This document shows, in pieces, positions 1 to 64,000 of a stretch of 64,000 nucleotides of DNA (the first letter of the stretch is position 1; each line of letters begins with the position of its first letter). The stretch covers positions 94,501 to 158,500 of IMG/VR virus record IMGVR_UViG_3300046000_008568. One strand, given 5' to 3'. Both the position numbers and the translations under genes were made by a program. The notes below the pieces were generated by a model. It ran no database searches and was not told where the DNA came from. It was given only the letters and a program-made list of their open reading frames with translations. This stretch comes from a virus (lineage: Duplodnaviria > Heunggongvirae > Uroviricota > Caudoviricetes).

Positions 1-2
1 CT

Positions 3-179
3 CTTACAAGTGTTAAAGTACACGAAGAGTTATTCGACGACTTTAAAGTCGCTAGTATTAAAAACAAATTTAATCTACAAAAACTTACAAACCGCGCAAT
101 GCATCTTTATTTAAACAATGATGAATTTCGCAAACAATTACACAATCACACTGAGTTAGTGTTGAGTGGCAGTCTTTAA
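3..179 (+). CDS. C-terminal fragment of an upstream gene (5' end outside window), hypothetical
   Basis: Open frame 3 from the window edge to TAA at 177-179; the next gene starts 19 nt downstream. Confidence 0.25.
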   Translation, partial: LTSVKVHEELFDDFKVASIKNKFNLQKLTNRAMHLYLNNDEFRKQLHNHTELVLSGSL

Positions 180-197
180 TATCCTTTAAAATTTGTT

Positions 198-1640
198 ATG
201 AAAGAAAATTACATCCCGCAAGAGAAGCGGAAAAAAATCCTGCTATTATCCGATGACATTAGAACAACATCGGGGATAGCTACAATGGCCCGAGAAATCG
301 TATTAGGAACGTGCCATCACTACAATTGGGTAAATTTAGGAGCAACTATCCAAAATCCCGATGAAGGTAAAAAATTAGATTTAAGCGGAGATTCCAACAA
401 CTTTGCTCAAATCACAGATGCAAACGTTATACTCTACCCATCTTCAGGGTATGGTACTATTGAAAGAATTAGAGATCTTTTAAAAACGGAAAAACCAGAT
501 GCAATTATGTTGTTTACAGACCCTCGTTATTGGGAGTGGTTATGGATGCATGAAAGAGAAATACGTTCTCAAGTACCTATTTTATATCTTAATATTTGGG
601 ATTCATTACCTTATCCATTATACAATAAAGGATACTATGAATCCTGTGATCTACTAATGGCTATTTCAAAACAAACTGAAAATATCAACAGATCAGTATT
701 AGGAGAAGCAGCCCATGATAAAGTAATAGGATATGTTCCTCATGGAATTAATGAAAATGTATTTTTTCCTATTAATGAAGGGGATGAAAAATGGAATGAA
801 CTTCAAGAGTTTAAAAAGAATTTATTTGGGATTAAAGAATATGAATTCGTATTAATGTTTAATTCACGAAATATTAGACGTAAATCATTCCCTGATACTC
901 TTCTAGCATGGAAATTATTTGTTGACAGCCTCCCAGAGGACAAAAAAGATAAAGTAGCATTTATTGCCCACACTCAACCAGTAGATGAAAATGGAACAGA
1001 TTTACCAGCAGTAATCGAAATGATCTGGGGTAAAACACCACCTAATGTGTTTCTTACAGGATTAAACCGATTCATTCCCGAACAAATGAATTTATTGTTT
1101 AACTGTGCTGATGCTGGAATATTAATTTCATCAAATGAAGGTTGGGGATTATCATTAACTGAAGCTATGATGTGTGGTAAGCCTATTATTGCAAACGTTA
1201 CTGGAGGTATGCAAGATCAAATGCGTTTTGAAGACGAAAATGGAGATTGGATCAAGTTTACAGAAGAATTTGGATCAAACCATTTTGGAAAATATAAAAA
1301 ATGTGGAGAATGGGCCTTTCCTGTATTCCCTAGCAATATGAGCTTAATAGGCTCCGTACCAACGCCTTATATATTTGATGATAGAGCAGATTTTAGAGAT
1401 GCTGCTAATCAAATCCAAGCAATATACGATTTAAGTTCAGAAGAACGCAAACGTTTAGGAAATTTAGCACGTGAATGGACTTTATCTGATGAAGCTATGA
1501 TGACTTCAACTAATATGGGTAAAAATGTTATTAGATATATTGATCAAACGTTTGATACTTGGATACCAAGAAAATCTCATGATTTCCTTAAAATAGAAGA
1601 ATTAATCGCAAAACAAAATAAAACTGTAATTTCGTTATGA
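198..1640 (+). CDS. glycosyltransferase, GT-B fold (GT4-like)
   Basis: 480 aa; C-terminal EGWGLSLTEAMMCGKPIIA resembles the GT4 E-x7-E nucleotide-sugar binding motif. Confidence 0.55.
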   Translation: MKENYIPQEKRKKILLLSDDIRTTSGIATMAREIVLGTCHHYNWVNLGATIQNPDEGKKLDLSGDSNNFAQITDANVILYPSSGYGTIERIRDLLKTEKPDAIMLFTDPRYWEWLWMHEREIRSQVPILYLNIWDSLPYPLYNKGYYESCDLLMAISKQTENINRSVLGEAAHDKVIGYVPHGINENVFFPINEGDEKWNELQEFKKNLFGIKEYEFVLMFNSRNIRRKSFPDTLLAWKLFVDSLPEDKKDKVAFIAHTQPVDENGTDLPAVIEMIWGKTPPNVFLTGLNRFIPEQMNLLFNCADAGILISSNEGWGLSLTEAMMCGKPIIANVTGGMQDQMRFEDENGDWIKFTEEFGSNHFGKYKKCGEWAFPVFPSNMSLIGSVPTPYIFDDRADFRDAANQIQAIYDLSSEERKRLGNLAREWTLSDEAMMTSTNMGKNVIRYIDQTFDTWIPRKSHDFLKIEELIAKQNKTVISL

Positions 1641-2935
1641 GTAAACCAATTTGTATAGTAAGCTGTCCTATCGACACATTTAGTGGATATGGAGCTAGAT
1701 CACGTGATTTTGTAAGATCACTTATTGCCTCTAAAGGTGAAGAATGGGATATTAGAATTTTATCCCAAAGGTGGGGACAAACCCCATTTGGAGCATTAAA
1801 TGAAAACATTCCTGAGGAAAAAGATTTAAAAGATAGAATTGCAGGAGCATTAACTATGAATCTCCCATCACAACCTGATGTGTGGATTCAAATCACAGTA
1901 CCAAACGAGTTCCAACCAGTAGGAAAATTTAATATTGGAGTAACAGCAGGTATTGAAACTACAATTTGTGATCCTACTTGGATTGAAGGATGTAATAGAA
2001 TGAACCTAATCTTAACATCATCAGATCACTCTAAAAAAGTATTTCAAGCTAGCCGATTTGAACAAAGAAATCAAGCCGGGCAACAAACAGGAGTTACTGA
2101 ATTAAAAACACCAGTTGAAATTCTATTTGAAGGTGCTGATTTAAGTAAATACTTTAAAGCAACTAAAAAGTTAGATTATGATGTGTGTAAAGATTTAGAT
2201 ACCATTCCGGAAAATTTCTGTTATCTATTTGTTGGACATTGGCTTCAAGGTGAGTTTGGAGAAGATAGAAAAAATGTTGGATATACAATTAAAGCATTCT
2301 TAGAAGTATTTAAAAATAAAAAAAATAAACCTGCTTTAATATTAAAAGTATCTCAAGGTGCAACTTCTATTCTAGATAGAGATAGAATTTTAAAAAGAAT
2401 AGATGATGTTAGAAAAACAGTAGCTGGTAAAAATTTACCCAATATTTACGTAATACACGGCGATTTAAGCGATAGTGAAATAAATGCCATATACAATCAT
2501 ACAAAAGTAAAGGCAATGGTTAATCTCACCAAAGGTGAAGGATTTGGACGACCTTTATTAGAATTTAGCGTTGTTGGAAAACCTATTATTGCTTCTGGTT
2601 GGAGTGGTCATATTGATTTCTTACCTTCAGAATTCGCAGGTTTAGTTGGAGGTTCATTACAACAAGTTCACCCAAGTGCGCACGTTCCTAATGTTATACT
2701 ACAAAATAGCCAATGGTTTAAACCAGATGACAATCAAGTAGGACATGCTTTTAATGATGTGTTTGACAAATATAAAGATTATCAAGAAAAAGCAAAACGT
2801 CTTGCTTTTAGAAATAAACAAAATTTCTCATTAGATAAGATGACTGAATCTTTAAGCGAAACATTAGTTAAATATGTACCGGAATTTCCTAAACATATTG
2901 AACTTAAATTACCAAAACTGACAAAAATAAAATAA
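1637..2935 (+). CDS. glycosyltransferase, GT-B fold (GT4-like)
   Basis: 432 aa; EGFGRPLLEFSVVGKPIIAS motif; ATGA overlap with upstream gene. Confidence 0.5.
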   Translation: MSKPICIVSCPIDTFSGYGARSRDFVRSLIASKGEEWDIRILSQRWGQTPFGALNENIPEEKDLKDRIAGALTMNLPSQPDVWIQITVPNEFQPVGKFNIGVTAGIETTICDPTWIEGCNRMNLILTSSDHSKKVFQASRFEQRNQAGQQTGVTELKTPVEILFEGADLSKYFKATKKLDYDVCKDLDTIPENFCYLFVGHWLQGEFGEDRKNVGYTIKAFLEVFKNKKNKPALILKVSQGATSILDRDRILKRIDDVRKTVAGKNLPNIYVIHGDLSDSEINAIYNHTKVKAMVNLTKGEGFGRPLLEFSVVGKPIIASGWSGHIDFLPSEFAGLVGGSLQQVHPSAHVPNVILQNSQWFKPDDNQVGHAFNDVFDKYKDYQEKAKRLAFRNKQNFSLDKMTESLSETLVKYVPEFPKHIELKLPKLTKIK

Positions 2936-2936
2936 A

Positions 2937-3368
2937 ATGGAAGATAATTTAGTAAAATGTGCTCATTGCGATGCAGAAATGTGTTATGAATATCATAATC
3001 CTCAATTTATACAATGGATGTGTTTTAACTGTGGTTACGGAAGTACTTCACATATGGTTAAGGATAGTGACTTTGTAAAATCATCTAAAGAAATATTACC
3101 TGAATTAATTAAAGATTTAGAATTTATTGATGATGCTGGATTTGTTTGGTATCCTAGTACAATTAATGTACCTGAAAAAGGAATACTATTCCCTAATGGA
3201 ACAAGCAAAGATACATGGGGGTGGTCAGTAGCACCATTAACATTAATTAAAGATGAGGAAAAGGCTAAATTCCCTAAAAATCAAACGCATAAAGTTGATC
3301 TAGCAGGTATAGAATACTTTCCAAAAGAATCATATGCATCGGCCGTTACAAGATTAAACGCATTGTAA
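2937..3368 (+). CDS. hypothetical protein with N-terminal CxxC...CxxC zinc-ribbon
   Basis: 143 aa; CAHCDAEMC...CFNCGYG. Confidence 0.4.
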   Translation: MEDNLVKCAHCDAEMCYEYHNPQFIQWMCFNCGYGSTSHMVKDSDFVKSSKEILPELIKDLEFIDDAGFVWYPSTINVPEKGILFPNGTSKDTWGWSVAPLTLIKDEEKAKFPKNQTHKVDLAGIEYFPKESYASAVTRLNAL

Positions 3369-3371
3369 AAT

Positions 3372-3989
3372 ATGAAAATAAGTTATGCAATAACAGTTTG
3401 TAATGAATTAGAGGAAATAAAAAGACTAGTCAATTTCCTTCTTTTAAACAAACGAGAACAAGATGAAATAGTTATACTATTTGATAGTAAAGGTACCAAA
3501 GAAGTTTGGAATTATTTATTAGAGACAGAAGAAAAACTTACCTTTTTACATAAAGATCAATTTAATGATGACTTTGGTAAATGGAAAAATCTACTTACTA
3601 AATTATGTACTGGAGATTTTATCTTTCAAATAGATGCTGATGAGATTCCTTGCACACCTATTATAGAATCTTTACCTTTTATTTTAGAATCAAATCCTGA
3701 ATTAGATGTGTTATTAGTACCTAGAGTAAATACTGTAGAAGGACTTACACAAGAACATATACAAAAATGGGGATGGAATATAAATTCAGAAGGATGGGTT
3801 AACTGGCCAGATTATCAATGGAGAATTTATAGAAATACTTCAAAAATACAATGGGTTAATAAAGTTCATGAAAGATTAGAAGGATTTAAAAATTATACGA
3901 CTTTACCAATGGAAGAAGATTATTCGTTATATCATCCAAAGACAATCGATAGACAAGAAAAACAAAATAAATATTACGATACATTATGA
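3372..3989 (+). CDS. putative glycosyltransferase (GT2-like, DxD)
   Basis: 205 aa; N-term YAITVCNE resembles GT2 start; QIDADE DxD-like motif. Confidence 0.4.
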   Translation: MKISYAITVCNELEEIKRLVNFLLLNKREQDEIVILFDSKGTKEVWNYLLETEEKLTFLHKDQFNDDFGKWKNLLTKLCTGDFIFQIDADEIPCTPIIESLPFILESNPELDVLLVPRVNTVEGLTQEHIQKWGWNINSEGWVNWPDYQWRIYRNTSKIQWVNKVHERLEGFKNYTTLPMEEDYSLYHPKTIDRQEKQNKYYDTL

Positions 3990-4603
3990 AAGCATTAATA
4001 CCTTGTGCTGGATTCGGCACTAGAATGAGAATGGCCCCACATCAAGCTAAAGAATTAATTCCTGATGAAACTGGAGCTCCTACTATTGAATGGTCTTTAA
4101 ATATATGTAAAAAATATAATATAGAACCTATTATTATTACTCGCCCTGAGAAGGAAGAATTTAATAAGTATTTAGACCAAAAACAAATCACTTATGTGTT
4201 TGATGATGGAAACTCAGTAGGAGAATCATTATTAAAAACACAACCATATTGGGATGCAACAAATATTGTAATTCTTCCCGATACTCGTTTTGATTATCCT
4301 GAAAATTTCTTTTTAGACGTTGATAAATGTATGAAAGCAGGCAATGATTATGTATTTGGGTTATTTGAAGTATCAGATCACCAAAATTGGGGTATTATAT
4401 GTAATAATGTATTCTTTGAAAAACCTAAACATAAATTTACTGAGTATGATTATGCGTATGCTTGGGGGACTATAGCATTTAGGAAGTCTACAGGAAAATC
4501 ATTACTTGAAAATTATAATTTAGTTTCTAAACCTTTCGAATTAAAAAATGCAGGTTATCTGTTTATAGACAATTTTAGAGATATTAGTAGAAAATATATA
4601 TAA
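3986..4603 (+). CDS. sugar-phosphate nucleotidyltransferase
   Basis: 205 aa; N-terminal LIPCAGFGTRMR matches the G-x-G-T-R NTP-transferase signature; ATGA overlap. Confidence 0.5.
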   Translation: MKALIPCAGFGTRMRMAPHQAKELIPDETGAPTIEWSLNICKKYNIEPIIITRPEKEEFNKYLDQKQITYVFDDGNSVGESLLKTQPYWDATNIVILPDTRFDYPENFFLDVDKCMKAGNDYVFGLFEVSDHQNWGIICNNVFFEKPKHKFTEYDYAYAWGTIAFRKSTGKSLLENYNLVSKPFELKNAGYLFIDNFRDISRKYI

Positions 4604-4605
4604 CT

Positions 4606-5250
4606 ATGGCAAACGGAATTTATAAAATAACAGAAGACTTTGAAAAAGCTTTAGCCGATTATACCGGAGCAAAATATGTAGTTACTTTAGATAATATGAG
4701 TAATGGATTATTCTTAGCATTATATTATGAAAATTACGTAAAAAAGAGTATAACTTCTCCAACAATAAAAATACCTAATAGAACTTATCCTTCTGTACCG
4801 TGTGAAATTATTCACGCTGGTTTAAAAGTAGAATTTGAACCTGTTAAAGGAAAAACTATAAAAGGAGCATATAATTTAAAAGGAAGTAATGTTTGGGATT
4901 CTGCTTTATCTTTTACAGCAGATATGTACAAATCTAAAACTCATATGTGTGTTTCATTTACAGGGCCTTACAAACATTTTAAATTAAGTAAAGGAGGAGC
5001 TATCTTAACTGATGACTATGAAGCATATCTTTGGTTCAAACGAGCTAGATATAGTGGAAGAAGAGAATGTTCATATCATGATGATAATCTAGATATGTTA
5101 GGATGGAATTTCTACATGATGCCTGAACTAGCTGCTCGAGGAATACTCCTAATGAACCAGTTCTATAACATAGATGGGACTAAAAAACATAATGCTGATT
5201 TAGAATTACCTTATCCGGATCTATCTAAGTTTGAAATTTATACTAAATGA
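4606..5250 (+). CDS. short DegT/DnrJ/EryC1/StrS-like aminotransferase homologue
   Basis: 214 aa; LADYTGAKYVVTLDNMSNGLFLAL and a later K-containing segment parallel the DegT N-term and active-site regions, but the middle domain is missing. Confidence 0.35.
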   Translation: MANGIYKITEDFEKALADYTGAKYVVTLDNMSNGLFLALYYENYVKKSITSPTIKIPNRTYPSVPCEIIHAGLKVEFEPVKGKTIKGAYNLKGSNVWDSALSFTADMYKSKTHMCVSFTGPYKHFKLSKGGAILTDDYEAYLWFKRARYSGRRECSYHDDNLDMLGWNFYMMPELAARGILLMNQFYNIDGTKKHNADLELPYPDLSKFEIYTK

Positions 5251-5822
5251 AAAAAGCTTTAATAGGATTTGGAGGGCATGCTAGAGAAGTATTAGCTCAA
5301 ATAGGAGAGAATCTTATATGTTTTGTAGATGATGATTATATAATAGAAGGTACTCAACCTCTTTCTTCTTTTGACCCAACAGAATATGAAGTAATAATAG
5401 CAGTTGGGTCTTCTAAAGATAGATATGACATTGTTCAAAAACTTCCAAAACAAACAAAATACTTTACCTTTATACATCCTACAGCTCTTGTACTGGATAA
5501 TGTTGAAATAGGAGAAGGTAGTTTTATAGGAGCTTATTCAATCCTTACTACTAACATTAAAATAGGCAAACATGCTTTACTAAATAGGAGTAGTCAGATA
5601 GGACATGACTGTATAGTAGGAGATTATTTTAGTGCAATGCCTGGAGCTATTATATCCGGTAATGTAAGAATATATGATTGTGTGTATATGGGAACAAATG
5701 CTTCAATTAAAGAAAAAATAACAATACATAGTTTCACTACAATTGGATCTAATGCTGCTGTAGTAAAACACATTGAAGAACCAGGAACATACACAGGAAC
5801 ACCAGCTAAAAAAATAAAATGA
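5247..5822 (+). CDS. PglD/NeuD/PerB-like hexapeptide-repeat sugar N-acetyltransferase
   Basis: 191 aa; N-terminal LIGFGGHAREV Rossmann-like start followed by left-handed beta-helix hexapeptide repeats (IGEGSFIGAYSIL, IGHDCIVGDY). Confidence 0.55.
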   Translation: MKKALIGFGGHAREVLAQIGENLICFVDDDYIIEGTQPLSSFDPTEYEVIIAVGSSKDRYDIVQKLPKQTKYFTFIHPTALVLDNVEIGEGSFIGAYSILTTNIKIGKHALLNRSSQIGHDCIVGDYFSAMPGAIISGNVRIYDCVYMGTNASIKEKITIHSFTTIGSNAAVVKHIEEPGTYTGTPAKKIK

Positions 5823-6496
5823 TACACATAATATATAGACATACAAGCAATGCTAGTGGTATAGGAAAAAACAGACCACATTGGTTTTCCTACGAAAAAA
5901 GTTTAAATAATATTTTATCAACAATTGATGGAATAAATTTTGTTAAATTTCATCTAGTATATGATGGTGAATATAAAGGAAATGATTCTAGAATACACCA
6001 CATAGAAAATTTTCAAGGAGGATCAGATTGGTTATCCTATGTTCATGCTTGGAATTATGCTAAAACATTACTATTAGAAGATAATGATTTAATTTACTTT
6101 GTAGAAAATGATTATGCCTTTATCCCTAATTGGCCTTACAAAGTACAAGAATTATTTAACTTATATGAAGGACTAGACTATATCACACCATATGACCACC
6201 CAGACTTCTATAATCCTAATAATTACCCGGGATTGATGACTTATATGATAGTAACGAAAACTCATCATTGGAAAACTGTCCCTAGTTCAACTGGTAGTAT
6301 TATTATATCTAAAAGAATACTAAATGAAGACTTTGATATACATACTTCTAACCCAAGTGATAGAGGTCGATTTGAATTTTTAAGTGCTACTAAAGGCAGA
6401 AATGTACTAGCACCAATACCAAGCTTAACTACACATTGTGAAGTAGAATGGTTAGCTCCTGTAATTGATTGGGAAACAATTTATAAAAATTATTAA
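5819..6496 (+). CDS. hypothetical protein (glycosylation island)
   Basis: 225 aa ORF, ATGA overlap with upstream gene. Confidence 0.35.
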   Translation: MIHIIYRHTSNASGIGKNRPHWFSYEKSLNNILSTIDGINFVKFHLVYDGEYKGNDSRIHHIENFQGGSDWLSYVHAWNYAKTLLLEDNDLIYFVENDYAFIPNWPYKVQELFNLYEGLDYITPYDHPDFYNPNNYPGLMTYMIVTKTHHWKTVPSSTGSIIISKRILNEDFDIHTSNPSDRGRFEFLSATKGRNVLAPIPSLTTHCEVEWLAPVIDWETIYKNY

Positions 6497-6497
6497 T

Positions 6498-7226
6498 ATG
6501 AAAACATTAGTAGCAATACTTCAATACAACACTTATGAGCTAACAGATAGTTTATACGAAAATTTAAAACCATATGAAAAAGATATCTATGATCTAATAG
6601 TAGTAGATAACGGTTCTAACTCTGATAAAATAAGTAAATATACCACTCACGCCTTAGAACAAAATGTATTTTATGGAGGGGGTGTAAGTGTTATATTAGA
6701 TTTATTTCTTGAATCACCTCAATATGATTCTGTTATAATATTGAACAATGATTTACACTTACATGGTTATGATTATATTAAAACATTACGAGAAGAAATG
6801 TTTAAAGGTGATTTTAAGTTAATTTCCCCTTGCGTATTAGAACCTCATACAGGTGAACAGTCTATTTGGAAAACTATGAGACCTTGGCATACTGGAACTA
6901 CTCGAGAAGTATCGTACATTGATTATCAAGCTCCTATGTTCTCTAGAGAATTAGCTGAAAAAATCCATCCAATTCCTGAACAATTAATCTATGGGTGGGG
7001 TATTGACTTCCTTTCTAGTATAATATGTGAAGAAAATAATTGGAAAATGGGAGTATGTGATAAAACACCTACAATACATCTAATCAGCCAAACTCTTAAA
7101 CTAAATTCAGAATTATCCCAAGTTAGTAATTTAGCTGAAAGAAATATGTTCGAATATTTTGAAAAATCAGGAAAATTTAGTAAATTTATGGAGATCAGAA
7201 ATAAAACTCTTAATTATGAAATCTAA
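6498..7226 (+). CDS. glycosyltransferase family 2
   Basis: LVAILQYNTYEL...VVDNGSN GT2-A N-terminal signature; the ATG at 6498 is preferred over the track start at 6465, which overlaps the upstream gene. Confidence 0.5.
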   Translation: MKTLVAILQYNTYELTDSLYENLKPYEKDIYDLIVVDNGSNSDKISKYTTHALEQNVFYGGGVSVILDLFLESPQYDSVIILNNDLHLHGYDYIKTLREEMFKGDFKLISPCVLEPHTGEQSIWKTMRPWHTGTTREVSYIDYQAPMFSRELAEKIHPIPEQLIYGWGIDFLSSIICEENNWKMGVCDKTPTIHLISQTLKLNSELSQVSNLAERNMFEYFEKSGKFSKFMEIRNKTLNYEI

Positions 7227-8085
7227 CACATTAGCAACACTACATATAATGTGGTACGAAAGTCAAATGATTAACGAAACATTAGACTCAATACAACAAG
7301 CAATATCAAACGCAACTCAACCTGTAGATCTGGTACTATGTTTAAATTCCCAAACATATATTGAAAAACCAGACGAAGGATTTATCCCTGAACAAATGTT
7401 TGATATATTTTTAGATCACCCTGTATTAGAAAATGCTAGTATAATAAAAAAAACAGATAGTGAACCTTTCTATAATATAGGGGATTGGGCTCGAGAAGCA
7501 TATAAGAGTGAAGCAAAGTACACAGTATGGTTAGAGAGTGATTGTTTAGTTCCTGAAGATTATTTTTTCTTATTAGAAAATATTAATATAGAACAACCAC
7601 ATCTTGTATCTTTATCAAATAGAAAAATGTGGGACTCTACTTGGGACGAAGTAGAACACCCTATCGTACAGCAAATACCAAGAACAGGACCTCCTGAAGA
7701 ACCTCAGAGAAATACACCTGAACCATTTGGAGTAGGGCATTACATAAATCAAGAAGACCTAAATAAATTTAATCAGCAATACGAACCTGTTCTAGTTAAA
7801 TTATCTCAACCTAAAGTGGATGGAGCACTAGCTGCTGTATCTAGTGACTTTCCTTACCCTTTTATAGTAGAAGGTGTTCATTTAGGTGGTCATGATTACT
7901 ATATGGAGTTGTTTATGAAAAAGAATAATATTTCTCAATACCATATTCCTACTAGACTAAAAGGACACAATTGTACACATCCTAAAAAAAGATTAGGAAC
8001 TAGTACTGCTAGAGGAGGTGTAGTATATAAAAAATACGAAAAGCAATGTAATGAGCTTATTCATAAACTAGTAACTACTGCCTAG
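7216..8085 (+). CDS. hypothetical protein (glycosylation island)
   Basis: The ATG at 7216 is preferred over 7159, which lies inside the upstream gene. Confidence 0.4.
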   Translation: MKSNTLATLHIMWYESQMINETLDSIQQAISNATQPVDLVLCLNSQTYIEKPDEGFIPEQMFDIFLDHPVLENASIIKKTDSEPFYNIGDWAREAYKSEAKYTVWLESDCLVPEDYFFLLENINIEQPHLVSLSNRKMWDSTWDEVEHPIVQQIPRTGPPEEPQRNTPEPFGVGHYINQEDLNKFNQQYEPVLVKLSQPKVDGALAAVSSDFPYPFIVEGVHLGGHDYYMELFMKKNNISQYHIPTRLKGHNCTHPKKRLGTSTARGGVVYKKYEKQCNELIHKLVTTA

Positions 8086-8151
8086 TATACTGCTATATAA
8101 AATTTGGATAATTAAAAAATAATCATTATATTTAAAAATAAAATAAAATAA

Positions 8152-9315
8152 ATGAAAAAAATAGAGTTAATTCAAGACACAATAGATAATCAAGATATTG
8201 ATAATTTAGTAGATTGGTTAAAAACATATCCAAGATTAACAAAAGGGGATAGAACAATTGAATTTGAAAATAAGTGGAGTAATTGGTTAGGAACTAAACA
8301 CTCTATCTTTGTTAATTCGGGATCATCTGCAAATCTTTTAATGCTATACACTCTTAGAGTATTGGGAAAAATGAAAAATGATAAAGTATGCGTACCTTCA
8401 CTATGTTGGGCAACTGACCTATCACCTGTCTTACAATTAAATATGACACCTTTACTAATCGATTGTAATCTAGATAACTTATCAGTTGATTTAAATCATT
8501 TAGAAAACATATTTATTGAACAAAATCCTTCTGTTTTACTATTAGTTTCTGTTTTAGGTCTTTCTCCGGATATGGAAAAAATTGTAGAATTATGTAACAA
8601 ATATGATGTAATTCTGCTTGAAGATAATTGTGAGTCTCAAGGAACTAAATATAATGATGTTAAATTAGGTAATTTTGGATTAATGTCTTCATTTTCAACC
8701 TACTTTGGACATACAATGTCTACAATTGAAGGTGGTATTATTTCAACAAACGATGATGAAGTATATTATACATTACTTCAACTTAGAAGTCATGGATGGG
8801 ATAGAGATTTACCTAAAACTCAACAAACAAATCTTAGAGAAGAATGGAAAATATCCGAATTCTCTTCATTATATACATTTTATATTCCTGGTTTTAATTT
8901 AAGAAGTACTGATTTGCAAGCCTATCTTGGATTACTTCAATTAAATAAAGTAGATCAAATGATTAATAATAGAGCTGAGAATTTTCAATATTACAAATCA
9001 AAATTAGAAGGCAAAGTTTGGTTTCCTAAAACTTTTAAAAATGAATTTATTGCAAATTTTGCACTTCCATTTATAGCCAAAACTGCTCAAGATAGAGAAA
9101 ATCTAATCAAAGAATTAACAGATAATAACATTACCTGCAGACCTTTAATTTCAGGATCTATGGGAACACAACCTTTTTATAAAAAATTGTATGGTGAGAA
9201 AATATTACCAAACTGCTCAATTATAGATGAAAGAGGTATCTATGTACCAAATCATGATAAATTAGCTAAGGAAGATATTGATAAAATTTGTAACATTCTT
9301 TTAAAATATAAATAA
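8152..9315 (+). CDS. DegT/DnrJ/EryC1/StrS-family PLP-dependent sugar aminotransferase
   Basis: 387 aa; KWSNWLGTKHSIFVNSGSSANLL ... FSTYFGHTMSTIEGGII resemble the aminotransferase class-V/DegT fold with its lysine region. Confidence 0.6.
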   Translation: MKKIELIQDTIDNQDIDNLVDWLKTYPRLTKGDRTIEFENKWSNWLGTKHSIFVNSGSSANLLMLYTLRVLGKMKNDKVCVPSLCWATDLSPVLQLNMTPLLIDCNLDNLSVDLNHLENIFIEQNPSVLLLVSVLGLSPDMEKIVELCNKYDVILLEDNCESQGTKYNDVKLGNFGLMSSFSTYFGHTMSTIEGGIISTNDDEVYYTLLQLRSHGWDRDLPKTQQTNLREEWKISEFSSLYTFYIPGFNLRSTDLQAYLGLLQLNKVDQMINNRAENFQYYKSKLEGKVWFPKTFKNEFIANFALPFIAKTAQDRENLIKELTDNNITCRPLISGSMGTQPFYKKLYGEKILPNCSIIDERGIYVPNHDKLAKEDIDKICNILLKYK

Positions 9316-9316
9316 T

Positions 9317-10192
9317 ATGATAACATACGCACTATCTACATTCAATACTTTAAATTATTTAAAATTAGCAGTACAATCCGCTAGAGAAAACGGATATTAT
9401 AAAGACGCTTTATTCGTTATACATGCTGAGAATTGCACTGACGGTACTAATGAATGGTTAGAAGAAAATAAAGAACGATATAATTTAGAAATTTATATTG
9501 AAAAAAACGAAATACCAAGAGGTATTGGAGGTGGAATGAATTTCTGCGCTAGTAAAGTTAAAACTAAATATATTGGGTTTTTATCTTCAGATTTTTACAT
9601 GGCTAGAAATTGGGATAAAGAATTGGTAGATATATGCGAAAATAACTCACAAGACAAAATATGGTCATTTAGTTATAGAATAGAACCAGACATATTTAAT
9701 GATCCTAATAGCAGACCAGGAGTAGTAAAAGTTCCAGTTGATGCCTTTGGTGAATTTCATCATAATTTTAATAGTGACTTTTTTACAGAATGGAGTAATG
9801 AATTTGCTGCTTCAAATGATATAATGTTTGATGTTCCTCAAGGAGTAAGTGGAGTTATTAAAAAAGAAGATTGGGATTACATAGGAGGTAATGATGATAG
9901 ATTTGCACCAATGTATTGGGAAGACGCCGATATTTTTATTAGAATGTTAAATGAAGGTTTTAAATTTAAACTTACCAGTAAGTCTGTACTTTATCACTTC
10001 GCTTCTAGAACAAGCCGATTTCCCGATGATAATTTAAACCAAAGACCAGCTCATTTAGCAGCATATGAGCAAAGAAGTTTGCAACGTTTTGTAGAAAAAT
10101 ACGGAAAGTTACCATTACATGGACCTTTAGGTCAATATACGCCTATGCCTATTGCTGATAGTTCACCAAATAGAATAAATCAAAATAATTAA
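9317..10192 (+). CDS. glycosyltransferase family 2-like
   Basis: 291 aa; N-term MITYALSTFN, DxD-like region. Confidence 0.4.
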   Translation: MITYALSTFNTLNYLKLAVQSARENGYYKDALFVIHAENCTDGTNEWLEENKERYNLEIYIEKNEIPRGIGGGMNFCASKVKTKYIGFLSSDFYMARNWDKELVDICENNSQDKIWSFSYRIEPDIFNDPNSRPGVVKVPVDAFGEFHHNFNSDFFTEWSNEFAASNDIMFDVPQGVSGVIKKEDWDYIGGNDDRFAPMYWEDADIFIRMLNEGFKFKLTSKSVLYHFASRTSRFPDDNLNQRPAHLAAYEQRSLQRFVEKYGKLPLHGPLGQYTPMPIADSSPNRINQNN

Positions 10193-10193
10193 T

Positions 10194-11159
10194 ATGAAAA
10201 CAGCGTTAATAACAGGAATAAACGGAATGGATGGAAGTCATTTAGCTGACTTTTTACTAGAAAAGGGATATACTGTCTACGGATTAGAAAGACGTAGTTC
10301 TAGTGAAAACCGAACAAATATACTACATATACAAGATAAAATTAAATTTATAAAAGGAGACTTAACAGATCAAAATTCTCTTTTAAGAGCCCTAAAAGAA
10401 GCTAACCCCGATGAAGTATATAATCTGGCTGCTCAATCATTTGTGGGAGAAAGCTGGAACACCCCAGAACAAACTAGTGATGTAACAGGATTAGGAGTGT
10501 TAAGAATGTTAGAAGCCATTCGTGAATATGGCTCGGATAAAATTAAATTTTACCAAGCATCATCCTCAGAAATGTTTGGACGTATGGTTGAAAACCCAGC
10601 AACAGAAAATACACCATTTTACCCTCGTTCGCCTTATGGTGTAGCTAAATTATATGGACATTGGATAACTAAAAATTATAGAGAATCTTATGATATGTTT
10701 ACTTGTTCTGGTATACTATTTAACCATGAATCAGAACGACGTGGTTTAGAATTTGTAACTAGAAAAATAACTAATGGTGTAGCTAAAATTCATTTAGGAT
10801 TAGCAAATCATATTTCATTGGGTAATTTAGATGCAAAACGTGATTGGGGTTATGCTCCTGATTATGTTGAAGCGATGTGGTTAATATTACAACAAGATAC
10901 ACCAGATGATTATGTTATTGCTACTAACTGCACTTATTCTATTAGAGACTTCTTAGATGAAGCATTCATAGCAATCGGAATTGCAGATTGGGAACCATAC
11001 ATTCAAATAGATCCTCAATTTATAAGACCAGCAGAAGTAGATGTGTTAAGAGGAAATGCTACTAAAGCATATAAACAATTAGATTGGTCTCCAAAAACAG
11101 ATTTTAAACAAATGGTACATATAATGGTACAAAACGATATAAAATTATTAAGTAAATAA
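10194..11159 (+). CDS. gmd: GDP-mannose 4,6-dehydratase
   Basis: ALITGINGMDGSHLADFLLEKGYTVYG, YNLAAQSFV, SSSEMFG, SPYGVAKLYGHWIT, LFNHESERRG are textbook Gmd/SDR motifs. Confidence 0.8.
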   Translation: MKTALITGINGMDGSHLADFLLEKGYTVYGLERRSSSENRTNILHIQDKIKFIKGDLTDQNSLLRALKEANPDEVYNLAAQSFVGESWNTPEQTSDVTGLGVLRMLEAIREYGSDKIKFYQASSSEMFGRMVENPATENTPFYPRSPYGVAKLYGHWITKNYRESYDMFTCSGILFNHESERRGLEFVTRKITNGVAKIHLGLANHISLGNLDAKRDWGYAPDYVEAMWLILQQDTPDDYVIATNCTYSIRDFLDEAFIAIGIADWEPYIQIDPQFIRPAEVDVLRGNATKAYKQLDWSPKTDFKQMVHIMVQNDIKLLSK

Positions 11160-11160
11160 A

Positions 11161-11730
11161 ATGGCTCATAAAGAACAAATTGATTACGTTAACAAAATAA
11201 AAAATCAATTTCCTCAATTTTTTACCAATAAAAAAGTGTTAGGTATAGGTACCTTTAATGTATGTGGTACTGAAGATGAATATTTTGAAAATTGTGACTA
11301 TCAAGGATTAGATTTAGGACCAGGACCAGGAGTTAATATTGTTTGTCCCGCTCAAGAGTATGATGCTCCTGATAATACATTTGACATAATTATTTCATGT
11401 GAATGTTTTGAACACAATCCATTTTATAAAAAAACCATACAAAATGCTGTTAGAATGTTAAAACCAAATGGTATGTTTCTATTCACTTGTGCTACTACAG
11501 GAAGACCAGTTCATGGAATTAAATCATTAGAAGAAGAAAGTAAAAAGAAATTTACTAATTGGAAAACAATGCCCAATGTAGTTAAAGAAAACTGGGATAA
11601 TGAGTACTATAAAAATTTAACTGAAGAAGATATTAGAGAATGTCTTGATTTTGATAAAGAATTTCTTTTATATAAATTTGAAGTTGAACCTAACCATTGC
11701 GATTTATTTTTCTGGGGAATTAAAAAATAA
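11161..11730 (+). CDS. class I SAM-dependent methyltransferase
   Basis: VLGIGTFNVCG glycine-rich motif I, LKPNGMFLF post-II motif. Confidence 0.5.
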   Translation: MAHKEQIDYVNKIKNQFPQFFTNKKVLGIGTFNVCGTEDEYFENCDYQGLDLGPGPGVNIVCPAQEYDAPDNTFDIIISCECFEHNPFYKKTIQNAVRMLKPNGMFLFTCATTGRPVHGIKSLEEESKKKFTNWKTMPNVVKENWDNEYYKNLTEEDIRECLDFDKEFLLYKFEVEPNHCDLFFWGIKK

Positions 11731-11733
11731 TTT

Positions 11734-12774
11734 ATGATATCACTAATAATACCTGCTACAACATCTAATTCGAATTATAATACTAATATAGTTCGTAATA
11801 TTAGAGATTTATATCCAAATGAGAATGAAGTTGAAATTATCCTAGAAATAAATGACGAAGTTAGTTTAGGTATCAATTACAACAATGCCGTTGCTCGCGC
11901 TAATGGTGAGAAAATAATATTATTACATAATGATATGGTTCTACCTAAAGGTTTTATAGAAACCATGGATAAACATATAAGTAAACGCGTAATAACGACG
12001 TATACTCGCATAGAACCTCCTATTTATATGGACACATATCCTGGTAAGATTATTAAAGATTGTGGCTCGGATTTAGGTACATTTGATGAAAGATTATTTA
12101 GTCAACTTCAATTTGAAGAAAGTCTAGTAGATGGTGGTTCACAATTATTCTTTGGGTGTATGAAAGAAGATTACATTGGAATAGATGGATATACATTTAC
12201 TAAATTTTGTGAGGATGATGATTTACATTTAAGATACAAATTAGCAGGTTTTGAACATAAAGTATCATCAGCACATGTGTATCATTTTGTAAGCAAAACA
12301 TCTCGTGTGGGTGACTACCAGAGTATTGAAATGAAATCAAATAAAAATTTTATACGTAAATGGGGGTCTAGAACTCCTAGTGTAAAATATAACATTGCTT
12401 ATATTGTTCATAATTGCCAATTACAGGCTTTAGAAACATTAGAATTATTTTGTGATAGAATATATGTTAATGAGAAATTTGAAATTGGTAGAATGTGGGA
12501 TTATGTTGAATTAGAACAAGAAAATACGTCGTTTGATTTATCTAAACGAGTATTAACTATAAAAAATAATGATCCAATATTAGAAAATGATATTGTAGTT
12601 GAGTTTGATCTTTTAAAATTTAATCCTGAATCTTTTAATATTTTACAACAGTTGCCTAACATAATTAAAGAAAGTGGTGAGATTGGTACATTTGAATTAG
12701 ATATATTTACAATTACTATTAATTCAATGACTGAATACCAAAATGATCTAATATTTATATCAAAACAACAATAA
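11734..12774 (+). CDS. glycosyltransferase family 2-like
   Basis: 346 aa; MISLIIPATT N-term, DDDL motif. Confidence 0.4.
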   Translation: MISLIIPATTSNSNYNTNIVRNIRDLYPNENEVEIILEINDEVSLGINYNNAVARANGEKIILLHNDMVLPKGFIETMDKHISKRVITTYTRIEPPIYMDTYPGKIIKDCGSDLGTFDERLFSQLQFEESLVDGGSQLFFGCMKEDYIGIDGYTFTKFCEDDDLHLRYKLAGFEHKVSSAHVYHFVSKTSRVGDYQSIEMKSNKNFIRKWGSRTPSVKYNIAYIVHNCQLQALETLELFCDRIYVNEKFEIGRMWDYVELEQENTSFDLSKRVLTIKNNDPILENDIVVEFDLLKFNPESFNILQQLPNIIKESGEIGTFELDIFTITINSMTEYQNDLIFISKQQ

Positions 12775-13184
12775 TGAAAGAAATTAGTATATTAGAAGAA
12801 TTACAATTATTCTTAGAAGCAGAAGGTGAAGCAGATATTACAGCAGCCGATGCCGCTATAGAGTCAGATATGGAAAATCCTAGAACACCTAAATTAAGAT
12901 TAGATGTAAACCCAAACCCAACTAAAAAAGGTATTAAAGTACAATTTATATTACCTAAAGGATATTCTACAAATCAAAAAGAAGATTTAACTCAAAAGTT
13001 AAAAACCAAATTAAATGCAGGACTAGCTCCTCATATGTTAAGTGTAGATGTTGATTTAGATGTACCTTACGAAAATGTAATTGGATTTTTAATTAGATTA
13101 AGTAATATCAAAATGTTAGTTAAATCTGCTCTAGAAGGAGGAACAACATCTCCAAATTCAGGAGAAAATGTACCTCAAATATAA
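12774..13184 (+). CDS. hypothetical protein
   Basis: 136 aa ORF, ATGA overlap. Confidence 0.4.
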   Translation: MKEISILEELQLFLEAEGEADITAADAAIESDMENPRTPKLRLDVNPNPTKKGIKVQFILPKGYSTNQKEDLTQKLKTKLNAGLAPHMLSVDVDLDVPYENVIGFLIRLSNIKMLVKSALEGGTTSPNSGENVPQI

Positions 13185-13201
13185 ATTTTAATAAATTAGT
13201 T

Positions 13202-13630
13202 ATGGAAAACCAAGATCCACTAAAAAAGCTTCAAGATCAAATGAAAAATTTGATTGGATCGGATAGCACTGTTAAACGTCGTAAAAAAACTAAAGAAGAT
13301 ACTCAACGAGAATTATTTTTAACTAATATACCTTTATTAGAACATATTCTTGCTAGAGGTGTCATGTTGGATAGTGATTATGGTTTTAATACTATTAAAT
13401 ACGACGAACCTTTTTATCAGATTATTGATAGTTTAATTTATATGCATTTTGATGAAGATGCTGCTGAATTGATCATGTTCTATCTATACGAACGAATAAA
13501 CCCAGATGGAACACTTAATACTGTTACTGATATAAATGGGGATGAATTTCTTTTGGAGAACGCAGAAGATCTATGGTCATTTGTACAACAAATAACAGAA
13601 GAAAATAAAGCCGACGATGCCAGCGCCTAA
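13202..13630 (+). CDS. hypothetical protein
   Basis: 142 aa ORF. Confidence 0.4.
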   Translation: MENQDPLKKLQDQMKNLIGSDSTVKRRKKTKEDTQRELFLTNIPLLEHILARGVMLDSDYGFNTIKYDEPFYQIIDSLIYMHFDEDAAELIMFYLYERINPDGTLNTVTDINGDEFLLENAEDLWSFVQQITEENKADDASA

Positions 13631-14273
13631 ACCATTAAGTAAAGAAGATATATTACGAGCAATGCGGTTTACAAAATCAAATCGCGCTGCCGCTCGATAT
13701 TTAAGTGTATCTTATCAGCATTATAAACCTTGGGCTAAACAATATAAAATAAACGATGGTGATATAGAAGCATTAACTCTATTTGATCTTCATAAAAATC
13801 AGTGCGGTAAAGGTATTCCTAAATTTTTACCTAATAGACGAAAAGATCCTAATGTTAAAGATATAATTGAAACAGGAACAGGATGGGAATCATTTACACC
13901 TGAGAAAATTAAATCTAGATTAATAGCTGAGGCATATTTAAAAGATGAGTGTTATCAATGCGGGTTTAATGAACGTAGAGTAACAGATTATAAAACACCA
14001 TTACTACTCCATTTTAAAGATGGAAATAAATGCAATTATTTATTAGATAATTTAGATTTACAATGCTACAATTGTTACTTTCTATATGTTGCCGATCCAT
14101 TAACACCAGACCAGATCAGACATATCGAAGACAATACAGAAGTAAAAGCAACAGCATATGAATGGGATTTAACCCCAGAACAAATATCGGCCATGAAAGA
14201 ATCGGGTTTATGGGATGATAATAAAGCTGATGAAGACGAACCCGGATCAGAATTTATATCTTATATAAAGTAA
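13617..14273 (+). CDS. hypothetical protein with C-terminal Cys/His cluster
   Basis: 218 aa; CYQCG...H...CNYL...CYNC resembles a zinc-binding or HNH-like module. Confidence 0.4.
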   Translation: MPAPKPLSKEDILRAMRFTKSNRAAARYLSVSYQHYKPWAKQYKINDGDIEALTLFDLHKNQCGKGIPKFLPNRRKDPNVKDIIETGTGWESFTPEKIKSRLIAEAYLKDECYQCGFNERRVTDYKTPLLLHFKDGNKCNYLLDNLDLQCYNCYFLYVADPLTPDQIRHIEDNTEVKATAYEWDLTPEQISAMKESGLWDDNKADEDEPGSEFISYIK

Positions 14274-14301
14274 ATATTTATAAACAACCAAAATAAAGAT
14301 T

Positions 14302-14514
14302 ATGTACGAAAACAAGTATTACATCGTTAAAGTTGAATTTCAATCAATTGACGATAAAGGAAAAACAAAAAGACAAAAGCTAGACTATTTAGTAGATGCT
14401 GTGTCTGTAACAGAAGCCGAAGTTAAAATAACTAAATGGTTAACCGACAATGGTGAACGCAACTTTGAAATCAAAGCAGCAATAACTTCACCTATTGTAG
14501 AAGTAATAGAATAA
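14302..14514 (+). CDS. hypothetical protein
   Basis: 70 aa ORF. Confidence 0.35.
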   Translation: MYENKYYIVKVEFQSIDDKGKTKRQKLDYLVDAVSVTEAEVKITKWLTDNGERNFEIKAAITSPIVEVIE

Positions 14515-14519
14515 TAAAA

Positions 14520-14669
14520 ATGGCAGAACCTTGTTCAAATTGTGGAACCACATTATCTTGTGGTTGTCAAAAAAGAGTAGCTACGGATGGCTCCTTATGT
14601 TGTGATCAATGTATTCAATCCTATGAGCAACATCTTGTAGCAATTAAAGTAATCACAACAAATGGCTAA
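14520..14669 (+). CDS. small Cys-rich protein (49 aa), not in ORF track
   Basis: Eleven Cys in 49 aa (CSNCGTTLSCGCQ...LCCDQC); fills an otherwise empty gap. Confidence 0.3.
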   Translation: MAEPCSNCGTTLSCGCQKRVATDGSLCCDQCIQSYEQHLVAIKVITTNG

Positions 14670-15048
14670 AAAACACATTACATTTACTCCTCTACTTCTT
14701 CAAGTAGACAACCCTTCTGATGTTTTTGATAAACATAGATTGGAGTTATCAAAATCGGCTGTAGAGGCAGTATCGTATTGTGTTAATAATAAGCTAACTA
14801 ATATCGTATTTGTTGAAATTGAAACGATACCATCGTTATCAACTTTGCAATTACGTGTTGATCAACAATCCTTTTTAGATGTTTTAGATAAAAATTTAGA
14901 AACATTGGAAAAGTTTGAAGAATATGAGTTATGTGCCGAAATACTTAGATTAAAAGAAAAAATAGCTAAAGATGTGGCTAAAAAAACTCGTACACGAAGA
15001 AAAAATAGATCTATAGATGATTTAATTAATGTCATAAAAGATCTATAA
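14662..15048 (+). CDS. hypothetical protein
   Basis: 128 aa ORF. Confidence 0.4.
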   Translation: MAKKHITFTPLLLQVDNPSDVFDKHRLELSKSAVEAVSYCVNNKLTNIVFVEIETIPSLSTLQLRVDQQSFLDVLDKNLETLEKFEEYELCAEILRLKEKIAKDVAKKTRTRRKNRSIDDLINVIKDL

Positions 15049-15081
15049 TATTTATAATAAACTAATTTAAAATAATATATT

Positions 15082-15849
15082 ATGGCAAATAATCCTGGGC
15101 TTTGGCAACATTTCCTACAAAGAGCGGATAATATAGGTATTCCTGTAGATCAAGCTCAACGAAAATATTTAATTGAGGTAAATCAATTTGAAGAATCATT
15201 ATCTAACTTCTTAGCTTTTGGTGCCGGTGGGGGTACTGCTCATCCTAATCCAATTACAGTTGAAGAGGTATTAGCTCAACAAGCAGCATGGTCTCAAGCA
15301 GTAGTTAATATAGGAGCAGCATACACAAACACCTCTGGTAGTTATCTTACTAAACAAGCTGCTGCATCCGCTGTTGCTACTACTGTAATTGCTAGTGCTT
15401 ATAATTATGATTTAGGACCTTGTTTCTTTAGACCCACATTAACCAACACACCTTATACCTTTAGAAACACATCAGAAGGAGCTCTATCTTACTTCGTAGG
15501 ACCAGACAATGACCCAGCAGGACCAGCATCAGGTTCAAACCCAAACTACCCAGATGATACTGGATTTGCTTTGAATGGTTGGAATAATGTTGTATTTGAT
15601 AATGATCCAATGAATACTGGTAATCCATATGCCGGGATAAATTGTATGGGTAATATAGCATTAACTATGGGTTATGTTACTTTTAGTGGCAGTGCTTCAT
15701 TCCCAAGTGGATCTCAACCAGTTCAAGTAGATAAAACATTCGGATATTACAAATATCCAAGTGGAGAAATCAAAATTATACTTCACTTCTCAGCAATAAC
15801 CAATTTAACTGACCAAGCTCCAGATTACAACGATGTGGATCCCGTATAA
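15082..15849 (+). CDS. hypothetical protein (Gly/Asn/Pro-rich, possibly virion-associated)
   Basis: 255 aa ORF followed by a strong terminator. Confidence 0.45.
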   Translation: MANNPGLWQHFLQRADNIGIPVDQAQRKYLIEVNQFEESLSNFLAFGAGGGTAHPNPITVEEVLAQQAAWSQAVVNIGAAYTNTSGSYLTKQAAASAVATTVIASAYNYDLGPCFFRPTLTNTPYTFRNTSEGALSYFVGPDNDPAGPASGSNPNYPDDTGFALNGWNNVVFDNDPMNTGNPYAGINCMGNIALTMGYVTFSGSASFPSGSQPVQVDKTFGYYKYPSGEIKIILHFSAITNLTDQAPDYNDVDPV

Positions 15850-15871
15850 TATTTAAAAAATATAAATTTTC

Positions 15872-15902
15872 TTGGGGAGCTATTTGGCTCCCCAATTTAT
15901 TA
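15872..15902 (+). terminator. rho-independent terminator
   Basis: TTGGGGAGC-TATTT-GCTCCCCAA hairpin followed by a T-rich tail. Confidence 0.6.
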
Positions 15903-15951
15903 TTCATACATTTATATTGTTAAATTACCGTTCGTAAAAACAAATAAAATT

Positions 15952-16233
15952 ATGGAACAATTATTAGCATTTATTTTAGGGGCAGGTACAGGTCTCATTA
16001 TATGGGGAGTTGTGGTAGCGTTTAGAACAGCAAAGCAAGTAAAATTATTACAAGTAAATATAACTGACATTTACCAAGTTATAAATCAAAACGATGCAAT
16101 GGTTAACAGAAGAGTTGATCAAGAAATCAATAGAACAGATAGTGCAGTATCAAACATATACTCAGCTATGGACTCTAGGTTCGATAAATTAGAAGCAAAG
16201 ATTACAAAAGAAAAACAATTAATAAAAGGATAA
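15952..16233 (+). CDS. small membrane protein (N-terminal TM helix plus coiled coil)
   Basis: 93 aa; LAFILGAGTGLIIWGVVVAF TM segment. Confidence 0.4.
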   Translation: MEQLLAFILGAGTGLIIWGVVVAFRTAKQVKLLQVNITDIYQVINQNDAMVNRRVDQEINRTDSAVSNIYSAMDSRFDKLEAKITKEKQLIKG

Positions 16234-16298
16234 ATTAAATAGAACGGTAATTTAATTTTTTCATAATTTATATATATTTATAGACATAAAATAATAAA

Positions 16299-16439
16299 AT
16301 GCAAGCACTTCAAAACATACATCAACAACTGAGCACAGCGAGTAGAGCCAATAATATTTGGTCGGATTCGTTATGTGGAGATGTGATTATGGGCTTTACG
16401 TATAATAACGAACCGAAACAAACCAAAACCGGGATATGA
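16299..16439 (+). CDS. small hypothetical protein (46 aa), not in ORF track
   Basis: ATG 16299, TGA 16437-16439; followed by a terminator. Confidence 0.25.
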   Translation: MQALQNIHQQLSTASRANNIWSDSLCGDVIMGFTYNNEPKQTKTGI

Positions 16440-16475
16440 TGTAAAATTAATTACACATATAAATTCTAATAAGAA

Positions 16476-16509
16476 GCCCGGATCAAAAAAAGATTCGGGT
16501 TTTTTTTTA
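16476..16509 (+). terminator. rho-independent terminator
   Basis: CCCGGATC-A7-GATTCGGG hairpin followed by T9. Confidence 0.55.
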
Positions 16510-16599
16510 AATAAATTTGGTTACTTAAAATAACAATCGTATCTTTATAAAAGATTAAAAAGTATAAATTGTTCATTGACATATTGGATAAGATTAAAT

Positions 16600-16683
16600 G
16601 GAAGGCATCCGGCAGGATCAGGAGCTGCTCTTGAAAAGCAGTAGCGGGTTAAACCGTTGTGAGTTCGAGTCTCACGCCTTCTT
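16600..16683 (+). tRNA. tRNA-Ser (anticodon TGA), class II
   Basis: Acceptor GGAAGGC/GCCTTCT; anticodon stem CTGCT/AGCAG with loop CTTGAAA; long variable arm; T-arm GTGAG-TTCGAGT-CTCAC. Confidence 0.6.
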
Positions 16684-16689
16684 CAATAT

Positions 16690-16761
16690 TGGTCTATGGT
16701 ATAACGGTTATTACACTTGACTTTGACTCAAGCAATCGTGGTTCGATTCCACGTAGACCAA
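16690..16761 (+). tRNA. tRNA-Gln (TTG)
   Basis: Acceptor TGGTCTA/TAGACCA; anticodon stem CTTGA/TCAAG with loop CTTTGAC; T-arm CGTGG-TTCGATT-CCACG. Confidence 0.6.
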
Positions 16762-16771
16762 CAAATAATTT

Positions 16772-16847
16772 CTGGATGTAGAGGAGCCCGGTTTATCTCG
16801 CTGGCCTTGGACGCTAGAGCACGCAGGTTCGAATCCTGCCATCCAGA
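16772..16847 (+). tRNA. tRNA-Pro (TGG)
   Basis: Acceptor CTGGATG/CATCCAG; anticodon stem CTGGC/GCTAG with loop CTTGGAC; T-arm GCAGG-TTCGAAT-CCTGC. Confidence 0.55.
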
Positions 16848-17048
16848 CTATAGACTGTTACTAATTCATAGATCACTGCCTAATAAGCACCGACGCATAG
16901 AATTAGATTTTGCCCTTTAGGCTTTAAAGTGAAGCACGATACTTTTAATATCGGGAAGTAGGAGCATTACCTACAAGGGGTACAAATTAGACTGTTAAGG
17001 TAGGACGTCAGTCAAAGAGAGGTGAGCCATACCTAAACCTCTTACCAG

Positions 17049-17119
17049 CCCCACATGGCGTAATGGTAGCGTGATTGTTTTACATGCAATAGGCGGTGGT
17101 TCGATTCCACCTGAGGGGA
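17049..17119 (+). tRNA. tRNA-Val (TAC)
   Basis: T-arm GGTGG-TTCGATT-CCACC; anticodon stem ATTGT/GCAAT with loop TTTACAT; acceptor has one mismatch. Confidence 0.5.
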
Positions 17120-17167
17120 CAATCAAGTGGTTATCACTAAACAATGGATTAAAAAGGAAGTGAATAA

Positions 17168-17238
17168 GGGGACAACAGGCAAGGTGCCGAGCAGCTCTGT
17201 AAAAGCTCACTGGGTAGGTTCGATTCCTACTGGCCCCA
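17168..17238 (+). tRNA. tRNA-Tyr (GTA), class-I-like
   Basis: T-arm GTAGG-TTCGATT-CCTAC; anticodon loop CTGTAAA; acceptor GGGGACA/TGGCCCC with one mismatch. Confidence 0.45.
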
Positions 17239-17301
17239 CAAAGTATGGAATAACATCGCTCCCGTAATGCCATGGCTCGTATACGAGTGACGGGAGACAA
17301 T

Positions 17302-17374
17302 GGACCTTTTGTATAGCTGGTGCGTACGCTAGTCTGAAGAACTAGAGGAGTAGGTTCGATTCCTACAGGGTCCA
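17302..17374 (+). tRNA. tRNA-Phe (GAA)
   Basis: Acceptor GGACCTT/AGGGTCC; anticodon stem CTAGT/ACTAG with loop CTGAAGA; T-arm GTAGG-TTCGATT-CCTAC. Confidence 0.65.
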
Positions 17375-17382
17375 CAATAAAT

Positions 17383-17457
17383 TGGTCTGAAGCTTAAGAG
17401 GTATATAGCGGAGGTTTGTTAAACCTAGGATAGCAGGTTCGAGTCCTGTCAGACCAG
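17383..17457 (+). tRNA. tRNA-Asn (GTT)
   Basis: Acceptor TGGTCTG/CAGACCA; anticodon loop TTGTTAA; T-arm GCAGG-TTCGAGT-CCTGT. Confidence 0.55.
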
Positions 17458-17464
17458 CAAAAAT

Positions 17465-17538
17465 AGGTAATTAGCTCAATTGGTTAGAGCACTCGCCTGA
17501 TACGTGAGAGGTTATAGGTTCGATTCCTATATTACCTA
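17465..17538 (+). tRNA. tRNA-Ile (GAT)
   Basis: Acceptor AGGTAAT/ATTACCT; D-arm GCTC..GAGC; anticodon stem CTCGC/GTGAG with loop CTGATAC; T-arm ATAGG-TTCGATT-CCTAT. Confidence 0.65.
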
Positions 17539-17544
17539 CAAAAT

Positions 17545-17629
17545 GGAAAGTAAATCAACATGGTGTTGAGTCCGCCTGCTAAGCGAGGCGTTCGGGTAAC
17601 CGGATTCAGTTCGATTCTGATTCTTTCCT
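17545..17629 (+). tRNA. tRNA-Ser-like (GCT), class II, imperfect
   Basis: 85 nt; anticodon loop CTGCTAA; long variable arm; T-loop TTCGATT; mismatches in the acceptor and T stems. Confidence 0.35.
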
Positions 17630-17920
17630 CTTTAAAAACCTGGTCCCTGTCCTCATAACGTGTTTAAGGAACACAGGAGTTGAATGTGCAATCGGGGCGG
17701 ATAGTGGTGGGACACTGATAAATAAAATCTTAAGCACAAAGATAAGTTAACGGGTTCTTATCAAACTACCGACTTGATCTAGGATCGAGAATATTTCATA
17801 AGTATTCCCAGACAAGAGCGTAACTTGTAGTCGGTACAATATGGTGTTCGAAGCTTTTTAGTGAAGCGCAAGACTGTGAATCTTGAGAAGATGGGGCGGT
17901 ACCGTTCTTACACCCAAAAT

Positions 17921-17994
17921 GCCCCTATGGTGAAACTGGTAAACACAACGGTTTTAAGCGCCGTAAGCTGTAGGTTCGAGTCCTACTGGGGGCA
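17921..17994 (+). tRNA. tRNA with anticodon TAA (Leu codon UUA) but a short variable arm
   Basis: Acceptor GCCCCTA/TGGGGGC; anticodon stem ACGGT/GCCGT with loop TTTAAGC; variable arm AAGCT (5 nt); T-arm GTAGG-TTCGAGT-CCTAC. Confidence 0.5.
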
Positions 17995-17999
17995 CAACT

Positions 18000-18071
18000 G
18001 GTCTTATAGTTTAATTGGAAAAACTTATCGCTACGAACGATAGAACGTAGGTTCGACTCCTACTAAGACCT
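18000..18071 (+). tRNA. tRNA-Arg (ACG)
   Basis: Acceptor GGTCTTA/TAAGACC; D-arm GTTT..AAAC; anticodon stem TATCG/CGATA with loop CTACGAA; T-arm GTAGG-TTCGACT-CCTAC. Confidence 0.65.
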
Positions 18072-18231
18072 CAAAATATAATTACAAAGCGTAGGTAAGA
18101 AGACGTGGAGAGACGTTGCGCAAGGGTACACACTAAGGATAAGTATTTATACTCAACTCTCTAATGGTGTGTGAAGCACTAAGAAATTAGAACCCAGATT
18201 CCTGATAAAACTTACTAATTATATTTTACTT

Positions 18232-18303
18232 GCCCGTATAGTTTAATTGGAAGAACTAAACGCTTCTAACGTTTCAGTCCTGGTTCAAGTCCAGGTATGG
18301 GTT
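18232..18303 (+). tRNA. tRNA-Arg (TCT)
   Basis: Anticodon stem AAACG/CGTTT with loop CTTCTAA; T-arm CCTGG-TTCAAGT-CCAGG; acceptor has two G-U pairs. Confidence 0.55.
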
Positions 18304-18310
18304 CAAAAAT

Positions 18311-18381
18311 GCGGGTCACAGACAAGGTGTCGGTACGGTCTCCAAAACTGCTACGGGTAAGTTCGATTCTTACGGCCTGCG
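18311..18381 (+). tRNA. tRNA-Trp-like (CCA), atypical D-arm
   Basis: Acceptor GCGGGTC/GGCCTGC with G-U pairs; T-arm GTAAG-TTCGATT-CTTAC; anticodon loop CTCCAAA; D-arm is irregular. Confidence 0.4.
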
Positions 18382-18447
18382 CAAAATTATTAATTATGAA
18401 AAAGAAATTCGATATGCATTAAGTTTATTAACTTAAAATGCATAAAA

Positions 18448-18630
18448 ATGAGAATCAAAAATCATACTCAGAAAGAGTATAAAAAAGAAAAAAGAAAACA
18501 ATCCAAAGATGGTGGAATGTGGTTTGAAGACTATTGGAGTAAATGTAAATCCGGAATATGGGCCTTCAAGTACAGAGAATACAGAACCTGGAAGTATAAC
18601 AGAAAAACACAATACAAACCTTTAAAATAA
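18448..18630 (+). CDS. small basic protein
   Basis: 60 aa, Lys/Arg/Tyr/Trp-rich; sits between the tRNA sub-arrays. Confidence 0.3.
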   Translation: MRIKNHTQKEYKKEKRKQSKDGGMWFEDYWSKCKSGIWAFKYREYRTWKYNRKTQYKPLK

Positions 18631-18636
18631 GTTATC

Positions 18637-19143
18637 ATGAGTAAGTACCAAAGAACACTGGTAATTGATTCAAGCTTTATGGCAAGATCCATTATCTCTA
18701 CCGAAAGAGCTTTCGTGATTTCGTATAAGGGTAATGCAGAAGTTATAGCTGAACATCCAGAAACATTCGGATTAGTAAATCCAAAACTAGAAATTTTTAA
18801 ACCTTCAATCATTAGGGTTTACAAATACGTAAAACAAAACATTCAAAAAGTTCCTCTAACAAGAGAGAATGTTTATCGAAGAGATAACTATGAATGTGTT
18901 TATTGTGGATCAAGTTATTTAAAATCACTAACTTTAGATCACGTTATTCCACAATCAAAAGGTGGAGCAAATGCTTGGGATAATTTAGTAACAGCATGTA
19001 GAAGTTGCAATTCACAAAAAGCAGATTTAACACTGGAGGAATATGGTAAAGAAATAGTAGAACCAAAAAGACCTCATTACTTAATGCTTATGAAACAACT
19101 AACATATGTTCCAAAAGAATGGGAAACATTTTTATTCTTTTAA
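18637..19143 (+). CDS. HNH homing-type endonuclease
   Basis: 168 aa; CVYCGSSY...LDHVIPQSKGG...WDNLVTACRSCNSQK is the classic HNH C-x2-C / H-N-H / C-x2-C pattern. Confidence 0.7.
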   Translation: MSKYQRTLVIDSSFMARSIISTERAFVISYKGNAEVIAEHPETFGLVNPKLEIFKPSIIRVYKYVKQNIQKVPLTRENVYRRDNYECVYCGSSYLKSLTLDHVIPQSKGGANAWDNLVTACRSCNSQKADLTLEEYGKEIVEPKRPHYLMLMKQLTYVPKEWETFLFF

Positions 19144-19190
19144 TTGGTTATTAAAAATATTGTTCGTATATTTAAGTATAATAAAGAGAT

Positions 19191-19376
19191 ATGAAAACCG
19201 AACAACAAATTAGAGAAAAGTACGAAGAGATGCTAAAGCATACAGAAGACTTGGATGATATGGTTCAAAACCCAAGTAAATATAGTGGTATTAATATTGA
19301 CAATATTCAAGATCATATAAAAGTAAGGGAAGAACAATATAAAATGAATACTCTGATTGAGTGGATTTTAAAATAA
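19191..19376 (+). CDS. hypothetical protein
   Basis: 61 aa ORF. Confidence 0.3.
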   Translation: MKTEQQIREKYEEMLKHTEDLDDMVQNPSKYSGINIDNIQDHIKVREEQYKMNTLIEWILK

Positions 19377-19453
19377 TAAATCACCTACTACATAACACGG
19401 CGCCAAATTAATTGTGACATGTACTGTCTGGAAGGTCAGGCTAGGTGATAAAT

Positions 19454-19523
19454 GGGCAGGATGGTTATGGAGACCGGCGGGATTGCAAACTCCGCAGAGT
19501 AAGTTCGATTCTTACCTTGCCCT
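19454..19523 (+). tRNA. tRNA-Cys (GCA)
   Basis: Acceptor GGGCAGG/CTTGCCC; anticodon loop TTGCAAA identical to canonical Cys; T-arm GTAAG-TTCGATT-CTTAC. Confidence 0.55.
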
Positions 19524-19618
19524 CATTTAAGGTTCGACCTTCTACCAAATGTGTTACACCCACAGATGGACATCGAGAGGGAGCTACCGATTGATAAGTG
19601 ACCGCACATGCGGTAAAT

Positions 19619-19692
19619 GCCCGAGTAGCCGAATTGGTATAGGCGCTAGACTTAGGATCTAGATTTTGCGAGTTCGAGTCTCGCCTTGGGTA
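19619..19692 (+). tRNA. tRNA with anticodon TAG (Leu codon CUA) but a short variable arm
   Basis: Anticodon stem CTAGA/TCTAG with loop CTTAGGA; variable arm ATTTT; T-arm GCGAG-TTCGAGT-CTCGC; acceptor GCCCGAG/CTTGGGT. Confidence 0.5.
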
Positions 19693-19851
19693 CGATAGTA
19701 GGACCGGGTTACCGGATATGGGTTCCTTAATTGGGCAGAAGGATTGGACGCCAAGCGCCTGGCCGCCTACAGATAAAATTAGAGTTAGCTTATAGTAAAG
19801 CAGCAGGGGCTAACCTGCAGAACGGATACGAAAACCGACTCTAATTTACTT

Positions 19852-19925
19852 GCTCTCGACGCACAAATGGTGGTGCACCGGATTTGTAACCCGGAATAGA
19901 GCCAGTTCGATCCTGGCCGAGAGCT
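19852..19925 (+). tRNA. tRNA-Thr (TGT)
   Basis: Acceptor GCTCTCG/CGAGAGC; D-arm GCAC..GTGC; anticodon loop TTTGTAA; T-arm GCCAG-TTCGATC-CTGGC. Confidence 0.6.
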
Positions 19926-19933
19926 CAATAATT

Positions 19934-20006
19934 GCGAATGTCGTATAACGGCTAATTATTCTTGACTTCCAATCAAGGGATGAGGGTTCGATTCCCTCCA
20001 TTCGCT
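19934..20006 (+). tRNA. tRNA-Gly (TCC)
   Basis: Acceptor GCGAATG/CATTCGC; anticodon stem CTTGA/TCAAG with loop CTTCCAA; T-arm GAGGG-TTCGATT-CCCTC. Confidence 0.65.
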
Positions 20007-20012
20007 CAAAAT

Positions 20013-20084
20013 GGCCCTATCGTCTATCGGTTAGGACACATGGTTTTCATCCATGAAAGTCGGGTTCGACTCCCGGTGGGGCTA
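20013..20084 (+). tRNA. tRNA-Glu (TTC)
   Basis: Anticodon stem CATGG/CCATG with loop TTTTCAT; T-arm TCGGG-TTCGACT-CCCGG. Confidence 0.6.
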
Positions 20085-20089
20085 CAATT

Positions 20090-20161
20090 GGGGCTATAGT
20101 ATAACGGCTATTACAATGGTTTTGCAAATCATAAATTGGAGTTCGATTCTCCATAGCTCCA
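20090..20161 (+). tRNA. tRNA-Ala (TGC)
   Basis: Acceptor GGGGCTA/TAGCTCC; anticodon stem ATGGT/ATCAT with loop TTTGCAA; T-arm TGGAG-TTCGATT-CTCCA. Confidence 0.6.
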
Positions 20162-20235
20162 CAAAATCGATCATAAGAGGATTGACCTATGAGGCTAATA
20201 GGTAAGTGATTGACAACTTGGAAAGACAGGTAACT

Positions 20236-20310
20236 GGTCCTATCGTTCAACGGCTAGGATGTAAGCTTGTCACGCTTATGATGAGGGTTCGATTCCCTCT
20301 AGGACCGCCA
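20236..20310 (+). tRNA. tRNA-Asp (GTC), with encoded 3' CCA
   Basis: Acceptor GGTCCTA/TAGGACC; anticodon stem TAAGC/GCTTA with loop TTGTCAC; T-arm GAGGG-TTCGATT-CCCTC; discriminator G followed by CCA. Confidence 0.65.
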
Positions 20311-20313
20311 TAT

Positions 20314-20387
20314 TGCGGGTTGGTAGAAGTTGGTATCTCGTGAGCCTCATAAGCTTAAGGTCGGGGGTTCGAGTCCCTCACCCGCTA
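20314..20387 (+). tRNA. tRNA-Met (CAT), with unpaired 1:72
   Basis: Anticodon stem TGAGC/GCTTA with loop CTCATAA; T-arm GGGGG-TTCGAGT-CCCTC; first acceptor base pair is a T-T mismatch. Confidence 0.5.
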
Positions 20388-20394
20388 CTAAATC

Positions 20395-20468
20395 GTCCTT
20401 TTAGCTCAGTTGGTCAGAGCAGCTCGCTCATAACGAGAAGGTCACAGGTTCGAGCCCTGTATAGGACA
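20395..20468 (+). tRNA. tRNA-Met or tRNA-Ile2 (CAT)
   Basis: D-arm GCTC-AGTTGGTCA-GAGC; anticodon loop CTCATAA; T-arm ACAGG-TTCGAGC-CCTGT. Confidence 0.55.
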
Positions 20469-20531
20469 CTAAATTTATTCAATATGAGGTCAATTCCTTC
20501 ATCTCCAATGTAGGTTAGCTATTGCTAACTT

Positions 20532-20765
20532 ATGACTCAAAAATTGAGAATTTGGAGAGTAGTCCCTACCAGTATGACTGGTGTTCAGGCTCCCACGTTT
20601 TTTGTAGAAACTACAGAAAATGGTAGAGAAGAAGCAGTAAGATCTGCAAACCTACAGGCTAGACAAAAATCTGGCTTGGGTAAGTTTAACCATTGGAATT
20701 TCGAATTGACTAAAATGAATGTCCGAGTTGACAGACATGGAAAGTATATTCGTCATCACCAATAA
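20532..20765 (+). CDS. hypothetical protein
   Basis: 77 aa ORF directly after the tRNA array, followed by a hairpin. Confidence 0.35.
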   Translation: MTQKLRIWRVVPTSMTGVQAPTFFVETTENGREEAVRSANLQARQKSGLGKFNHWNFELTKMNVRVDRHGKYIRHHQ

Positions 20766-20848
20766 GAAAGTATTTGAAGAGAGGTTTGGATACCTGAACC
20801 TTTCTTCTTATATTTAGATAAGAAATAAAAACAACAAAAATCATAGTT

Positions 20849-21760
20849 ATGAAAAATTCATTAGCATCAAAAGGGTTATCAATGTCACAAGCAGCATCAA
20901 TCTCTAACTTGTGTAATCAACGTTCAAAAGATATTACAGCACAATTAGCTGATATTAATAACGTTTCTAAAGAATTAGTAATAGGTACCGAAACCTATAT
21001 AGAAACTCAGGCTAATCCAATCCCCTTAAACGTAGTACAATTACTACAAGACAAAGCAAGATTATCTGCTACTCAAGCATTCTTGATGGAGAATATTAAG
21101 GCTAAGGATGAATTAATCAATAAAATCAAATACGAAGGATTCGAATATGATATAGAGGTTCCAATACGCCCTACAATCATCTCAGAAACACTTCCAAGTC
21201 AAGTGGATGAAGATTTTGGTTGGGATACTTTAACCACAGCCGAGTACAATGAATTCATAGAAGCAGAGGCTTATGCTTCACATATTGGACAATTTATCCA
21301 TAAAGGAGGTAAATTAGATAAGTTGAGAGCAGAACTTCCTACCATTAAAACTTTAGAGTTTATGGAAATTGAAGTAGGAAAGAAAACTCCTATGAAAGTA
21401 TCTATTCACCATACACCTGAGCAATTGCTTATAATTCACGAAGAGTTAGCAGCACTTCATAGAGGGTATGAGCAAAAAGTAAATTACTTTAAATCTAAAG
21501 TAAAAAATGCTACTACCTCTGAGAACGCTAGAGTTCAGAAAGAAAGAGGTGAGATCCAAGCAAGAGTAAATCAACAAAATGCAGATCTAGCAAATGCTTA
21601 TAAATTAGCATATGAGCAATGGACGGCTGAGCAACGTAAAGCTCAACACGATTTTGAAGAAAAACGTCAAAATAAAATTCAAGATGCTGTTAATTTAAAA
21701 ATTGAAGTAGCAGAAAGATTCCAAGACGTAGTAAATGAATTCTTGAATCAATTAAAATAA
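20849..21760 (+). CDS. hypothetical protein
   Basis: 303 aa ORF with phage-like composition. Confidence 0.5.
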   Translation: MKNSLASKGLSMSQAASISNLCNQRSKDITAQLADINNVSKELVIGTETYIETQANPIPLNVVQLLQDKARLSATQAFLMENIKAKDELINKIKYEGFEYDIEVPIRPTIISETLPSQVDEDFGWDTLTTAEYNEFIEAEAYASHIGQFIHKGGKLDKLRAELPTIKTLEFMEIEVGKKTPMKVSIHHTPEQLLIIHEELAALHRGYEQKVNYFKSKVKNATTSENARVQKERGEIQARVNQQNADLANAYKLAYEQWTAEQRKAQHDFEEKRQNKIQDAVNLKIEVAERFQDVVNEFLNQLK

Positions 21761-22146
21761 TTTGGTGCTAAGAAGGTAAGCACAAGCTGATCCTTTAGAG
21801 CTTTATGCTGGGGTAGTGGAGTTTTAAAAAAACTATATAAAAATGACTTTTAATCATTCTATGACAGACATAAATGGCCCCGTGCCCTTTGTAAACCGCT
21901 TCCCTACAAACTTAAACCCAAACTGAGATAGAACTCAACAGCTAGACAGGTTACATCCCATAATGGGTGATTGGTTAGCGAAACTGAGACTTAGTTTTTG
22001 TCCTTGCCCTTGTGGTAGTGGAAGGTTTTTGACTTTGATTTTGCATTTGACCTAGTCTATATGCTTTACACCCCAGTAACAAAATAATTAATAAAAAGCT
22101 TGCTTATGCAGGCTTTTATTTGTATATTTATAAAAAATTTAAAAGT

Positions 22147-22224
22147 TATGAAACAGATTAAAACATTTGCAATTACATTTGTAGCAATGCTAATACTAAT
22201 GATTATTGTAGTAAATTTAAGATA
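22147..22224 (+). CDS. tiny hydrophobic peptide (25 aa), not in ORF track
   Basis: MKQIKTFAITFVAMLILMIIVVNLR, a single TM helix. Confidence 0.25.
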
Positions 22225-22226
22225 AC

Positions 22227-22346
22227 ATGGAAACATATTTAGAATTTTTAGCAGTAACGCTAATGACATCAACTACCTTAGGGGTAGTTATTATAATAGT
22301 AGCAGGAGGTTATATGATTTACAAATATATTAAAGAAGAGTATTAA
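22227..22346 (+). CDS. tiny hydrophobic peptide (39 aa), not in ORF track
   Basis: METYLEFLAVTLMTSTTLGVVIIIVAGGYMIYKYIKEEY; its stop overlaps the start of the next gene (TAATG). Confidence 0.3.
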   Translation: METYLEFLAVTLMTSTTLGVVIIIVAGGYMIYKYIKEEY

Positions 22347-22963
22347 TGGAAGATTTTTTTGAAGAATTAAGCAACAGACCAAGACCAAACTTCTTTAGAA
22401 GAATATATCTTTGGTGGGAACATGACGGAAAGTATTACTATAAGTACTTTAAACAAGGAGTAAAAAACATTTGGTACTGGTTTCCAGTTATCTGGAAAGA
22501 TAGAGATTGGGATGGACATTATATTTTTGAAATACTACAGCATAAATTAACAGCACAAGCCAATTATATTGGTAGAAGAGATTTTCATACTAGAGCACAA
22601 CAAGATGCTCGTAGAATGAGACTATGTGTTAAGTTGATTAAAAAAGTACAAGAAGAAGACTATACAATGGAGTACATGGATTATCATAAAGACAGAGTAT
22701 GGTTTACAGATGTTGAAGACAGACCAGGAAATTCTTTATATAATTCGGAAGAGGTATGGGAAAAGTATGATGATTATTTTGCTAAATATCCTTTAGTTTA
22801 TAAAAAGGTATTAAAAGGTGAAGGAGTATTTACTTTGGATGGTAAAAATGAAGCTGATATGAAAAGAGTTATAGCAATGAATATTGCACATTTGAATCAC
22901 GATCGAGCAAGAAAATTGCTATTTAAAATAATGGAAGAAAATATAGAAGGATGGTGGGATTAG
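22346..22963 (+). CDS. hypothetical protein
   Basis: 205 aa ORF. Confidence 0.45.
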   Translation: MEDFFEELSNRPRPNFFRRIYLWWEHDGKYYYKYFKQGVKNIWYWFPVIWKDRDWDGHYIFEILQHKLTAQANYIGRRDFHTRAQQDARRMRLCVKLIKKVQEEDYTMEYMDYHKDRVWFTDVEDRPGNSLYNSEEVWEKYDDYFAKYPLVYKKVLKGEGVFTLDGKNEADMKRVIAMNIAHLNHDRARKLLFKIMEENIEGWWD

Positions 22964-23062
22964 TATGTGGTATAATGGGACTGCTAGTTGCAGTCGCAGT
23001 ATGGGTAGAAGGGATTGATTCTATGAATAAAAATTATCCTGACTATAAAGGAGAAGAATTGT

Positions 23063-23503
23063 TTGGAGAAGACGAAGAAAAAAAAGAAAAAGATGAGCAA
23101 GATTAAAATATACTTAGATGATGTAAGAACACCAGTTGATCCATCTTGGACTGTAGTAAGAAACTACGAACAATTTGTTGATACTGTTACTTATATTAGG
23201 TTGGAAAACATAGATGTAATCTCTTTAGATCACGATTTAGGTGATTCAGCAATGGCTGAATGGCATAAGAATGTTTACCATAATTACGAATTAAATTATG
23301 ATAATATTACAGAGAAGACTGGAATGGATTGCACAAAATGGTTGGTTAATCAATGGTTGGATGGAGCTTGTGTTGTTGATGTTGTAATACATTCGGCAAA
23401 TGCCGTTGGTAGTGCAAATATGATGGGATATATAAACAACTACAGGCATATTCATAGATTACCTCAAAACTGTGTAAGAGTACAAATTGAACATACAGTA
23501 TGA
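23063..23503 (+). CDS. hypothetical protein
   Basis: 146 aa; an alternative ATG at 23093 follows a Lys run. Confidence 0.4.
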   Translation: MEKTKKKKKKMSKIKIYLDDVRTPVDPSWTVVRNYEQFVDTVTYIRLENIDVISLDHDLGDSAMAEWHKNVYHNYELNYDNITEKTGMDCTKWLVNQWLDGACVVDVVIHSANAVGSANMMGYINNYRHIHRLPQNCVRVQIEHTV

Positions 23504-24051
23504 AAGTAATATTTCTAGATAATGACGGAGTAATCTGCCTAGCCAATAATTGGGGTAGTAGATTTAAAAAGCAGACAAAAAGCATAGCTAAAACTGTTGC
23601 TGACAAAGATCTACCTGTTGAACTTCGTTTTGATAACTTTGACCAAAAAGCAATTAAAGTACTAAATCAAATCCTAGAAGAAACAGGAGCAGAAATAGTA
23701 ATATCCTCAGATTGGAGAACATGGGCTACATTAGAGGAATTAGGAGAGTTTTATTTATCACAAGGGATAATAAAAAAACCAATAGCACTTACTCCGTTAT
23801 TGAAAAACTTTGATGATAGTGCTTTTCAATTATTTTGGTATAAAAGGTGGTTGGAGAAAATTAGAATCTTAGAAATCCAAGAATGGTTAGAAAATAATCA
23901 AGTTGATAAATGGGTAGCTATTGATGATTTAAACATGAGTCTACAATTTAATGGAGGTTATGGATTAGAGAATTTTGTTTTAACTCCTCGTTCAACTGAA
24001 GGAATAAAACAGTCAGGAATAAAAGAACAAATACTACAATATTTAGAATAA
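23500..24051 (+). CDS. HAD-superfamily phosphatase (candidate polynucleotide 3'-phosphatase)
   Basis: N-terminal FLDNDGVI matches the HAD motif I DxDG(T/V); ATGA overlap. Confidence 0.4.
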   Translation: MKVIFLDNDGVICLANNWGSRFKKQTKSIAKTVADKDLPVELRFDNFDQKAIKVLNQILEETGAEIVISSDWRTWATLEELGEFYLSQGIIKKPIALTPLLKNFDDSAFQLFWYKRWLEKIRILEIQEWLENNQVDKWVAIDDLNMSLQFNGGYGLENFVLTPRSTEGIKQSGIKEQILQYLE

Positions 24052-24146
24052 AATGAAATATTTTCTAATTTGGGTAGGGTATGAATTTATAAGACCAAAA
24101 TTTATTTGGTTGTGGTATTATTTAATAAAAAAAGGATCAGAATAAA

Positions 24147-24863
24147 GTGAGAATAACAGTATTATCAGACACACATACAAGACATGGATTAATTCCTATG
24201 GAAGATCTACCAGGTGGAGATTTATTACTCCATGCTGGAGATTTAATGAACTCAGGGTATAATAAACATGATATTCATAGTTTCTGTACCTGGTTTCAAT
24301 CATTGAAACAATATGAAGATAAAGTATTCATAGCAGGTAATCACGATCGTTTATTTGAAAATGAACCACATGAAGTAGAAGGATACTTAAAAGATTATCC
24401 GCTAATCGATTACCTTCAAGATGCTGAGTTAGTTTTGTATGGAGATGGTCCAAATGGAGATATGCCTGAAAATAACATTCGCATTTACGGATCACCTTGG
24501 CAACCGGAATTCTATTCTTGGGCATTCAATTTACCAAAAAATGGAATTGAAATAGCAGGTAAGTGGGAAGGTATTCCTAACAACACAGACATTCTTATCA
24601 CACATGGTCCTGCATTTGGAACTTTAGATACAGTAGCAGGAAGACCTTGGGACGGATTAGGATGCGAGTTATTAGCTCAAAGAATTGAAGTCGTAAAACC
24701 AAAAATTCACATCTGTGGTCACATTCATTCAGGATATGGTTATGAGTTTAAAGATGGTACTCACTTCTTCAATGCATCAGTATTGGACGAGGCTTACGAA
24801 TACACTCAAAAACCAATGACGTTTGATTGGGATAAAGAAACAAATACAATAAATTTCATTTAA
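24147..24863 (+). CDS. calcineurin-like metallophosphoesterase
   Basis: GTG start; VLSDTH, GDL, GNHD, ITHGP, CGHIH metal-binding motifs. Confidence 0.6.
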   Translation: MRITVLSDTHTRHGLIPMEDLPGGDLLLHAGDLMNSGYNKHDIHSFCTWFQSLKQYEDKVFIAGNHDRLFENEPHEVEGYLKDYPLIDYLQDAELVLYGDGPNGDMPENNIRIYGSPWQPEFYSWAFNLPKNGIEIAGKWEGIPNNTDILITHGPAFGTLDTVAGRPWDGLGCELLAQRIEVVKPKIHICGHIHSGYGYEFKDGTHFFNASVLDEAYEYTQKPMTFDWDKETNTINFI

Positions 24864-24921
24864 AATTAGGCTTATAAGTATATAGGTTGTAATTTTATAA
24901 AAGATTTAAAAATATAAGGTT

Positions 24922-25572
24922 ATGAGAATTACATTAGAAAAAGGACAAAGATTGTTCTTCACATCAGACACACATTACGCTCACTCAAACATTTGTAGTG
25001 CTACTACAAACTGGTCTGTGAACGATGGATACGCTCGTACATTCAATTCACTTGATCATATGAATGCTACTCTAATTAATAACATTAATTGTATGGTTGG
25101 TGAAGATGATATCTTAATTCACTTAGGAGATTGGTCATTTGGAGGATTTGATAAAGTACAAGAATTTAGAGATAGAATACTTTGTAAAAATATTCACTTG
25201 ATATTTGGAAATCACGATCACCACATTGAAAGAAACAAAGAAGGTATCCAATCATTATTTTCTTCAGTACAAAACTACTTGAGATTAGAAGTAAAAAGAC
25301 CAATCAATAAAGCAACAACTGAAAAGTTTACTTTCGTTTGTATGCACTATCCAATTGCGTCCTGGCATGATATGAACCAAGGAGTAATTCACTTACATGG
25401 TCACGTTCATCTACCACCACATCTAAGATTAGCAGATGGTAAAGCAATGGATGTTGGAGTAGATGGAAACGGTTTAGAGCCTTTATCAATGAATGAGATA
25501 TTATCGATAATGAAAGATCGTCCAATTAAAAAATTAGCCTTACCAAAGGATCACCATGAGCAAAGAATCTAA
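24922..25572 (+). CDS. metallophosphoesterase (second copy)
   Basis: TSDTHYAH, HLGDW, GNHDHH, HGHVH motifs. Confidence 0.55.
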   Translation: MRITLEKGQRLFFTSDTHYAHSNICSATTNWSVNDGYARTFNSLDHMNATLINNINCMVGEDDILIHLGDWSFGGFDKVQEFRDRILCKNIHLIFGNHDHHIERNKEGIQSLFSSVQNYLRLEVKRPINKATTEKFTFVCMHYPIASWHDMNQGVIHLHGHVHLPPHLRLADGKAMDVGVDGNGLEPLSMNEILSIMKDRPIKKLALPKDHHEQRI

Positions 25573-25822
25573 TATAAAATATGGAATAATTTTTACAAGT
25601 GCTTTAATTATAGAGATTTGTTCAACGTTCTATATTCGCTTTACAGCAGAAGCCAATACAATGGGGATGGTATTCTTTGCTTTTATTGGCCCGTTTTTAG
25701 CTTTACCATTTGCAGGTTATATGGTAGAATCTAAATTTTGGAATGAACGTATAAGAATGGCTTTTGCTTTAGCATTAGGTTACGCTCTTGGAGCATTAGT
25801 AGTTAATATTATAAAAATATAA
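25556..25822 (+). CDS. small membrane protein
   Basis: 88 aa with 3 predicted TM helices. Confidence 0.35.
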   Translation: MSKESNIKYGIIFTSALIIEICSTFYIRFTAEANTMGMVFFAFIGPFLALPFAGYMVESKFWNERIRMAFALALGYALGALVVNIIKI

Positions 25823-25825
25823 GAT

Positions 25826-26209
25826 ATGAAAGAGTTATTTTTATTAAGAGGATTACCTGGATCAGGAAAATCAACATTGGCAGAATCATTAGGAAATATG
25901 ACTATAGAAGCAGACCAATATTTTACATATAATGGTAAGTATGAATTTGATGCCTCTAAATTAAAAGATGCACATGCTTGGTGTCAAAATACTGCGAAAG
26001 TTTGGATGACAAATGATGTTAAGAAAATAATAGTATCAAATACATTTACTCAGACTTGGGAAATGGACTACTACTTTGACTTAGCAGAAAAGTACGGATA
26101 CAGAGTTTATTCTTTGATTGTAGAAAATAGACATGGAGGAGTAAATGAGCATGGAGTACCAGAAGAGAAATTAGTACAAATGAAAGATAGATTTGAAATA
26201 AAATTATAA
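25826..26209 (+). CDS. P-loop kinase (polynucleotide 5'-kinase-like)
   Basis: LLRGLPGSGKST Walker A at the N-terminus; 127 aa; sits immediately upstream of the RNA ligase. Confidence 0.5.
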   Translation: MKELFLLRGLPGSGKSTLAESLGNMTIEADQYFTYNGKYEFDASKLKDAHAWCQNTAKVWMTNDVKKIIVSNTFTQTWEMDYYFDLAEKYGYRVYSLIVENRHGGVNEHGVPEEKLVQMKDRFEIKL

Positions 26210-26212
26210 AAA

Positions 26213-27358
26213 ATGGAAAACAATAATTCAGTTTGCTTTATAGCAAAAATAAATGAAGTAAAAGCAATCGAAGGTGCTGATAACATCGAACTTGTAATCG
26301 CAGGTGGATGGAATGCTATCACTAGAAAAGGAGAATTTAAAGTAGGTGATGAGACAATCATTGCAACTACTGATGCAGTTATACCAGAAAAACTTTCTGA
26401 AGAAATGGGAGTTACTTCTTACCTAAGAAAAGGAGGTAGAGTAAGAACTGTAAAACTAAGAGGAGTTTATTCTGAATGTTTAATCATTCCAATGAAATAC
26501 CTTAGTGGTAAAACCACTATGGGTGACTTTGATTTGAAAGAAGGAAGCGACTGTATGGAGTTCTTAGGAATTATCAAATACGAACCACCAGTTAAACAAA
26601 TTCAACTTGCTTCAGGTAGAAAGATTAAATGGAGAGACAATCAGAACTTCCATATCTATTACAAATTCCCAAACCTTAAAAACGTTGAAGGAATGTTTAC
26701 ACCAGAAGATACAGTAGAGATTTCTCGTAAGATTCATGGTACAAATGCTAGATACGGTATTGTAAAAAAATCTAAATTGTCATTCTGGGATAAAGTAAAA
26801 AAATTCTTTAGACTAGCTGATAAGTGGATTGACTATGAATACATTTACGGTTCACATAATTGTGAGAAAGGATCTGACTCTCAAGGATTTTATTCTGAAG
26901 ATGTTTGGAAAACAATAGCTGAGAAGTATGATATTAAAGCTAAGCTTTGGGATGAAGTTAAAAATGGAGTAGCTAGTCTTGTAGATATTGGAAGTGGATT
27001 TGTAATCTATGGAGAAATTTATGGAGCAGGTATTCAAAAGAACTATGACTATGGATTAGATGATATTAGATTTATAGGATTTGATACAACTATTAGAGGT
27101 GCTTACAACTCACCAGCTGGTACTTTCGGTACATTTCATTCACTAGACTTACCTTATATTGAAGTACTTTATTTTGGACTTTGGAATCAAGAAGTACAGG
27201 ATAGGTTTACATTTAACAACTTCATTGAAGGAACAAAAGTACCACATGAAGGAATTGTAATTAAACATTCATCAGGTGATAGAAAGAAAGTAGCAAAGGT
27301 AATCAATCCCGACTATTTGATCTACGGAGAGAAGAATGATGTAGGAGATTCACATTAA
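26213..27358 (+). CDS. Rnl2-family RNA ligase
   Basis: RKIHGTN (motif I, cf. T4 Rnl2 EKIHGTN), IYGEIYGAGIQKNYDY (cf. T4 VFGEFAGPGIQKNVDY), EGIVIK, KVINPDY. Confidence 0.75.
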   Translation: MENNNSVCFIAKINEVKAIEGADNIELVIAGGWNAITRKGEFKVGDETIIATTDAVIPEKLSEEMGVTSYLRKGGRVRTVKLRGVYSECLIIPMKYLSGKTTMGDFDLKEGSDCMEFLGIIKYEPPVKQIQLASGRKIKWRDNQNFHIYYKFPNLKNVEGMFTPEDTVEISRKIHGTNARYGIVKKSKLSFWDKVKKFFRLADKWIDYEYIYGSHNCEKGSDSQGFYSEDVWKTIAEKYDIKAKLWDEVKNGVASLVDIGSGFVIYGEIYGAGIQKNYDYGLDDIRFIGFDTTIRGAYNSPAGTFGTFHSLDLPYIEVLYFGLWNQEVQDRFTFNNFIEGTKVPHEGIVIKHSSGDRKKVAKVINPDYLIYGEKNDVGDSH

Positions 27359-27373
27359 AATAATTGATAAAAG

Positions 27374-27400
27374 GCTTGTTTACACGAGCCTTTCTTCGTA
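27374..27400 (+). terminator. hairpin terminator
   Basis: AAGGCT-TGTTTACACG-AGCCTT followed by a T-rich tail; same architecture as the one at 32460. Confidence 0.4.
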
Positions 27401-27429
27401 ATTTTATATCAAAGTTAAAAATAAAAGTT

Positions 27430-27774
27430 ATGTTTAAAAGATTTTTTAAGTACACACCAACATCTCAAGAGCAACAATTCATAGACATTATATCTAAATT
27501 GCTGGAGCATCCTAAAACATCGTTACGGATGACACCTCTAACGGATAAATATTTTCTTATTAATGAACAGAAACATTATTACATTTTACTTCAAAATACA
27601 GGTATTCAACTAACAAATACAAAATTCTCCTTTTGTAAATCGTTGCATCCAAAAGCATATGATATGGTTATAGAAAATATCCACGCTCATATTGAAGCAA
27701 ACAGACAAGCCCTAGAAGCTAAATTATTTAAAAACGAAACAACTATGCTGGATACAGTATTAAACAATTTATAG
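27430..27774 (+). CDS. hypothetical protein
   Basis: The ATG at 27430 is preferred because the track start at 27364 lies inside the upstream terminator. Confidence 0.4.
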   Translation: MFKRFFKYTPTSQEQQFIDIISKLLEHPKTSLRMTPLTDKYFLINEQKHYYILLQNTGIQLTNTKFSFCKSLHPKAYDMVIENIHAHIEANRQALEAKLFKNETTMLDTVLNNL

Positions 27775-27775
27775 A

Positions 27776-27994
27776 ATGGAACAATTCACAGCATCAGTTA
27801 TTGTAAATGGTAATGAAATTAGATTAGTAACAAAAGATAATGGATATTTTATTTATTGGGGTGAAGAAGGTAAAGCAAGAGCGGTAAAGGAATTATTAAC
27901 ACCGACGGGAAAAAAACCATCACAAGAAAACGCTCATAAACAATTTTTAGAAGCAGTAGAAGCAACCCGACACCTAAAATTCAGTAAATTGTAA
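27776..27994 (+). CDS. hypothetical protein
   Basis: 72 aa ORF. Confidence 0.35.
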   Translation: MEQFTASVIVNGNEIRLVTKDNGYFIYWGEEGKARAVKELLTPTGKKPSQENAHKQFLEAVEATRHLKFSKL

Positions 27995-28179
27995 TGGCAG
28001 CACTAACAGACAACAAGTACGATGTATACAAGTGGATTCAAAAAGTAATAGATTCATGTAAAACATTCCACCATTTCCACAAAGTACATAGACTTATAGA
28101 TAATTTCTATAACAGGTATAAAGATATGGAAATGTCCGGACGACTAAGAGACCATGCACATCATCGAGAATTCAAATAA
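27994..28179 (+). CDS. hypothetical protein
   Basis: 61 aa ORF, TAATG overlap. Confidence 0.35.
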   Translation: MAALTDNKYDVYKWIQKVIDSCKTFHHFHKVHRLIDNFYNRYKDMEMSGRLRDHAHHREFK

Positions 28180-28180
28180 A

Positions 28181-28270
28181 ATGAAAAAAGATTATACAAA
28201 AGCAATAGTTTGGATCTCATTAGGGATCATTACAATTGCAATATGGACAACAATTTACAATTTAATATTT
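28181..28270 (+). CDS. tiny membrane peptide (29 aa), not in track
   Basis: MKKDYTKAIVWISLGIITIAIWTTIYNLIF. Confidence 0.25.
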
Positions 28271-28277
28271 TAAGGTT

Positions 28278-28424
28278 ATGGCAACAGAAACAAAGAAAAA
28301 AACAACAAAACCGTTTTGGGAACTAAATTTAAACCCTATTACAATGTATCCTCCTATTAAAGAGAGTTACAAAGAAAATAGCACCAAACGATATTATACT
28401 AAAACACAACCTGACGTAAAATGA
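28278..28424 (+). CDS. small hypothetical protein (48 aa), not in track
   Basis: AAGGTTATG leader; its stop overlaps the next start (ATGA). Confidence 0.3.
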   Translation: MATETKKKTTKPFWELNLNPITMYPPIKESYKENSTKRYYTKTQPDVK

Positions 28425-28618
28425 GAGATTTAATTACATTAAAAAATAGTCAAATTGAAGAGCTACAAGCTCAATTAGGTAAGGCAAACAGTAAAATAAC
28501 TCAATTAGAGACTTACATATTTGAATTATGTGATAAGAAATGTCCTGAAGCATATAAAGAAGTAATTCAAAGTGAAGTATTCAAGCATTTAAAAAAACAT
28601 AACATATACAATGGATAG
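28421..28618 (+). CDS. hypothetical protein
   Basis: 65 aa coiled-coil ORF. Confidence 0.35.
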   Translation: MRDLITLKNSQIEELQAQLGKANSKITQLETYIFELCDKKCPEAYKEVIQSEVFKHLKKHNIYNG

Positions 28619-28820
28619 TATAGTAGCAAGCGTCATTAGTAAGTTTAGACATAGAGCTGAATTTGGAAAGAAAAAATATGGTGTTGATTTAGATCGTACT
28701 GATTTAGATTTGGAAGATTACTTACAACATGCGTTGGAAGAGCATATGGATGCTATTTTATATTTAACTAAAGCATTAAAGTTAGAAAGAGAAAGAAAAG
28801 AGCGAGAAAAGCTTGGTTAG
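28611..28820 (+). CDS. hypothetical protein
   Basis: 69 aa ORF. Confidence 0.35.
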   Translation: MDSIVASVISKFRHRAEFGKKKYGVDLDRTDLDLEDYLQHALEEHMDAILYLTKALKLERERKEREKLG

Positions 28821-28832
28821 GCGATTTCTCTA

Positions 28833-28860
28833 TCGTAAATTTATAGCATAATTTAAAACA
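28833..28860 (+). promoter_or_regulatory. conserved early promoter cassette, copy 1
   Basis: TCGTAAATTTATAGCATAATTTAAAACA, then TATAAAGGTTATG 11 nt before the ORF start. Confidence 0.5.
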
Positions 28861-28870
28861 TATAAAGGTT

Positions 28871-29662
28871 ATGAAAATTACAAATCAAAGAATACCCATG
28901 GTGCTTCCCGAAGTACAAGCAGTTTGCCCAAGTGCGTTCACAACTACCGTAGCGCCTCATTTATCCCAAAATTATACTCATATCCCTACCTCACAGGTAG
29001 TAATGGATATGATTGAGTTGGGTTGGACACCAGTTAGTGCCCAAGAAGTTAGATCCCGTAAGTCAATAGGGTTCCAAAAACACATTATTAGATTCCAAAA
29101 TCAAAACATCACTATTAAAGGTGCTAATAATGATGATGTGTTTCCGGAATTGTTATTAACTAATTCACACGATGGTAAAAATGCATTTCATTTACGAGTA
29201 GGATTATATAGAACGGTATGTTCTAATGGTCTAGTAGTAGCTGATGCTGAATTTAGTAACGTAGCAATTCGTCATTCGGGTTATACGTTTGAACAATTGC
29301 GTGCCCAAGTATTAGTTATGATTGAAAATTTACCTAATCTAGTAAATAAAATCAACTCATTCAGAGATGTATCATTGTCAGATGAGCAACAAATTGAATT
29401 TGCTATAAGAGCAGCCCAAATCAGATGGAAAAACCAAGACATAACAGTAAATGCTGATGAATTACTATTAGCTGAACGTAACTTAGATATGGGTTCAGAT
29501 TTATGGGCAGTATTTAATAGAGTGCAAGAGAAGTTAGTAAATGGTGGGATTAGCTACAATAAGGGTAGAAAAACACGTAAAGTACGAGCTTTAAAAAATT
29601 TCACCGCAGATATGTATTTCAATGGTGAATTATGGCAATTAGCAGAAGAATATATTAACTAA
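28871..29662 (+). CDS. hypothetical protein
   Basis: 263 aa ORF behind cassette 1. Confidence 0.5.
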   Translation: MKITNQRIPMVLPEVQAVCPSAFTTTVAPHLSQNYTHIPTSQVVMDMIELGWTPVSAQEVRSRKSIGFQKHIIRFQNQNITIKGANNDDVFPELLLTNSHDGKNAFHLRVGLYRTVCSNGLVVADAEFSNVAIRHSGYTFEQLRAQVLVMIENLPNLVNKINSFRDVSLSDEQQIEFAIRAAQIRWKNQDITVNADELLLAERNLDMGSDLWAVFNRVQEKLVNGGISYNKGRKTRKVRALKNFTADMYFNGELWQLAEEYIN

Positions 29663-29676
29663 AATAAAATAGAGAA

Positions 29677-29931
29677 ATGGATATTTACGATCAATTATTT
29701 GAAATTCACTCACAGTTAGAAAACGATGAGATGTGGTTAACCATTATTGAAGGTTACTTTGAAGAATATGAAGTAGACAATATAGATGACTTTATAGATA
29801 AGTTAGCTGAAGCCGAAATAGAAGGTGTTGTTTATACTTTAATCAACGAAGGTGAAAATTTACTATCACTTAAAGAAACAGACGAGTGGTTTGATGACGA
29901 TTATGGTAATGACGATTACGACAACTATTAA
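29677..29931 (+). CDS. acidic hypothetical protein
   Basis: 84 aa, Asp/Glu-rich. Confidence 0.4.
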   Translation: MDIYDQLFEIHSQLENDEMWLTIIEGYFEEYEVDNIDDFIDKLAEAEIEGVVYTLINEGENLLSLKETDEWFDDDYGNDDYDNY

Positions 29932-29940
29932 AACAAACTT

Positions 29941-29962
29941 GGAGGCGCAAGCCTCCTTTTGT
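29941..29962 (+). terminator. rho-independent terminator
   Basis: GGAGGC-GCAA-GCCTCC followed by TTTTG. Confidence 0.55.
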
Positions 29963-29986
29963 AATTTTATAGCATAATTTAAAACA
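29959..29986 (+). promoter_or_regulatory. conserved early promoter cassette, copy 2
   Basis: TTGTAATTTTATAGCATAATTTAAAACA + TATAAAGGTTATG. Confidence 0.5.
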
Positions 29987-29996
29987 TATAAAGGTT

Positions 29997-30299
29997 ATGA
30001 ATAAAGAAATCAAATCAATAGCATACACATTTTTATTTTTATTAATATACTTTTGGGCATCAAAAGGTATTGTTAAACTATTTTTTAATACTAATGATAA
30101 ACGTAAATTTGATAACCAAGTCAAGTTTCTTAATTATTGTTTTGTATTATTTTCATTAGTCTATCTTATAGGAATTTACCACATAGTAGGCCCCTTCCAC
30201 ACAGCAGGTTTTTATAAAGCATTTGTTATATTTAATCTTATTTACTTAACTTTAGGAAATATATTTAACTCATTACCAATAAACAACTTTAAAAATTAA
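29997..30299 (+). CDS. membrane protein
   Basis: 100 aa with 3 TM helices. Confidence 0.4.
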   Translation: MNKEIKSIAYTFLFLLIYFWASKGIVKLFFNTNDKRKFDNQVKFLNYCFVLFSLVYLIGIYHIVGPFHTAGFYKAFVIFNLIYLTLGNIFNSLPINNFKN

Positions 30300-30303
30300 T
30301 ATT

Positions 30304-30585
30304 ATGACAAAACGTATCCAAATTGAGTCAACATTAGCTAAAATAGCAAATGTAGTATTTGAAACTAAAGATTTCAAATTAGCACAACAAACTGCACTTG
30401 ATCACTTAGCTGAAAGTAGTATTAAAGAATCGGATAGATTAAAAATGATCGAAGAGATATCTAAAGCTAAAAACCTACAACGCTTACAAATATATTGTGC
30501 TAATGCATTATTAAAGTATGAAGGATTAGGTGTAGGTAGACCACAATCAAATAAAACAGAACCAACCGATGATAGTGAAATATAA
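30304..30585 (+). CDS. hypothetical protein
   Basis: 93 aa ORF. Confidence 0.4.
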   Translation: MTKRIQIESTLAKIANVVFETKDFKLAQQTALDHLAESSIKESDRLKMIEEISKAKNLQRLQIYCANALLKYEGLGVGRPQSNKTEPTDDSEI

Positions 30586-30720
30586 AACCATAGAACATTC
30601 ACTTGTGGCTCGTTTAGATGATGAGATAACACAACACCTCCAATTAGGTTGGGAATTATACGGAGCACAATATTATACAGGGTTCCGTTATGTGCAAGTA
30701 GTAACTTTAAAAGAAGAATA

Positions 30721-30921
30721 ATGAATAAATTAGAAGTAGTATTAACAGCATTAGGAGTATTAGCAGTAACAGCAGTTATTTTAGCTTGGCCAACACAATG
30801 GCTTTGGAATAACGCTCTAGTAGGAGCTATAGATGGGATCAATCCAATAGGATTTTGGCAGGCATTAGGTATTAATTTCTTATTTGGAATTTTAATAAAA
30901 AATAATTCAAATAGCAATTAA
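30721..30921 (+). CDS. small membrane protein
   Basis: The internal ATG at 30721 (MNKLEVVLTALGVLAV...) is preferred over the track start at 30649. Confidence 0.35.
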   Translation: MNKLEVVLTALGVLAVTAVILAWPTQWLWNNALVGAIDGINPIGFWQALGINFLFGILIKNNSNSN

Positions 30922-30922
30922 A

Positions 30923-31177
30923 ATGAAGACAAAAACAATTTTAAAGACAATTGGATTTTTAATAGGATGGATAGTATCTTTCCAATTGATAGGTGTGGGA
31001 ACATCCTTAATGAATCAACCAAGCAATCTTTCATTTACATTTGGGGTAATATGCTTCCTATTGATTGTGATATCAATTTTTACATGTGCCTATAAATTCT
31101 CACAGGCCGCAGTACAATTAATAACAGAGTATAGAGAGAGTAAAGAAGTTAAACAAGAAAAAGAAGAAAAGTTATGA
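30923..31177 (+). CDS. small membrane protein
   Basis: 84 aa with 2 TM helices. Confidence 0.4.
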   Translation: MKTKTILKTIGFLIGWIVSFQLIGVGTSLMNQPSNLSFTFGVICFLLIVISIFTCAYKFSQAAVQLITEYRESKEVKQEKEEKL

Positions 31178-31536
31178 TATTATTAATAATAATTTTAGTA
31201 GCGTTAGTAATTATATCCTTAATAGTACTAGGAATGTTTCTATCTGAGTATGATGGTATATTAAATGATCAAATTATAAAAGATTATCTAGATAAATTAG
31301 GAGATAAGTATACTGTGTACATTGGAGAATATACTCAGAGAATACAACCTACTTACTCAGCAACTGTAAAAAAGGATATTGAAAGGTCTCCTGCATTCAT
31401 TCGATTAGTTTTTCCATATCACATAGAGTATGTAGGAGTAATTCCAGCCTGGAGTAAGTCAAAGTCTAGAATTGATGCAATGTTTGGACAAGGAACAAAA
31501 AGTAATTGGAAGAGAAAAAAATTAGGATTAGAATAA
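31174..31536 (+). CDS. membrane-anchored protein
   Basis: 120 aa with an N-terminal TM helix; ATGA overlap. Confidence 0.4.
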   Translation: MILLIIILVALVIISLIVLGMFLSEYDGILNDQIIKDYLDKLGDKYTVYIGEYTQRIQPTYSATVKKDIERSPAFIRLVFPYHIEYVGVIPAWSKSKSRIDAMFGQGTKSNWKRKKLGLE

Positions 31537-31579
31537 TAAATAAAAATAAACAATTAAATCAATTTAAACAAAAGTAGTT

Positions 31580-32437
31580 ATGAACAGAATTTTAGTAGCA
31601 GTAGCAGTAGTTTTAGTAGTGTTAGGATTAGCAGGATCATGTAAGATTGCCGATTCGGCAGAAGTAGCATTGGTAGTAGATCAGATTGGAACCAATAAAG
31701 GAGTTCCCAACATTGAAATGGCAAGTGGATTTATCTTCTATTTCCCACCAACACAGGACGTGTTTATGTATCCAACATCAGTTCAGCATAAAGTATGGAC
31801 AGCAGATTCAAATGAAGACTCTCCAACAGATGAACATATTGATGTAACGTCGGCAGATGGAGCTACATTTGGATTAGATGTATCTATTAACTTACAATTG
31901 CAGAGAGCAAGAGCAGCTGAGTTATTTATCAAGTATAGAGTTGATATGGAAGATTTAATCAATTCAAGAGTAAGAACTATAGTTAGAAAAGAGTTACTAG
32001 ACAATGCAGTTAACTTCGCTTCAGATAGCTTATTACAGCACAGAAATGTGTATGAAGGTAATGTAACAAGATCTTTAACAGCTTCTTTAGAGAAGGAAGG
32101 ATTTACATTAAACAATATTGCAATTCTTAAAATGCAATTGCCTAAATCATACAAAGCAGCTATTGAAAGAAAGATTGCAGTACTACAAGAAACAGCAACT
32201 ATTATATCACAAACTAAACAAGCTGAACAAACCGCATTAAAGAAAGTAGCATTAGCAAAAGGTAACTACGAAGCAGCACAGTATGATGCTAAAACAAAAG
32301 AAATCTTATCACAACCTAAATTACTTGAATTATATAAAGCAGAGACAGCACGTATCAGAGCAACAAATGGTACATCTGAATATGGTTCAAACAACGTATT
32401 TGGTTCAGCAGGTAATATTTTGCTAAATAGAAATTAA
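31580..32437 (+). CDS. SPFH/band-7 (prohibitin/HflKC-like) domain protein, probable lipoprotein
   Basis: Signal peptide ending LAGSC (lipobox-like); central region matches the SPFH pattern followed by a coiled-coil tail. Confidence 0.45.
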   Translation: MNRILVAVAVVLVVLGLAGSCKIADSAEVALVVDQIGTNKGVPNIEMASGFIFYFPPTQDVFMYPTSVQHKVWTADSNEDSPTDEHIDVTSADGATFGLDVSINLQLQRARAAELFIKYRVDMEDLINSRVRTIVRKELLDNAVNFASDSLLQHRNVYEGNVTRSLTASLEKEGFTLNNIAILKMQLPKSYKAAIERKIAVLQETATIISQTKQAEQTALKKVALAKGNYEAAQYDAKTKEILSQPKLLELYKAETARIRATNGTSEYGSNNVFGSAGNILLNRN

Positions 32438-32459
32438 AATATTCAAAGATAATTGATTG

Positions 32460-32485
32460 AAGGCTTGCTAACGCGAGCCTTTTTT
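32460..32485 (+). terminator. rho-independent terminator
   Basis: AAGGCT-TGCTAACGCG-AGCCTT followed by TTTTTCAT. Confidence 0.55.
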
Positions 32486-32508
32486 CATATCTTTATAAAA
32501 AATTAGAT

Positions 32509-32703
32509 ATGGCAGGATTATACAACATGATGGATAACGGTATCGCAAATGAATTGGGAGTTGATCTTTATACTTACATTAAAATAATAGAACATAAATG
32601 TACTGAAGACGAAGCAGGTTTTATTATTATGACTATTTTAACAGAAGATAAAGATAATCTAGAAAAAGCAAAAGAAACATTTAATAAGTATTTAGATAAA
32701 TAA
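32509..32703 (+). CDS. hypothetical protein
   Basis: 64 aa ORF. Confidence 0.35.
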   Translation: MAGLYNMMDNGIANELGVDLYTYIKIIEHKCTEDEAGFIIMTILTEDKDNLEKAKETFNKYLDK

Positions 32704-32706
32704 CAC

Positions 32707-33045
32707 ATGAATTTTATACTAGGATTATTATACGGAGCGTTTGCTCAAATACTTACATTTATACAACTACAAGGTCAATTCAAATACACTTGGATGAAAG
32801 ATAATCCATTAATAATGGCAGCATTTGGTTTTCCATTATCGCTATTGTATTTACTATCTGTAAAACATATGGTTGCTTATTTTGAGGGAAATTTATGGCC
32901 TTCTCGTTTAGTAGGTTTTGCTGTCGGAGCTATTGTATTTACCTTTATGTCTTGGATTTGGTTCCGAGAACCAATTACATTAAAAACAGGGATATGTCTA
33001 ATCCTATCTCTAGCGATAATGGGGGTGCAAATATTTTGGAAATGA
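32707..33045 (+). CDS. membrane protein
   Basis: 112 aa with 4 TM helices. Confidence 0.4.
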   Translation: MNFILGLLYGAFAQILTFIQLQGQFKYTWMKDNPLIMAAFGFPLSLLYLLSVKHMVAYFEGNLWPSRLVGFAVGAIVFTFMSWIWFREPITLKTGICLILSLAIMGVQIFWK

Positions 33046-33263
33046 TAAATTTAGAGTATATTATAGATGGAGTATATGTTGTATATTTCAATACAAAAAA
33101 GATAGGTGAGTTCACAGTACAGGATGATGGATTCTTTGGATTTTACCCTAATGAACTTTCAGGGTATTGGAGCTCGTATGCTTTAAGACTTATAGCAGAT
33201 AAGCTAGATGAACTAAATAAAGAATGGGACGAACACATTAAGAAAAATTTAGGAAATGAGTAA
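33042..33263 (+). CDS. hypothetical protein
   Basis: The ATG at 33042 (ATGA overlap) is preferred over the track start at 32895, which overlaps the upstream gene. Confidence 0.4.
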   Translation: MINLEYIIDGVYVVYFNTKKIGEFTVQDDGFFGFYPNELSGYWSSYALRLIADKLDELNKEWDEHIKKNLGNE

Positions 33264-33561
33264 ACTAGAAAAATGTCACCACTGCGGTGAAGAAAAAGAA
33301 GATTGTTATCACGGATTCATAGCAATGTGTCTTCCTATTCCGGAAGCAGAAGATAAAATCAAGAAGTGGGGTGGAGAAGGTTGGTGGAAGAATTTAGAAC
33401 GAACCGATCTTACAGATGAGGAAGCAAAAGAATTAGATGATCTTTGCTCATACGACCAATTTCTAAACACAGTTGGACGAGGCATTCAATGTGATGATTG
33501 TGGTAAATTAGAAGCGGAATTATATGCAAAATACTATCCGGAACAATATAAGTCCGAATAA
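33256..33561 (+). CDS. Cys-rich hypothetical protein
   Basis: 101 aa; CHHCGEEKEDC...C...CDDCGK zinc-ribbon-like. Confidence 0.4.
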   Translation: MSKLEKCHHCGEEKEDCYHGFIAMCLPIPEAEDKIKKWGGEGWWKNLERTDLTDEEAKELDDLCSYDQFLNTVGRGIQCDDCGKLEAELYAKYYPEQYKSE

Positions 33562-33616
33562 AGCATAAACAAAGCTTGCAGTAACACAACACAATACAAA
33601 CATACGTATATACGAG

Positions 33617-33808
33617 ATGATAAGAAAATTATATTACAAACTAGTTAGATTTATTGGATACTCAATTTTAATACACGATTATTACAATCCAGAGACATTT
33701 GAGTTGGAAAAGAAATATGCTTATGTGGGACTTTATAAGTACTTAGGCAATTACAAGCACGATGGTAGTTTAAAAATGATTCAAATTTGGGAAATTAAAA
33801 TCAGATAA
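33617..33808 (+). CDS. hypothetical protein
   Basis: 63 aa. Confidence 0.3.
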   Translation: MIRKLYYKLVRFIGYSILIHDYYNPETFELEKKYAYVGLYKYLGNYKHDGSLKMIQIWEIKIR

Positions 33809-33811
33809 GAT

Positions 33812-34003
33812 ATGGTAAAAGTTAGAATGGTTATAATGAGACAGGGTCATGAGGATTATGATTTCGAAACAGAGATAATAAAGCCTAGAATAGGAGAGTT
33901 AATCTCCATAGGAGGTAATCATTATGAAGTACGGTTTATACAATACCTTTTCGATGATGAGAAACAATTCAAACACTTACTTGTAACAGCAATAAAAGTA
34001 TAA
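33812..34003 (+). CDS. hypothetical protein
   Basis: 63 aa. Confidence 0.3.
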   Translation: MVKVRMVIMRQGHEDYDFETEIIKPRIGELISIGGNHYEVRFIQYLFDDEKQFKHLLVTAIKV

Positions 34004-34005
34004 AA

Positions 34006-34143
34006 ATGAAACTAACACAAAAAGCAAGGAAAATTCTAGAGATGTTAAGTGATAGAAGTGGATTCGGAGATGTAATAAGTAATCTTGATGAGGATATCTT
34101 AGATGAAATTGTAGAAGAAATTGTAGACATAATTAAACAATAA
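34006..34143 (+). CDS. small acidic protein (45 aa), not in track
   Basis: ATG 34006, TAA 34141. Confidence 0.25.
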   Translation: MKLTQKARKILEMLSDRSGFGDVISNLDEDILDEIVEEIVDIIKQ

Positions 34144-34146
34144 ATC

Positions 34147-34380
34147 ATGACAGTAAAACAACTAATCGAGCAACTAAGCACTATTGAAAATCAAGATGTA
34201 TTTATAATGACTCCAGGGTATGAAGGAGGATACAATGATGTTGATAATATAAATACATTACAAGTAGATATAGCTTTGAATGTAAATACAGAATGGTATT
34301 ATGGTAATCATGAAAGAGCAGAAATGTTAATATATGAAGATAGAGAAAAATACCAAGTAGTAAAAGCAATCATAATTTAG
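34147..34380 (+). CDS. hypothetical protein
   Basis: 77 aa. Confidence 0.35.
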   Translation: MTVKQLIEQLSTIENQDVFIMTPGYEGGYNDVDNINTLQVDIALNVNTEWYYGNHERAEMLIYEDREKYQVVKAIII

Positions 34381-34400
34381 GTTGGCTTATAGGAATTGTA

Positions 34401-34429
34401 TTCGTAAATTTATAGCATAATTTAAAACA
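34401..34429 (+). promoter_or_regulatory. conserved early promoter cassette, copy 3
   Basis: TTCGTAAATTTATAGCATAATTTAAAACA + AAGGTTATG. Confidence 0.5.
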
Positions 34430-34435
34430 AAGGTT

Positions 34436-34819
34436 ATGGATAAGTTTCAATTACTAGAAAAAATAAAAGCAGGTAAATACAACCCAGAACAACTAATGTC
34501 ATGGGTAGGTTGTTTACCAGTACCATCAGAGAAGAGAAAGCCTAAATTTAATAAAGTAGGAGATGTTTATATGCATACAATATTTAATCATCCCTATATC
34601 CTATTGGAGAAACGAGATGACTTTTGGGTATGTGGATTAATGACAAGTGAAAGTAAATGCCCCGAAATATTAGAAGAATGTCATTCTAGATTCTTTCAAG
34701 GATATATAACAAAGACATTATTTACAGCAAGTGAAATCTCAGGTAGCTTTATAAACAGCTATGACAATACAAGGCACTTGAAAAAAGTATTAGCTAAATT
34801 AAGAGAAACATTAAAATAA
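34436..34819 (+). CDS. hypothetical protein
   Basis: 127 aa. Confidence 0.45.
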   Translation: MDKFQLLEKIKAGKYNPEQLMSWVGCLPVPSEKRKPKFNKVGDVYMHTIFNHPYILLEKRDDFWVCGLMTSESKCPEILEECHSRFFQGYITKTLFTASEISGSFINSYDNTRHLKKVLAKLRETLK

Positions 34820-34825
34820 AAGGTT

Positions 34826-35098
34826 ATGATAGTAGACAGATCAGAATTAGTAGTAGGTAAAAAGTATTACATAGACAATAGAAAAGATATAATCGGTACA
34901 CTTGTAGATAAAAATGAAGATTCACTTTATTTTGATTGTGGAAAGCAAGACAGATACACACCGTCTAATATTAGAGAGGGATTAATTCCATTCCATAATG
35001 TAGGAGGAGAGGGATTTGATGAGGTATTGATTGGAGATGATCTTACAGATGAAAATCTAGAATTGATAGAATCTATATTAGAAGACACTAAAAAATAA
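34826..35098 (+). CDS. hypothetical protein
   Basis: 90 aa. Confidence 0.4.
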   Translation: MIVDRSELVVGKKYYIDNRKDIIGTLVDKNEDSLYFDCGKQDRYTPSNIREGLIPFHNVGGEGFDEVLIGDDLTDENLELIESILEDTKK

Positions 35099-35128
35099 TT
35101 GTTACATATTCTCTTACATTGTAAGGTC

Positions 35129-35197
35129 TGTTGTGAGGCGTATTGGTATACGCACCGATCGAAAGGGAGATAGTAGGTTCGATTCCTACCACAACAT
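35129..35197 (+). ncRNA. isolated degenerate tRNA-like element
   Basis: Acceptor TGTTGTG/CACAACA; D-arm GCGT-ATTGGTAT-ACGC; T-arm GTAGG-TTCGATT-CCTAC; no foldable anticodon arm; lies 15 kb from the tRNA array. Confidence 0.4.
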
Positions 35198-35214
35198 CAA
35201 ATAATTTAAAACAA

Positions 35215-35532
35215 ATGGTTATGGAAATTCACGAAAAGTATGATTGCGTTAGAGAAGTGGTTAGAGAATATTTCACTCAAAACGGAACACCAGAAAATTT
35301 AGGTAGCATGTTTCAAAGCGATGATGAAATAGAACACATCATTGAGATAGGAACAAGCATATTAATGACTAAATGGGGTATAGGTTATCCGGGAGGTAGC
35401 TTTGTACAAGCGATTGTGGATAATGACTTACAAGAAGCAATTGGTAGAGCAGATAGTGTTAATATTAAAGCACTTAAATTCTATGTTCAATTGAAGTACA
35501 ATACAGGAATGCCTCGAGCAATAATGAATTAA
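35215..35532 (+). CDS. hypothetical protein
   Basis: The ATG at 35215 is preferred; the track start at 35143 lies inside the tRNA-like element. Confidence 0.4.
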   Translation: MVMEIHEKYDCVREVVREYFTQNGTPENLGSMFQSDDEIEHIIEIGTSILMTKWGIGYPGGSFVQAIVDNDLQEAIGRADSVNIKALKFYVQLKYNTGMPRAIMN

Positions 35533-35541
35533 AATAAGGTT

Positions 35542-35700
35542 ATGGAGGAAATCAAAGAAATACATTCTATACTTCAAGAAGCCAAAAAATATGGTTTAGA
35601 GACCGAAGTAATTTGGTCGGCACTAAACTCACTAAAAAACAATCCTACTCAAACAATAATTGAGGCGATGGAGAATGGAATGAACGAATGGATAAAATAA
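35542..35700 (+). CDS. small hypothetical protein (52 aa), not in track
   Basis: AAGGTTATG leader. Confidence 0.25.
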   Translation: MEEIKEIHSILQEAKKYGLETEVIWSALNSLKNNPTQTIIEAMENGMNEWIK

Positions 35701-35948
35701 GACAAATGGATACTCAGCTAAATAAAATAGATACAGAAAGAATTGTGTATAAGGGTAAACAATATATAATTGACATACCGATGAGAGATCTAGTTGAAGC
35801 ACCACATCAAACTAATAAATGGCAACGACAACAAATGGAACACGCTATAGCGAGACAGGATTGGGTAACGGTGGATAATAGAATAATAAATGGACTGAGA
35901 TTTATGTGGTTATGGGAGTTGGATGATAATGGGAATAGGGTACCGTAG
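35688..35948 (+). CDS. hypothetical protein
   Basis: 86 aa. Confidence 0.35.
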   Translation: MDKIRQMDTQLNKIDTERIVYKGKQYIIDIPMRDLVEAPHQTNKWQRQQMEHAIARQDWVTVDNRIINGLRFMWLWELDDNGNRVP

Positions 35949-35949
35949 G

Positions 35950-36700
35950 TTTTTTTTGTTTAACGCATTGTTTTTTTGTTGTACACAACGCCATGTATAA
36001 TTGGAGTTCATTGAAACTATCGCGTATTTTTGCGCAATAAACGCGGTTTTTTTGTTGCTTAAGCAGTATAGTAACGTTTGTAGAACAAGACGCAAGTAGG
36101 TCAAACAGTTTGTGTGGTAATGGTTTTTTTGTAACAAATGCATTATAGTATATGGAATGCTATATAATAATGGGTATTGTGGTTTGTTGTGTAGGGGCAA
36201 ATCCCCGCCCCGCTCCGTCCCGTTTCCTTCGAAACCAAAACGTATATACAACGTTTCGTAACGCTTTGTTCAATATTTGTGCGATGTTTTGTTGTTTTAT
36301 TGCAGTATCCTCAGTCGCCACACGCGGAAGGAATTCTCATTCACAATGAAGTGGCGATTTTGTTGTGAACAATGCAATTTCGGCGACAAATTTGGTTACC
36401 TCAAGTTTTTTTTGTATATTATATTAAACATAAAATAAATTTTATATGCCTATTATCGTACCGTTTCCCGTTTATGGATTGCTTTTTGGAATACAATATG
36501 TCGCTGGCGACGTAGATGAGAATTTTGATCTAGACGACGACGTCCACATGGTCCAAATTGCACTTGGTTTTTTTGGTTTATCCATTATGTGGTAAGACCG
36601 TAGTGTTTTTTTTTTGTTCACAACTTTTTTTGCTAGAAATTTGGCTACGTTATTTTTGTGTCGTAATTTTATAGCAGAGTTAAAATAAACAAATATTAAC
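35950..36700. other. 750-bp non-coding region with iterated T7-8G(T) tracts and CACAA/TTGTG inverted repeats
   Basis: At least eight TTTTTTTGT copies, some after short hairpins (e.g. CGCGT...ACGCG at 36026-36055); the track ORFs in this region are short with odd composition. Confidence 0.4.
36661..36686 (+). promoter_or_regulatory. conserved early promoter cassette, copy 4
   Basis: TCGTAATTTTATAGCAGAGTTAAAAT + AAAGGTTATG. Confidence 0.5.
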
Positions 36701-36716
36701 ATTAAATTTAAAGGTT

Positions 36717-37040
36717 ATGACACGTAATGAAATCATTGCAACAGTAAAAGAAATGGGTATCAAAACGCAACGCCCAGCACATCAAATGAAAACAGAAGCT
36801 CTTCAAGCGCTGTTAGACGCCCACACAAGCGAGACAAAAGCTCGTGGACGTAAAATTAATTTGGGTAGCGCCCGCCAAGCCAGATTAGCTGCCAGAGCGG
36901 CTCTTGAGCTAGAGGGACCAGTCCAAAAAGGCCGACGCGTCAATACAGCTAGTGCTCGTCAACAACGATTAGCTGCTTTTGAGGCACGCAAGGCGAATGG
37001 TGAGACCATCAAGCGAGGAAGACCGGCTCTGGCAATGTAA
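36717..37040 (+). CDS. basic protein with SAP/Rho_N-like N-terminus and internal repeats
   Basis: 107 aa; two copies of (K/R)GR(K/R)xNxxSARQxRLAAxxA; higher GC than its neighbours. Confidence 0.45.
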   Translation: MTRNEIIATVKEMGIKTQRPAHQMKTEALQALLDAHTSETKARGRKINLGSARQARLAARAALELEGPVQKGRRVNTASARQQRLAAFEARKANGETIKRGRPALAM

Positions 37041-37068
37041 AAGCCACTCAAACGCACTCATGAGGATT

Positions 37069-37097
37069 GACCCGACAGAAATGTTGGGTCTTTTTTT
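37069..37097 (+). terminator. rho-independent terminator
   Basis: GACCC-(12 nt)-GGGTC followed by TTTTTTTG. Confidence 0.5.
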
Positions 37098-37263
37098 GTC
37101 GTACATAATATTTTTGTTCGTAATTGTTCATAAGCAATTTTTGTTTTACTAGGATATATCAGAAATTTTTCGTACCTTTACCCCAATTTAAAGAAGAAAA
37201 AAACAACACAATAAAACAAAGCGAAAATGAATTGAGAAAAACTTGGTTGCCGGGTAAAAAGAT

Positions 37264-37290
37264 ATTAATTTTATGCCTGAGTTAAAAACA
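37264..37290 (+). promoter_or_regulatory. early promoter cassette variant
   Basis: ATTAATTTTATGCCTGAGTTAAAAACA + AAGGTTATG. Confidence 0.4.
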
Positions 37291-37321
37291 ACAATTAAAA
37301 ATTAAATTAAAAATTAAGGTT

Positions 37322-37636
37322 ATGAAAAAACAAGACGTATTAAACCGTGTATTGAATTCTGAGAGTTCTATTTTTAGCAAAGACGACGTCGTTCGTTTAA
37401 TTGAGTCTCTAGACGATGTGACAAACGTTACGGTAACAGAAATCGGAGCAGCAATTGATAGAATAATAGATACTCTTGCCCGCATGGGAGATGATTTGTT
37501 AGATCTGAGCACGGCTGAGTTTGATTTGAATGGAAACGAGATTCAATTAATCAATGTAGATGTAGATTTAGATTGCATCAGGGAACAAATGGAAGATAAG
37601 TTGATGCCGTTGGGTGAGGTTGATCAGAATAATTAA
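37322..37636 (+). CDS. acidic hypothetical protein
   Basis: 104 aa. Confidence 0.4.
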   Translation: MKKQDVLNRVLNSESSIFSKDDVVRLIESLDDVTNVTVTEIGAAIDRIIDTLARMGDDLLDLSTAEFDLNGNEIQLINVDVDLDCIREQMEDKLMPLGEVDQNN

Positions 37637-37639
37637 TTA

Positions 37640-37664
37640 AAGCGCTTCGGCGCTTTTTTTTTAT
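37640..37664 (+). terminator. rho-independent terminator (AGCGCTTCGGCGCT family)
   Basis: AGCGC-TTCG-GCGCT tetraloop hairpin followed by T10. Confidence 0.65.
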
Positions 37665-37690
37665 CTATGTTTGGTTTATAGAAATACAAT

Positions 37691-37717
37691 TCGTAATTTT
37701 ATAGCAGAGTTAAAAAC
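37691..37717 (+). promoter_or_regulatory. conserved early promoter cassette, copy 5
   Basis: TCGTAATTTTATAGCAGAGTTAAAAAC. Confidence 0.5.
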
Positions 37718-37743
37718 AATAATAACAATTAAAAAATTAAATC

Positions 37744-38016
37744 ATGAAGGGATTAGAAGACATTTTAAACAAAGTACACCAGAGAGCAGGCTTATTAGCA
37801 GTTATAACTGGTGTTTTACAGACGTCTAGCTGTGAGGCAACTAAAAAATCAATCGCAAGCACTTTAAAGCACATTTTTGATGAGTACTCAGTGAATGATG
37901 ACATTGAAAGAATGACTAAACGTGCTATGAATGAAGTGCTGGAACAGAAAGAAGACAGTGCTGAGGACCAGTTAAAATTAATGATTAATATGATGAGAGA
38001 AGCTTTAAAAGATTAA
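37744..38016 (+). CDS. hypothetical protein
   Basis: 90 aa. Confidence 0.4.
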   Translation: MKGLEDILNKVHQRAGLLAVITGVLQTSSCEATKKSIASTLKHIFDEYSVNDDIERMTKRAMNEVLEQKEDSAEDQLKLMINMMREALKD

Positions 38017-38020
38017 GGTT

Positions 38021-38194
38021 ATGAAAAACGAAATTAAAAATTTAGCTGATGATCTAGAATTAGGAGACGATACTATCGAAAGAGATGCGTTTATTAGAGA
38101 ATTTGAAGAAGCTGTAGATTTAATGAGAGAAGACGATTGGGATCAGTTTTATGCTTTCGCCGACATTATAATGCAGAAATATTAATTAAAGCGC
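38021..38194 (+). CDS. small acidic protein (57 aa), not in track
   Basis: AAGGTTATG leader; followed by a terminator. Confidence 0.3.
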
Positions 38195-38197
38195 TTC

Positions 38198-38220
38198 GGC
38201 GCTTTTTTTTGTTTACACGA
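38198..38220 (+). terminator. rho-independent terminator (AGCGCTTCGGCGCT family)
   Basis: Identical hairpin followed by T8G. Confidence 0.65.
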
Positions 38221-38227
38221 GATATGA

Positions 38228-38256
38228 TTCGTATCTTTATATCATAGTAATTTAAA
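38228..38256 (+). promoter_or_regulatory. conserved early promoter cassette, copy 6
   Basis: TTCGTATCTTTATATCATAGTAATTTAAAA + AAGGTCATG. Confidence 0.45.
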
Positions 38257-38267
38257 AAATTAAGGTC

Positions 38268-38462
38268 ATGAAAGAAACAGTTAGAGATGTTATTGATTAT
38301 TTTGATAAGGAATATCCTTACGTTGATTTAGGAATGTTATCTGAAAATTCTATAAGTGGGTTTTTGGTACAAGATTATATAGTAAATTTATCGTTTGAAC
38401 GAAAGATGGATTGTTTGTATGATTACATTCTCTCACAAGATTTGTGTGGTGTAGAAGAATAA
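38268..38462 (+). CDS. hypothetical protein
   Basis: 64 aa. Confidence 0.35.
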   Translation: MKETVRDVIDYFDKEYPYVDLGMLSENSISGFLVQDYIVNLSFERKMDCLYDYILSQDLCGVEE

Positions 38463-38465
38463 ATA

Positions 38466-38516
38466 AAGCGCTTAGGCGCTTTTTTTGTCCCAACGTGTTT
38501 GGGACATTTTTTTGTC
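38466..38516 (+). terminator. tandem pair of rho-independent terminators
   Basis: AGCGCTTAGGCGCT+T7 followed immediately by GTCCCAACGTGTTTGGGAC+T7. Confidence 0.6.
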
Positions 38517-38540
38517 GTACATTTATAGCCTAATTTAAAA
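38515..38540 (+). promoter_or_regulatory. conserved early promoter cassette, copy 7
   Basis: TCGTACATTTATAGCCTAATTTAAAA. Confidence 0.45.
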
Positions 38541-38549
38541 TTGAATAAA

Positions 38550-39110
38550 ATGAAAACATTAGTTATACACCCTAAAGACAAATCAACTGATTTCCTCAAG
38601 CCAATCTACGCCGGCCTAGATGAGGTCACTCTAGTGACTGGGGGCCTGAACCAAGAAGATATACTTCAGGCAATCCAGACGCACGATCAAGTGATGATGA
38701 TGGGGCATGGGAGTCCAAGCGGGTTGTTTGCCGTGGGGCAATTTCCATTCGCCCGGCCCTATTCGGGCTATGTGATCGGGGCTGATCTAGTTGAGGCGCT
38801 GAGCCAGAAGGACAACAACATTTTTATCTGGTGTAACGCAGACCAGTTTGTCAACCGACATGAGCTCAAGGGCTTCTATAGCGGGATGTTTGTCTCTGAG
38901 ACCGGCGAGGCTTTTTATTGCGGCGTCAAGACATTTGATCAGGTGTCCGTAACCGAATCGAATGACACGTTCGCCCGCCTGCTCGGGGAGTGTCTTCAGG
39001 CCACGCGCGCGCCAGAAGAGATCCACAGCCAGATAAAAGAACAGTATGGCTCTCTAGCCGGCACTAACCTTATAGCGGCATATAATCATCAACGTCTTTA
39101 TTTGAATTAA
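38550..39110 (+). CDS. GC-rich (about 50%) horizontally acquired gene of unknown function
   Basis: 186 aa from the ATG at 38550 (the track start at 38541 is TTG); uses GGG/GCC/CGC codons rare elsewhere in the window; flanked by cassette promoter 7 and a normal terminator. Confidence 0.5.
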   Translation: MKTLVIHPKDKSTDFLKPIYAGLDEVTLVTGGLNQEDILQAIQTHDQVMMMGHGSPSGLFAVGQFPFARPYSGYVIGADLVEALSQKDNNIFIWCNADQFVNRHELKGFYSGMFVSETGEAFYCGVKTFDQVSVTESNDTFARLLGECLQATRAPEEIHSQIKEQYGSLAGTNLIAAYNHQRLYLN

Positions 39111-39141
39111 TTTATGTTTTGTTTTGTTGTGTTATAATTTA

Positions 39142-39170
39142 TTCGTATCTTTATAACAGAGTTAATAACA
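39142..39170 (+). promoter_or_regulatory. conserved early promoter cassette, copy 8
   Basis: TTCGTATCTTTATAACAGAGTTAATAACA + AAAGTTATG. Confidence 0.45.
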
Positions 39171-39189
39171 ACAATTAAAAATTAAAGTT

Positions 39190-39429
39190 ATGTTAAAATT
39201 TAAAGAAAATGTTTATGGTTTTGTTTATGATTCAAGTATTGGTAGTGTAAAGAAAATTTACAATAGACAATTAACTGAAGATGAAATAGAATTAATAAAT
39301 GAAGTAATTAGTGAAGATGATGTTTTACTTACAAACATTGAAGATGTAAGAGAATTATTTGAAATAACATCTAAAGAACATTTAACAAGTGATGAAGAAG
39401 GTTTAAATGAAGTATTTGATTTTGTTTAA
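39190..39429 (+). CDS. acidic hypothetical protein
   Basis: 79 aa. Confidence 0.4.
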   Translation: MLKFKENVYGFVYDSSIGSVKKIYNRQLTEDEIELINEVISEDDVLLTNIEDVRELFEITSKEHLTSDEEGLNEVFDFV

Positions 39430-39438
39430 TTAAAATTT

Positions 39439-39465
39439 AAAGACTCTTAATTGAGTCTTTTTTTG
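39439..39465 (+). terminator. rho-independent terminator (AGACTCTTAATTGAGTCT family)
   Basis: AGACTC-TTAATT-GAGTCT followed by T7G. Confidence 0.6.
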
Positions 39466-39491
39466 TCTCTATTTGGTTTATAGAAATACAA

Positions 39492-39520
39492 TTCGTATCT
39501 TTATATAAGAGTTAAAAACA
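39492..39520 (+). promoter_or_regulatory. conserved early promoter cassette, copy 9
   Basis: TTCGTATCTTTATATAAGAGTTAAAAACA. Confidence 0.45.
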
Positions 39521-39547
39521 TAATAATAACAATTAAAAAATTAAATT

Positions 39548-39850
39548 ATGAATGAAGATCAAAACCCAGAAACAGACGAGAACGTATTAGAAGATTGTTT
39601 GTTTCATTTAACAGTAAAAGACGGTGTAACGTCTCTTAAAGTAGAAGGTACATTAGGAGGTATATCAGAAGCATTTGCTAATGCCGCCTTACAGAGCCCT
39701 CAACTAGATGAGGTACTTAAAATGGTTACTTATATGTTGTTTGAACATCATATGGAAAATAAAGACGAGCCAAATGATAATGAAGATGATGTACCAGCTG
39801 AAGCAACAGAAATGTTAAAGAAACTGTTTGGTCAAATGGGTGAAGCTTAA
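39548..39850 (+). CDS. acidic hypothetical protein
   Basis: 100 aa. Confidence 0.4.
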   Translation: MNEDQNPETDENVLEDCLFHLTVKDGVTSLKVEGTLGGISEAFANAALQSPQLDEVLKMVTYMLFEHHMENKDEPNDNEDDVPAEATEMLKKLFGQMGEA

Positions 39851-39881
39851 TTAAAGTAGATTTGGTGGGGCGAAAGCCTCA

Positions 39882-39907
39882 CCGTATCTTTATATCAAAG
39901 TTAAACA
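39882..39907 (+). promoter_or_regulatory. conserved early promoter cassette, copy 10
   Basis: CCGTATCTTTATATCAAAGTTAAACA preceded by a GTGGGGCGAAAGCCTCAC hairpin. Confidence 0.4.
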
Positions 39908-39920
39908 ACAAATAAAAGTT

Positions 39921-40133
39921 ATGAAAGCAAAAATTAAAATCAAAAACGGTTATTGGACGTACAATGGAGTTCCTGTTAAGAACTGTTCATTTCCAATTCA
40001 AACATTAGTTGCCTCGTTTATTAAAACACAAGTGTTCAATAATGAGGTTAAAGCAGTGCAGGTGTCTAGACCGACTGAGATAAATTTAGGTCAGGTTTTT
40101 TGTTCCACACCAGTTTTTATACCAGTACAATAA
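39921..40133 (+). CDS. hypothetical protein
   Basis: 70 aa. Confidence 0.35.
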   Translation: MKAKIKIKNGYWTYNGVPVKNCSFPIQTLVASFIKTQVFNNEVKAVQVSRPTEINLGQVFCSTPVFIPVQ

Positions 40134-40525
40134 TGTCAACGAGATCATACATTGGGACTCTTAAAGAGGATAAACAGGTGTTTTTTGTGTACTGTCATTT
40201 CGACGGTTACCCTACAGGTGTAGGTAGAATATTAAGAGAGTATTATGACAGACCTGAGCGTGTAATTAAATTGCTTTCTTTTGGTAACATAAGTTCATTA
40301 GCTACCTTAATTGATGATACTGTCTTTTACGGGCGTGACAGAAATGAGCCAAACCAAGAACAACAACAAACAACCATTTATGAATACCTCCCAAGTGCGG
40401 GATCAGAAGATTCTGGAGTGGATTACAAATACTTGTTTGATGAATATAGTGAAGAGTGGTCTTGTTACAACATGCGAGGCGACCTAATTGAAATACCTAC
40501 TGATGATCTAGACATAATCAGGTAG
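40133..40525 (+). CDS. hypothetical protein
   Basis: ATG at 40133 (TAATG overlap), 130 aa. Confidence 0.4.
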   Translation: MSTRSYIGTLKEDKQVFFVYCHFDGYPTGVGRILREYYDRPERVIKLLSFGNISSLATLIDDTVFYGRDRNEPNQEQQQTTIYEYLPSAGSEDSGVDYKYLFDEYSEEWSCYNMRGDLIEIPTDDLDIIR

Positions 40526-40596
40526 TTATGCTTTAATTTTTTAATGTTGTTTTGAGACGGCTCATCAGAAATGGTGAGCCGCCTCTATTTATAGCC

Positions 40597-40803
40597 ATGA
40601 AGTACAAGACATTTATTACATTTTTGATCGTCTGGATCGCTGAGAATCTGGCGGTGCCATTTTGGGTGGTAGGGCATGTCCATCTTACAATGAACATTTA
40701 TAAGGACATTCATGAGGTGATTGCCTCATTTGGGATGAACATTATAGTGCTTATAGGGATATGGCTTGGGTGGAAAAAAAATTTAAAAGAAAATGAAAAA
40801 TAA
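40597..40803 (+). CDS. small membrane protein
   Basis: ATG at 40597 (MKYKTFITFLIVWIAENL...), 2 TM helices. Confidence 0.35.
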   Translation: MKYKTFITFLIVWIAENLAVPFWVVGHVHLTMNIYKDIHEVIASFGMNIIVLIGIWLGWKKNLKENEK

Positions 40804-40833
40804 TTATAATAATGTTTGGTTATATTATGTTTA

Positions 40834-40863
40834 GTTTATATCTTTATATAAGAGTTAAAAACA
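40834..40863 (+). promoter_or_regulatory. conserved early promoter cassette, copy 11
   Basis: GTTTATATCTTTATATAAGAGTTAAAAACA + AAGGTTATG. Confidence 0.45.
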
Positions 40864-40890
40864 ACAATTAATAATTAAAAAATTAAGGTT

Positions 40891-41196
40891 ATGGAAATTA
40901 AATTAATGAATTTTACAGACAATTTAAACGATGTTAATAAATTTAACAGTAAAAAGTTTAATTGTGAAATTGACGATGCAGTAAATAATGTTTACTGTTG
41001 TGAGTTACAATTAAAAGATTGTGATGGTAGCTGTTTAGAGAGTATATTAGCTGATATAGTTTATAGTGAGTTAAGTTGTATAGTTGTTATAAATAATAAT
41101 GATCATTATACTGTAAATAATGATAATGATCGTGATAATGTTTATAATGAAATTAAATTAAAATATAATTTAACTGATTTGGAAATTTGGAGTTAA
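40891..41196 (+). CDS. Asn/Asp-rich hypothetical protein
   Basis: 101 aa, very C-poor coding sequence. Confidence 0.4.
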   Translation: MEIKLMNFTDNLNDVNKFNSKKFNCEIDDAVNNVYCCELQLKDCDGSCLESILADIVYSELSCIVVINNNDHYTVNNDNDRDNVYNEIKLKYNLTDLEIWS

Positions 41197-41210
41197 AAAT
41201 AATAAAAATT

Positions 41211-41236
41211 AAAGACTCTTAATTGAGTCTTTTTTA
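41211..41236 (+). terminator. rho-independent terminator (AGACTCTTAATTGAGTCT family)
   Basis: Same hairpin followed by a T-run. Confidence 0.6.
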
Positions 41237-41325
41237 ATCTATATTAACCCAAAGCTATATTTAGTTATTTAGAATGAATATAAATGGTAAAATAATTGTA
41301 AATATATTTTGTTATGTTGTGTTTT

Positions 41326-41352
41326 ATTATTATCTTTATAGTGTTAAAATAA
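41326..41352 (+). promoter_or_regulatory. early promoter cassette, C-depleted variant (copy 12)
   Basis: TTATTATCTTTATAGTGTTAAAATAA + AAGGTTATG. Confidence 0.4.
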
Positions 41353-41376
41353 ATAATTAATTAAAAAATTAAGGTT

Positions 41377-41616
41377 ATGAAAAAATTAAGTTTTGGGTTT
41401 TGCTTTTATGGTAGTAAAAAAGGTTTAAAAGATTGTGAGAAATGTGAGAATGTTTTATTAGAAAATAATATTGAATTTGAAAGAAATGATAGAATGTATA
41501 ATTTTAAAAGTTTCTTTAAAAGTAAAGATTTATTAAATGATAAAATTAATAATGTTAGAAATTTAATGTTAGAAAATGATATAATAAAATATGTTATTTT
41601 TGAGGGTGAGAAATAA
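41377..41616 (+). CDS. hypothetical protein lacking Ala/Thr/Pro/His/Gln
   Basis: 79 aa; only 2-3 cytosines in the gene. Confidence 0.4.
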   Translation: MKKLSFGFCFYGSKKGLKDCEKCENVLLENNIEFERNDRMYNFKSFFKSKDLLNDKINNVRNLMLENDIIKYVIFEGEK

Positions 41617-41652
41617 ATAAATTAAAATAAGGTTGGAGGTGTAAGCCTCCTT

Positions 41653-41680
41653 CCTTAATTTTATATCAGAGTTTAAAACA
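41653..41680 (+). promoter_or_regulatory. conserved early promoter cassette, copy 13
   Basis: CCTTAATTTTATATCAGAGTTTAAAACA preceded by a GGAGG-TGTAA-GCCTCC hairpin. Confidence 0.4.
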
Positions 41681-41705
41681 ACAATTAATAATTAAAATTA
41701 AAGTT

Positions 41706-41906
41706 ATGAAAAATTATTTAGTAATTAGTATTGAAGACGTAAATGACACTTTTGAAGTTAATGATTTAGATGAATTAATTAAAGATATGTACTCACAAGA
41801 ATTATTTGATGGTTCATTTGAAACAGTTAAAAAGTGGTTTTTTAATAATTACAATGTTTATGAAAGTGAAAGTGAAATTAAATTATTAAAATTAGAAGAC
41901 TCTTAA
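41706..41906 (+). CDS. acidic hypothetical protein
   Basis: 66 aa. Confidence 0.4.
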   Translation: MKNYLVISIEDVNDTFEVNDLDELIKDMYSQELFDGSFETVKKWFFNNYNVYESESEIKLLKLEDS

Positions 41907-41920
41907 TTGAGTCTTTTTTT
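41896..41920 (+). terminator. rho-independent terminator (AGACTCTTAATTGAGTCT family)
   Basis: Same hairpin followed by T7G. Confidence 0.6.
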
Positions 41921-41974
41921 GTCTAATAATATATTAAAAATATTTTGTGATTTGTTTGTTTATATGGAATTAAT

Positions 41975-42000
41975 ATGTTAATTTTATAGTGTTAAAATAA
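41975..42000 (+). promoter_or_regulatory. early promoter cassette, C-free variant (copy 14)
   Basis: ATGTTAATTTTATAGTGTTAAAATAA. Confidence 0.4.
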
Positions 42001-42027
42001 TTAAATAATAATTAAAAAATTAGTGTT

Positions 42028-42444
42028 ATGGAAAAGTATTTAGGTAAAATGTTAGGTAAAGAAGTTAAGTTAGAATTAGAGAATGTTTATGAGAAGTATT
42101 GTTGGAATGATTTAGGTGTTGGGGATGATAGTAGAATGGATAGAGATGAGTGGAGTAAAATGTTGGAGAAGTTTGTTGATTTTAGATTATATGTTAGTGG
42201 GGGAAGGTATGGTTGTAGTATGGGAAGTGTTGGTTGTGAGAGTGTAAGTGGGTTTTTAAATGAGATATTTTTATTTGATAATATGATGTGTGATTGGGGT
42301 GGGTGTTATAGAGGTGATTTTAGTTATGAGTGTTTAGATGGGTTAATTGAATTATTAAATGAAAGTAGTTTAAGTGATGATATTAAGGAGATGATAATTG
42401 ATGGGTATAAAGAAGAGAATGGATTAAATGATGATGAAGAATAA
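42028..42444 (+). CDS. hypothetical protein encoded without any C-containing codon
   Basis: 138 aa with no Ala, Thr, Pro, His or Gln; Gly/Asp/Glu/Cys-rich. Confidence 0.45.
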   Translation: MEKYLGKMLGKEVKLELENVYEKYCWNDLGVGDDSRMDRDEWSKMLEKFVDFRLYVSGGRYGCSMGSVGCESVSGFLNEIFLFDNMMCDWGGCYRGDFSYECLDGLIELLNESSLSDDIKEMIIDGYKEENGLNDDEE

Positions 42445-42520
42445 AAATAAATAATGTAAGTATAAATGATGAAATAGTTTGAAAATAATTTATATTTAGT
42501 TAGGTTATGTTGAATTAAAG

Positions 42521-42547
42521 TTGTAATTTTATAGTGTTAAAAAATAA
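42521..42547 (+). promoter_or_regulatory. early promoter cassette, C-free variant (copy 15)
   Basis: TTGTAATTTTATAGTGTTAAAAAATAA. Confidence 0.4.
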
Positions 42548-42572
42548 TATTAATAATTAAAAATTAGAAAAA

Positions 42573-42824
42573 ATGGAAGAAATTTTAATTGATTTATTTG
42601 GTTGTGGAAATGATAATGAGTATGAAAGTGGAGAAAGAGTTGAATGTTTATTTGAAGATGAGGAGTATAATGATAGAGAAAATTATGATGATGAGTTTGT
42701 AGATGATTGGATTGAGTTAAAGAATAGGTTAAAAAATGGAATGATTGTAAATAAAGAATTTAATGGTGATATTAATTTTGAATTAGTAGGTGAAGATATA
42801 TTAATGTGGTTTATAGAAGAATAA
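42573..42824 (+). CDS. acidic hypothetical protein encoded without any C-containing codon
   Basis: 83 aa with no Ala/Thr/Pro/His/Gln. Confidence 0.45.
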   Translation: MEEILIDLFGCGNDNEYESGERVECLFEDEEYNDRENYDDEFVDDWIELKNRLKNGMIVNKEFNGDINFELVGEDILMWFIEE

Positions 42825-42895
42825 TTTAGTATAAGTATAAATGATGAAATAGTTTGAAAATAATTTATATTTAGTTTGGTTTATAGATTTATAGT

Positions 42896-42924
42896 TTGTA
42901 ATTTTATATCTGAGTTTAAAACAA
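42896..42924 (+). promoter_or_regulatory. conserved early promoter cassette, copy 16
   Basis: TTTGTAATTTTATATCTGAGTTTAAAACA. Confidence 0.45.
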
Positions 42925-42951
42925 CAATTAACAATTAAAACAATTAAAATT

Positions 42952-43122
42952 ATGTCTACATTAAAATTTAGTGACGGAGAAGAATTCGATTTAACAGGCG
43001 AATTAAGAACAGAAGAACGATACGACGGATGGTATGTGTTAGGAGAAAACCAAATGATACCTGTATGCGATGAAGAAGATGCATTACGTACGATTGATAA
43101 ATTAAACATGCTAAAGCAATAA
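42952..43122 (+). CDS. small acidic protein (56 aa), not in track
   Basis: ATG 42952 behind cassette 16; TAA 43120. Confidence 0.3.
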   Translation: MSTLKFSDGEEFDLTGELRTEERYDGWYVLGENQMIPVCDEEDALRTIDKLNMLKQ

Positions 43123-43149
43123 CGCTATGAAAAGACAAGACATAAATGC

Positions 43150-43560
43150 AGGAATATTCATTATCATATGGATATCAGCAATAGTAACAGCTATAGCGTT
43201 CACTTAATAGGATACGCGCGTACACTAAACAACAACACACAACACGATAGAGGCGGCCAAATGGTCGCCTTCGTTAATCTAGCGCGCGCGCGCATGCCTG
43301 AAATAAAAGAGACACGGGAGCCGGGCCTGCGACAAAAAAGATCGCCGGATCTGGGGCTCTGGAGGGAGGAAGGTCTTTTCTGATCCGCTAGCGCTGCGCG
43401 CGCGCTGCGACGGCGAAATGGCCCCACGGTAATTGCGGTCCATCGACGCTGCGCTACAAAAATGTGAGAAGGCCCCGTCCCTACAGATAAACGACAAAAA
43501 CCCGCCCGCGCATTTCATATATACAAATATACCATAAAAATCATTATAACCCCTTTAGCC
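43150..43560. other. GC-rich (about 60%) non-coding island with alternating (GC)n tracts
   Basis: CTAGCGCGCGCGCGCATG at about 43277 and CTAGCGCTGCGCGCGCGCTGCG at about 43388; the track ORFs here overlap one another on both strands. Confidence 0.6.
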
Positions 43561-43666
43561 ACAAAATCCGAGGGGGTGAACTCCTTCTCTCTACAAAATT
43601 TCTTTCAAAGCCGAAACGTATATACGAGAGTGTGGATTATAAAAAGACTATTCGTATATTTAGAGC

Positions 43667-43918
43667 ATGAAAATAAGAACTATGGAAGAACAAGGTATAT
43701 TATTAGAACACGCATCATTTAGTTTCTCACAAGACGCCAATTGTCTATCAGATCAAGACGAATATGAATTTTTAGAGATAAAAGCACATTCAAGTATAGG
43801 AATAGATAGAGATGAAGATTGTTTCTTTGTATTAAAAACAGAGAAATGGTCAGTAGATTCGGCAAAAGACCTAGAAGAGTTATTTGATAGAATAAGACAA
43901 GTAGTAATAAAAAAATAA
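43667..43918 (+). CDS. hypothetical protein
   Basis: 83 aa; upstream TTCGTATATTTAGAGC is a promoter-cassette variant. Confidence 0.4.
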   Translation: MKIRTMEEQGILLEHASFSFSQDANCLSDQDEYEFLEIKAHSSIGIDRDEDCFFVLKTEKWSVDSAKDLEELFDRIRQVVIKK

Positions 43919-43921
43919 ATT

Positions 43922-44263
43922 ATGTCAACACTAGAATCACAATACAAAGAGTTCATTAAATTAAACCCAAGGGCCGACTTATCGTTTGAAGAATGGGAGA
44001 AGATAAATGCTAGATTAATTAAACAAGCTCTAATCAATATGATGAAAGCGGATGAGGATTTAGGATTGTATGACGAAACAACTAAATGTTATTGTGGGCA
44101 TACTACAACTTGTGATTGTGGACCCGAAGAACCTAAACAAGAAACACTTTATAGTGAGGAAGAAGTTATAGACATAGCAAAACAAGCTTTTGTACTTGGA
44201 AAAGATTTTGGATTAATAGGTACATTTAAAGAATGGTTTGACACAGTTAAAAAGAAATCATGA
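43922..44263 (+). CDS. hypothetical protein with Cys cluster
   Basis: 113 aa; CYCGHTTTCDC. Confidence 0.4.
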   Translation: MSTLESQYKEFIKLNPRADLSFEEWEKINARLIKQALINMMKADEDLGLYDETTKCYCGHTTTCDCGPEEPKQETLYSEEEVIDIAKQAFVLGKDFGLIGTFKEWFDTVKKKS

Positions 44264-44509
44264 TAATATACATGAACGCTACCATAGAATGGGCCGGTCC
44301 TCTTTATCCGGAATATTTTAAAAAAATAATGGCCGAGGGTGAATTACGCCACACAAAAGATGATGTACCATACTTAGTGTTAGAGGATAAACCGGCGCAA
44401 ATAACGCAAGTATAGCGCAAATTCGCGCGTGTCAAGTATTTTTACACGGTCTTATATTCATATGGTTTCAATATATTTATACCCAGCATTTAATATAAAT
44501 TAAAAAATA

Positions 44510-44992
44510 ATGACCAATAACTTTGATTTAAAATCGTTTTTAATAAAAAATAAAATGACCCGCAATTCAAAGCTTCTAGCTGAGGGTTCTGATAGTTTCA
44601 ATGAGCAAGATGAGGAAATAATAGTTGAACTTGACGATTACTTAATTAATAAAGCTTTAGATTTTAATGATGTAGATTGTGACGAGAAAGTTGAATTTCG
44701 TAAAACTCATTTTAAATGTACATATAGAGTAGAGACATCTGAATTGAATTACTCTTTAATACTTAGTACTACTTTTCTTTTTGATGGTGATGAAGATGGT
44801 GGTTTTCAAGGAGATTATATTACACTTACTGATTTTGACAAAATAGGTCCTTCATGGGAAGAATATGAAGATGAGTTGATAGATTTTGATGATGTTGATA
44901 TCGAATCATTAAATCGTAAAACACAAAATAGATTAGAACAAATTTTTGAGGAATTAAAAACCGATTGGTACGACGATCAATTTAATAATTAA
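44510..44992 (+). CDS. acidic hypothetical protein
   Basis: 160 aa. Confidence 0.45.
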   Translation: MTNNFDLKSFLIKNKMTRNSKLLAEGSDSFNEQDEEIIVELDDYLINKALDFNDVDCDEKVEFRKTHFKCTYRVETSELNYSLILSTTFLFDGDEDGGFQGDYITLTDFDKIGPSWEEYEDELIDFDDVDIESLNRKTQNRLEQIFEELKTDWYDDQFNN

Positions 44993-44994
44993 TT

Positions 44995-45279
44995 ATGGCA
45001 GAATATATATTACAAGATAAAGATAAAGCAGCATTTATAAATCGTATGAATAAAGTCCTATCTCAAATCGGATCTGGATTTGGTTTAGATCAAAGTAGCT
45101 TTGTTGACGTACCAGAGACGGAAGATGATGATAAATGTATCTTTATTGCTTCAACTGATGTTGAGGAAAAAGTAGTTGATTCTATGATCGACAAAAATGC
45201 GTTCACATATAAAGTAAAGAAAATTAGTGTAAACGAGATATTGAGAGAAATTAAACAACAACTACAAACTAAAAAATAA
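44995..45279 (+). CDS. hypothetical protein
   Basis: 94 aa. Confidence 0.4.
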   Translation: MAEYILQDKDKAAFINRMNKVLSQIGSGFGLDQSSFVDVPETEDDDKCIFIASTDVEEKVVDSMIDKNAFTYKVKKISVNEILREIKQQLQTKK

Positions 45280-45575
45280 TGAAAAAACAATTTATAACTG
45301 AAGCTAAACGCCTTCAAAAACTAGCTGGTATTATTACTGAATCCAAAGTGTTAAGCGAAGCTGTAACATTAGATGGAAAACAAGTAGATATTAATTCAAT
45401 TGAAATTGATAATATTGAAATGGAAGATTTTCCGGATTTTTCTGATGCTCAAATATCATATGCTGAATTTAAAGATGGTACTCCATTATCTGAAGATGAA
45501 TTAATGAGATTAGAAGATGAAAATTATGGTATCACTAATGAGTTAATTCACGATAAACAATTATACGATAGATAA
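45279..45575 (+). CDS. hypothetical protein
   Basis: 98 aa, ATGA overlap. Confidence 0.4.
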   Translation: MKKQFITEAKRLQKLAGIITESKVLSEAVTLDGKQVDINSIEIDNIEMEDFPDFSDAQISYAEFKDGTPLSEDELMRLEDENYGITNELIHDKQLYDR

Positions 45576-45608
45576 GAAATCTCCCCTTTGCGTTCTATTG
45601 CATTGGCT

Positions 45609-45637
45609 AACCCGTCCCTAAAAAGACGGGTTTTTTT
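45609..45637 (+). terminator. rho-independent terminator
   Basis: ACCCGTC-CCTAAAAA-GACGGGT followed by T7G. Confidence 0.6.
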
Positions 45638-45771
45638 GTCTTGCATCGTCTTGTATATATGTATTTATTGATGATGTATTGTGTCTGCTGCTCCTAAAAA
45701 TAATTTGGAAAAAACGTGGTTGCTCCAATTCCGCTTCGTATATTAAATTAAACCTTATAAATAATAAAAAA

Positions 45772-45957
45772 ATGAAATACAAAGAACAAGCCCTTAGAAA
45801 AATTGAAAAAATTGATCACAAAGTTGCTGCTTTAGAGAGTACAATTAGTCGTAGTGAAGATATGAGCGTTATCGCTGGTGCCTTTAGAGAAATGAGAGAA
45901 GCTGTGGCTAGCTTAAGAGATACTATCTCTATCGAGAATGATGAAATGAATTACTAA
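45772..45957 (+). CDS. hypothetical coiled-coil protein
   Basis: The ATG at 45772 is preferred over the track start at 45679; 61 aa. Confidence 0.35.
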   Translation: MKYKEQALRKIEKIDHKVAALESTISRSEDMSVIAGAFREMREAVASLRDTISIENDEMNY

Positions 45958-45959
45958 AT

Positions 45960-46241
45960 ATGATTACCTTTATTATTATATTAATCCTTTTAGCAGGTGT
46001 ATTAGGTTATACTTCCTATAACTTATTTAAAAAAGTAGAGACACTAGAGAAAATGGTTGATGGTCAAGATAGATACATCCAACAGTTTTCTAATGCTGTT
46101 GACGTTACTAATAGAAGATTGGGAGAAATTGATGACAAGGGAACATTTCAATCTGATGATGAAATAGGATGGTTTTTCGAAAGCATTAAAACACTTCAGA
46201 ATGAACTAAACGACTTTAACCTTAATGGAACTAGAAACTAA
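45960..46241 (+). CDS. membrane-anchored protein
   Basis: 93 aa with an N-terminal TM helix. Confidence 0.4.
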   Translation: MITFIIILILLAGVLGYTSYNLFKKVETLEKMVDGQDRYIQQFSNAVDVTNRRLGEIDDKGTFQSDDEIGWFFESIKTLQNELNDFNLNGTRN

Positions 46242-46980
46242 TATACCCGTTATCGAGCTGACCAAATCTGGTCAGCCTCGTAAACGTAAACCCAAAACAT
46301 CCAATACTTACTTTACTGAAGATACTCAAAATGCTATTTTAGAATATGTGGCTTCAACTAACCAGGACTTTAGAGATAAGGTGTATCGTGAGCGTATAGA
46401 ATATGGGTTCTTTAAATTAACACAAAATATCATACATACTTTTAAGTTTTACTATACTGATGGTGAATCTATAGAAGATGTGCAGCAGGAAGTAATTGCT
46501 TTTTTACTTGAAAAACTTAGATTATATAAACCGGAGAAAGGTAAAGCATATTCCTATTTTGGAACCATTACTAAACGTTATTTAATTCTTAAAAATAAGA
46601 AAAATTATCAAAAACTTCAAAACAAAGGTGACTTACTTGAAGTAGATGAGGATAAAACTATTAAAGAAGAAATTATAAACGATTATTACGGTAAAGATTA
46701 TAGCGTAAGTGAATTTATGGGTTTGTATATCAAATATATTGATAAACATCTTAATAGATTATTTCCTAAAGACCTTGATGCTAAAACAGCAGACGCTATT
46801 GTTGAACTGTTTCGTAAATGTGAATCGCTAGATATATTTAATAAAAAAGCACTTTACATATACATCCGTGAAATAGTAGATGTCGATACTCCCCAGATCA
46901 CTAAAATTATCAAAAAATTAAAAGTCACTTACGTTGAGCTATACAGCCAGTATTATTCAGACGGATATGTAAGAATATAG
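46225..46980 (+). CDS. late-transcription sigma factor, T4 gp55-like
   Basis: KGKAYSYFGTITKRY parallels the gp55 KKYSYFVHNVY core; it sits directly upstream of the baseplate genes. Confidence 0.45.
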   Translation: MELETNIPVIELTKSGQPRKRKPKTSNTYFTEDTQNAILEYVASTNQDFRDKVYRERIEYGFFKLTQNIIHTFKFYYTDGESIEDVQQEVIAFLLEKLRLYKPEKGKAYSYFGTITKRYLILKNKKNYQKLQNKGDLLEVDEDKTIKEEIINDYYGKDYSVSEFMGLYIKYIDKHLNRLFPKDLDAKTADAIVELFRKCESLDIFNKKALYIYIREIVDVDTPQITKIIKKLKVTYVELYSQYYSDGYVRI

Positions 46981-47017
46981 AGTTTTATAGCTTTTATATT
47001 TATAACCAAAAATAATT

Positions 47018-47374
47018 ATGGATTTTGAACAAGTAATGTGGGGTAATAAGAAATTTTCTGATTTACTCAAGGACATTTATAATAACTCAAAAGAGAAGGA
47101 AAAACAAATCAAAGAATTAATTGAGACATTAAAACCATTAGTTACTAATTCTCAATCAGCTCTTATGATTGTTCCTTTAATCGCCGAACATCTTAATATA
47201 AGCGTAAAGAATGATGACCAATTAATTAAATTGGCTAGTATAGTACAACGCGCTATGAATACTTCTTCTTCAGATGAAGCTGCTCATATGATTTTAAGCG
47301 AAGCAGAAAAACAACAACTATTCTCAGCGGTAAACGAAATCGGAGGTACTATTAACGGACCTAAAGCAGAGTAA
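47018..47374 (+). CDS. hypothetical protein
   Basis: 118 aa. Confidence 0.4.
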   Translation: MDFEQVMWGNKKFSDLLKDIYNNSKEKEKQIKELIETLKPLVTNSQSALMIVPLIAEHLNISVKNDDQLIKLASIVQRAMNTSSSDEAAHMILSEAEKQQLFSAVNEIGGTINGPKAE

Positions 47375-47376
47375 CT

Positions 47377-48576
47377 ATGAGAGTAAGAGATGGTTTAGCT
47401 CCTATTACGGCTAATATGGGGAATAACAATTACCAAACCCCTCAGGGATATAAAGTTGGTAAGGTTTATGCTGTTATGTTAAGTCCTTCTAGCGTTCCTA
47501 AAAAAATATGGGAAGATAACGGTGGTTGGGGTGGTATAGGTACTATTATTTATCAAGAATACAGAGAAGATATTGAGATATCTTTAAAAGATTTAACAGA
47601 TGAAGTGTTACTTACATTTAATACGGCTCTTCCTTTTTATCCTAATCAAAAATATTTTCCTTTACCCGGAGAAATAGTGTTATTGATGGATTTACCTTCT
47701 GCGCCATCCCCAATAACTAATAAAACAAATGAGACATACTACCAAAGTCCCATTAATGCTTGGAACAGTCCGCAATTTAACGGATTATTCTTAGATGATG
47801 ATAAAAATATACTTTATAATTCATTTATTGAAGATGGTGAATTTAGAGGTTTACAAACATTTGAAGGCGATTATATATTAGAAGGTCGATTTGGAAACTC
47901 AATTCGTTTCGGAAGTACAAATAAATCAGGAAATGAAGACTTATCTCCATGGTCTACTAACCCTATTGAATTAGCCAGTAACCCTATCATACTTCTATCC
48001 AACCAGCATAATTTTAAATTACCTGATTCTGAGTTGAATGTTGAAGATATTAATAAAGATGGGTCATCCATCTACCTAACATCCGACCAATCTATACCAT
48101 TAAACATAGGGAATGTTGCTCTAAGCAGTATAACCAACCCTATTAACTTAGCCGATTATACGAGCCCACAAGTTATTATAAATGCTGATAGGACGGTAAT
48201 TTCTTCTAAATCAGATGAAATTTTAATGTTTGGTAAGACGGGTATTGAATTATACTCACAAGGTCCTGTATATCTACAGAGTGCTAACGTCGGGTTAACA
48301 ATGCAGGATAATCAAATATATTTGGGTCCTTTTAGTAACAATTCAACAAGTCCGGAGCCTTTAGTTTTAGGACTCCAACTTCAAGAATGGCTTTCCGATT
48401 TAACAGTAGCCTTAAGTACGTTTGCTACCGTTTTAGGACCAACATTTTCTCAAGCAGAAGGAACTCTTCTTGAATCAGTAAATTCAGCCGCTAGTGCTCT
48501 CCAAGATTCTGTGGATAAATTGAATACAAGAATAGTAAAAGAAACCTTAATATCTAAAGTAACATATACAACATAA
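47377..48576 (+). CDS. putative baseplate hub/spike protein
   Basis: 399 aa; assigned from position at the head of the baseplate module, no motif-level support. Confidence 0.35.
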   Translation: MRVRDGLAPITANMGNNNYQTPQGYKVGKVYAVMLSPSSVPKKIWEDNGGWGGIGTIIYQEYREDIEISLKDLTDEVLLTFNTALPFYPNQKYFPLPGEIVLLMDLPSAPSPITNKTNETYYQSPINAWNSPQFNGLFLDDDKNILYNSFIEDGEFRGLQTFEGDYILEGRFGNSIRFGSTNKSGNEDLSPWSTNPIELASNPIILLSNQHNFKLPDSELNVEDINKDGSSIYLTSDQSIPLNIGNVALSSITNPINLADYTSPQVIINADRTVISSKSDEILMFGKTGIELYSQGPVYLQSANVGLTMQDNQIYLGPFSNNSTSPEPLVLGLQLQEWLSDLTVALSTFATVLGPTFSQAEGTLLESVNSAASALQDSVDKLNTRIVKETLISKVTYTT

Positions 48577-49919
48577 TGGCTGAAATTACTAAAGAACAAA
48601 AAATTGCTGCTGCTAAAAAGGCTCTAGAGGAAGCCAAAAAGGTATCCGATACTGCTCAGGCGCAATATACTAAAGCAGAAGCCTTATATAATAAAGCTAA
48701 AGTTGCGGCTTTGGCTATTCAAGCATTAGCCGCGGGAGCTGCCGCGGGTGTTGCTAGTGCGGCTAGTGGTCTTGCCTCTTCGGTTTCAAATGCCGCTGTT
48801 GCTAGTCAAGGAGCCGCAGCCGCTGCAGGATCTGCTATCGGTTCAGGTATAGGAGCCGCTCTTAGTCTTTTATCCCCGGAGGAAAGAGATAAAGAGATAA
48901 AGAAATATAAAGATGAGGCTAAAAAATTAGAAAGAAAAGCTCAAAAGGAATTAGAAAAAGCTAAAAAAGCTTATGATGGTGCCAAAAAACGTATTATTGT
49001 AATACAAGAGCAACTTAATATTTTATTTACTAAACGAACATTAAAAGAAAAAGCCGAACAGCAAAAAATATTATCTAAACAAAAAAATAAAAGAAATGGT
49101 GAAAAAGTAAAAAGGAATAAAGCTAAATTAAAAAAAGGATTAAAAAAAGTTCTTAAAGCAGCAGGCCCAATAGCTATTATATTTGCATTTGGAAAAATTT
49201 TAAATATTTATGTTACTCGATTATCTGATACGGTTTCTCAATTAAGTATATTAGTAGATAAAACTAACGATATTATACAAGCCGCTATAACTAAGCAAGA
49301 TATTCAAAAAGCAAAAGTATCACGAGACGCTGCTTTAGCTACTCTATCCGCTGCCGAGTCTCAGGTAAAAAGTTTTGAAAAGACTATTGAATCCATGGGA
49401 TTAGTAATTAATGTTATAACATTATTATTAAATATCGTGGCGGCTCTACCTACAGCCCCTTATCAAACAGCTACTATTGGTATATTAGCTACTCGAATAT
49501 TAGCTAAATTTAACCCTATTTTATTATCATTAAGTATTCTATTACAAGTATCTCAAGTTACCCTTGATAGTTTTTTATCTAGTATTGCCTACGAACGTTC
49601 TAGATTACTTCCTTTAAATGATGTTTTAGAACAAGCAGATGCTCAAGACCTAACACCAGAAGAAGTACGTGGATTATTAGCAGCCGCTAATAGTGGATTA
49701 GGTCCTGTGGTAGGAGTTGAATATAATGGATTTACTTTTTCTATAATTGAAGAAGAAGACCCTAACTTTGTGGTAGCAGGTAATAAACGTAGATACGCTG
49801 TTGCTCTAGATCGAAGTGGATTTGTAGTACTACAGTCTCCTCCGTCATTTACATTAGATCCTAATGTACTTATTGAAGAATTAAAATTAGAAATTAATAA
49901 ACGAAATCTTGAAGCTTAA
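48576..49919 (+). CDS. coiled-coil/transmembrane virion protein (tape-measure-like or internal protein)
   Basis: 447 aa; Ala/Lys-rich coiled coils and two hydrophobic segments; ATGA overlap. Confidence 0.35.
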   Translation: MAEITKEQKIAAAKKALEEAKKVSDTAQAQYTKAEALYNKAKVAALAIQALAAGAAAGVASAASGLASSVSNAAVASQGAAAAAGSAIGSGIGAALSLLSPEERDKEIKKYKDEAKKLERKAQKELEKAKKAYDGAKKRIIVIQEQLNILFTKRTLKEKAEQQKILSKQKNKRNGEKVKRNKAKLKKGLKKVLKAAGPIAIIFAFGKILNIYVTRLSDTVSQLSILVDKTNDIIQAAITKQDIQKAKVSRDAALATLSAAESQVKSFEKTIESMGLVINVITLLLNIVAALPTAPYQTATIGILATRILAKFNPILLSLSILLQVSQVTLDSFLSSIAYERSRLLPLNDVLEQADAQDLTPEEVRGLLAAANSGLGPVVGVEYNGFTFSIIEEEDPNFVVAGNKRRYAVALDRSGFVVLQSPPSFTLDPNVLIEELKLEINKRNLEA

Positions 49920-49930
49920 TATTTATAGAC

Positions 49931-50305
49931 ATGAAAACAAACGAATTAAAAAATCTTATTAAAGACGCCGTAAGAGAAGTTCTTAAGGAAGAATTAGCAG
50001 AATTAGGTAAACAAAAAATTAATGAATCTCTATCTAGAGGATTACCTTACAATCAAGTCCAATCTAATAACGGTAATGAGGCTTGGCCTACTATGAATTT
50101 CAATTCTAGTAACATTAATCCGGCTGCTAGTAAAGAAAGTATTCGCCAAACATTAATGGATCAAATGGGTATTGACGCACCACCTACGGCAGCTCCAACA
50201 ACATTCCAAGAAAAACAGAATGTTTATCAAAGCTTGCTTGCTCAAGTAGCAAATGATATGAGAAATAATCCTGCTGATTTAAGCAATTTTAGAAACGTTC
50301 AATAA
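49931..50305 (+). CDS. hypothetical structural protein
   Basis: 124 aa. Confidence 0.35.
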   Translation: MKTNELKNLIKDAVREVLKEELAELGKQKINESLSRGLPYNQVQSNNGNEAWPTMNFNSSNINPAASKESIRQTLMDQMGIDAPPTAAPTTFQEKQNVYQSLLAQVANDMRNNPADLSNFRNVQ

Positions 50306-50715
50306 TGGCTTATATAAGAAGTAATAGGGTTGACCCTAGGGATTTCCAAATCAATACTGCTATTGGGGTTGCATTACCTTTTAGTGCTCCTGGTGTCTTT
50401 AGTAGTGTATATTCTACTAGGGATCAAGTCAAATACAATCTTATAAACCTAATAATGACCTCTCAAGGAGAAAGAATTGAAAATCCTAATTTTGGTACAA
50501 TTCTAAAACAACAATTATTTGAGCAAATCTCAGAGCAAACATTTCCTATTATTAAAAGTAGTATAACCAATGCTGTTGAACAATATATGCCCGAAGTTGC
50601 TATAGATTCTATTGACATAGTACCATATGCCGATGATAATACTTTAGTAGTAACAATAAATTATAGAATACTTCTTTCTAATCAACCCGATATTATAACA
50701 ATTAACCTAGTATAA
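50305..50715 (+). CDS. baseplate wedge protein, gp25/GPW-like
   Basis: 136 aa; TSQGERIENPNFGTILKQQLFEQ fits the gp25-family core; ATGA overlap. Confidence 0.55.
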   Translation: MAYIRSNRVDPRDFQINTAIGVALPFSAPGVFSSVYSTRDQVKYNLINLIMTSQGERIENPNFGTILKQQLFEQISEQTFPIIKSSITNAVEQYMPEVAIDSIDIVPYADDNTLVVTINYRILLSNQPDIITINLV

Positions 50716-52526
50716 TGGCTCAAAACAAAAATATATCTTATCTAAATAAGAATTTTCTTCAATATAAAGCATCTCTTATTGAGTTTGCTAAAAATTACTT
50801 TCCGAACACATATACTGACTTTTCAGAAGCATCACCTGGTACTATGTTTATTGAAATGTCTTCATATGTTGGGGATGTTTTGTCATTTTATACAGATACC
50901 CAAATACAAGAAAATTTTGTATTAACGGCTAAAGAAAAGGAAAACTTATTGAATATGGCTTATTCTTTAGGATATCGTCCTAAGGCATCATATGCTTCTG
51001 TTACTACAGTTGATTTTTATCAAAGAGTTCCTATTTTAAATGGTGCTCCTAATTTAGATTACGCATTAATTATTCCTGAGAATACTCCTTTACAATCTAA
51101 TTCTTCTCAAACCAACTTTATAACTACTAAAAAGGTTGATTTTACTGACACGGGTTCGGTAAGTATTAGTTTGTATGATGGTAACAATTACTTATTTAAA
51201 AAATCAGTTAAAGCTATTTCTGCTACTATACAAACTGCAACTTTCTCATTTGGAGCTCCTGTAAAATTTAATTCTGTTGAAATAAATGATCCTAACTTTC
51301 TTCAAGTACTTCAAGTTACAGGAAGTGATGCTAGTCAGTGGTATGAAGTACCTTATTTAGCTCAATCTAATATAATAAATAGAACTACTAATACTGGTCC
51401 TTCACTTAACCAAGTACCTTATTTGCTAAGTTTATTAGAAACTCCTAATAGATATGTATCAAGAATTAGAACGGATGATATTATAGAATTACAATTTGGT
51501 TCAGGTATGTATGTAAACGACCCAGATAATGTACTTATTCCTACCCCAGATGCAATTCAATTAGGAATGGTTCCTTCTGTTGATACTTCTGATTTGATTA
51601 ATAACTACAATCAAGCTGCTGTATTTTACACTAAACAATATGGTACGGTGCCATCAAATATATCATTAACAGTTCAATATCTTTCAGGTGGTGGAGTTGG
51701 TGCTAACGTGACAGCAAATGATATTACTATAGTTGCTTCTAATGCTGGTATAACTGCTCTTAACCCAACATATACCAATGCGTCTCTCGCGACTTTACTC
51801 GTGAATAACGCAATACCTGCTACAGGTGGTAGAAGTGGTGATACAGTAGAAGAAATACGTTTAAACACGCTAAATGCATTTTCGGCACAATTAAGAGCTG
51901 TAAGTAAAGATGATTATATGAATCGTGCTTTAAGTATGCCTTCTGATTTTGGTACTATATCTAAAGTGTATGTTGAGCAAGCTTCTGCATTATCTGTTAA
52001 TACTGGTAATGATCCTTTAATTGATAATAATCCTTTAGCGTTATCAATGTATGTGTTGGCTTATGATGATAATAAAAAATTAGTTAACGCAACTACGGAT
52101 TTAAAAACTAACTTAAAAGAATATTTAGAACCATTTAGAATGGTTACAGATGCGGTTATTATTAAAGATGCCTATTATATTAATTTAGGTTTAAACTTTG
52201 ATATAACAGTTATTCCTGGGTTGAGTAATAATCAAATATTAACAGATTGTATAACTGCATTAGTTAACTATTTTGATATAGATAAATGGCAAATTAATCA
52301 ACCTATTATACTATCAAATATTAATGCTCTATTATTACAAATAAAAGGAGTACAATCATTAGTAAAACTTGAATTTACGAACAAATCCGGAGGTAATTAT
52401 TCTCCATATAGTTATGATGTTTCTGGTGCTTTTAGAAGTGGAGTTTTATATCCTTCTTTAGATCCGGCTACATTTGAAATAAGATACCCTGATTTAGACA
52501 TACAAGGTAGAGTTGTAACTTTTTAA
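50715..52526 (+). CDS. baseplate J/gp6-like protein
   Basis: 603 aa immediately after the gp25-like gene, with a TAATG overlap. Confidence 0.4.
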   Translation: MAQNKNISYLNKNFLQYKASLIEFAKNYFPNTYTDFSEASPGTMFIEMSSYVGDVLSFYTDTQIQENFVLTAKEKENLLNMAYSLGYRPKASYASVTTVDFYQRVPILNGAPNLDYALIIPENTPLQSNSSQTNFITTKKVDFTDTGSVSISLYDGNNYLFKKSVKAISATIQTATFSFGAPVKFNSVEINDPNFLQVLQVTGSDASQWYEVPYLAQSNIINRTTNTGPSLNQVPYLLSLLETPNRYVSRIRTDDIIELQFGSGMYVNDPDNVLIPTPDAIQLGMVPSVDTSDLINNYNQAAVFYTKQYGTVPSNISLTVQYLSGGGVGANVTANDITIVASNAGITALNPTYTNASLATLLVNNAIPATGGRSGDTVEEIRLNTLNAFSAQLRAVSKDDYMNRALSMPSDFGTISKVYVEQASALSVNTGNDPLIDNNPLALSMYVLAYDDNKKLVNATTDLKTNLKEYLEPFRMVTDAVIIKDAYYINLGLNFDITVIPGLSNNQILTDCITALVNYFDIDKWQINQPIILSNINALLLQIKGVQSLVKLEFTNKSGGNYSPYSYDVSGAFRSGVLYPSLDPATFEIRYPDLDIQGRVVTF

Positions 52527-52559
52527 TAACTCTATATTTATAGCAAATAAATAATATAA

Positions 52560-53696
52560 ATGGCCGTTTATAAAATATTTCCCGAAAAGGACACAACTAT
52601 CTATTCTGAATTTCCTGATCTTAATACAGGATTGGATTCTATATTAGAAGTAAAGAATACTGTTCCTACTTTAAATAGTGATACTCAAGTATCTAGAACA
52701 TTAATTCAATTTCCTTCTGATAAGATGTTAGAAGTTTCTGCTTTAATTTTTAATACAAATACTATCCCTGTTGTTGGTCCTGTTCCTCCATCTACTCCTA
52801 CGGGAATGTATAGTGCCTCTTTAAAATTATTCATAGCAGAAGCATATAACCTACCAGATAATTATACTTTATATTGCTACGCAACTTCACAATCATGGCA
52901 AGCAGGAACAGGAAGATATTTATATGATCCTCCTTATACTCAAGATTGTAATTGGTATAATAGAGATAACAGTAATGCGTGGCCTACTTCTAGTTTCTTT
53001 ACTGATACTACTGCTTCCTTTAACTTTAATACTCCTGGGGGTGGTGTTTGGTGGGATATATATTTTGGATCTCAATCGTTTATAATAAACACTACTAAAG
53101 ATACTAATATAAATGTTACTGATATTGTAGAGACATTTAATACTCCTGGTTTTTTAGAGAATAATGGATTCCTATTAAAATTTGAAGACCTGTATGAATT
53201 TAATGCTTCGTCTTCTTATTCATTAAAATTTTTTTCTAAAGACACTCATACTATATATCTTCCTCAACTTGAATTTGGTTGGGATGATAGTGTTTATAAT
53301 ACGGGATCATTATCTGTATTAGGAGATCAAAATGTAGCCGTTACTTTAGGTAATAATGTAGGGTTTTATAATGTAAATGATGTATGCCAATTCAGAGTAA
53401 ATGCACGACCTATTTATCCTCCTCGTCAATTTACAACCCAATCGGTATTTACTCTAAATAGTGCTTTACCTTCATCTTCTTATTATGCTATACAGGATTT
53501 AGACACAGAAGAATATGTTGTAAATTTTAGTGAAGAACATACCAAAATAAGTTGTGATACCGCAGGGAACTTTTTTACGTTATACACTGCTGGGTTTCAA
53601 CCCGAAAGATATTATAAAATATTGATTAAATCTACATTTAGTAATGGTTCATCTGTTATATATAATAACGATTATATTTTTAAAATAAATAAATAA
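52560..53696 (+). CDS. baseplate/tail-fibre-associated structural protein
   Basis: 378 aa, Asn/Thr/Ser-rich. Confidence 0.35.
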   Translation: MAVYKIFPEKDTTIYSEFPDLNTGLDSILEVKNTVPTLNSDTQVSRTLIQFPSDKMLEVSALIFNTNTIPVVGPVPPSTPTGMYSASLKLFIAEAYNLPDNYTLYCYATSQSWQAGTGRYLYDPPYTQDCNWYNRDNSNAWPTSSFFTDTTASFNFNTPGGGVWWDIYFGSQSFIINTTKDTNINVTDIVETFNTPGFLENNGFLLKFEDLYEFNASSSYSLKFFSKDTHTIYLPQLEFGWDDSVYNTGSLSVLGDQNVAVTLGNNVGFYNVNDVCQFRVNARPIYPPRQFTTQSVFTLNSALPSSSYYAIQDLDTEEYVVNFSEEHTKISCDTAGNFFTLYTAGFQPERYYKILIKSTFSNGSSVIYNNDYIFKINK

Positions 53697-54046
53697 TGGC
53701 TGAAATAATTCCGGTTCAGAATTTAATTTACAATAAGGGGACATTTACTAGAGTGATTAATACACAATTTAGTGAATTAAATTCTCCTCCAATTGTTATT
53801 CCTGAGACAACAGTAGATGCCTTTTTTGAATTATATGATGAATTATTTCCTATTATACCTAATGAAGGTGATATAAATTCGCATAGAGCAATTTTATTAA
53901 GAGAAGCTGAGTATTTAAATGTGCAATTAGCCGATGAAGCTGAAGTACAGGCTTTGCTACAGGAAATAACAGATTTAAGACAACAATTATTAGAAGCTGA
54001 AGTAAACACTGTTACAACATTAGCTCAAAATAATTTAAACATATAA
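53696..54046 (+). CDS. coiled-coil structural protein
   Basis: 116 aa with a C-terminal heptad coiled coil. Confidence 0.35.
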   Translation: MAEIIPVQNLIYNKGTFTRVINTQFSELNSPPIVIPETTVDAFFELYDELFPIIPNEGDINSHRAILLREAEYLNVQLADEAEVQALLQEITDLRQQLLEAEVNTVTTLAQNNLNI

Positions 54047-54063
54047 TAAACAAATAACTGTTA

Positions 54064-55668
54064 ATGGCAGATAATATAAAAATAATAGGACAAGTTTTAG
54101 ATACAAGCCGAGTAAATCGTTATGATTTACAGGATGAACAACTACTTCTTCCTATTGTACAACAAGAAACCTTCGGGAAACCAGAAGACTATGTTGAATA
54201 CTTTGTATTTGATCTAGGAGGAAATGTATTAAATTCAAATTATAACTATAATTCATATAAATTACCTTCAAATTACGGTTATTCCCAAAGTTATCTCCCT
54301 ACACTAGAAATAGACCCAATCCAGGATATTGAAAATTTAGGATATGAATCCGGTGAAGTTACCTCTAGATATAATTTCTTTAGAAAAGTATCAGGAGAGC
54401 CTTTTAGTTCCCAACTCTTTATATCCCAAATATCATCAGACCGAACTGAATTAAGAGTAGGCTCTACTGAGTTAGATGATATTGCTTTAATTGATGTTGC
54501 TAGTAATTTTGCTGATAAGCAATTGGCTGTTCCTTATTATTATTACGTTATACTTAATTTTGGTAATAATAACCAAGTAGTAGCAGTTAATGTATTAAGT
54601 GAAGTAAATGCTTTAGGAGAAGCAAGTTTATTATTTAAATTATACGAAGCACTTCCATCTAATATTACATTAAAAGATAAATTTTGGATTGTAGAAGAGA
54701 TAGTTAATCCTTATATCTATGACCTTAGTTTAAGTAAAGTAATTACTCCTTTACCTCAACCTTATTTAAAAGGACCTAATTTTAATATTGATTTAGAATT
54801 TAAAGATGTAGTACCTACCCAATATAGCAATTTAAATCAATTAATTAACCCATCTGCTGGTCCTTCTTATCCAGTAACACCATCAATAAGTGTTACTCCT
54901 AGTGTAACTATTACTCCTAGTGTAACTGTTACCCCTAGTGTAACACCATCTATAACAGTCAGTGTTACTCCTAGTGTAACTATTACTCCTAGTGTAACAC
55001 CAACAATTTCAGTAAGTGTTACTCCTAGTGCATCACCAGGAAATTCAGTAAGTGCTACTCCTAGTATAACACCGTCAATATCGATTTCGTCTACTCCTAG
55101 TATAACACCGTCAATATCGATTTCGTCTACTCCAAGTGTAACACCGTCAATAACAATCAGTGCTACTCCTAGTGTAACGCCTACAATTTCAATTAGTGCA
55201 ACACCAAGTGTAACACCATCAATATCGATTTCGTCTACTCCTAGTATAACGCCTACAATTTCAATTAGTGCAACACCAAGTGTAACACCATCAATATCGA
55301 TTTCGTCTACTCCTAGTATAACACCTACAATAACAGTAAGTGTTACTCCTAGTATAACACCGTCTTCTTCTGAACCACCAGCAATATTGTTGAAAGAATT
55401 TTTAATATCAAATCTTTCAGATGAGTCTAATGCCTGTAGTCTTCCTATTTCAAACACAGTTTATGTCACTAATACTACTATTGATGGAGGAAATACTACT
55501 GCAACAACTACCTCAGAAATTTATACAAATCCAGCAGGTACAATAACTTTTACTGGTGATGGTGATTATTATGCTCTTTTTTGTGATGACTTAACCAATA
55601 CATTGACAACAAATCAAAGGATTACTCCAGTAGGTACAATAAATGGTAGTGTTGGTGTATGTCTTTAA
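54064..55668 (+). CDS. tail fibre/adhesin protein with a (T/S)PS(I/V)T linker array
   Basis: 534 aa; residues 270-440 consist of TPSVTPSITISATPSV repeats. Confidence 0.5.
   Translation: MADNIKIIGQVLDTSRVNRYDLQDEQLLLPIVQQETFGKPEDYVEYFVFDLGGNVLNSNYNYNSYKLPSNYGYSQSYLPTLEIDPIQDIENLGYESGEVTSRYNFFRKVSGEPFSSQLFISQISSDRTELRVGSTELDDIALIDVASNFADKQLAVPYYYYVILNFGNNNQVVAVNVLSEVNALGEASLLFKLYEALPSNITLKDKFWIVEEIVNPYIYDLSLSKVITPLPQPYLKGPNFNIDLEFKDVVPTQYSNLNQLINPSAGPSYPVTPSISVTPSVTITPSVTVTPSVTPSITVSVTPSVTITPSVTPTISVSVTPSASPGNSVSATPSITPSISISSTPSITPSISISSTPSVTPSITISATPSVTPTISISATPSVTPSISISSTPSITPTISISATPSVTPSISISSTPSITPTITVSVTPSITPSSSEPPAILLKEFLISNLSDESNACSLPISNTVYVTNTTIDGGNTTATTTSEIYTNPAGTITFTGDGDYYALFCDDLTNTLTTNQRITPVGTINGSVGVCL
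54880..55380 (+). repeat. in-frame tandem DNA repeats (about 60-nt units) encoding the Thr-Pro-Ser linker
   Basis: Near-identical 60-nt units at 55141-55200, 55201-55260 and 55261-55320; the same unit family recurs at 62880-63470. Confidence 0.6.
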
Positions 55669-55708
55669 TATTAATTAGGAAATTGTTCATTTGAAAATAA
55701 AATAAAAT

Positions 55709-58700
55709 ATGTCAATATACGCAACTTTAAACTCACTTACCAATCAAGAAATAAACATAAATATAGATTATAGTTTATTAAACGATTTTATTCATTATAG
55801 CTCAGCTGTAAGTAGAATAAATAATTTTATGTATAAGATTGGGGAGATTGAAGGGTATCAATATGAAATTACTACTTTTTCTCCTTTAACATCAAGTAAT
55901 GCTTCTTTAATAAACCAAATAAATAAAGCAAGTTCTAGTTTAAACACAACTATTGCGAATTTTGATGGGTTTGAATCTTATTTATATTTTAATTCTAGTT
56001 CATTAACCTCTTCTATTATACAATATACTTTAGATACGGGTTCATATTTAACATATAATATAGCTCCTTATCCTAAATCAAATCTTGTTCAACCATATAT
56101 TTTATATCCATCATCATCTGTTACTGTTACAAATTGGTATCAAGATGCCATTGAAGTAGCAAGTAATTATGATATAGAAAATAAAGACATATTAATTAAT
56201 ACTATACCTTCCTATATCCTAGATGACCCAGGTAATTATTTACCTTATATTGTTTTTGTTAATATGATAGGCCAATATTTCGATAACATTTGGGTTTACA
56301 TCGATAAAGTAACTGATGTATGGGATAATAATAATAATTTAAACGAAGGTATATCTCAAGATTTAGTATATGATTGGTTGAGATCATTTGGGATGAAATT
56401 ATATAATTCTCAGGGTGACCAAAGTGTATTGGATTATAATGTTGGTGGGTATAGTGGTAGTGTTGAATTTGCTCCAAATTGTCGTACTTACGAATTTACT
56501 AATATTACTAGTTCTCCTTTAACTCAAACTTGGATTAATTGTAATAATACTTTAGGAAGCGCAAATATTTCTGGTTTATTTGCAAGTGTACAAGCCTGTG
56601 CTATATCGGGAAGTTATTCTCCTTTAACCGCAGGTATAACAGTAACAGATTTAGGTCCTTGTTATGATGGAAATTATTCACCATCGAGTAGTTTCTTAAA
56701 TAATATTCCTAAAAAAGAATTAGTATTAGATACTTATAAAAGACTTTATCATAATTTACCTTATTTATTTAAAGGAAAAGGTGCCCATGGTGGTTTACAA
56801 GGACTAATTACATTATTTGGTATTACAGGTTCAATTCTTCCTATTAAAGAATATGGTGGAACAAATGATTATCAAGATTTAAAAGGATATTCACTAAACA
56901 AAATATCATTAGGATCAAATAATCTTACAGGAAGTATATTATCTCCTATAAAACGATTTGAAACTACTACAACATCATCTAGAGCAGTTAAAAGTCAAGA
57001 TTTACATTTTATTGATGTATCTTTTTCTCCTCAAACCCAAATTGATAGCGAAGTATCTGCTTCTATCACAGCAGTAAACCCTAATTGGGTCATTGATGAT
57101 TATATTGCCTACCCAGAAGCGCTTTATTTAGATACTTATCCTTCACTATCATTTCAACGAGATTATTGGTTTGGGCAAACCTTTACACACCCAAATGAAG
57201 GATTTGATTATGCTGGGTTTATTAGATTAATTCAATTCTTTGATAATTCATTATTTAAAATGGTCAAAGATTTTACTCCGGCTAGAGGTAATACTTGGAC
57301 TGGGGTATCTATTAAGTCACCTGTGTTAGAACGTCCTAAGGTACCGGAAGCTAAGCCTATATTTACTGCTTATCCTGATTTGGAAGGTGAAGTTACAGGG
57401 GCTGCTTTAATACCCGTTTATGATCCTTACTATTTTTATTTAGCAGGAGATAAAGAACCTTACTACAATGGTAATATTACAGGATCATTTATTGACACTT
57501 ATGCTCAATTTGAAGAATTAAACAGAAACCCATATTTAGTAAACAATACAGTTGGATATATCCCACCAGGATTTGTTAATGGTAATACAGATTTTATTTT
57601 AGACACTACAGCACCAGCATACGAAAATTTCTTTATTAATTCAGATTTTAATGCCTTACAAAATAATGAATTTGTAAGTTTAACTTCTAAATATAGAAAA
57701 AAATTAATTCCTATATTATCTACAGATTCTTTAGGAAGAGCATTTACTTCTTATTCAATAACAGGAGCTGTTCAACTTCAAGATTCATATTTAAGTGATA
57801 CATCATATGTTAATTCAAGATATAATGGTGTACAACTTTATAGCACTATTTATAATACATGGACTGAGGGAGACCGATCATATGGTCTTACCCCAGTAAT
57901 AAATTATAATACTAAAAAACTTGGTTTATTTACTGAGGTTGTAGATAGTGTATTGCCTTATAAAAGTAATGTTACTTTAAAATATTTAGTTGATGAAGAC
58001 GGAAAACTTACTGAATTGAATCAACGTAATAGAAACTGGTGTGAGGTTCAAAATACATTTGAAACTGGGGAAACATTAAATGTATCTTTATTTAATACAC
58101 AACAATATTCAAATCAATATGCTACTAATGGTAATAGAGTAATCCATGAAAGCGGGTATGCTTACTACCCAGTACTATATTTTTTTGGTGCTTCTGCACC
58201 AACTGCATCTCAATTTATACCTTTTTATAATCCAACAGGCCAATTAGGAGTATTAGGTACTAATTTCTTTAATAATCATCCCTCAGGAGGTAACTTTATT
58301 CCTGCTGCAAATTATACTTCTGCTAGTAATGGGGGGTCATATGAAGTATGGAATATGTTTAATATAACAGGTTCACCAGGAGCCCAACCAATTTCACTAT
58401 TTTCTCAAGTTAATTTCCCTACAAGTTATTTTGGTGATTCATTCTTTACAGGTTCTGGGCCTGGTGTTGTTGATGATAATGGATTAAGAGTTACTTCTTC
58501 ATATTATATAGTTCCAAGTACTGGAGTTTATGATTTTTCACATGATTTTGAAGTAACTGTAACTGGAGATGTTGGGGCTATTTTTACAGGTAGTATGGAA
58601 ATCTGGTTGAGTAGTTCAATAAATCAAACATTTTCTAAACAAATTTCTACTGAATTATCAGTTAAAATAGAGCCGGGAGTATGGAATGGATTATTAGGCA

Positions 58701-59782
58701 ATCAAAACTGGCTGGCATCCTCTCAAAATTCTTACATTGTAGATACTGGGGAGTTTGTTACTATATTTAACCAGTATGTTATAAATGAATATGGTGGAAT
58801 ATCTGCAACTTGTGGACAATCTCCTGATAGTACATTTCTAGTAAACCCTTCAGATACTATATATAGAAAATATAATGCATATTTTGATAGAGATTACCAA
58901 GCTGTACTTTGGGGTACTTTTTGGATAGCTGATGATCTTAATCCTCTTCAAAATGATAATTGGAGAACATGTAAAAAATATAAAGACTTATCTCTATGTT
59001 CTGGAAACCCAACATCAACATTAAGATTTACAAATAACTGGCTACTTGATACTAATCAATCTGCTACATTTGGGGTTGGAGATATTGTATCTTTTAGATT
59101 TTTATGCCAAACTACATCCTCAGGGGCTAATAAAATAGAATCAGCATCGTTAAGTTCATTTATTGAAAGTACAGCATATACTCCTTTTTGGGTATTTTCT
59201 GGGACTAGTTATTCTCCCGGAGTATTAAAAGTTACTCCTACTAATAATGCTCAAGTAGCAACAGCTTCTATTTGTACAGATCAACCCAATAATTCATTTG
59301 TTTTAGGACAGAATTTATCTAATTTTTATTCCCCAGATTATTTTTTCAATCCATTAGCTACAAACTACTCAGCATCATATGCTACCTTATATCAAGAATA
59401 TGGTTATATTGCTTATCCTTTTCAATTAGAATCTTATGATAAAATATTAATTCAAATTGAAGGAGCTAATGGTTTTCTATTTGAATATAATATAGATCAA
59501 GTAGCTATTGATGGTAATGGTAATCTTAATATATTAATAAAGGAAGATATAAATGGGTATTTTAGAGACAAAACATGTAATACATTTTATAAAATAGTAT
59601 TTTTAAAACGAGTCCCTGATGAAACTAGTATTTTTATTAATCTAATAAAACCACCAGGAAAAACATCTTATGGATTTATAATTCCCGAAAATATATCCTT
59701 AGATGTAATGAATAACATAGATAACATTACTAAAAACGTTAAATTACAGTTATTAGATGCTGGAAGTAATGTAATTGTATAA
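55709..59782 (+). CDS. large tail fibre/baseplate structural protein
   Basis: 1357 aa, Asn/Ser/Thr/Tyr-rich. Confidence 0.5.
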   Translation: MSIYATLNSLTNQEININIDYSLLNDFIHYSSAVSRINNFMYKIGEIEGYQYEITTFSPLTSSNASLINQINKASSSLNTTIANFDGFESYLYFNSSSLTSSIIQYTLDTGSYLTYNIAPYPKSNLVQPYILYPSSSVTVTNWYQDAIEVASNYDIENKDILINTIPSYILDDPGNYLPYIVFVNMIGQYFDNIWVYIDKVTDVWDNNNNLNEGISQDLVYDWLRSFGMKLYNSQGDQSVLDYNVGGYSGSVEFAPNCRTYEFTNITSSPLTQTWINCNNTLGSANISGLFASVQACAISGSYSPLTAGITVTDLGPCYDGNYSPSSSFLNNIPKKELVLDTYKRLYHNLPYLFKGKGAHGGLQGLITLFGITGSILPIKEYGGTNDYQDLKGYSLNKISLGSNNLTGSILSPIKRFETTTTSSRAVKSQDLHFIDVSFSPQTQIDSEVSASITAVNPNWVIDDYIAYPEALYLDTYPSLSFQRDYWFGQTFTHPNEGFDYAGFIRLIQFFDNSLFKMVKDFTPARGNTWTGVSIKSPVLERPKVPEAKPIFTAYPDLEGEVTGAALIPVYDPYYFYLAGDKEPYYNGNITGSFIDTYAQFEELNRNPYLVNNTVGYIPPGFVNGNTDFILDTTAPAYENFFINSDFNALQNNEFVSLTSKYRKKLIPILSTDSLGRAFTSYSITGAVQLQDSYLSDTSYVNSRYNGVQLYSTIYNTWTEGDRSYGLTPVINYNTKKLGLFTEVVDSVLPYKSNVTLKYLVDEDGKLTELNQRNRNWCEVQNTFETGETLNVSLFNTQQYSNQYATNGNRVIHESGYAYYPVLYFFGASAPTASQFIPFYNPTGQLGVLGTNFFNNHPSGGNFIPAANYTSASNGGSYEVWNMFNITGSPGAQPISLFSQVNFPTSYFGDSFFTGSGPGVVDDNGLRVTSSYYIVPSTGVYDFSHDFEVTVTGDVGAIFTGSMEIWLSSSINQTFSKQISTELSVKIEPGVWNGLLGNQNWLASSQNSYIVDTGEFVTIFNQYVINEYGGISATCGQSPDSTFLVNPSDTIYRKYNAYFDRDYQAVLWGTFWIADDLNPLQNDNWRTCKKYKDLSLCSGNPTSTLRFTNNWLLDTNQSATFGVGDIVSFRFLCQTTSSGANKIESASLSSFIESTAYTPFWVFSGTSYSPGVLKVTPTNNAQVATASICTDQPNNSFVLGQNLSNFYSPDYFFNPLATNYSASYATLYQEYGYIAYPFQLESYDKILIQIEGANGFLFEYNIDQVAIDGNGNLNILIKEDINGYFRDKTCNTFYKIVFLKRVPDETSIFINLIKPPGKTSYGFIIPENISLDVMNNIDNITKNVKLQLLDAGSNVIV

Positions 59783-59827
59783 AAGACATAAAACACAAAT
59801 ATTTATAAACAAATAATTAATTAATAA

Positions 59828-60490
59828 ATGGCTATATTAAATAACAATACTGTAACAATTGATGCAGTTTTAACAGCTAAAGGTAGAGAATTGCTAGCTA
59901 GAAACGATGGTTCTTTTAGAATTACACAATTCTCTTTGGCAGACGACGAAGTGGATTATACATTATATAATCCATCGCAACCATCAGGATCTGCGTTTTA
60001 CGGACAAGCAATTGAAGCTATGCCTGTAATGGAAGCATTCCCAGATGATACGCAAATTATGATTTATAAATTAGTAACTTTACCTAGAGGTACAGCTAAA
60101 TTACCTGTAATTAATGTTGGATACAATAGTATCTCATTAAAACAAGGAGCTACATTAACCATTACTCCTCAAACATTAAATTACTTAGGTGCTACTAGTA
60201 CATTTGAAGCTAATGGGTACGCTATTACAATTGCTGATGTTAGATTCTTATCTACATTCTCGGCAACAGGCGTCCCAGGCTCAACAACTACACCAACAGG
60301 TGTTACGTCAACAGTAGGTTCACAATTAAGCCAAACTATTATAGGTACTTCGTTTACATTAACTGGTACTACAATTAATACATTATTTGGTTCTGGTTTA
60401 AATCAAATTACAACTACTTTAACAGTACTAGGTAGAGATTCAGGAGCCAGAATTACAATTCCAGTAACAATCACAAAATCAAATTCATAA
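59828..60490 (+). CDS. virion structural protein
   Basis: 220 aa. Confidence 0.4.
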   Translation: MAILNNNTVTIDAVLTAKGRELLARNDGSFRITQFSLADDEVDYTLYNPSQPSGSAFYGQAIEAMPVMEAFPDDTQIMIYKLVTLPRGTAKLPVINVGYNSISLKQGATLTITPQTLNYLGATSTFEANGYAITIADVRFLSTFSATGVPGSTTTPTGVTSTVGSQLSQTIIGTSFTLTGTTINTLFGSGLNQITTTLTVLGRDSGARITIPVTITKSNS

Positions 60491-60496
60491 TAATAT

Positions 60497-61519
60497 ATGT
60501 CATTCGTAAGATATAACCCAGAAGACTCAGTAGTAAGTACAGAAACCGTAGTAAGACCAATGTGGAGTGGTGACCTTAACACATTAACTACTTTTTATAC
60601 TTCTAGTGTAATTACTAGCTCATTTTATATAAATGTATATAGTGCATATCCCGGAGCCCTAAATGCTACTACAGAATCGGTTCAAATGGCCATTCAATAT
60701 GGAAACAAATATGGTAGTGGTTCATCCTATATAAACCCCGCTGCAACTACTATAATGCCGGATGGTTCATCTTTAACTACTTCTAGAGTTGTTTACGGAC
60801 AATATAGAACATTATTGTTAGGAACAGAAAGTGGAAGTTTTGATTTTGGAAATGATAATCCAAATGATATTTATATTATAAATGTTGCTAGAAATAGATA
60901 TAAAGAACACCTTCAACCGGGTTCTATGACATTAAATCTAAAAAATGGTGCCGCAACAATTGTTTTAACAGATAATAGTCAAATAACATCTACAACTAAC
61001 TACACAACTGCTGGTACTTTATATTATACTTTAATTTCAGGTAGTGCCGGGGCTGCGGCTACGGCGGCTAATTCAGCCTCTATTTATGGTTATATGTATC
61101 CGGACAGTGATATTATTATTCTTAATCCAACAGCATTAAGCAAATCAATACCAGATGGTGGTTTAGCTTTTACTCCAACCGTATCCTCTCCGGGGACTAA
61201 TAATAGCATTCAACAAGGATTTTATCAAATAATGTCCGCTAGTGCTAATTTTGCTCTTCAATCAGCTGAAAATGTATCTGCTCATTATTTCTTTACAAGA
61301 GTAAAAAATCAAGATTTTAACTATACCACTAATCCTTCTATTATAGATGCTAATGGTAATTTAATTTATACTACATTAATTAATAATCCACAAACGTTTA
61401 TAACAACTGTTGGATTATATAATGATACTAATGAATTGTTAGCCGTAGCTAAATTAAGTAGACCGTTAGTAAAAGACTTTACTAAAGAAGCCCTTATAAA
61501 AGTAAAATTAGACTATTAA
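60497..61519 (+). CDS. virion structural protein
   Basis: 340 aa. Confidence 0.4.
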   Translation: MSFVRYNPEDSVVSTETVVRPMWSGDLNTLTTFYTSSVITSSFYINVYSAYPGALNATTESVQMAIQYGNKYGSGSSYINPAATTIMPDGSSLTTSRVVYGQYRTLLLGTESGSFDFGNDNPNDIYIINVARNRYKEHLQPGSMTLNLKNGAATIVLTDNSQITSTTNYTTAGTLYYTLISGSAGAAATAANSASIYGYMYPDSDIIILNPTALSKSIPDGGLAFTPTVSSPGTNNSIQQGFYQIMSASANFALQSAENVSAHYFFTRVKNQDFNYTTNPSIIDANGNLIYTTLINNPQTFITTVGLYNDTNELLAVAKLSRPLVKDFTKEALIKVKLDY

Positions 61520-61540
61520 TCTAAATAATAATGTTACTAC

Positions 61541-64000
61541 ATGGGATCATTCAAACAGTTAAAATCATCAGATGTTATAACAGTACCCGTTATAGCCAAT
61601 AAAACTTGGAATTTTAACTACTGTCCTATTCCATCTACTGATCCTTATATTTCAGTGTATAATGGGACTAACTATACTAATTCTTTTAATCCGGGTAATG
61701 AGCCTTCGACTAATACACATTACGATAGGTTAACCTATAGACAAATTAATCAGTTATTTTATCATCAATACTCAGGAAGTCTAAATACGGCTTCCTTGGC
61801 TTCTTCTATTCATTATTTATCTGCTAGCAGTCAACATCCATCGGCTTCGTTTTTTAATTTTAATAACGATCCTGCTTTTATTTCATATTTTCCTACAGGA
61901 GCAAATGAAACTATTAGGGTAATTCAGATATCTCCGGATGCTTATGGTAATAAGGTTTTACCATATTCATTTCAAATGTCATCGTCTCAATATAGTTTTT
62001 ATGATGATGGTAAAGGAAATATTTATGATAATTTTAGTGGTCCTACTCCTATTTTTGTAGGTAATATATTTTATCCTGAAGGTACTATTGTTATTACAAG
62101 TCAAACTTATCAGAATGTATTTGTTTTACCGGCAGTTGCTTATGATGATGTTTACACTATAGTAAGAAATGATTATCTAAATCCTGCTACATTTTCTTTT
62201 TATCCATTAATAAATGATGATTTACGAGGAAATACACTAGTAAATAATTCAATTCAAATATTTGGAGGTAATGCTAGTTTCTTTAGTACGGGTTCAAATA
62301 ATTCCGTGTCTTTATCTTTCTCTGGTCTAGGCATAGGAACATATCAGACATTTTATACATTTTTTACTACAGGCTCTTATTGTGCTCCCTTAATGAGTAG
62401 CACAGCTAGTATTACTGTTAATGTAACTGATCCTGATTGTGAATTTGAAATTAAAATTATAATTCCTCCCCCATATCCACCTAGTTTATCTCCTAGCCCA
62501 ACAGTTACACCATCAATAACAGTAACTCCATCAATTACCGTTACTCCTAGCTTAACACCTAGTAGAACAATAACACCAACAGTTACACCATCAATAACAG
62601 CAACGCCAACAGTAACACCAACACCATCTCCTTCAACACCATTTGAATTTAGAGATGCTAAAGGATGTTGTGATGGATCGTATCAAGTAATATCTATACC
62701 GGCAGCCTATGGTGGTGGGTGGTATGTTACCACTACTGGTCAATGTTATAGTGTAGGAGATGATCCAACACCAGGGCCAGCAACTATTATTTGGGATGGA
62801 GGAACATTATATGCTGATTGTGCTGCTTGTACAAGTGTTAATTTATGTCCTTCACCATCACCAACACCTACAAAATCAGCTACTCCAAGTGTAACGCCAT
62901 CTATAACAGTGTCTCCTAGTGTAACACCATCTAAAACACCAAGTGTAACGCCTACAATATCAATTAGTAGAACACCTAGTGTAACTCCGTCTTCTTCGCC
63001 ACCGGTTGATTGTAATTGTTATGAATATGAATTTGAAGCACTTTCAGATGGGTATGTTTGTTATACAGATTGTATTAGTGGAGATAATATTTGTGATTTC
63101 TATGCTGCTGGAACTTATACATCTAATTGTGTAAGGGCAAATACTTTAGGTGGAAATATTTCAATTGAAACCGCTACGCTTTGTGGTAATTGGTGTGTTT
63201 CCTCAAGTCCAACTCCAACACCAACTAAGACTCAAACACCATCAATTTCAATAACACCTACTATTTCGATTAGTAGAACACCTAGTGTAACGCCTACAAT
63301 TAGTATAACTCCGTCTATATCAATTAGTATAACACCGACAGTAACGCCAACAATTTCAATTAGTGCTACTCCTAGTATAACACCGTCAATAACAATCAGT
63401 GCTACTCCAAGTGTAACGCCTACAATTTCAATTAGTGCTACTCCTAGTGTAACGCCTTCTCCTTCTACAACTACTATATCCTCTCCAACCTCACTAAATA
63501 TAGGAGAAACCAGTAACCAAGCTTGTTCTGGAACTGGGGGAGCAGCACTTGTTTGTTTTGTTGGTGGTATTGATTTATGTACTGCTACTTCATTAAGAGA
63601 TAGTGATGGAGTTATTTGTTTCTTAACTCCTCCTCAAGATGGGTGGTATTCAGATGGGTTTGATGTTCGATATTGGGACGGGTCAGCATTTACAACAAGT
63701 TGTACTGTATGTTTATCACCATCACCATCACCAACACCAACACCAACAAAAACTGTCACACCAACCCCTAGTATAACACCATCTCCATCAGGGCCAGCAT
63801 GTGAAATTATTACATTTAACTTTGGTGTAACTAAAACTGGGGCTTGCTCAGAATTTGCAGACTTTGCTGATTTTGGTTTATTAGATGGAGATTTTTTATG
63901 TAGTGGAGGAATGACTTTACTAAATAGTAATGGAGTCAGTTGTTTGGGGGTTGCTAGCTCTATTTGGATAGCTACTCTTGGTGGTGGTTCGGGTGCTGAT
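61541..64000 (+). CDS. large modular adhesin/fibre protein, 3' end outside window
   Basis: Frame open from the ATG at 61541 to the window end (820 codons); not in the ORF track because it has no stop; four Cys-rich modules separated by PTPT/TPSITPS linkers. Confidence 0.5.
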   Translation, partial: MGSFKQLKSSDVITVPVIANKTWNFNYCPIPSTDPYISVYNGTNYTNSFNPGNEPSTNTHYDRLTYRQINQLFYHQYSGSLNTASLASSIHYLSASSQHPSASFFNFNNDPAFISYFPTGANETIRVIQISPDAYGNKVLPYSFQMSSSQYSFYDDGKGNIYDNFSGPTPIFVGNIFYPEGTIVITSQTYQNVFVLPAVAYDDVYTIVRNDYLNPATFSFYPLINDDLRGNTLVNNSIQIFGGNASFFSTGSNNSVSLSFSGLGIGTYQTFYTFFTTGSYCAPLMSSTASITVNVTDPDCEFEIKIIIPPPYPPSLSPSPTVTPSITVTPSITVTPSLTPSRTITPTVTPSITATPTVTPTPSPSTPFEFRDAKGCCDGSYQVISIPAAYGGGWYVTTTGQCYSVGDDPTPGPATIIWDGGTLYADCAACTSVNLCPSPSPTPTKSATPSVTPSITVSPSVTPSKTPSVTPTISISRTPSVTPSSSPPVDCNCYEYEFEALSDGYVCYTDCISGDNICDFYAAGTYTSNCVRANTLGGNISIETATLCGNWCVSSSPTPTPTKTQTPSISITPTISISRTPSVTPTISITPSISISITPTVTPTISISATPSITPSITISATPSVTPTISISATPSVTPSPSTTTISSPTSLNIGETSNQACSGTGGAALVCFVGGIDLCTATSLRDSDGVICFLTPPQDGWYSDGFDVRYWDGSAFTTSCTVCLSPSPSPTPTPTKTVTPTPSITPSPSGPACEIITFNFGVTKTGACSEFADFADFGLLDGDFLCSGGMTLLNSNGVSCLGVASSIWIATLGGGSGAD
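62460..63480 (+). repeat. Thr-Pro-Ser linker repeats homologous at DNA level to those at 54880-55380
   Basis: AGTGTAACGCCTACAATTTCAATTAGTGCTACTCCTAGT units shared with the gene at 54064-55668. Confidence 0.55.

Follow-up and report, generated by a model that had tools for sequence, protein, structure and literature searches.

In-frame 36-nt repeats code for related spacers in two putative adhesin genes of an uncultured freshwater phage and accompany the split of a conserved baseplate-region gene

The window analysed here, a stretch of 64,000 nt, belongs to an uncultured, AT-rich myovirus of ~166 kb (genome GC content 32%), which is kin to Flavobacterium phage immuto and represents an abundant, uncultured freshwater phage lineage. 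Three genes are considered, ORF4, ORF5 and ORF8 (Table 1), and gp25-like and gp6-like baseplate genes adjoin the region that they occupy. Judging by these neighbours and by the protein architecture, the N-terminal domains of ORF4 and ORF8 would serve as virion anchors, and the modules that follow as receptor- or glycan-binding heads.

Table 1. Positions of the genes, repeat arrays and modules in the window.
Feature	Position	Strand	Description or basis
Sugar/glycosyltransferase cluster	198-11730		GDP-mannose 4,6-dehydratase, DegT aminotransferases, PglD-like acetyltransferase, methyltransferase, NTP-transferase, four glycosyltransferases
ORF4	54064..55668	+	534 aa; conserved N-domain, repeat-coded spacer, C-terminal β-module; ORF list
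ORF4 N-domain	54064..54870	+	aa 1-269; in relatives its homologue is the N-terminal part of one protein of 1,249-1,792 aa
In-frame minisatellite	54868..55371	+	14 units of 36 nt (12 codons); TRF, codon register
Insertion relative to all relatives	54871..55720	+	850 nt; spacer array, module, stop, 40-nt intergenic stretch, new ATG with 'MSIY'; L001 comparison
Exact direct repeat	55175-55250 and 55247-55322 (span 55175..55322)	+	76 nt, offset 72 nt; youngest part of the array
ORF4 C-terminal module	55387..55665	+	~93 aa, two invariant Cys at its edges; predicted small all-β barrel; AF2 pLDDT 93.9
New intergenic spacer	55669..55708	+	40 nt, upstream of ORF5; A-rich start context without Shine-Dalgarno
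ORF5	55709..59782	+	1,357 aa; rest of the divided protein, read from a start codon of its own; alignment covers L001 residues 273-1537
ORF8	61541..64000	+	836 aa in total, stop 51 nt past the window end; N-domain of ~305 aa, then four linkers alternating with Cys-rich modules A-D
ORF8 linker 1	62477..62641	+	L001 nucleotide homology stops here, at 62481
ORF8 linker 2	62849..63007	+	sequence
ORF8 linker 3	63197..63496	+	nearest DNA relative of the ORF4 array
ORF8 linker 4	63713..63790	+	sequence

The exact 534-aa ORF4 protein was found on 11 contigs, the longest of 165,861 nt. Its N-domain shares 88% amino-acid identity with the relative L001 and 31% with gp162 of Flavobacterium phage immuto. 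The AF2 model of this domain has a mean pLDDT of 74, with a core at 80-97; the values below 50 for residues 226-269 suggest that these form a flexible hinge. The spacer, which lies between the N-domain core and the confidently folded module, is a low-complexity linker composed of 30% Ser, 22% Thr, 17% Pro, 15% Ile and 11% Val, so that Ser, Thr and Pro together make up 69% of it and Ser and Thr 52%. Collagen-like G-X-Y triplets are not seen in the linker, which has 1 Gly in 167 residues.

Each repeat unit of ORF4 encodes (I/V)(S/T)(I/V)S(A/S/V)TPS(V/I)TP(S/T). TRF reports a period of 36 nt with 10.5 copies and 76% matches, and also periods of 72 and 108 nt (54984-55362). The units are arranged head to tail, as in coding minisatellites, with more DNA identity than protein sequence and codon usage would lead one to expect. 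The first-pass annotation was thus right that these are genuine tandem DNA repeats, and they are in frame, but its unit of about 60 nt gives way to one of 36 nt with a super-period of 72 nt. The unit is a whole number of codons long, and both ORF4 and ORF8 stay in frame from one unit to the next.

The same annotation had noted that the repeats recur in the downstream gene, and ORF8 indeed contains four related arrays, for which TRF gives a period of 36/72 at 63301-63457. No other gene of the 64-kb window carries arrays of this kind. ORF8 modules C and D are 36% identical to each other (E 2e-9), and the globular modules of ORF4 and ORF8 have no detectable homology. Among ORF8 homologues with N-domains that are 86-94% identical, linkers vary from 18 to 394 aa and the module sets differ, with architectures that include N-A-C/D-C/D, N-B-x and N-A. 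This comparison across relatives bears out the expectation of variable linker length. Domain swapping, also expected earlier, fits the differing module sets behind conserved ORF8 N-domains, but between ORF4 and ORF8 only linker DNA is common. Breakpoints fall at the linkers, as expected of mosaic fibre genes: homology between the window and L001 ends at the start of ORF8 linker 1, the ORF8 architectures diverge past the N-domain, and a match of the ORF4 module to another contig (below) is bounded in the same way.

The ORF4 and ORF8 arrays are similar as DNA, and the matching segments have the same codon phase in both genes. They are 83% identical over 155 nt (55062-55214 versus 63301-63453), with 77 of 84 identical positions from 55135 and 63374, and a core with 60 of 61 identical from 55139 and 63378; strong identity is confined to this one stretch of ~85 nt, the remainder being ~80% identical. 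As a null model we shuffled synonymous codons within each linker 500 times, so that both the protein and the codon usage of the linker were preserved. The best ungapped score between the ORF4 and ORF8 linkers was 70, compared with 32.9±7.1 in the shuffles, none of which (0/500) scored as high, and the longest exact match was 31 nt compared with 17.8±2.5, with 1/500 as long. Identity beyond amino-acid bias, whose absence had been named among the grounds for rejecting the first reading, is therefore present. Moreover, the ORF4 linker and ORF8 linker 3 are reciprocal best DNA matches among 43 linker segments from 14 genomes, which together with the shuffles supports the proposed exchange between the two genes.

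Metagenome contigs provide three alleles of ORF4, with 11, 14 and 16 units (498, 534 and 558 aa). Their length differences of -108, 0 and +72 nt all lie inside the array and are multiples of 12 aa, and the differences seen between alleles are 36, 72 and 108 nt; those of +72/-72 nt map to the exact-repeat part (55175-55322). Elsewhere the alleles differ by 0-1 substitutions in the gene and by none over up to 2,958 nt of ORF5. Such near-identical DNA around differing unit numbers agrees with the predicted expansion and contraction of the array, with the reservation that each of the three was assembled from short metagenome reads, where artefacts are possible.

The C-terminal module of ORF4 belongs to a family with nine members among 1.84 billion representative proteins. 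In 8 of the 9, no more than 2 residues separate the end of the match from the C-terminus, and members occur after PT or TPS linkers or after other domains. Across 284 nt, the ORF4 module has 82% nucleotide identity with contig L077, which is unrelated in other respects; the match begins at 55386, just past the linker and exactly where the module starts, and reaches as far as the stop. The module is shared horizontally. Its predicted fold resembles uncharacterised proteins of Virus NIOZ-UU157 and Cellulophaga phage phi17:1. The family, with its two invariant Cys, small β-barrel and nearly always C-terminal position, is itself uncharacterised and is a candidate portable receptor-binding head.

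ORF4 had been read as a fibre gene, but it is not an ordinary one: its first 269 aa are the N-terminal part of a conserved baseplate-region protein of ~1,500 aa, and an inserted linker-module cassette follows. In 49 of 49 complete relatives, including L001 (87% nucleotide identity), this protein is encoded by one ORF of 1,249-1,792 aa, and none of these 49 unsplit genes carries a T/P/S array of the ORF4 kind. In two further relatives the gene is broken at other places. Nucleotide homology to L001 (87%) is lost after 54847 and picks up again at 55721, an interval that spans just 26 nt in L001. The ancestral ...TGSSYQA(V/T)LNSL... now reads ...AGPSY followed by P on the left and MSIY followed by ATLNSL on the right, and the insertion point falls in the segment with pLDDT below 50. 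In the new intergenic spacer (55669-55708) we found no terminator-like site, and promoter-like sites were not above shuffled sequences. The start context of ORF5 scores 2.8; the 52 gene starts of the window give 5.2±3.6, and ATGs as a whole -6.1±5.7. ORF5 remains an open frame of 4,074 nt in a genome of 32% GC, with a dN/dS relative to L001 of 0.146 (aa 1-830), a value set largely by divergence possibly older than the split. The split is unique among ~75 related loci, and the gene pair is present in assemblies from three samples. This gene fission by a spacer-module cassette is a new finding that goes beyond the first-pass annotation.

We propose, with a probability of about 70%, that the in-frame 36-nt minisatellite family codes for spacers that act as portable homology, allowing changes in unit number, module swapping, and the cassette insertion that split ORF4 from ORF5. 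Each spacer would join a conserved N-terminal anchor domain to small, independently folding β-modules, many of them bracketed by Cys. Because the spacers are similar in DNA and share the same codon phase, they could serve as homology wherever they occur: slippage or unequal crossing-over would change the number of units (11, 14 or 16), and recombination at the spacers would swap, add or delete modules. Uniquely to this phage, a complete cassette, running from the spacer through the module, a stop and an intergenic stretch to a start, has entered the flexible hinge of the ~1,500-aa baseplate-region protein, leaving ORF4 as anchor, spacer and new module, and ORF5 as the rest, translated separately. 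The repeats, their excess identity as DNA, the alleles, the insertion and the module family with its transfer are seen in the sequences themselves; how recombination proceeded, where in the virion the proteins lie, what they bind and whether reach or host range is affected are inferred.

The patterns behind this proposal might have other origins. It is possible, if on balance doubtful, that the copy-number differences in ORF4 are assembly artefacts, the array being stable in nature and only the slow divergence between lineages being real. All three alleles are short-read assemblies. Collapsing each exact repeat of at least 43 nt would yield precisely the 11-unit allele, the 4.1-kb contig L079 lacks just those repeats, L078 holds an exact repeat of 148 nt, which exceeds common k-mers in length, and contigs often begin or break inside the ORF4 or ORF8 linkers. 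Yet 11 contigs reproduce the 14-unit allele and 2 the 16-unit allele; if the final graph used k=127, as we infer, the one- and two-copy states of the 72-nt unit would be unambiguous, and a graph cycle would require at least 3 copies in the reads. Nor can linker lengths of 18-394 aa between lineages be artefacts. The likeness of the ORF4 and ORF8 arrays could in principle stem from nothing more than biased amino-acid and codon use in low-complexity sequence, with neither common descent nor exchange, as both regions encode the same few residues and most of the alignment is only ~80% identical; this explanation is largely refuted already by the synonymous shuffles, the 60/61-nt core and the reciprocal best matches, and we regard it as extremely improbable. 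That the ORF4/ORF5 split marks decay toward loss, or a chimeric assembly, gains something from its uniqueness and from the two relatives broken elsewhere in the gene. It is nevertheless very improbable, given that the arrangement stands on many independent contigs from several samples, that ORF5 is open over its whole length with a typical start context, and that the inserted module, intact and with a confidently predicted fold, belongs to a conserved family.

Other alternatives accept the arrays and give the spacers a different role. The 12-residue repeat could form a structured, β-rich shaft in which Ile/Val alternate with Ser/Thr (as in ISISAT), unit number setting the length of a rigid fibre. 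The strict 12-aa periodicity and 26% Ile plus Val in such alternation are indeed unusual for disordered PT linkers, but Pro at every 3-6 residues limits strand length, and the compositions found at the same position in relatives (APTT, PT, poly-T) are so different that they argue for a composition-tolerant spacer; a shaft is therefore unlikely. Alternatively, the main role of the arrays could be that of mucin-like O-glycosylation substrates for phage glycosyltransferases, with unit number setting the glycan load. The dense Ser and Thr interspersed with Pro are mucin-like, the phage has its own sugar/glycosyltransferase cluster, and mycobacteriophage virions are glycosylated by phage glycosyltransferases. 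Against this, the cluster also occurs in immuto (the first glycosyltransferase is 60% identical), which has no T/P/S arrays in its 73.9-98.4 kb structural region; the presence of the cluster is therefore not tied to that of the linkers. The general O-glycosylation sequon of Bacteroidota, D-(S/T)-(A/I/L/V/M/T), has 0 occurrences in ORF4 and ORF8, and the target of the glycosyltransferases could be DNA, capsid or host glycans. We consider this role quite improbable. A combined scheme, in which the 11-kb cluster O-glycosylates the arrays into mucin-like tethers whose length, glycan load and reach are tuned by gain and loss of units, and in which the cassette insertion made the baseplate protein an extra glycosylated, branched adhesin, appears decidedly improbable.

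Phage host recognition evolves mainly through the exchange of modules in fibre genes, and to our knowledge the DNA substrates of this exchange are known for few model phages only. Under the portable-homology proposal, one repeat-coded spacer would have three roles: it would set tether length, provide in-phase homology for module swaps (between genes and between unrelated phages), and carry the stop and start that split a conserved gene. This is a concrete, testable model for the origin of new branched adhesins, and the natural alleles and architectures supply material for asking whether host range is set by the length of the spacer or by the modules present.

Several known systems share parts of this arrangement. 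Tail-fibre mosaicism in T-even phages proceeds by recombination at the His boxes and glycine-rich motifs of gp37/gp38; there too, short conserved motifs flank variable adhesin segments, so that recombination swaps specificity cassettes, whereas the motifs here are long tandem arrays of varying length and the swapped units would be entire small domains carried by flexible spacers. Modular bacterial glycoside hydrolases and CBM proteins have Pro/Thr-rich linkers of variable length between independently folding modules. These resemble the phage spacers in composition, position and variability, and one member of the ORF4 module family, P0014, joins an ORF4-type module to other domains, which appear typical of secreted proteins of Bacteroidota. 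The phage spacers are set apart by their structural-gene context, their richness in Ile and Val, a strict period of 12 aa and the identity of the repeats at the DNA level.

In the antireceptors of Streptococcus thermophilus phages, collagen-like G-X-Y repeats flank VR2 and have been proposed as recombination hotspots (PMC5601072), and in Guarani virophage an 81-nt deletion of collagen-like repeat units changed host range (PMC7242381). These are likewise short in-frame DNA repeats between domains of a host-recognition protein, but the unit here is of 12 S/T/P/I/V residues rather than G-X-Y, and the arrays also brought a stop and a start into another gene. The T5-like phages DT57C and DT571/2 encode their L-shaped fibre as LtfA and LtfB instead of a single Ltf, and a branched fibre was proposed (PMC4728585); as in our case, two genes encode what is a single polypeptide in relatives, although the ORF4/ORF5 split was made by insertion of a repeat-module cassette. 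Rapidly evolving in-frame repeats are also found in proteins of other mobile elements and phages: in Borg elements, in-frame tandem repeats create disordered regions and arise independently at each locus (PMC9879509), and crAss-like phages have BACON domain repeats (PMC6949934). Unlike those of Borgs, the arrays described here share sequence between different genes and mark module boundaries, and where the crAss-like phages repeat whole domains, the repeats here are linker minisatellites.

The array-bearing genes are part of the baseplate-and-fibre module of an uncultured AT-rich phage (32% GC). Upstream of ORF4 lie a gp6-like wedge protein (50715-52526; PHROG 219) and a GPW/gp25-family protein, marked by Pfam on L076, an 18-kb JGI contig that is 100% identical to the window across 16.5 kb and provides the end of ORF8. 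For ORF4 and ORF8 themselves, PHROGs and Pfam gave only a low-complexity match (phrog_15511), the other family matches being the gp6-like wedge; a PDB sequence search with the ORF4 N-domain and ORF5 was uninformative, and megablast of 50715-59782 against phage genomes gave no match. Named relatives are limited to Flavobacterium phage immuto (160 kb), Microcystis phage Mel-JY01 and one uncultured jumbo phage, at 26-39% amino acid identity, and an identical ORF4 protein is encoded on 11 metagenome contigs of up to 165,861 nt. Gene starts are preceded by A-rich sequence (55% A at positions -15 to -1; for example 52535-52559, 53671-53695 and 55684-55708) without a Shine-Dalgarno motif, as is typical of Bacteroidota-type translation initiation. 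Together with the relationship to immuto, these starts suggest a Bacteroidota host.

The main result added here is a cassette insertion that splits a conserved gene of the baseplate region, together with the horizontal transfer of the inserted module. Scanning IMG/VR for the ORF4 N-domain, we found 74 loci. In all 49 complete loci, immuto included, the N-domain opens one continuous ORF of 1,249-1,792 aa, the remainder of which is homologous to ORF5; 22 more loci in the scan set end at contig borders. ORF4-type Ser/Thr/Pro-rich (T/P/S) arrays were absent from the 49 complete fused relatives, where only single windows of ~25 aa were flagged, in L028 and L039. Against the closest relative, L001 (87% nucleotide identity), homology runs up to 54847 and resumes at 55721, with 26 nt between these points in L001. 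The ancestral hinge, ...LVTSFTGSSYQA(V/T)LNSLTNQ..., is kept in L001-L007 and L012, and in the window the insertion borders fall between ...LINPSAGPSY and PVTPS... on the left and between MSIY and ATLNSLTNQ on the right. Both borders carry a four-codon x-S-x-Y stretch, which looks like a weak target-duplication-like signature.

The frame of ORF5 differs from that of ORF4, and read-through therefore cannot join them; the ORF5 start context is typical for the genome: its score is 2.8, where 52 gene starts give 5.2±3.6 and the full set of ATGs -6.1±5.7. ORF5 stays open over 4,074 nt, and its dN/dS against L001 (0.146, aa 1-830) is close to that of the ORF4 N-domain (0.145). The insertion point is probably a flexible hinge, since AF2 models the N-domain (pLDDT 74) with a confident core but gives residues 226-269 scores below 50. 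Two distant relatives have the fused gene interrupted, L047 (5718) and L058 (6043), with first ORFs of 464 and 479 aa and homology continuing downstream. We rejected these as independent splits of the same kind because the breaks lie elsewhere in the gene and come without T/P/S arrays; they may be frameshifts or sequencing errors. Within ORF5, nucleotide homology to L001 (85-87% elsewhere) is missing at 58190-59537 (~1.35 kb, near the C-terminal third) and at 56471-56666 (~0.2 kb), suggesting that segments inside this gene have also been replaced.

Features of the cassette and of the T/P/S arrays in window coordinates
Feature	Position	Strand	Content
Insertion	54871-55720	+	850 nt: array, 93-aa module, TAA stop, 40-nt A-rich spacer, new ATG
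ORF4 array	54868-55371	+	14 in-frame units of 36 nt
ORF8 linker 1	62477-62641	+	
ORF8 linker 2	62849-63007	+	
ORF8 linker 3	63197-63496	+	
ORF8 linker 4	63713-63790	+	

The module carried by the cassette, aa 442-534 of ORF4, matches contig L077 at 82% nucleotide identity over 284 nt (55386-55669), beginning directly after the linker and ending at the stop codon. L077 (ENA LIAN20-1 scaffold_602) is a phage-like contig; the protein encoded at 4450-5911 consists of a small N-domain rich in Cys, a long linker of PTNT type containing a scaffold gap, and the C-module, and outside the module one weak protein match is all that the contig has in common with the window. Because this identity to an otherwise unrelated contig is confined to the module, the module has moved between unrelated phages, the linker attached to it being of the local type. 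HMMER recovered nine relatives of the module from 1.84 billion representative proteins, and in eight of them the match ends at most 2 residues from the protein C-terminus. Members of the family are preceded by PT-rich linkers or other domains, and share two invariant Cys near both ends and the motif VYvSN...iYTd..GT.pF.GDG.YY; the AF2 model is a small all-β barrel (pLDDT 93.9). With tblastn the module matched only itself among 75 loci, and Pfam searches with the separate modules gave sub-threshold matches only.

The arrays themselves were found in ORF4 and ORF8, with nothing comparable in the other genes of the window. ORF4 extends from 54064 to 55668; its units code for (I/V)(S/T)(I/V)S(A/S/V)TPS(V/I)TP(S/T), and the 3' half of the array has a 72-nt super-period that includes an exact 76-nt duplicate (55175-55250 and 55247-55322). 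ORF8, an 836-aa protein starting at 61541 and stopping 51 nt beyond the window end, alternates its arrays with four Cys-rich modules (A-D) of 65-85 aa each. The first-pass annotation had reported repeats of about 60 nt in both genes; they are real and present at the DNA level, but their period is 36 or 72 nt. A minus-strand ORF of 196 aa (54867-55457) lies antisense to the ORF4 array; we rejected it as a gene, since most likely the composition of the repeat simply leaves this strand free of stops.

Arrays of the two genes are 83% identical over 155 nt (blastn), with a core of 60 identical nt out of 61 (55139 versus 63378) and 77 of 84 around it, and the shared segment has the same codon phase in both copies. 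We compared this resemblance with a null model in which synonymous codons were shuffled inside each linker while both protein sequences were held fixed (500 shuffles). The best ungapped score was 70 versus 32.9±7.1 after shuffling (reached in 0/500), and the longest exact match 31 versus 17.8±2.5 (1/500), so that the identity exceeds what amino acid bias alone would give. When 43 linker segments (at least 30 aa each) taken from 14 related genomes were compared, the ORF4 array and ORF8 linker 3 proved to be each other's best DNA hits and the sole best-hit pair from different genes of the same genome; the remaining best hits lie within the same gene (19) or in another genome (22), mostly in the equivalent gene and position. 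This excess identity and the reciprocal hits indicate common descent of the two arrays or gene conversion between them. The ORF4 module is not significantly similar to any of the four ORF8 modules or to that of ORF9, and of all these C and D alone are related to each other; linker DNA, and not modules, is what ORF4 and ORF8 have in common. The first-pass annotation is borne out in its observation and in part of its interpretation.

Between lineages, linkers and modules vary in a way that is free of assembly doubt. Homologues of ORF8 keep the N-domain of ~305 aa (38-94% identity), and what follows ranges from nothing (proteins of 309-334 aa) to ~400-aa linkers and up to four modules. Behind N-domains 86-94% identical to that of ORF8 we found the architectures N-A-C/D-C/D, N-A-x-C/D, N-B-x and N-A, with linkers of 18-134 aa, and one homologue with a 74%-identical N-domain has a linker of 394 aa; this supports the variable linker length and module swapping that had been predicted. 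Nucleotide homology between the window and L001 in ORF8 stops at 62481, in the first bases of linker 1. ORF9, just past the window end (L076 16614-17372; 252 aa), is built in the same way: an N-domain of 72 aa is followed by a TPS linker (aa 72-157) and by a C-module that contains Cys and is 43% identical to that of L001, versus 85% for the N-domain. Distant relatives have APTT, PT or poly-T linkers at the same position, which suggests a spacer role tolerant of composition. In five loci (L009, L012, L013, L016 and L017; ~16.3-20.8 kb per locus) the ORF8 homologue consists of nothing but the N-domain (332-334 aa), and very long T/P/S arrays are found in a separate ORF downstream, which is not homologous to ORF9 (577 aa in L009; over 1,000 aa in L016, where the ORF continues past the contig end).

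Within the lineage, full-length members of the ORF4 90% cluster measure 498, 534 and 558 aa, differences of -36 and +24 aa that are each a multiple of the 12-aa unit. One allele (L078) has a single additional 72-nt unit in an otherwise unchanged gene, and another (L079) is shorter by 36+72 nt and differs by one substitution; neither departs from the window in its ORF5 part (2,958 and 1,869 nt). These alleles come from short-read assemblies; the 11-unit form is the predicted outcome of collapsing every exact repeat of at least 43 nt, and the 16-unit form holds a 148-nt exact repeat. Many independent contigs start or end within the ORF4 and ORF8 linkers (samples 3300059473, 3300046008, 3300046010 and SRR35488120 among others), giving partial products of 96, 151-156, 168 and 223 aa, which is consistent with assembly graphs broken by the repeats or with strains that differ at the arrays. 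For ORF8 only two complete copies could be recovered, both of 836 aa, the other contigs breaking in linkers. The expansion and contraction proposed earlier agrees with the ORF4 alleles; in view of the assembly features, we regard a polymorphism in ORF4 unit number as no more than likely.

The periodic arrays had also been read as mucin-like glycosylation substrates, which we consider unlikely. The window does hold an 11.5-kb sugar-nucleotide and glycosyltransferase cluster (198-11730), with four glycosyltransferases (two GT1-like, two GT2), a MobA-like NTP-transferase, DUF707, two DegT-type aminotransferases, a PglD-like hexapeptide acetyltransferase, a methyltransferase and a GDP-mannose 4,6-dehydratase (E 9e-132), a gene set that fits a GDP-perosamine-type pathway. 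However, the cluster is kept in immuto, with 60% identity in the first glycosyltransferase, and no T/P/S arrays were found in the 73.9-98.4 kb structural region of that phage. Co-occurrence of cluster and linkers therefore does not discriminate, and we rejected it as a test of glycosylation, the cluster being a lineage trait common with immuto. The Bacteroidota D-(S/T)-x sequon, moreover, is absent from ORF4 and ORF8.

We propose that the arrays act as spacers that would keep small binding-type modules apart from a conserved anchor. Being long, similar and in phase, they could undergo slippage or unequal exchange that changes unit number, and could support module movement through homologous or short-homology recombination; a full gene-end/gene-start cassette inserted in the hinge resulted in gene fission. 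For the array proteins we infer a virion location, a binding function and a possible effect on host range. Repeat-mediated fibre mosaicism and PT-type linkers are already known, and the arrays described here are a variant of these. As recombination hotspots they would resemble the collagen-like repeats of Streptococcus thermophilus phage antireceptors, for which the same idea has been put forward (PMC5601072), and the repeats in the Guarani virophage, where an 81-nt deletion altered host range (PMC7242381). The outcome at ORF4/ORF5 is comparable to the fibres of T5-like phages that are encoded by two genes, LtfA and LtfB (PMC4728585).

Follow-up and report, generated by a model that had tools for sequence, protein, structure and literature searches.

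What does the long reading frame that runs off the 3′ end of this window (the whole 64,000-nt stretch of phage DNA that was analysed) encode, and is it a gene at all? Translation of the + strand from the ATG at 61541 met no stop across 820 codons, and at 33-37% GC a frame of this length is not attributable to chance. The start lies 22 nt past the stop of the preceding gene. The frame was missing from the program-made ORF list solely because it leaves the window before its stop, just as the initial annotation had recognised. Extension beyond position 64000, which that annotation had recommended, was achieved by a protein-based scan of relatives, from which the missing C-terminus was obtained; an exact 44-nt string from the window end had found no match in viral or metagenome contigs. 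In relatives with a last module of 90% identity, the protein stops exactly 16 residues past the final codon of the window (...GGGSGVD-VRFWNGSAFGTCQTCV, then the stop), and a JGI contig carrying an identical 340-aa neighbour at equal spacing calls an 836-aa product, which gives the length of the complete protein. A frameshift or stop in the true assembly had been named as a reason to give up the initial proposal, and neither was present in the related assemblies. The reading as an assembly artefact or pseudogene was dropped, since dozens of intact orthologs occur in independent assemblies. The frame is a genuine gene of a large uncultured phage.

A composition-based split of the protein into modules and linkers revealed a conserved N-terminal anchor of about 300 aa, followed by four Cys-rich modules with four linkers rich in Ser, Thr and Pro, with additional Ile and Val (Table 1). 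The four Cys-rich domains on PT/TPS linkers that had been described at first were all recovered, with 6, 8, 6 and 6 Cys and four P/T/S-rich linkers, and the strings quoted for them are present without exception, namely CCDGSYQVISIP...CAAC (aa 376-430), CNCYEYEF...CGNWC, PSPSPTPT and TPSITPS.

Table 1. Coordinates of the target gene, its parts and its neighbours in the window
Feature	Position	Strand	Residues	Remarks
Baseplate wedge (gp6/J-like) protein	50715..52526	+		phrog_219, phrog_10646; 42% identity to immuto baseplate wedge protein; marks structural module
Second protein of the target's design	54064..55668	+	534 aa	Residues 1-269 of a large baseplate-cluster protein, ~168-aa TPS(I/V) linker, 97-aa Cys module, stop
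Rest of that large baseplate-cluster protein	55709..59782	+	1357 aa	Restarts after the inserted cassette
Two conserved structural neighbours	59828..61519	+	220 aa and 340 aa	Directly upstream of target
Target ORF	61541..64000	+	820 codons in window	16 further codons and stop past window edge
Conserved N-terminal anchor region	61541..62131	+	1-197	DDG.GN...(V/I)GN(I)xY..G motif invariant
Cadherin-like/Ig-like beta-sandwich	62132..62440	+	about 198-300	PLINDD motif
Linker L1	62462..62638	+	308-366	S/T/P-rich with I/V; 18-nt repeat
Module M1	62639..62851	+	367-437	6 Cys, CC...C...CxxC...C; proximal family
Linker L2	62852..63001	+	438-487	P/T/S-rich
Module M2	63002..63202	+	488-554	8 Cys (CNCYEYEF...CGNWC, aa 491-552); rare family
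Linker L3	63203..63478	+	555-646	12-residue periodic TPSVTPTISISA-type repeat; 36/72-nt tandem repeats
Module M3	63479..63721	+	647-727	6 Cys; compact alpha/beta domain of M3/M4 family
Linker L4	63722..63796	+	728-752	Classical PSPSPTPTPT type
Module M4	63797..64000	+	753-820 in window, complete at 836	Distal tip; M3 family

The initial annotation had left the non-repetitive conserved N-terminal domain of about 300 aa undescribed. Its columns D155, D156, N160, G174, N175 and Y178 are invariant, and the anchor is kept in at least 340 IMG/VR loci. It is nearly missing from cellular life (2 matches in 185,579 cellular species genomes), a distribution that points to lytic phages. The whole protein, the anchor, M1 and M3 found no match by tblastn in 50,697 deposited phage genomes (INPHARED), so that the protein is not carried by any cultured relative there. 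The AF2 model was poor for aa 1-116, and the monomer model of the anchor resembled no baseplate or fibre fold already known. The same model did contain a beta-sandwich like that of cadherin EC domains. This likeness to cadherin-like and bacterial Ig-like adhesin domains holds at the fold level only: a Pfam search with aa 1-311 returned no match even at E≤10, so that membership in a cadherin or Big family found no support, and the target has a single copy of the domain, with no Pfam cadherin or Big match at threshold.

The genomic position of the gene was examined for signs of its role. It lies within the baseplate/tail-fibre cluster, downstream of the gp6/J-like wedge gene, in a region syntenic with genes 158-165 of Flavobacterium phage immuto. 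The positional counterpart of the target is immuto_165, which has a local sequence match to the N-terminal region, and the genes annotated in immuto as tail fibre and tail spikes come directly after it. The 340-aa neighbour shares 46% identity with immuto_164, and the order and sizes of the 220-aa and 340-aa neighbours are kept in relatives L003 and L004 and in the JGI contig. L003 has an inserted gene for a conventional fibre with SYSHAEG repeats directly after the counterpart of the target. The source is a large myophage distantly related to immuto. SD-like motifs precede just 1 of 53 genes, which indicates a Bacteroidota-type host, and we regard Bacteroidota as the probable hosts. The first 197 residues presumably dock on the baseplate. 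Our favoured reading, which we hold to be reasonably probable, is that the product is an adhesion fibre attached to the virion tail or baseplate of a large lytic myophage, one that probably infects Bacteroidota.

We investigated how the modules are related to each other with profile HMMs built without the target. These resolved three unrelated families, M1, M2, and M3 together with M4, with E values of 4e-32 for M1, 1.7e-20 for M3, and 1.6e-5 for the copy of M4 truncated by the window. A Cys spacing conserved across the modules, as had been claimed, is therefore not what the protein has. The M1 family has five invariant Cys in its alignment, and its module stands N-terminal to M3/M4-type modules in all 8 of 8 carriers. 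Relatives of M2 are restricted to P0006, P0033 and L084-L087; iterative HMM searches did not support as further members a Cys-patterned stretch of the 1357-aa neighbour or the CNC module of P0013. Of the 6 Cys of the whole M4, 4 lie within the window; the module shares 90% identity with the full-length terminal module of L084 and L087. The M3/M4 family is the most C-terminal element in 12 of 13 carriers. A word-indexed profile search with the 81-aa M3 module gave short proteins only, and module alignments A4 and A5 were too diverse for pattern-based genome scans; an exhaustive scan of representatives, used instead, found the M3/M4 family in 502 representative clusters. Its modules sit on many different uncharacterised phage proteins, a single one of which can have as many as 21 matching stretches, and also on P0195, a tail protein with a crAss-like muzzle N-terminus. 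Pfam and PHROGs searches of large or diverse carriers returned mostly nothing, or spurious low-complexity matches (P0199). The modules are real domains.

The modules had been called CBM-like, a label that the searches did not bear out. Pfam, run per module and on the whole protein with E values up to 10 allowed, matched no CBM family and no other family except a sub-threshold DUF2510; NCBIfam gave no CBM family in the target, and no sequence relatives of the modules were found in the PDB. M3 was modelled with confidence (pLDDT 96), and its predicted fold matched no solved CBM or other PDB fold. Neither a family-profile match nor a known CBM or lectin fold, the marks of the CBM class, was thus obtained, and the converse outcome that the initial annotation had set against itself, a match of the modules to non-adhesin folds, did not arise either, since M3 had no match of any kind among known folds. 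M3 does contain GWYSDGFDVRYWDGSAFT, which is similar to the DUF2510 motif GWYPDP...RYWDG..W. DUF2510 (PF10708) scored 17.2 bits with the whole protein and 18.8 bits with M3 alone, against a gathering threshold of 24, and membership was rejected because the scores are below threshold and the motif amounts to one beta-hairpin of an 80-aa module.

PT-type linkers with small Cys modules recall the way in which fungal and bacterial glycoside hydrolases are laid out, and the product could on this ground be taken for a carbohydrate-active protein, secreted or released, that carries CBMs on PT linkers in the manner of cellulases or cellulosomes. We consider this highly improbable. Pfam and NCBIfam revealed no catalytic domain, cohesin or dockerin in the target, no CBM family appeared at E≤10, and inspection of the N-terminus (MGSFKQLKSSDVITVPV...) showed no signal peptide; M3 does not resemble solved CBMs, the gene is part of an operon of phage structural genes, and cellular genomes contain almost no members of the family. 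The architecture of secreted polysaccharide-degrading enzymes, once invoked for this protein, is an analogy only.

The pattern of Cys residues bears on what the modules might do. The M3/M4 family has just two invariant Cys, and the additional ones come in pairs: 26 of 27 aligned members have 2, 4 or 6 Cys, and the number is even in 170 of 207 domains. In the M3/M4 family, this pairing points to disulfides and away from a fixed metal site, and the Cys of the modules probably form disulfides. A metal-binding role, with modules that serve structure, assembly or chaperoning, for example as oligomerisation nodes, and bind no ligand, would account for the invariant CC, C and CxxC cysteines of M1. 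It would also agree with the fact that the cytoplasm in which phage proteins fold is reducing, so that disulfides should not form there before lysis. We judge it improbable nonetheless, given the two invariant and otherwise paired Cys of M3/M4 and the wholesale replacement of modules, which fits a conserved assembly role poorly.

Such replacement, with the linkers as its boundaries, was evident when orthologs were compared. The target and L084 share 94% identity in the anchor, 64% in M1, 54% in M2 and 90% in M4, and M3 is swapped for an unrelated module. The C-terminus of orthologs ranges from nothing up to six modules, with a beta-propeller in P0023, and 29 of the 74 complete orthologs consist of the anchor only, at 310-340 aa. 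A conserved N-terminal attachment region is therefore followed by a variable, exchangeable C-terminal region. Together with the position in the cluster, this lends indirect support to host recognition, one half of the receptor-binding role assigned to the protein at the outset; glycan recognition, the other half, gained no support, there being no CBM match, and the ligand may be a glycan, a protein or something else. Because 29 of 74 orthologs do without it, the string is not needed to assemble the virion, and it may be an accessory to the primary receptor-binding protein and not that protein itself.

An optional string would also suit a virion decoration whose targets are polymers of the environment (polysaccharides of algae or particles, mucus-like matrices), one that raises the encounter rate as Ig-like Hoc domains do and plays no part in host specificity. 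The Ig/cadherin-like domain, the spread of the modules over many phage proteins, with as many as 21 stretches in one, and the suitability of multivalent weak binding for matrix adherence agree with this. The gene is found, however, in the baseplate/fibre cluster and not in the head module, rapid module exchange with mosaic divergence resembles a host-range arms race, and the modules also occur on the crAss-like muzzle protein of the tail, all of which makes a decoration unlikely in our estimation.

Are the linkers a flexible tether, as the favoured reading proposes? The four linkers measure 25-92 aa each. Linker composition is 71% S/T/P and 21% I/V, with 7 charged residues in 404, and the linkers are encoded by 18/36/72-nt tandem repeats, of which TRF located one at 63301-63457 within L3. 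They are periodic at 6 and 12 residues (lag-12 autocorrelation of 0.5-0.7 for I/V and 0.46-0.78 for P), and in this phage I/V alternates strictly with S/T. The sole PHROG match of the target, phrog_15511 (aa 429-489), falls almost wholly inside linker L2 and belongs to a family without known function; it was set aside as functional evidence. Alternation of I/V with a 12-residue period could reflect an ordered shaft instead of a flexible tether. The protein would then be a rigid conventional fibre with unusual repeats, its shaft beta-structured and probably trimeric, and the Cys modules would be knobs or nodes upon it. Strict alternation and 6-/12-residue periodicity are typical of beta-strand repeats, and the genomic slot is that of a fibre. 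Among orthologs, linker lengths vary from 23 to 436 aa in those of IMG/VR (26-399 aa among the first protein matches), the I/V fraction from 0 to 0.26 with a median of 0.05, and many linkers are plain (T/S)P or TPTPTATPNP repeats without a hydrophobic pattern. An ordered hydrophobic core is therefore not required family-wide, and a proline content of 17-36% together with almost no charge is what extended, non-globular spacers typically show. A rigid shaft seems to us a minor possibility.

The window contains a second protein of the same design, the 534-aa product of the ORF at 54064, whose module falls in the M3/M4 family by HMM. The 1357-aa product that follows aligns to residues 271-1535 of a single 1540-aa ORF in L003, and to immuto_161. 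A linker-plus-module cassette has thus split a larger baseplate-cluster gene. The sole difference between the 534-aa protein and P0061 is a 36-aa linker deletion (3 x 36 nt), and 88 nt of L3 share 93% identity with the linker DNA of the ORF at 54064. As a tentative generalisation, linker-plus-module units might be plug-in cassettes for tail proteins of aquatic phages that probably infect Bacteroidota. The repeat DNA would be both a length-tunable tether and the shared homology by which cassettes move between genes and genomes, even splitting a baseplate gene, and the system would supply a pool of small, structurally uncharacterised binding domains stabilised by disulfides. This would constitute a distinct, recombination-based diversification of host range, parallel to DGRs and classical fibre-tip swapping.

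We propose that the adhesion fibre works as follows. The N-terminus of about 300 aa, comprising the docking region and the cadherin-like beta-sandwich, would fix the protein to the baseplate. From it would hang a flexible tether of four nearly uncharged S/T/P-rich spacers, in total about 230-250 aa, which by our own estimate might reach several tens of nm if fully extended. The tether would display four small modules of three families, probably disulfide-stabilised, with the M3/M4 type at the distal tip. The modules would most likely touch structures of the host surface weakly, multivalently and reversibly, and so widen the capture radius before other fibres or spikes commit. Specificity may evolve through exchange of whole modules at the linkers, and reach through expansion and contraction of tandem repeats in the linker DNA.

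Very little work exists on how the abundant large phages of aquatic Bacteroidota recognise their hosts, and the present family escapes annotation, having no Pfam or NCBIfam match and a sole PHROG match without known function. If the proposal is true, the anchor serves to identify the locus of host recognition in hundreds of genomes of uncultured phages, and the adhesin has a simple genetic means of tuning its reach and specificity, by repeat-length change and linker-bounded module exchange. Small modules that fold confidently and have no solved relatives would then be good candidates both for compact affinity scaffolds and for binding folds not described before.

A literature search for PT-repeat phage tail proteins found no direct precedent among the papers covered, and the comparison was made with systems that share parts of the design. 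Glycoside hydrolases with PT/ST linkers and cellulosomal proteins have the same bead-on-a-string layout with Pro/Thr/Ser linkers, but the target differs from them in its phage structural context, in linkers with 21% I/V, and in having no catalytic domain, signal peptide or CBM. Like phage receptor-binding proteins and tail fibres, it is encoded in a baseplate/fibre cluster adjoining other fibres, with a conserved N-terminus and a C-terminus that is hypervariable and exchanged horizontally. Classical fibres are built as beta-structured trimers; the target, by contrast, judged from the monomer model and sequence, looks like a monomeric string in which neither a trimeric beta-helix nor a coiled-coil or knob fold was detected; it bears several small unrelated modules on long low-complexity S/T/P spacers, and the string is missing in about 40% of orthologs. 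Tail proteins of lactococcal and streptococcal siphophages (evolved Dit, Tal, NPS) carry auxiliary carbohydrate-binding modules (PMC6669499, PMC7533335). Common to these and to the window, including the 534-aa protein, are extra adhesion modules grafted on conserved tail or baseplate proteins and varying between close relatives. In the evolved Dit, Tal and NPS, recognisable CBM folds are inserted within proteins of Gram-positive siphophages, while the modules of the target match no CBM or solved fold, are appended via long repeat linkers, and belong to a myophage of probable Bacteroidota hosts. In antireceptors of S. thermophilus phages, as described in the part of PMC5601072 that cites Duplessis and Moineau 2001, collagen-like repeats part the domains around the host-range region VR2. 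Within the scope of that description, these proteins and the target share low-complexity repeats between distinct domains, at the boundaries of variable regions; the antireceptor repeats form a Gly-X-Y triple helix, whereas the spacers of the target are of the S/T/P(+I/V) type, more numerous and longer, and the modules that they separate are small and Cys-rich.

Translation of the plus strand from 61541 to the end of the window gave 820 sense codons and no stop, the ATG lying 22 nt past the stop of the upstream gene for a 340-aa protein. The initial annotation had pointed to an unlisted modular ORF here, with four Cys modules and linkers between them; this observation holds, every string it quoted is found in the translation, and the mechanical ORF list lacks the ORF solely because the frame is still open at the window's edge. 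The product was split by composition into an N-terminal region, termed the anchor, and a string of modules (M1 to M4) on linkers, as listed in the table below. A 10.9-kb JGI contig shares with the window the upstream product sizes (1357, 220 and 340 aa) and the 22-nt spacing; its 340-aa product is identical to that of the window, and an 836-aa product is called at the target position. In four independent metagenome contigs (L084-L087), the terminal module is 90% identical to M4, and the proteins stop 16 residues beyond the final codon of the window (...GGGSGVD-VRFWNGSAFGTCQTCV*). Judged from these contigs, the full-length target is 836 aa, with 16 codons missing from the window and M4 otherwise complete.

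Features of the target and of the surrounding window, with segment identities to the 954-aa protein of L084 (target segments from a composition-based split)
Feature	Window position (strand)	Residues	Identity to L084
18 tRNA genes	16600-20469
tRNA-Ser(cga)	35129-35198
Baseplate wedge protein	50715-52526
534-aa protein	54064-55668
Linker of 534-aa protein, counterpart of P0061 linker	54850-55380
Antisense ORF	54867-55457 (-)	196 aa
Shared linker DNA, first copy	55127-55214
1357-aa protein	55709-59782
Cys-patterned stretch of 1357-aa protein	56470-56670	~257-318
Target ORF	61541-64000 (+)
Anchor, non-repetitive		1-307	94%
M1, Cys-containing		367-437	64%
M2, Cys-containing		488-554	54%
M3, Cys-containing		647-727	unrelated ~90-aa module instead
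M4, Cys-containing		753-820+	90%
P/T/S-rich linkers (n=4)		between modules
Shared linker DNA, second copy	63366-63453

The genomic context of the target is that of a baseplate cluster. The gp6/J-like wedge protein (phrog_219) shares 42% identity with that of the Flavobacterium myophage vB_FspM_immuto, a 160-kb genome, and 41% with a protein encoded by Microcystis phage Mel-JY01. Synteny with immuto extends downstream of the wedge gene: the 1357-aa protein matches immuto_161, the 340-aa neighbour is 46% identical to immuto_164, and the anchor and its positional counterpart immuto_165 have in common the motif DDG(K/E)GN(I/L)Y...VGN(I/V)(F/I)YP.G.I(V/I)IT. Immediately after immuto_165 come genes annotated as tail fibre and tail spikes. 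An AF2 model of the anchor from a 20-sequence alignment was of moderate confidence only (mean pLDDT 63), poor over residues 1-116 and at 72-90 over residues ~120-300; the first ~195 residues, highly conserved and poorly modelled, would fit a segment that adopts its fold on contact with partners in the baseplate. The target is best read as an adhesion fibre, flexible and multi-module, that is anchored in the baseplate. Its genomic context, the evolutionary pattern and the existence of the domains are observed; a place in the virion, binding, the ligand and flexibility are inferred.

The window genes lie nearly all on one strand, with a GC content of about 31%. A Shine-Dalgarno-like motif was present at 1 of 53 gene starts, rarer than expected from the 11.7% at random positions, and the upstream regions are 54% A. 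Few Shine-Dalgarno motifs and A-rich upstream regions are the signature of Bacteroidota-type translation initiation, so the host is likely a member of the Bacteroidota. The block of 18 tRNA genes, which spans less than 4 kb, falls where the GC content climbs locally to 37-40%; the tRNA-Ser(cga) gene stands apart from it.

Database searches returned 454 homologs of the target (E<=1e-3), and the anchor is encoded at at least 340 IMG/VR loci, several of them on 160-187 kb contigs. Cellular genomes are essentially free of the family (2 matches among 185,579 species representatives), and 50,697 deposited phage genomes gave no match. One of the two cellular matches is a contig binned in a Candidatus Saccharibacteria MAG (L082; CAYVDC010000001.1, 184.7 kb), which encodes an anchor protein of 35% identity and is probably a mis-binned genome of the target's phage group. 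The first ~300 residues (MGSFK...DPDCEFEI) are common to all members; past them, the members diverge wholly in linker length and in which modules they carry, how many and in what order. Among 74 complete orthologs, 29 consist of the anchor only, as does immuto_165, and measure about 310-340 aa; the other 45 have one linker or more (23-436 aa), with a maximum of six modules per protein (locus L033); in the related protein P0023, a DUF5122-type beta-propeller takes the place of the string. The closest long relative, contig L003, has a short ortholog of 411 aa, in which the anchor and a linker end in an 18-aa tail. The next gene in L003 (9248-11176) is an extra 642-aa fibre gene with about 30 SYSHAEG-type repeats, which is not at the corresponding position in the related contig L004 or the JGI contig.

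The four modules had been taken for repeats of a single type in which the Cys spacing is conserved, but profile HMM assignments place them in three unrelated families. With profiles built without the target, M3 and M4 fall in one family (independent E-values 1.7e-20 and 1.6e-5) and M1 in a second (E 4e-32); M2 matches neither profile and has few relatives (P0006, P0033 and L084-L087). The labels "CBM-like" and "glycan" were supported by none of the tests run: a Pfam search of the modules up to E<=10 returned none save a hairpin motif in M3 that resembles DUF2510 but stays below threshold (18.8 bits, cut-off 24 bits), an NCBIfam search returned nothing, and PDB sequence searches with the modules were negative. 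The analogy with cellulase-type enzymes amounts to a resemblance in layout, and a secreted carbohydrate-active protein is a very improbable identity for the target.

When 1.84 billion representatives were scanned exhaustively with HMMER (E<=1e-3), the M3/M4-type module was found in 502 clusters, often repeated within one protein (P0140 has as many as 21 matched stretches); one carrier has an N-terminus of the crAss-like muzzle-protein type. Three proteins of ~130 aa (P0129, P0131 and P0133) are minimal carriers without a linker, in which a conserved N-terminal peptide, MALP..GPISISQIKTELG...LRALSAAAGKSTPDAMSEFYGY, is joined directly to the module. Only two cysteines are invariant in the M3/M4 family, near opposite ends, and the extra ones are paired (2, 4 or 6 Cys in 26 of 27 aligned members; an even count in 170 of 207 domains), as disulfides would lead one to expect. 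In M1, five cysteines are invariant, and a CxxC is among them; that the modules are metal-binding structural units seems improbable. In anchor-bearing proteins, the M3/M4-type module is outermost at the C-terminus in 12 of 13 carriers, and M1-type modules are N-terminal to it in 8 of 8. The earlier proposal of a receptor-binding role for the target is reasonable, and the modules would then carry the binding; a matrix-binding decoration, as opposed to a host-specific adhesin, is rather unlikely.

The linkers are composed of 26% S, 24% T, 21% P, 12% I and 9% V, with 7 charged residues in 404, and show a strong 12-residue period (TPSVTPSISISA-like). The alternating I/V could belong to an ordered trimeric shaft, which we consider unlikely: the I/V fraction of ortholog linkers ranges from 0 to 0.26 (median 0.05), and many orthologs have plain TP/SP repeats. 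The alternation is not a family feature, and these data speak for a generic extended spacer more than for a shaft with ordered hydrophobic packing. At the DNA level the linkers are imperfect tandem repeats of 18/36/72/108 nt. Both globular parts of P0061 (498 aa, 9 member sequences) are identical to those of the 534-aa protein of the window, the sole difference being a linker 36 aa shorter in P0061 (108 nt, or three 36-nt units); tether length may evolve fast through repeat slippage. An 88-nt stretch at 93% identity is common to the linker DNA of the 534-aa protein and that of the target, together with an exact match of 31 nt. Since this exceeds synonymous-codon controls (mean 18, maximum 28 nt in 200 trials), the DNA shares ancestry beyond peptide constraint, which points to gene conversion or a common origin; it possibly offers homology for recombination. 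Antisense ORFs of 196 aa in the window and 308 aa in L004 (8837-9763, minus strand) lie entirely within linker repeats and are almost certainly artefacts of repeat composition.

Comparison with the close relative L084 revealed a mosaic of identities across segments, with linkers of 61/64/64/144 aa against about 59/50/92/25 aa in the target. From the N-terminus, P0006 matches 38% of the target at 93% identity, a part that is essentially the anchor; it then passes straight into an M2-type module and a different terminal module. Both layouts indicate exchanges bounded by linkers, and module content may evolve fast through recombination. The 534-aa protein is built like the target. In relatives, the slot of this ORF and the following one holds a single protein (1540 aa in L003, 1615 aa in L004, 1265 aa for immuto_161), of which the 534-aa protein matches residues 1-269 (88% identity) and the 1357-aa protein residues 271-1535. 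The insert comprises a TPS(I/V) linker (~168 aa), a 97-aa Cys module and a stop, and translation restarts 40 nt on. A cassette therefore seems to have entered at residue ~270 and broken the gene in two, an apparent fission of a baseplate-cluster protein. Against the M3/M4 profile, the 97-aa module gives a weak match (E 1.1e-3). These arrangements suggest that linker-module units act as transferable cassettes among tail proteins. Within the 1357-aa protein, a Cys-patterned stretch (NCRTYEFTN...INCNN...ACAISG...GPC) sits between two blocks conserved with immuto_161 and resembles an embedded small module; it has no significant relationship to M2.

A literature search, incomplete in coverage, found no paper describing proteins of this kind. 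Among known systems the nearest are classical phage receptor-binding proteins, which likewise combine a conserved anchor with a swappable tip; the tail proteins of lactococcal and streptococcal siphophages, which carry grafted auxiliary CBMs (PMC6669499, PMC7533335); and S. thermophilus antireceptors, in which collagen-like repeats separate domains (PMC5601072). The target differs from them in that its spacers are S/T/P tandem repeats, its several small Cys-rich modules belong to families without annotation, at least one module is confidently predicted by modelling to adopt a fold without a solved relative, and its string is optional.
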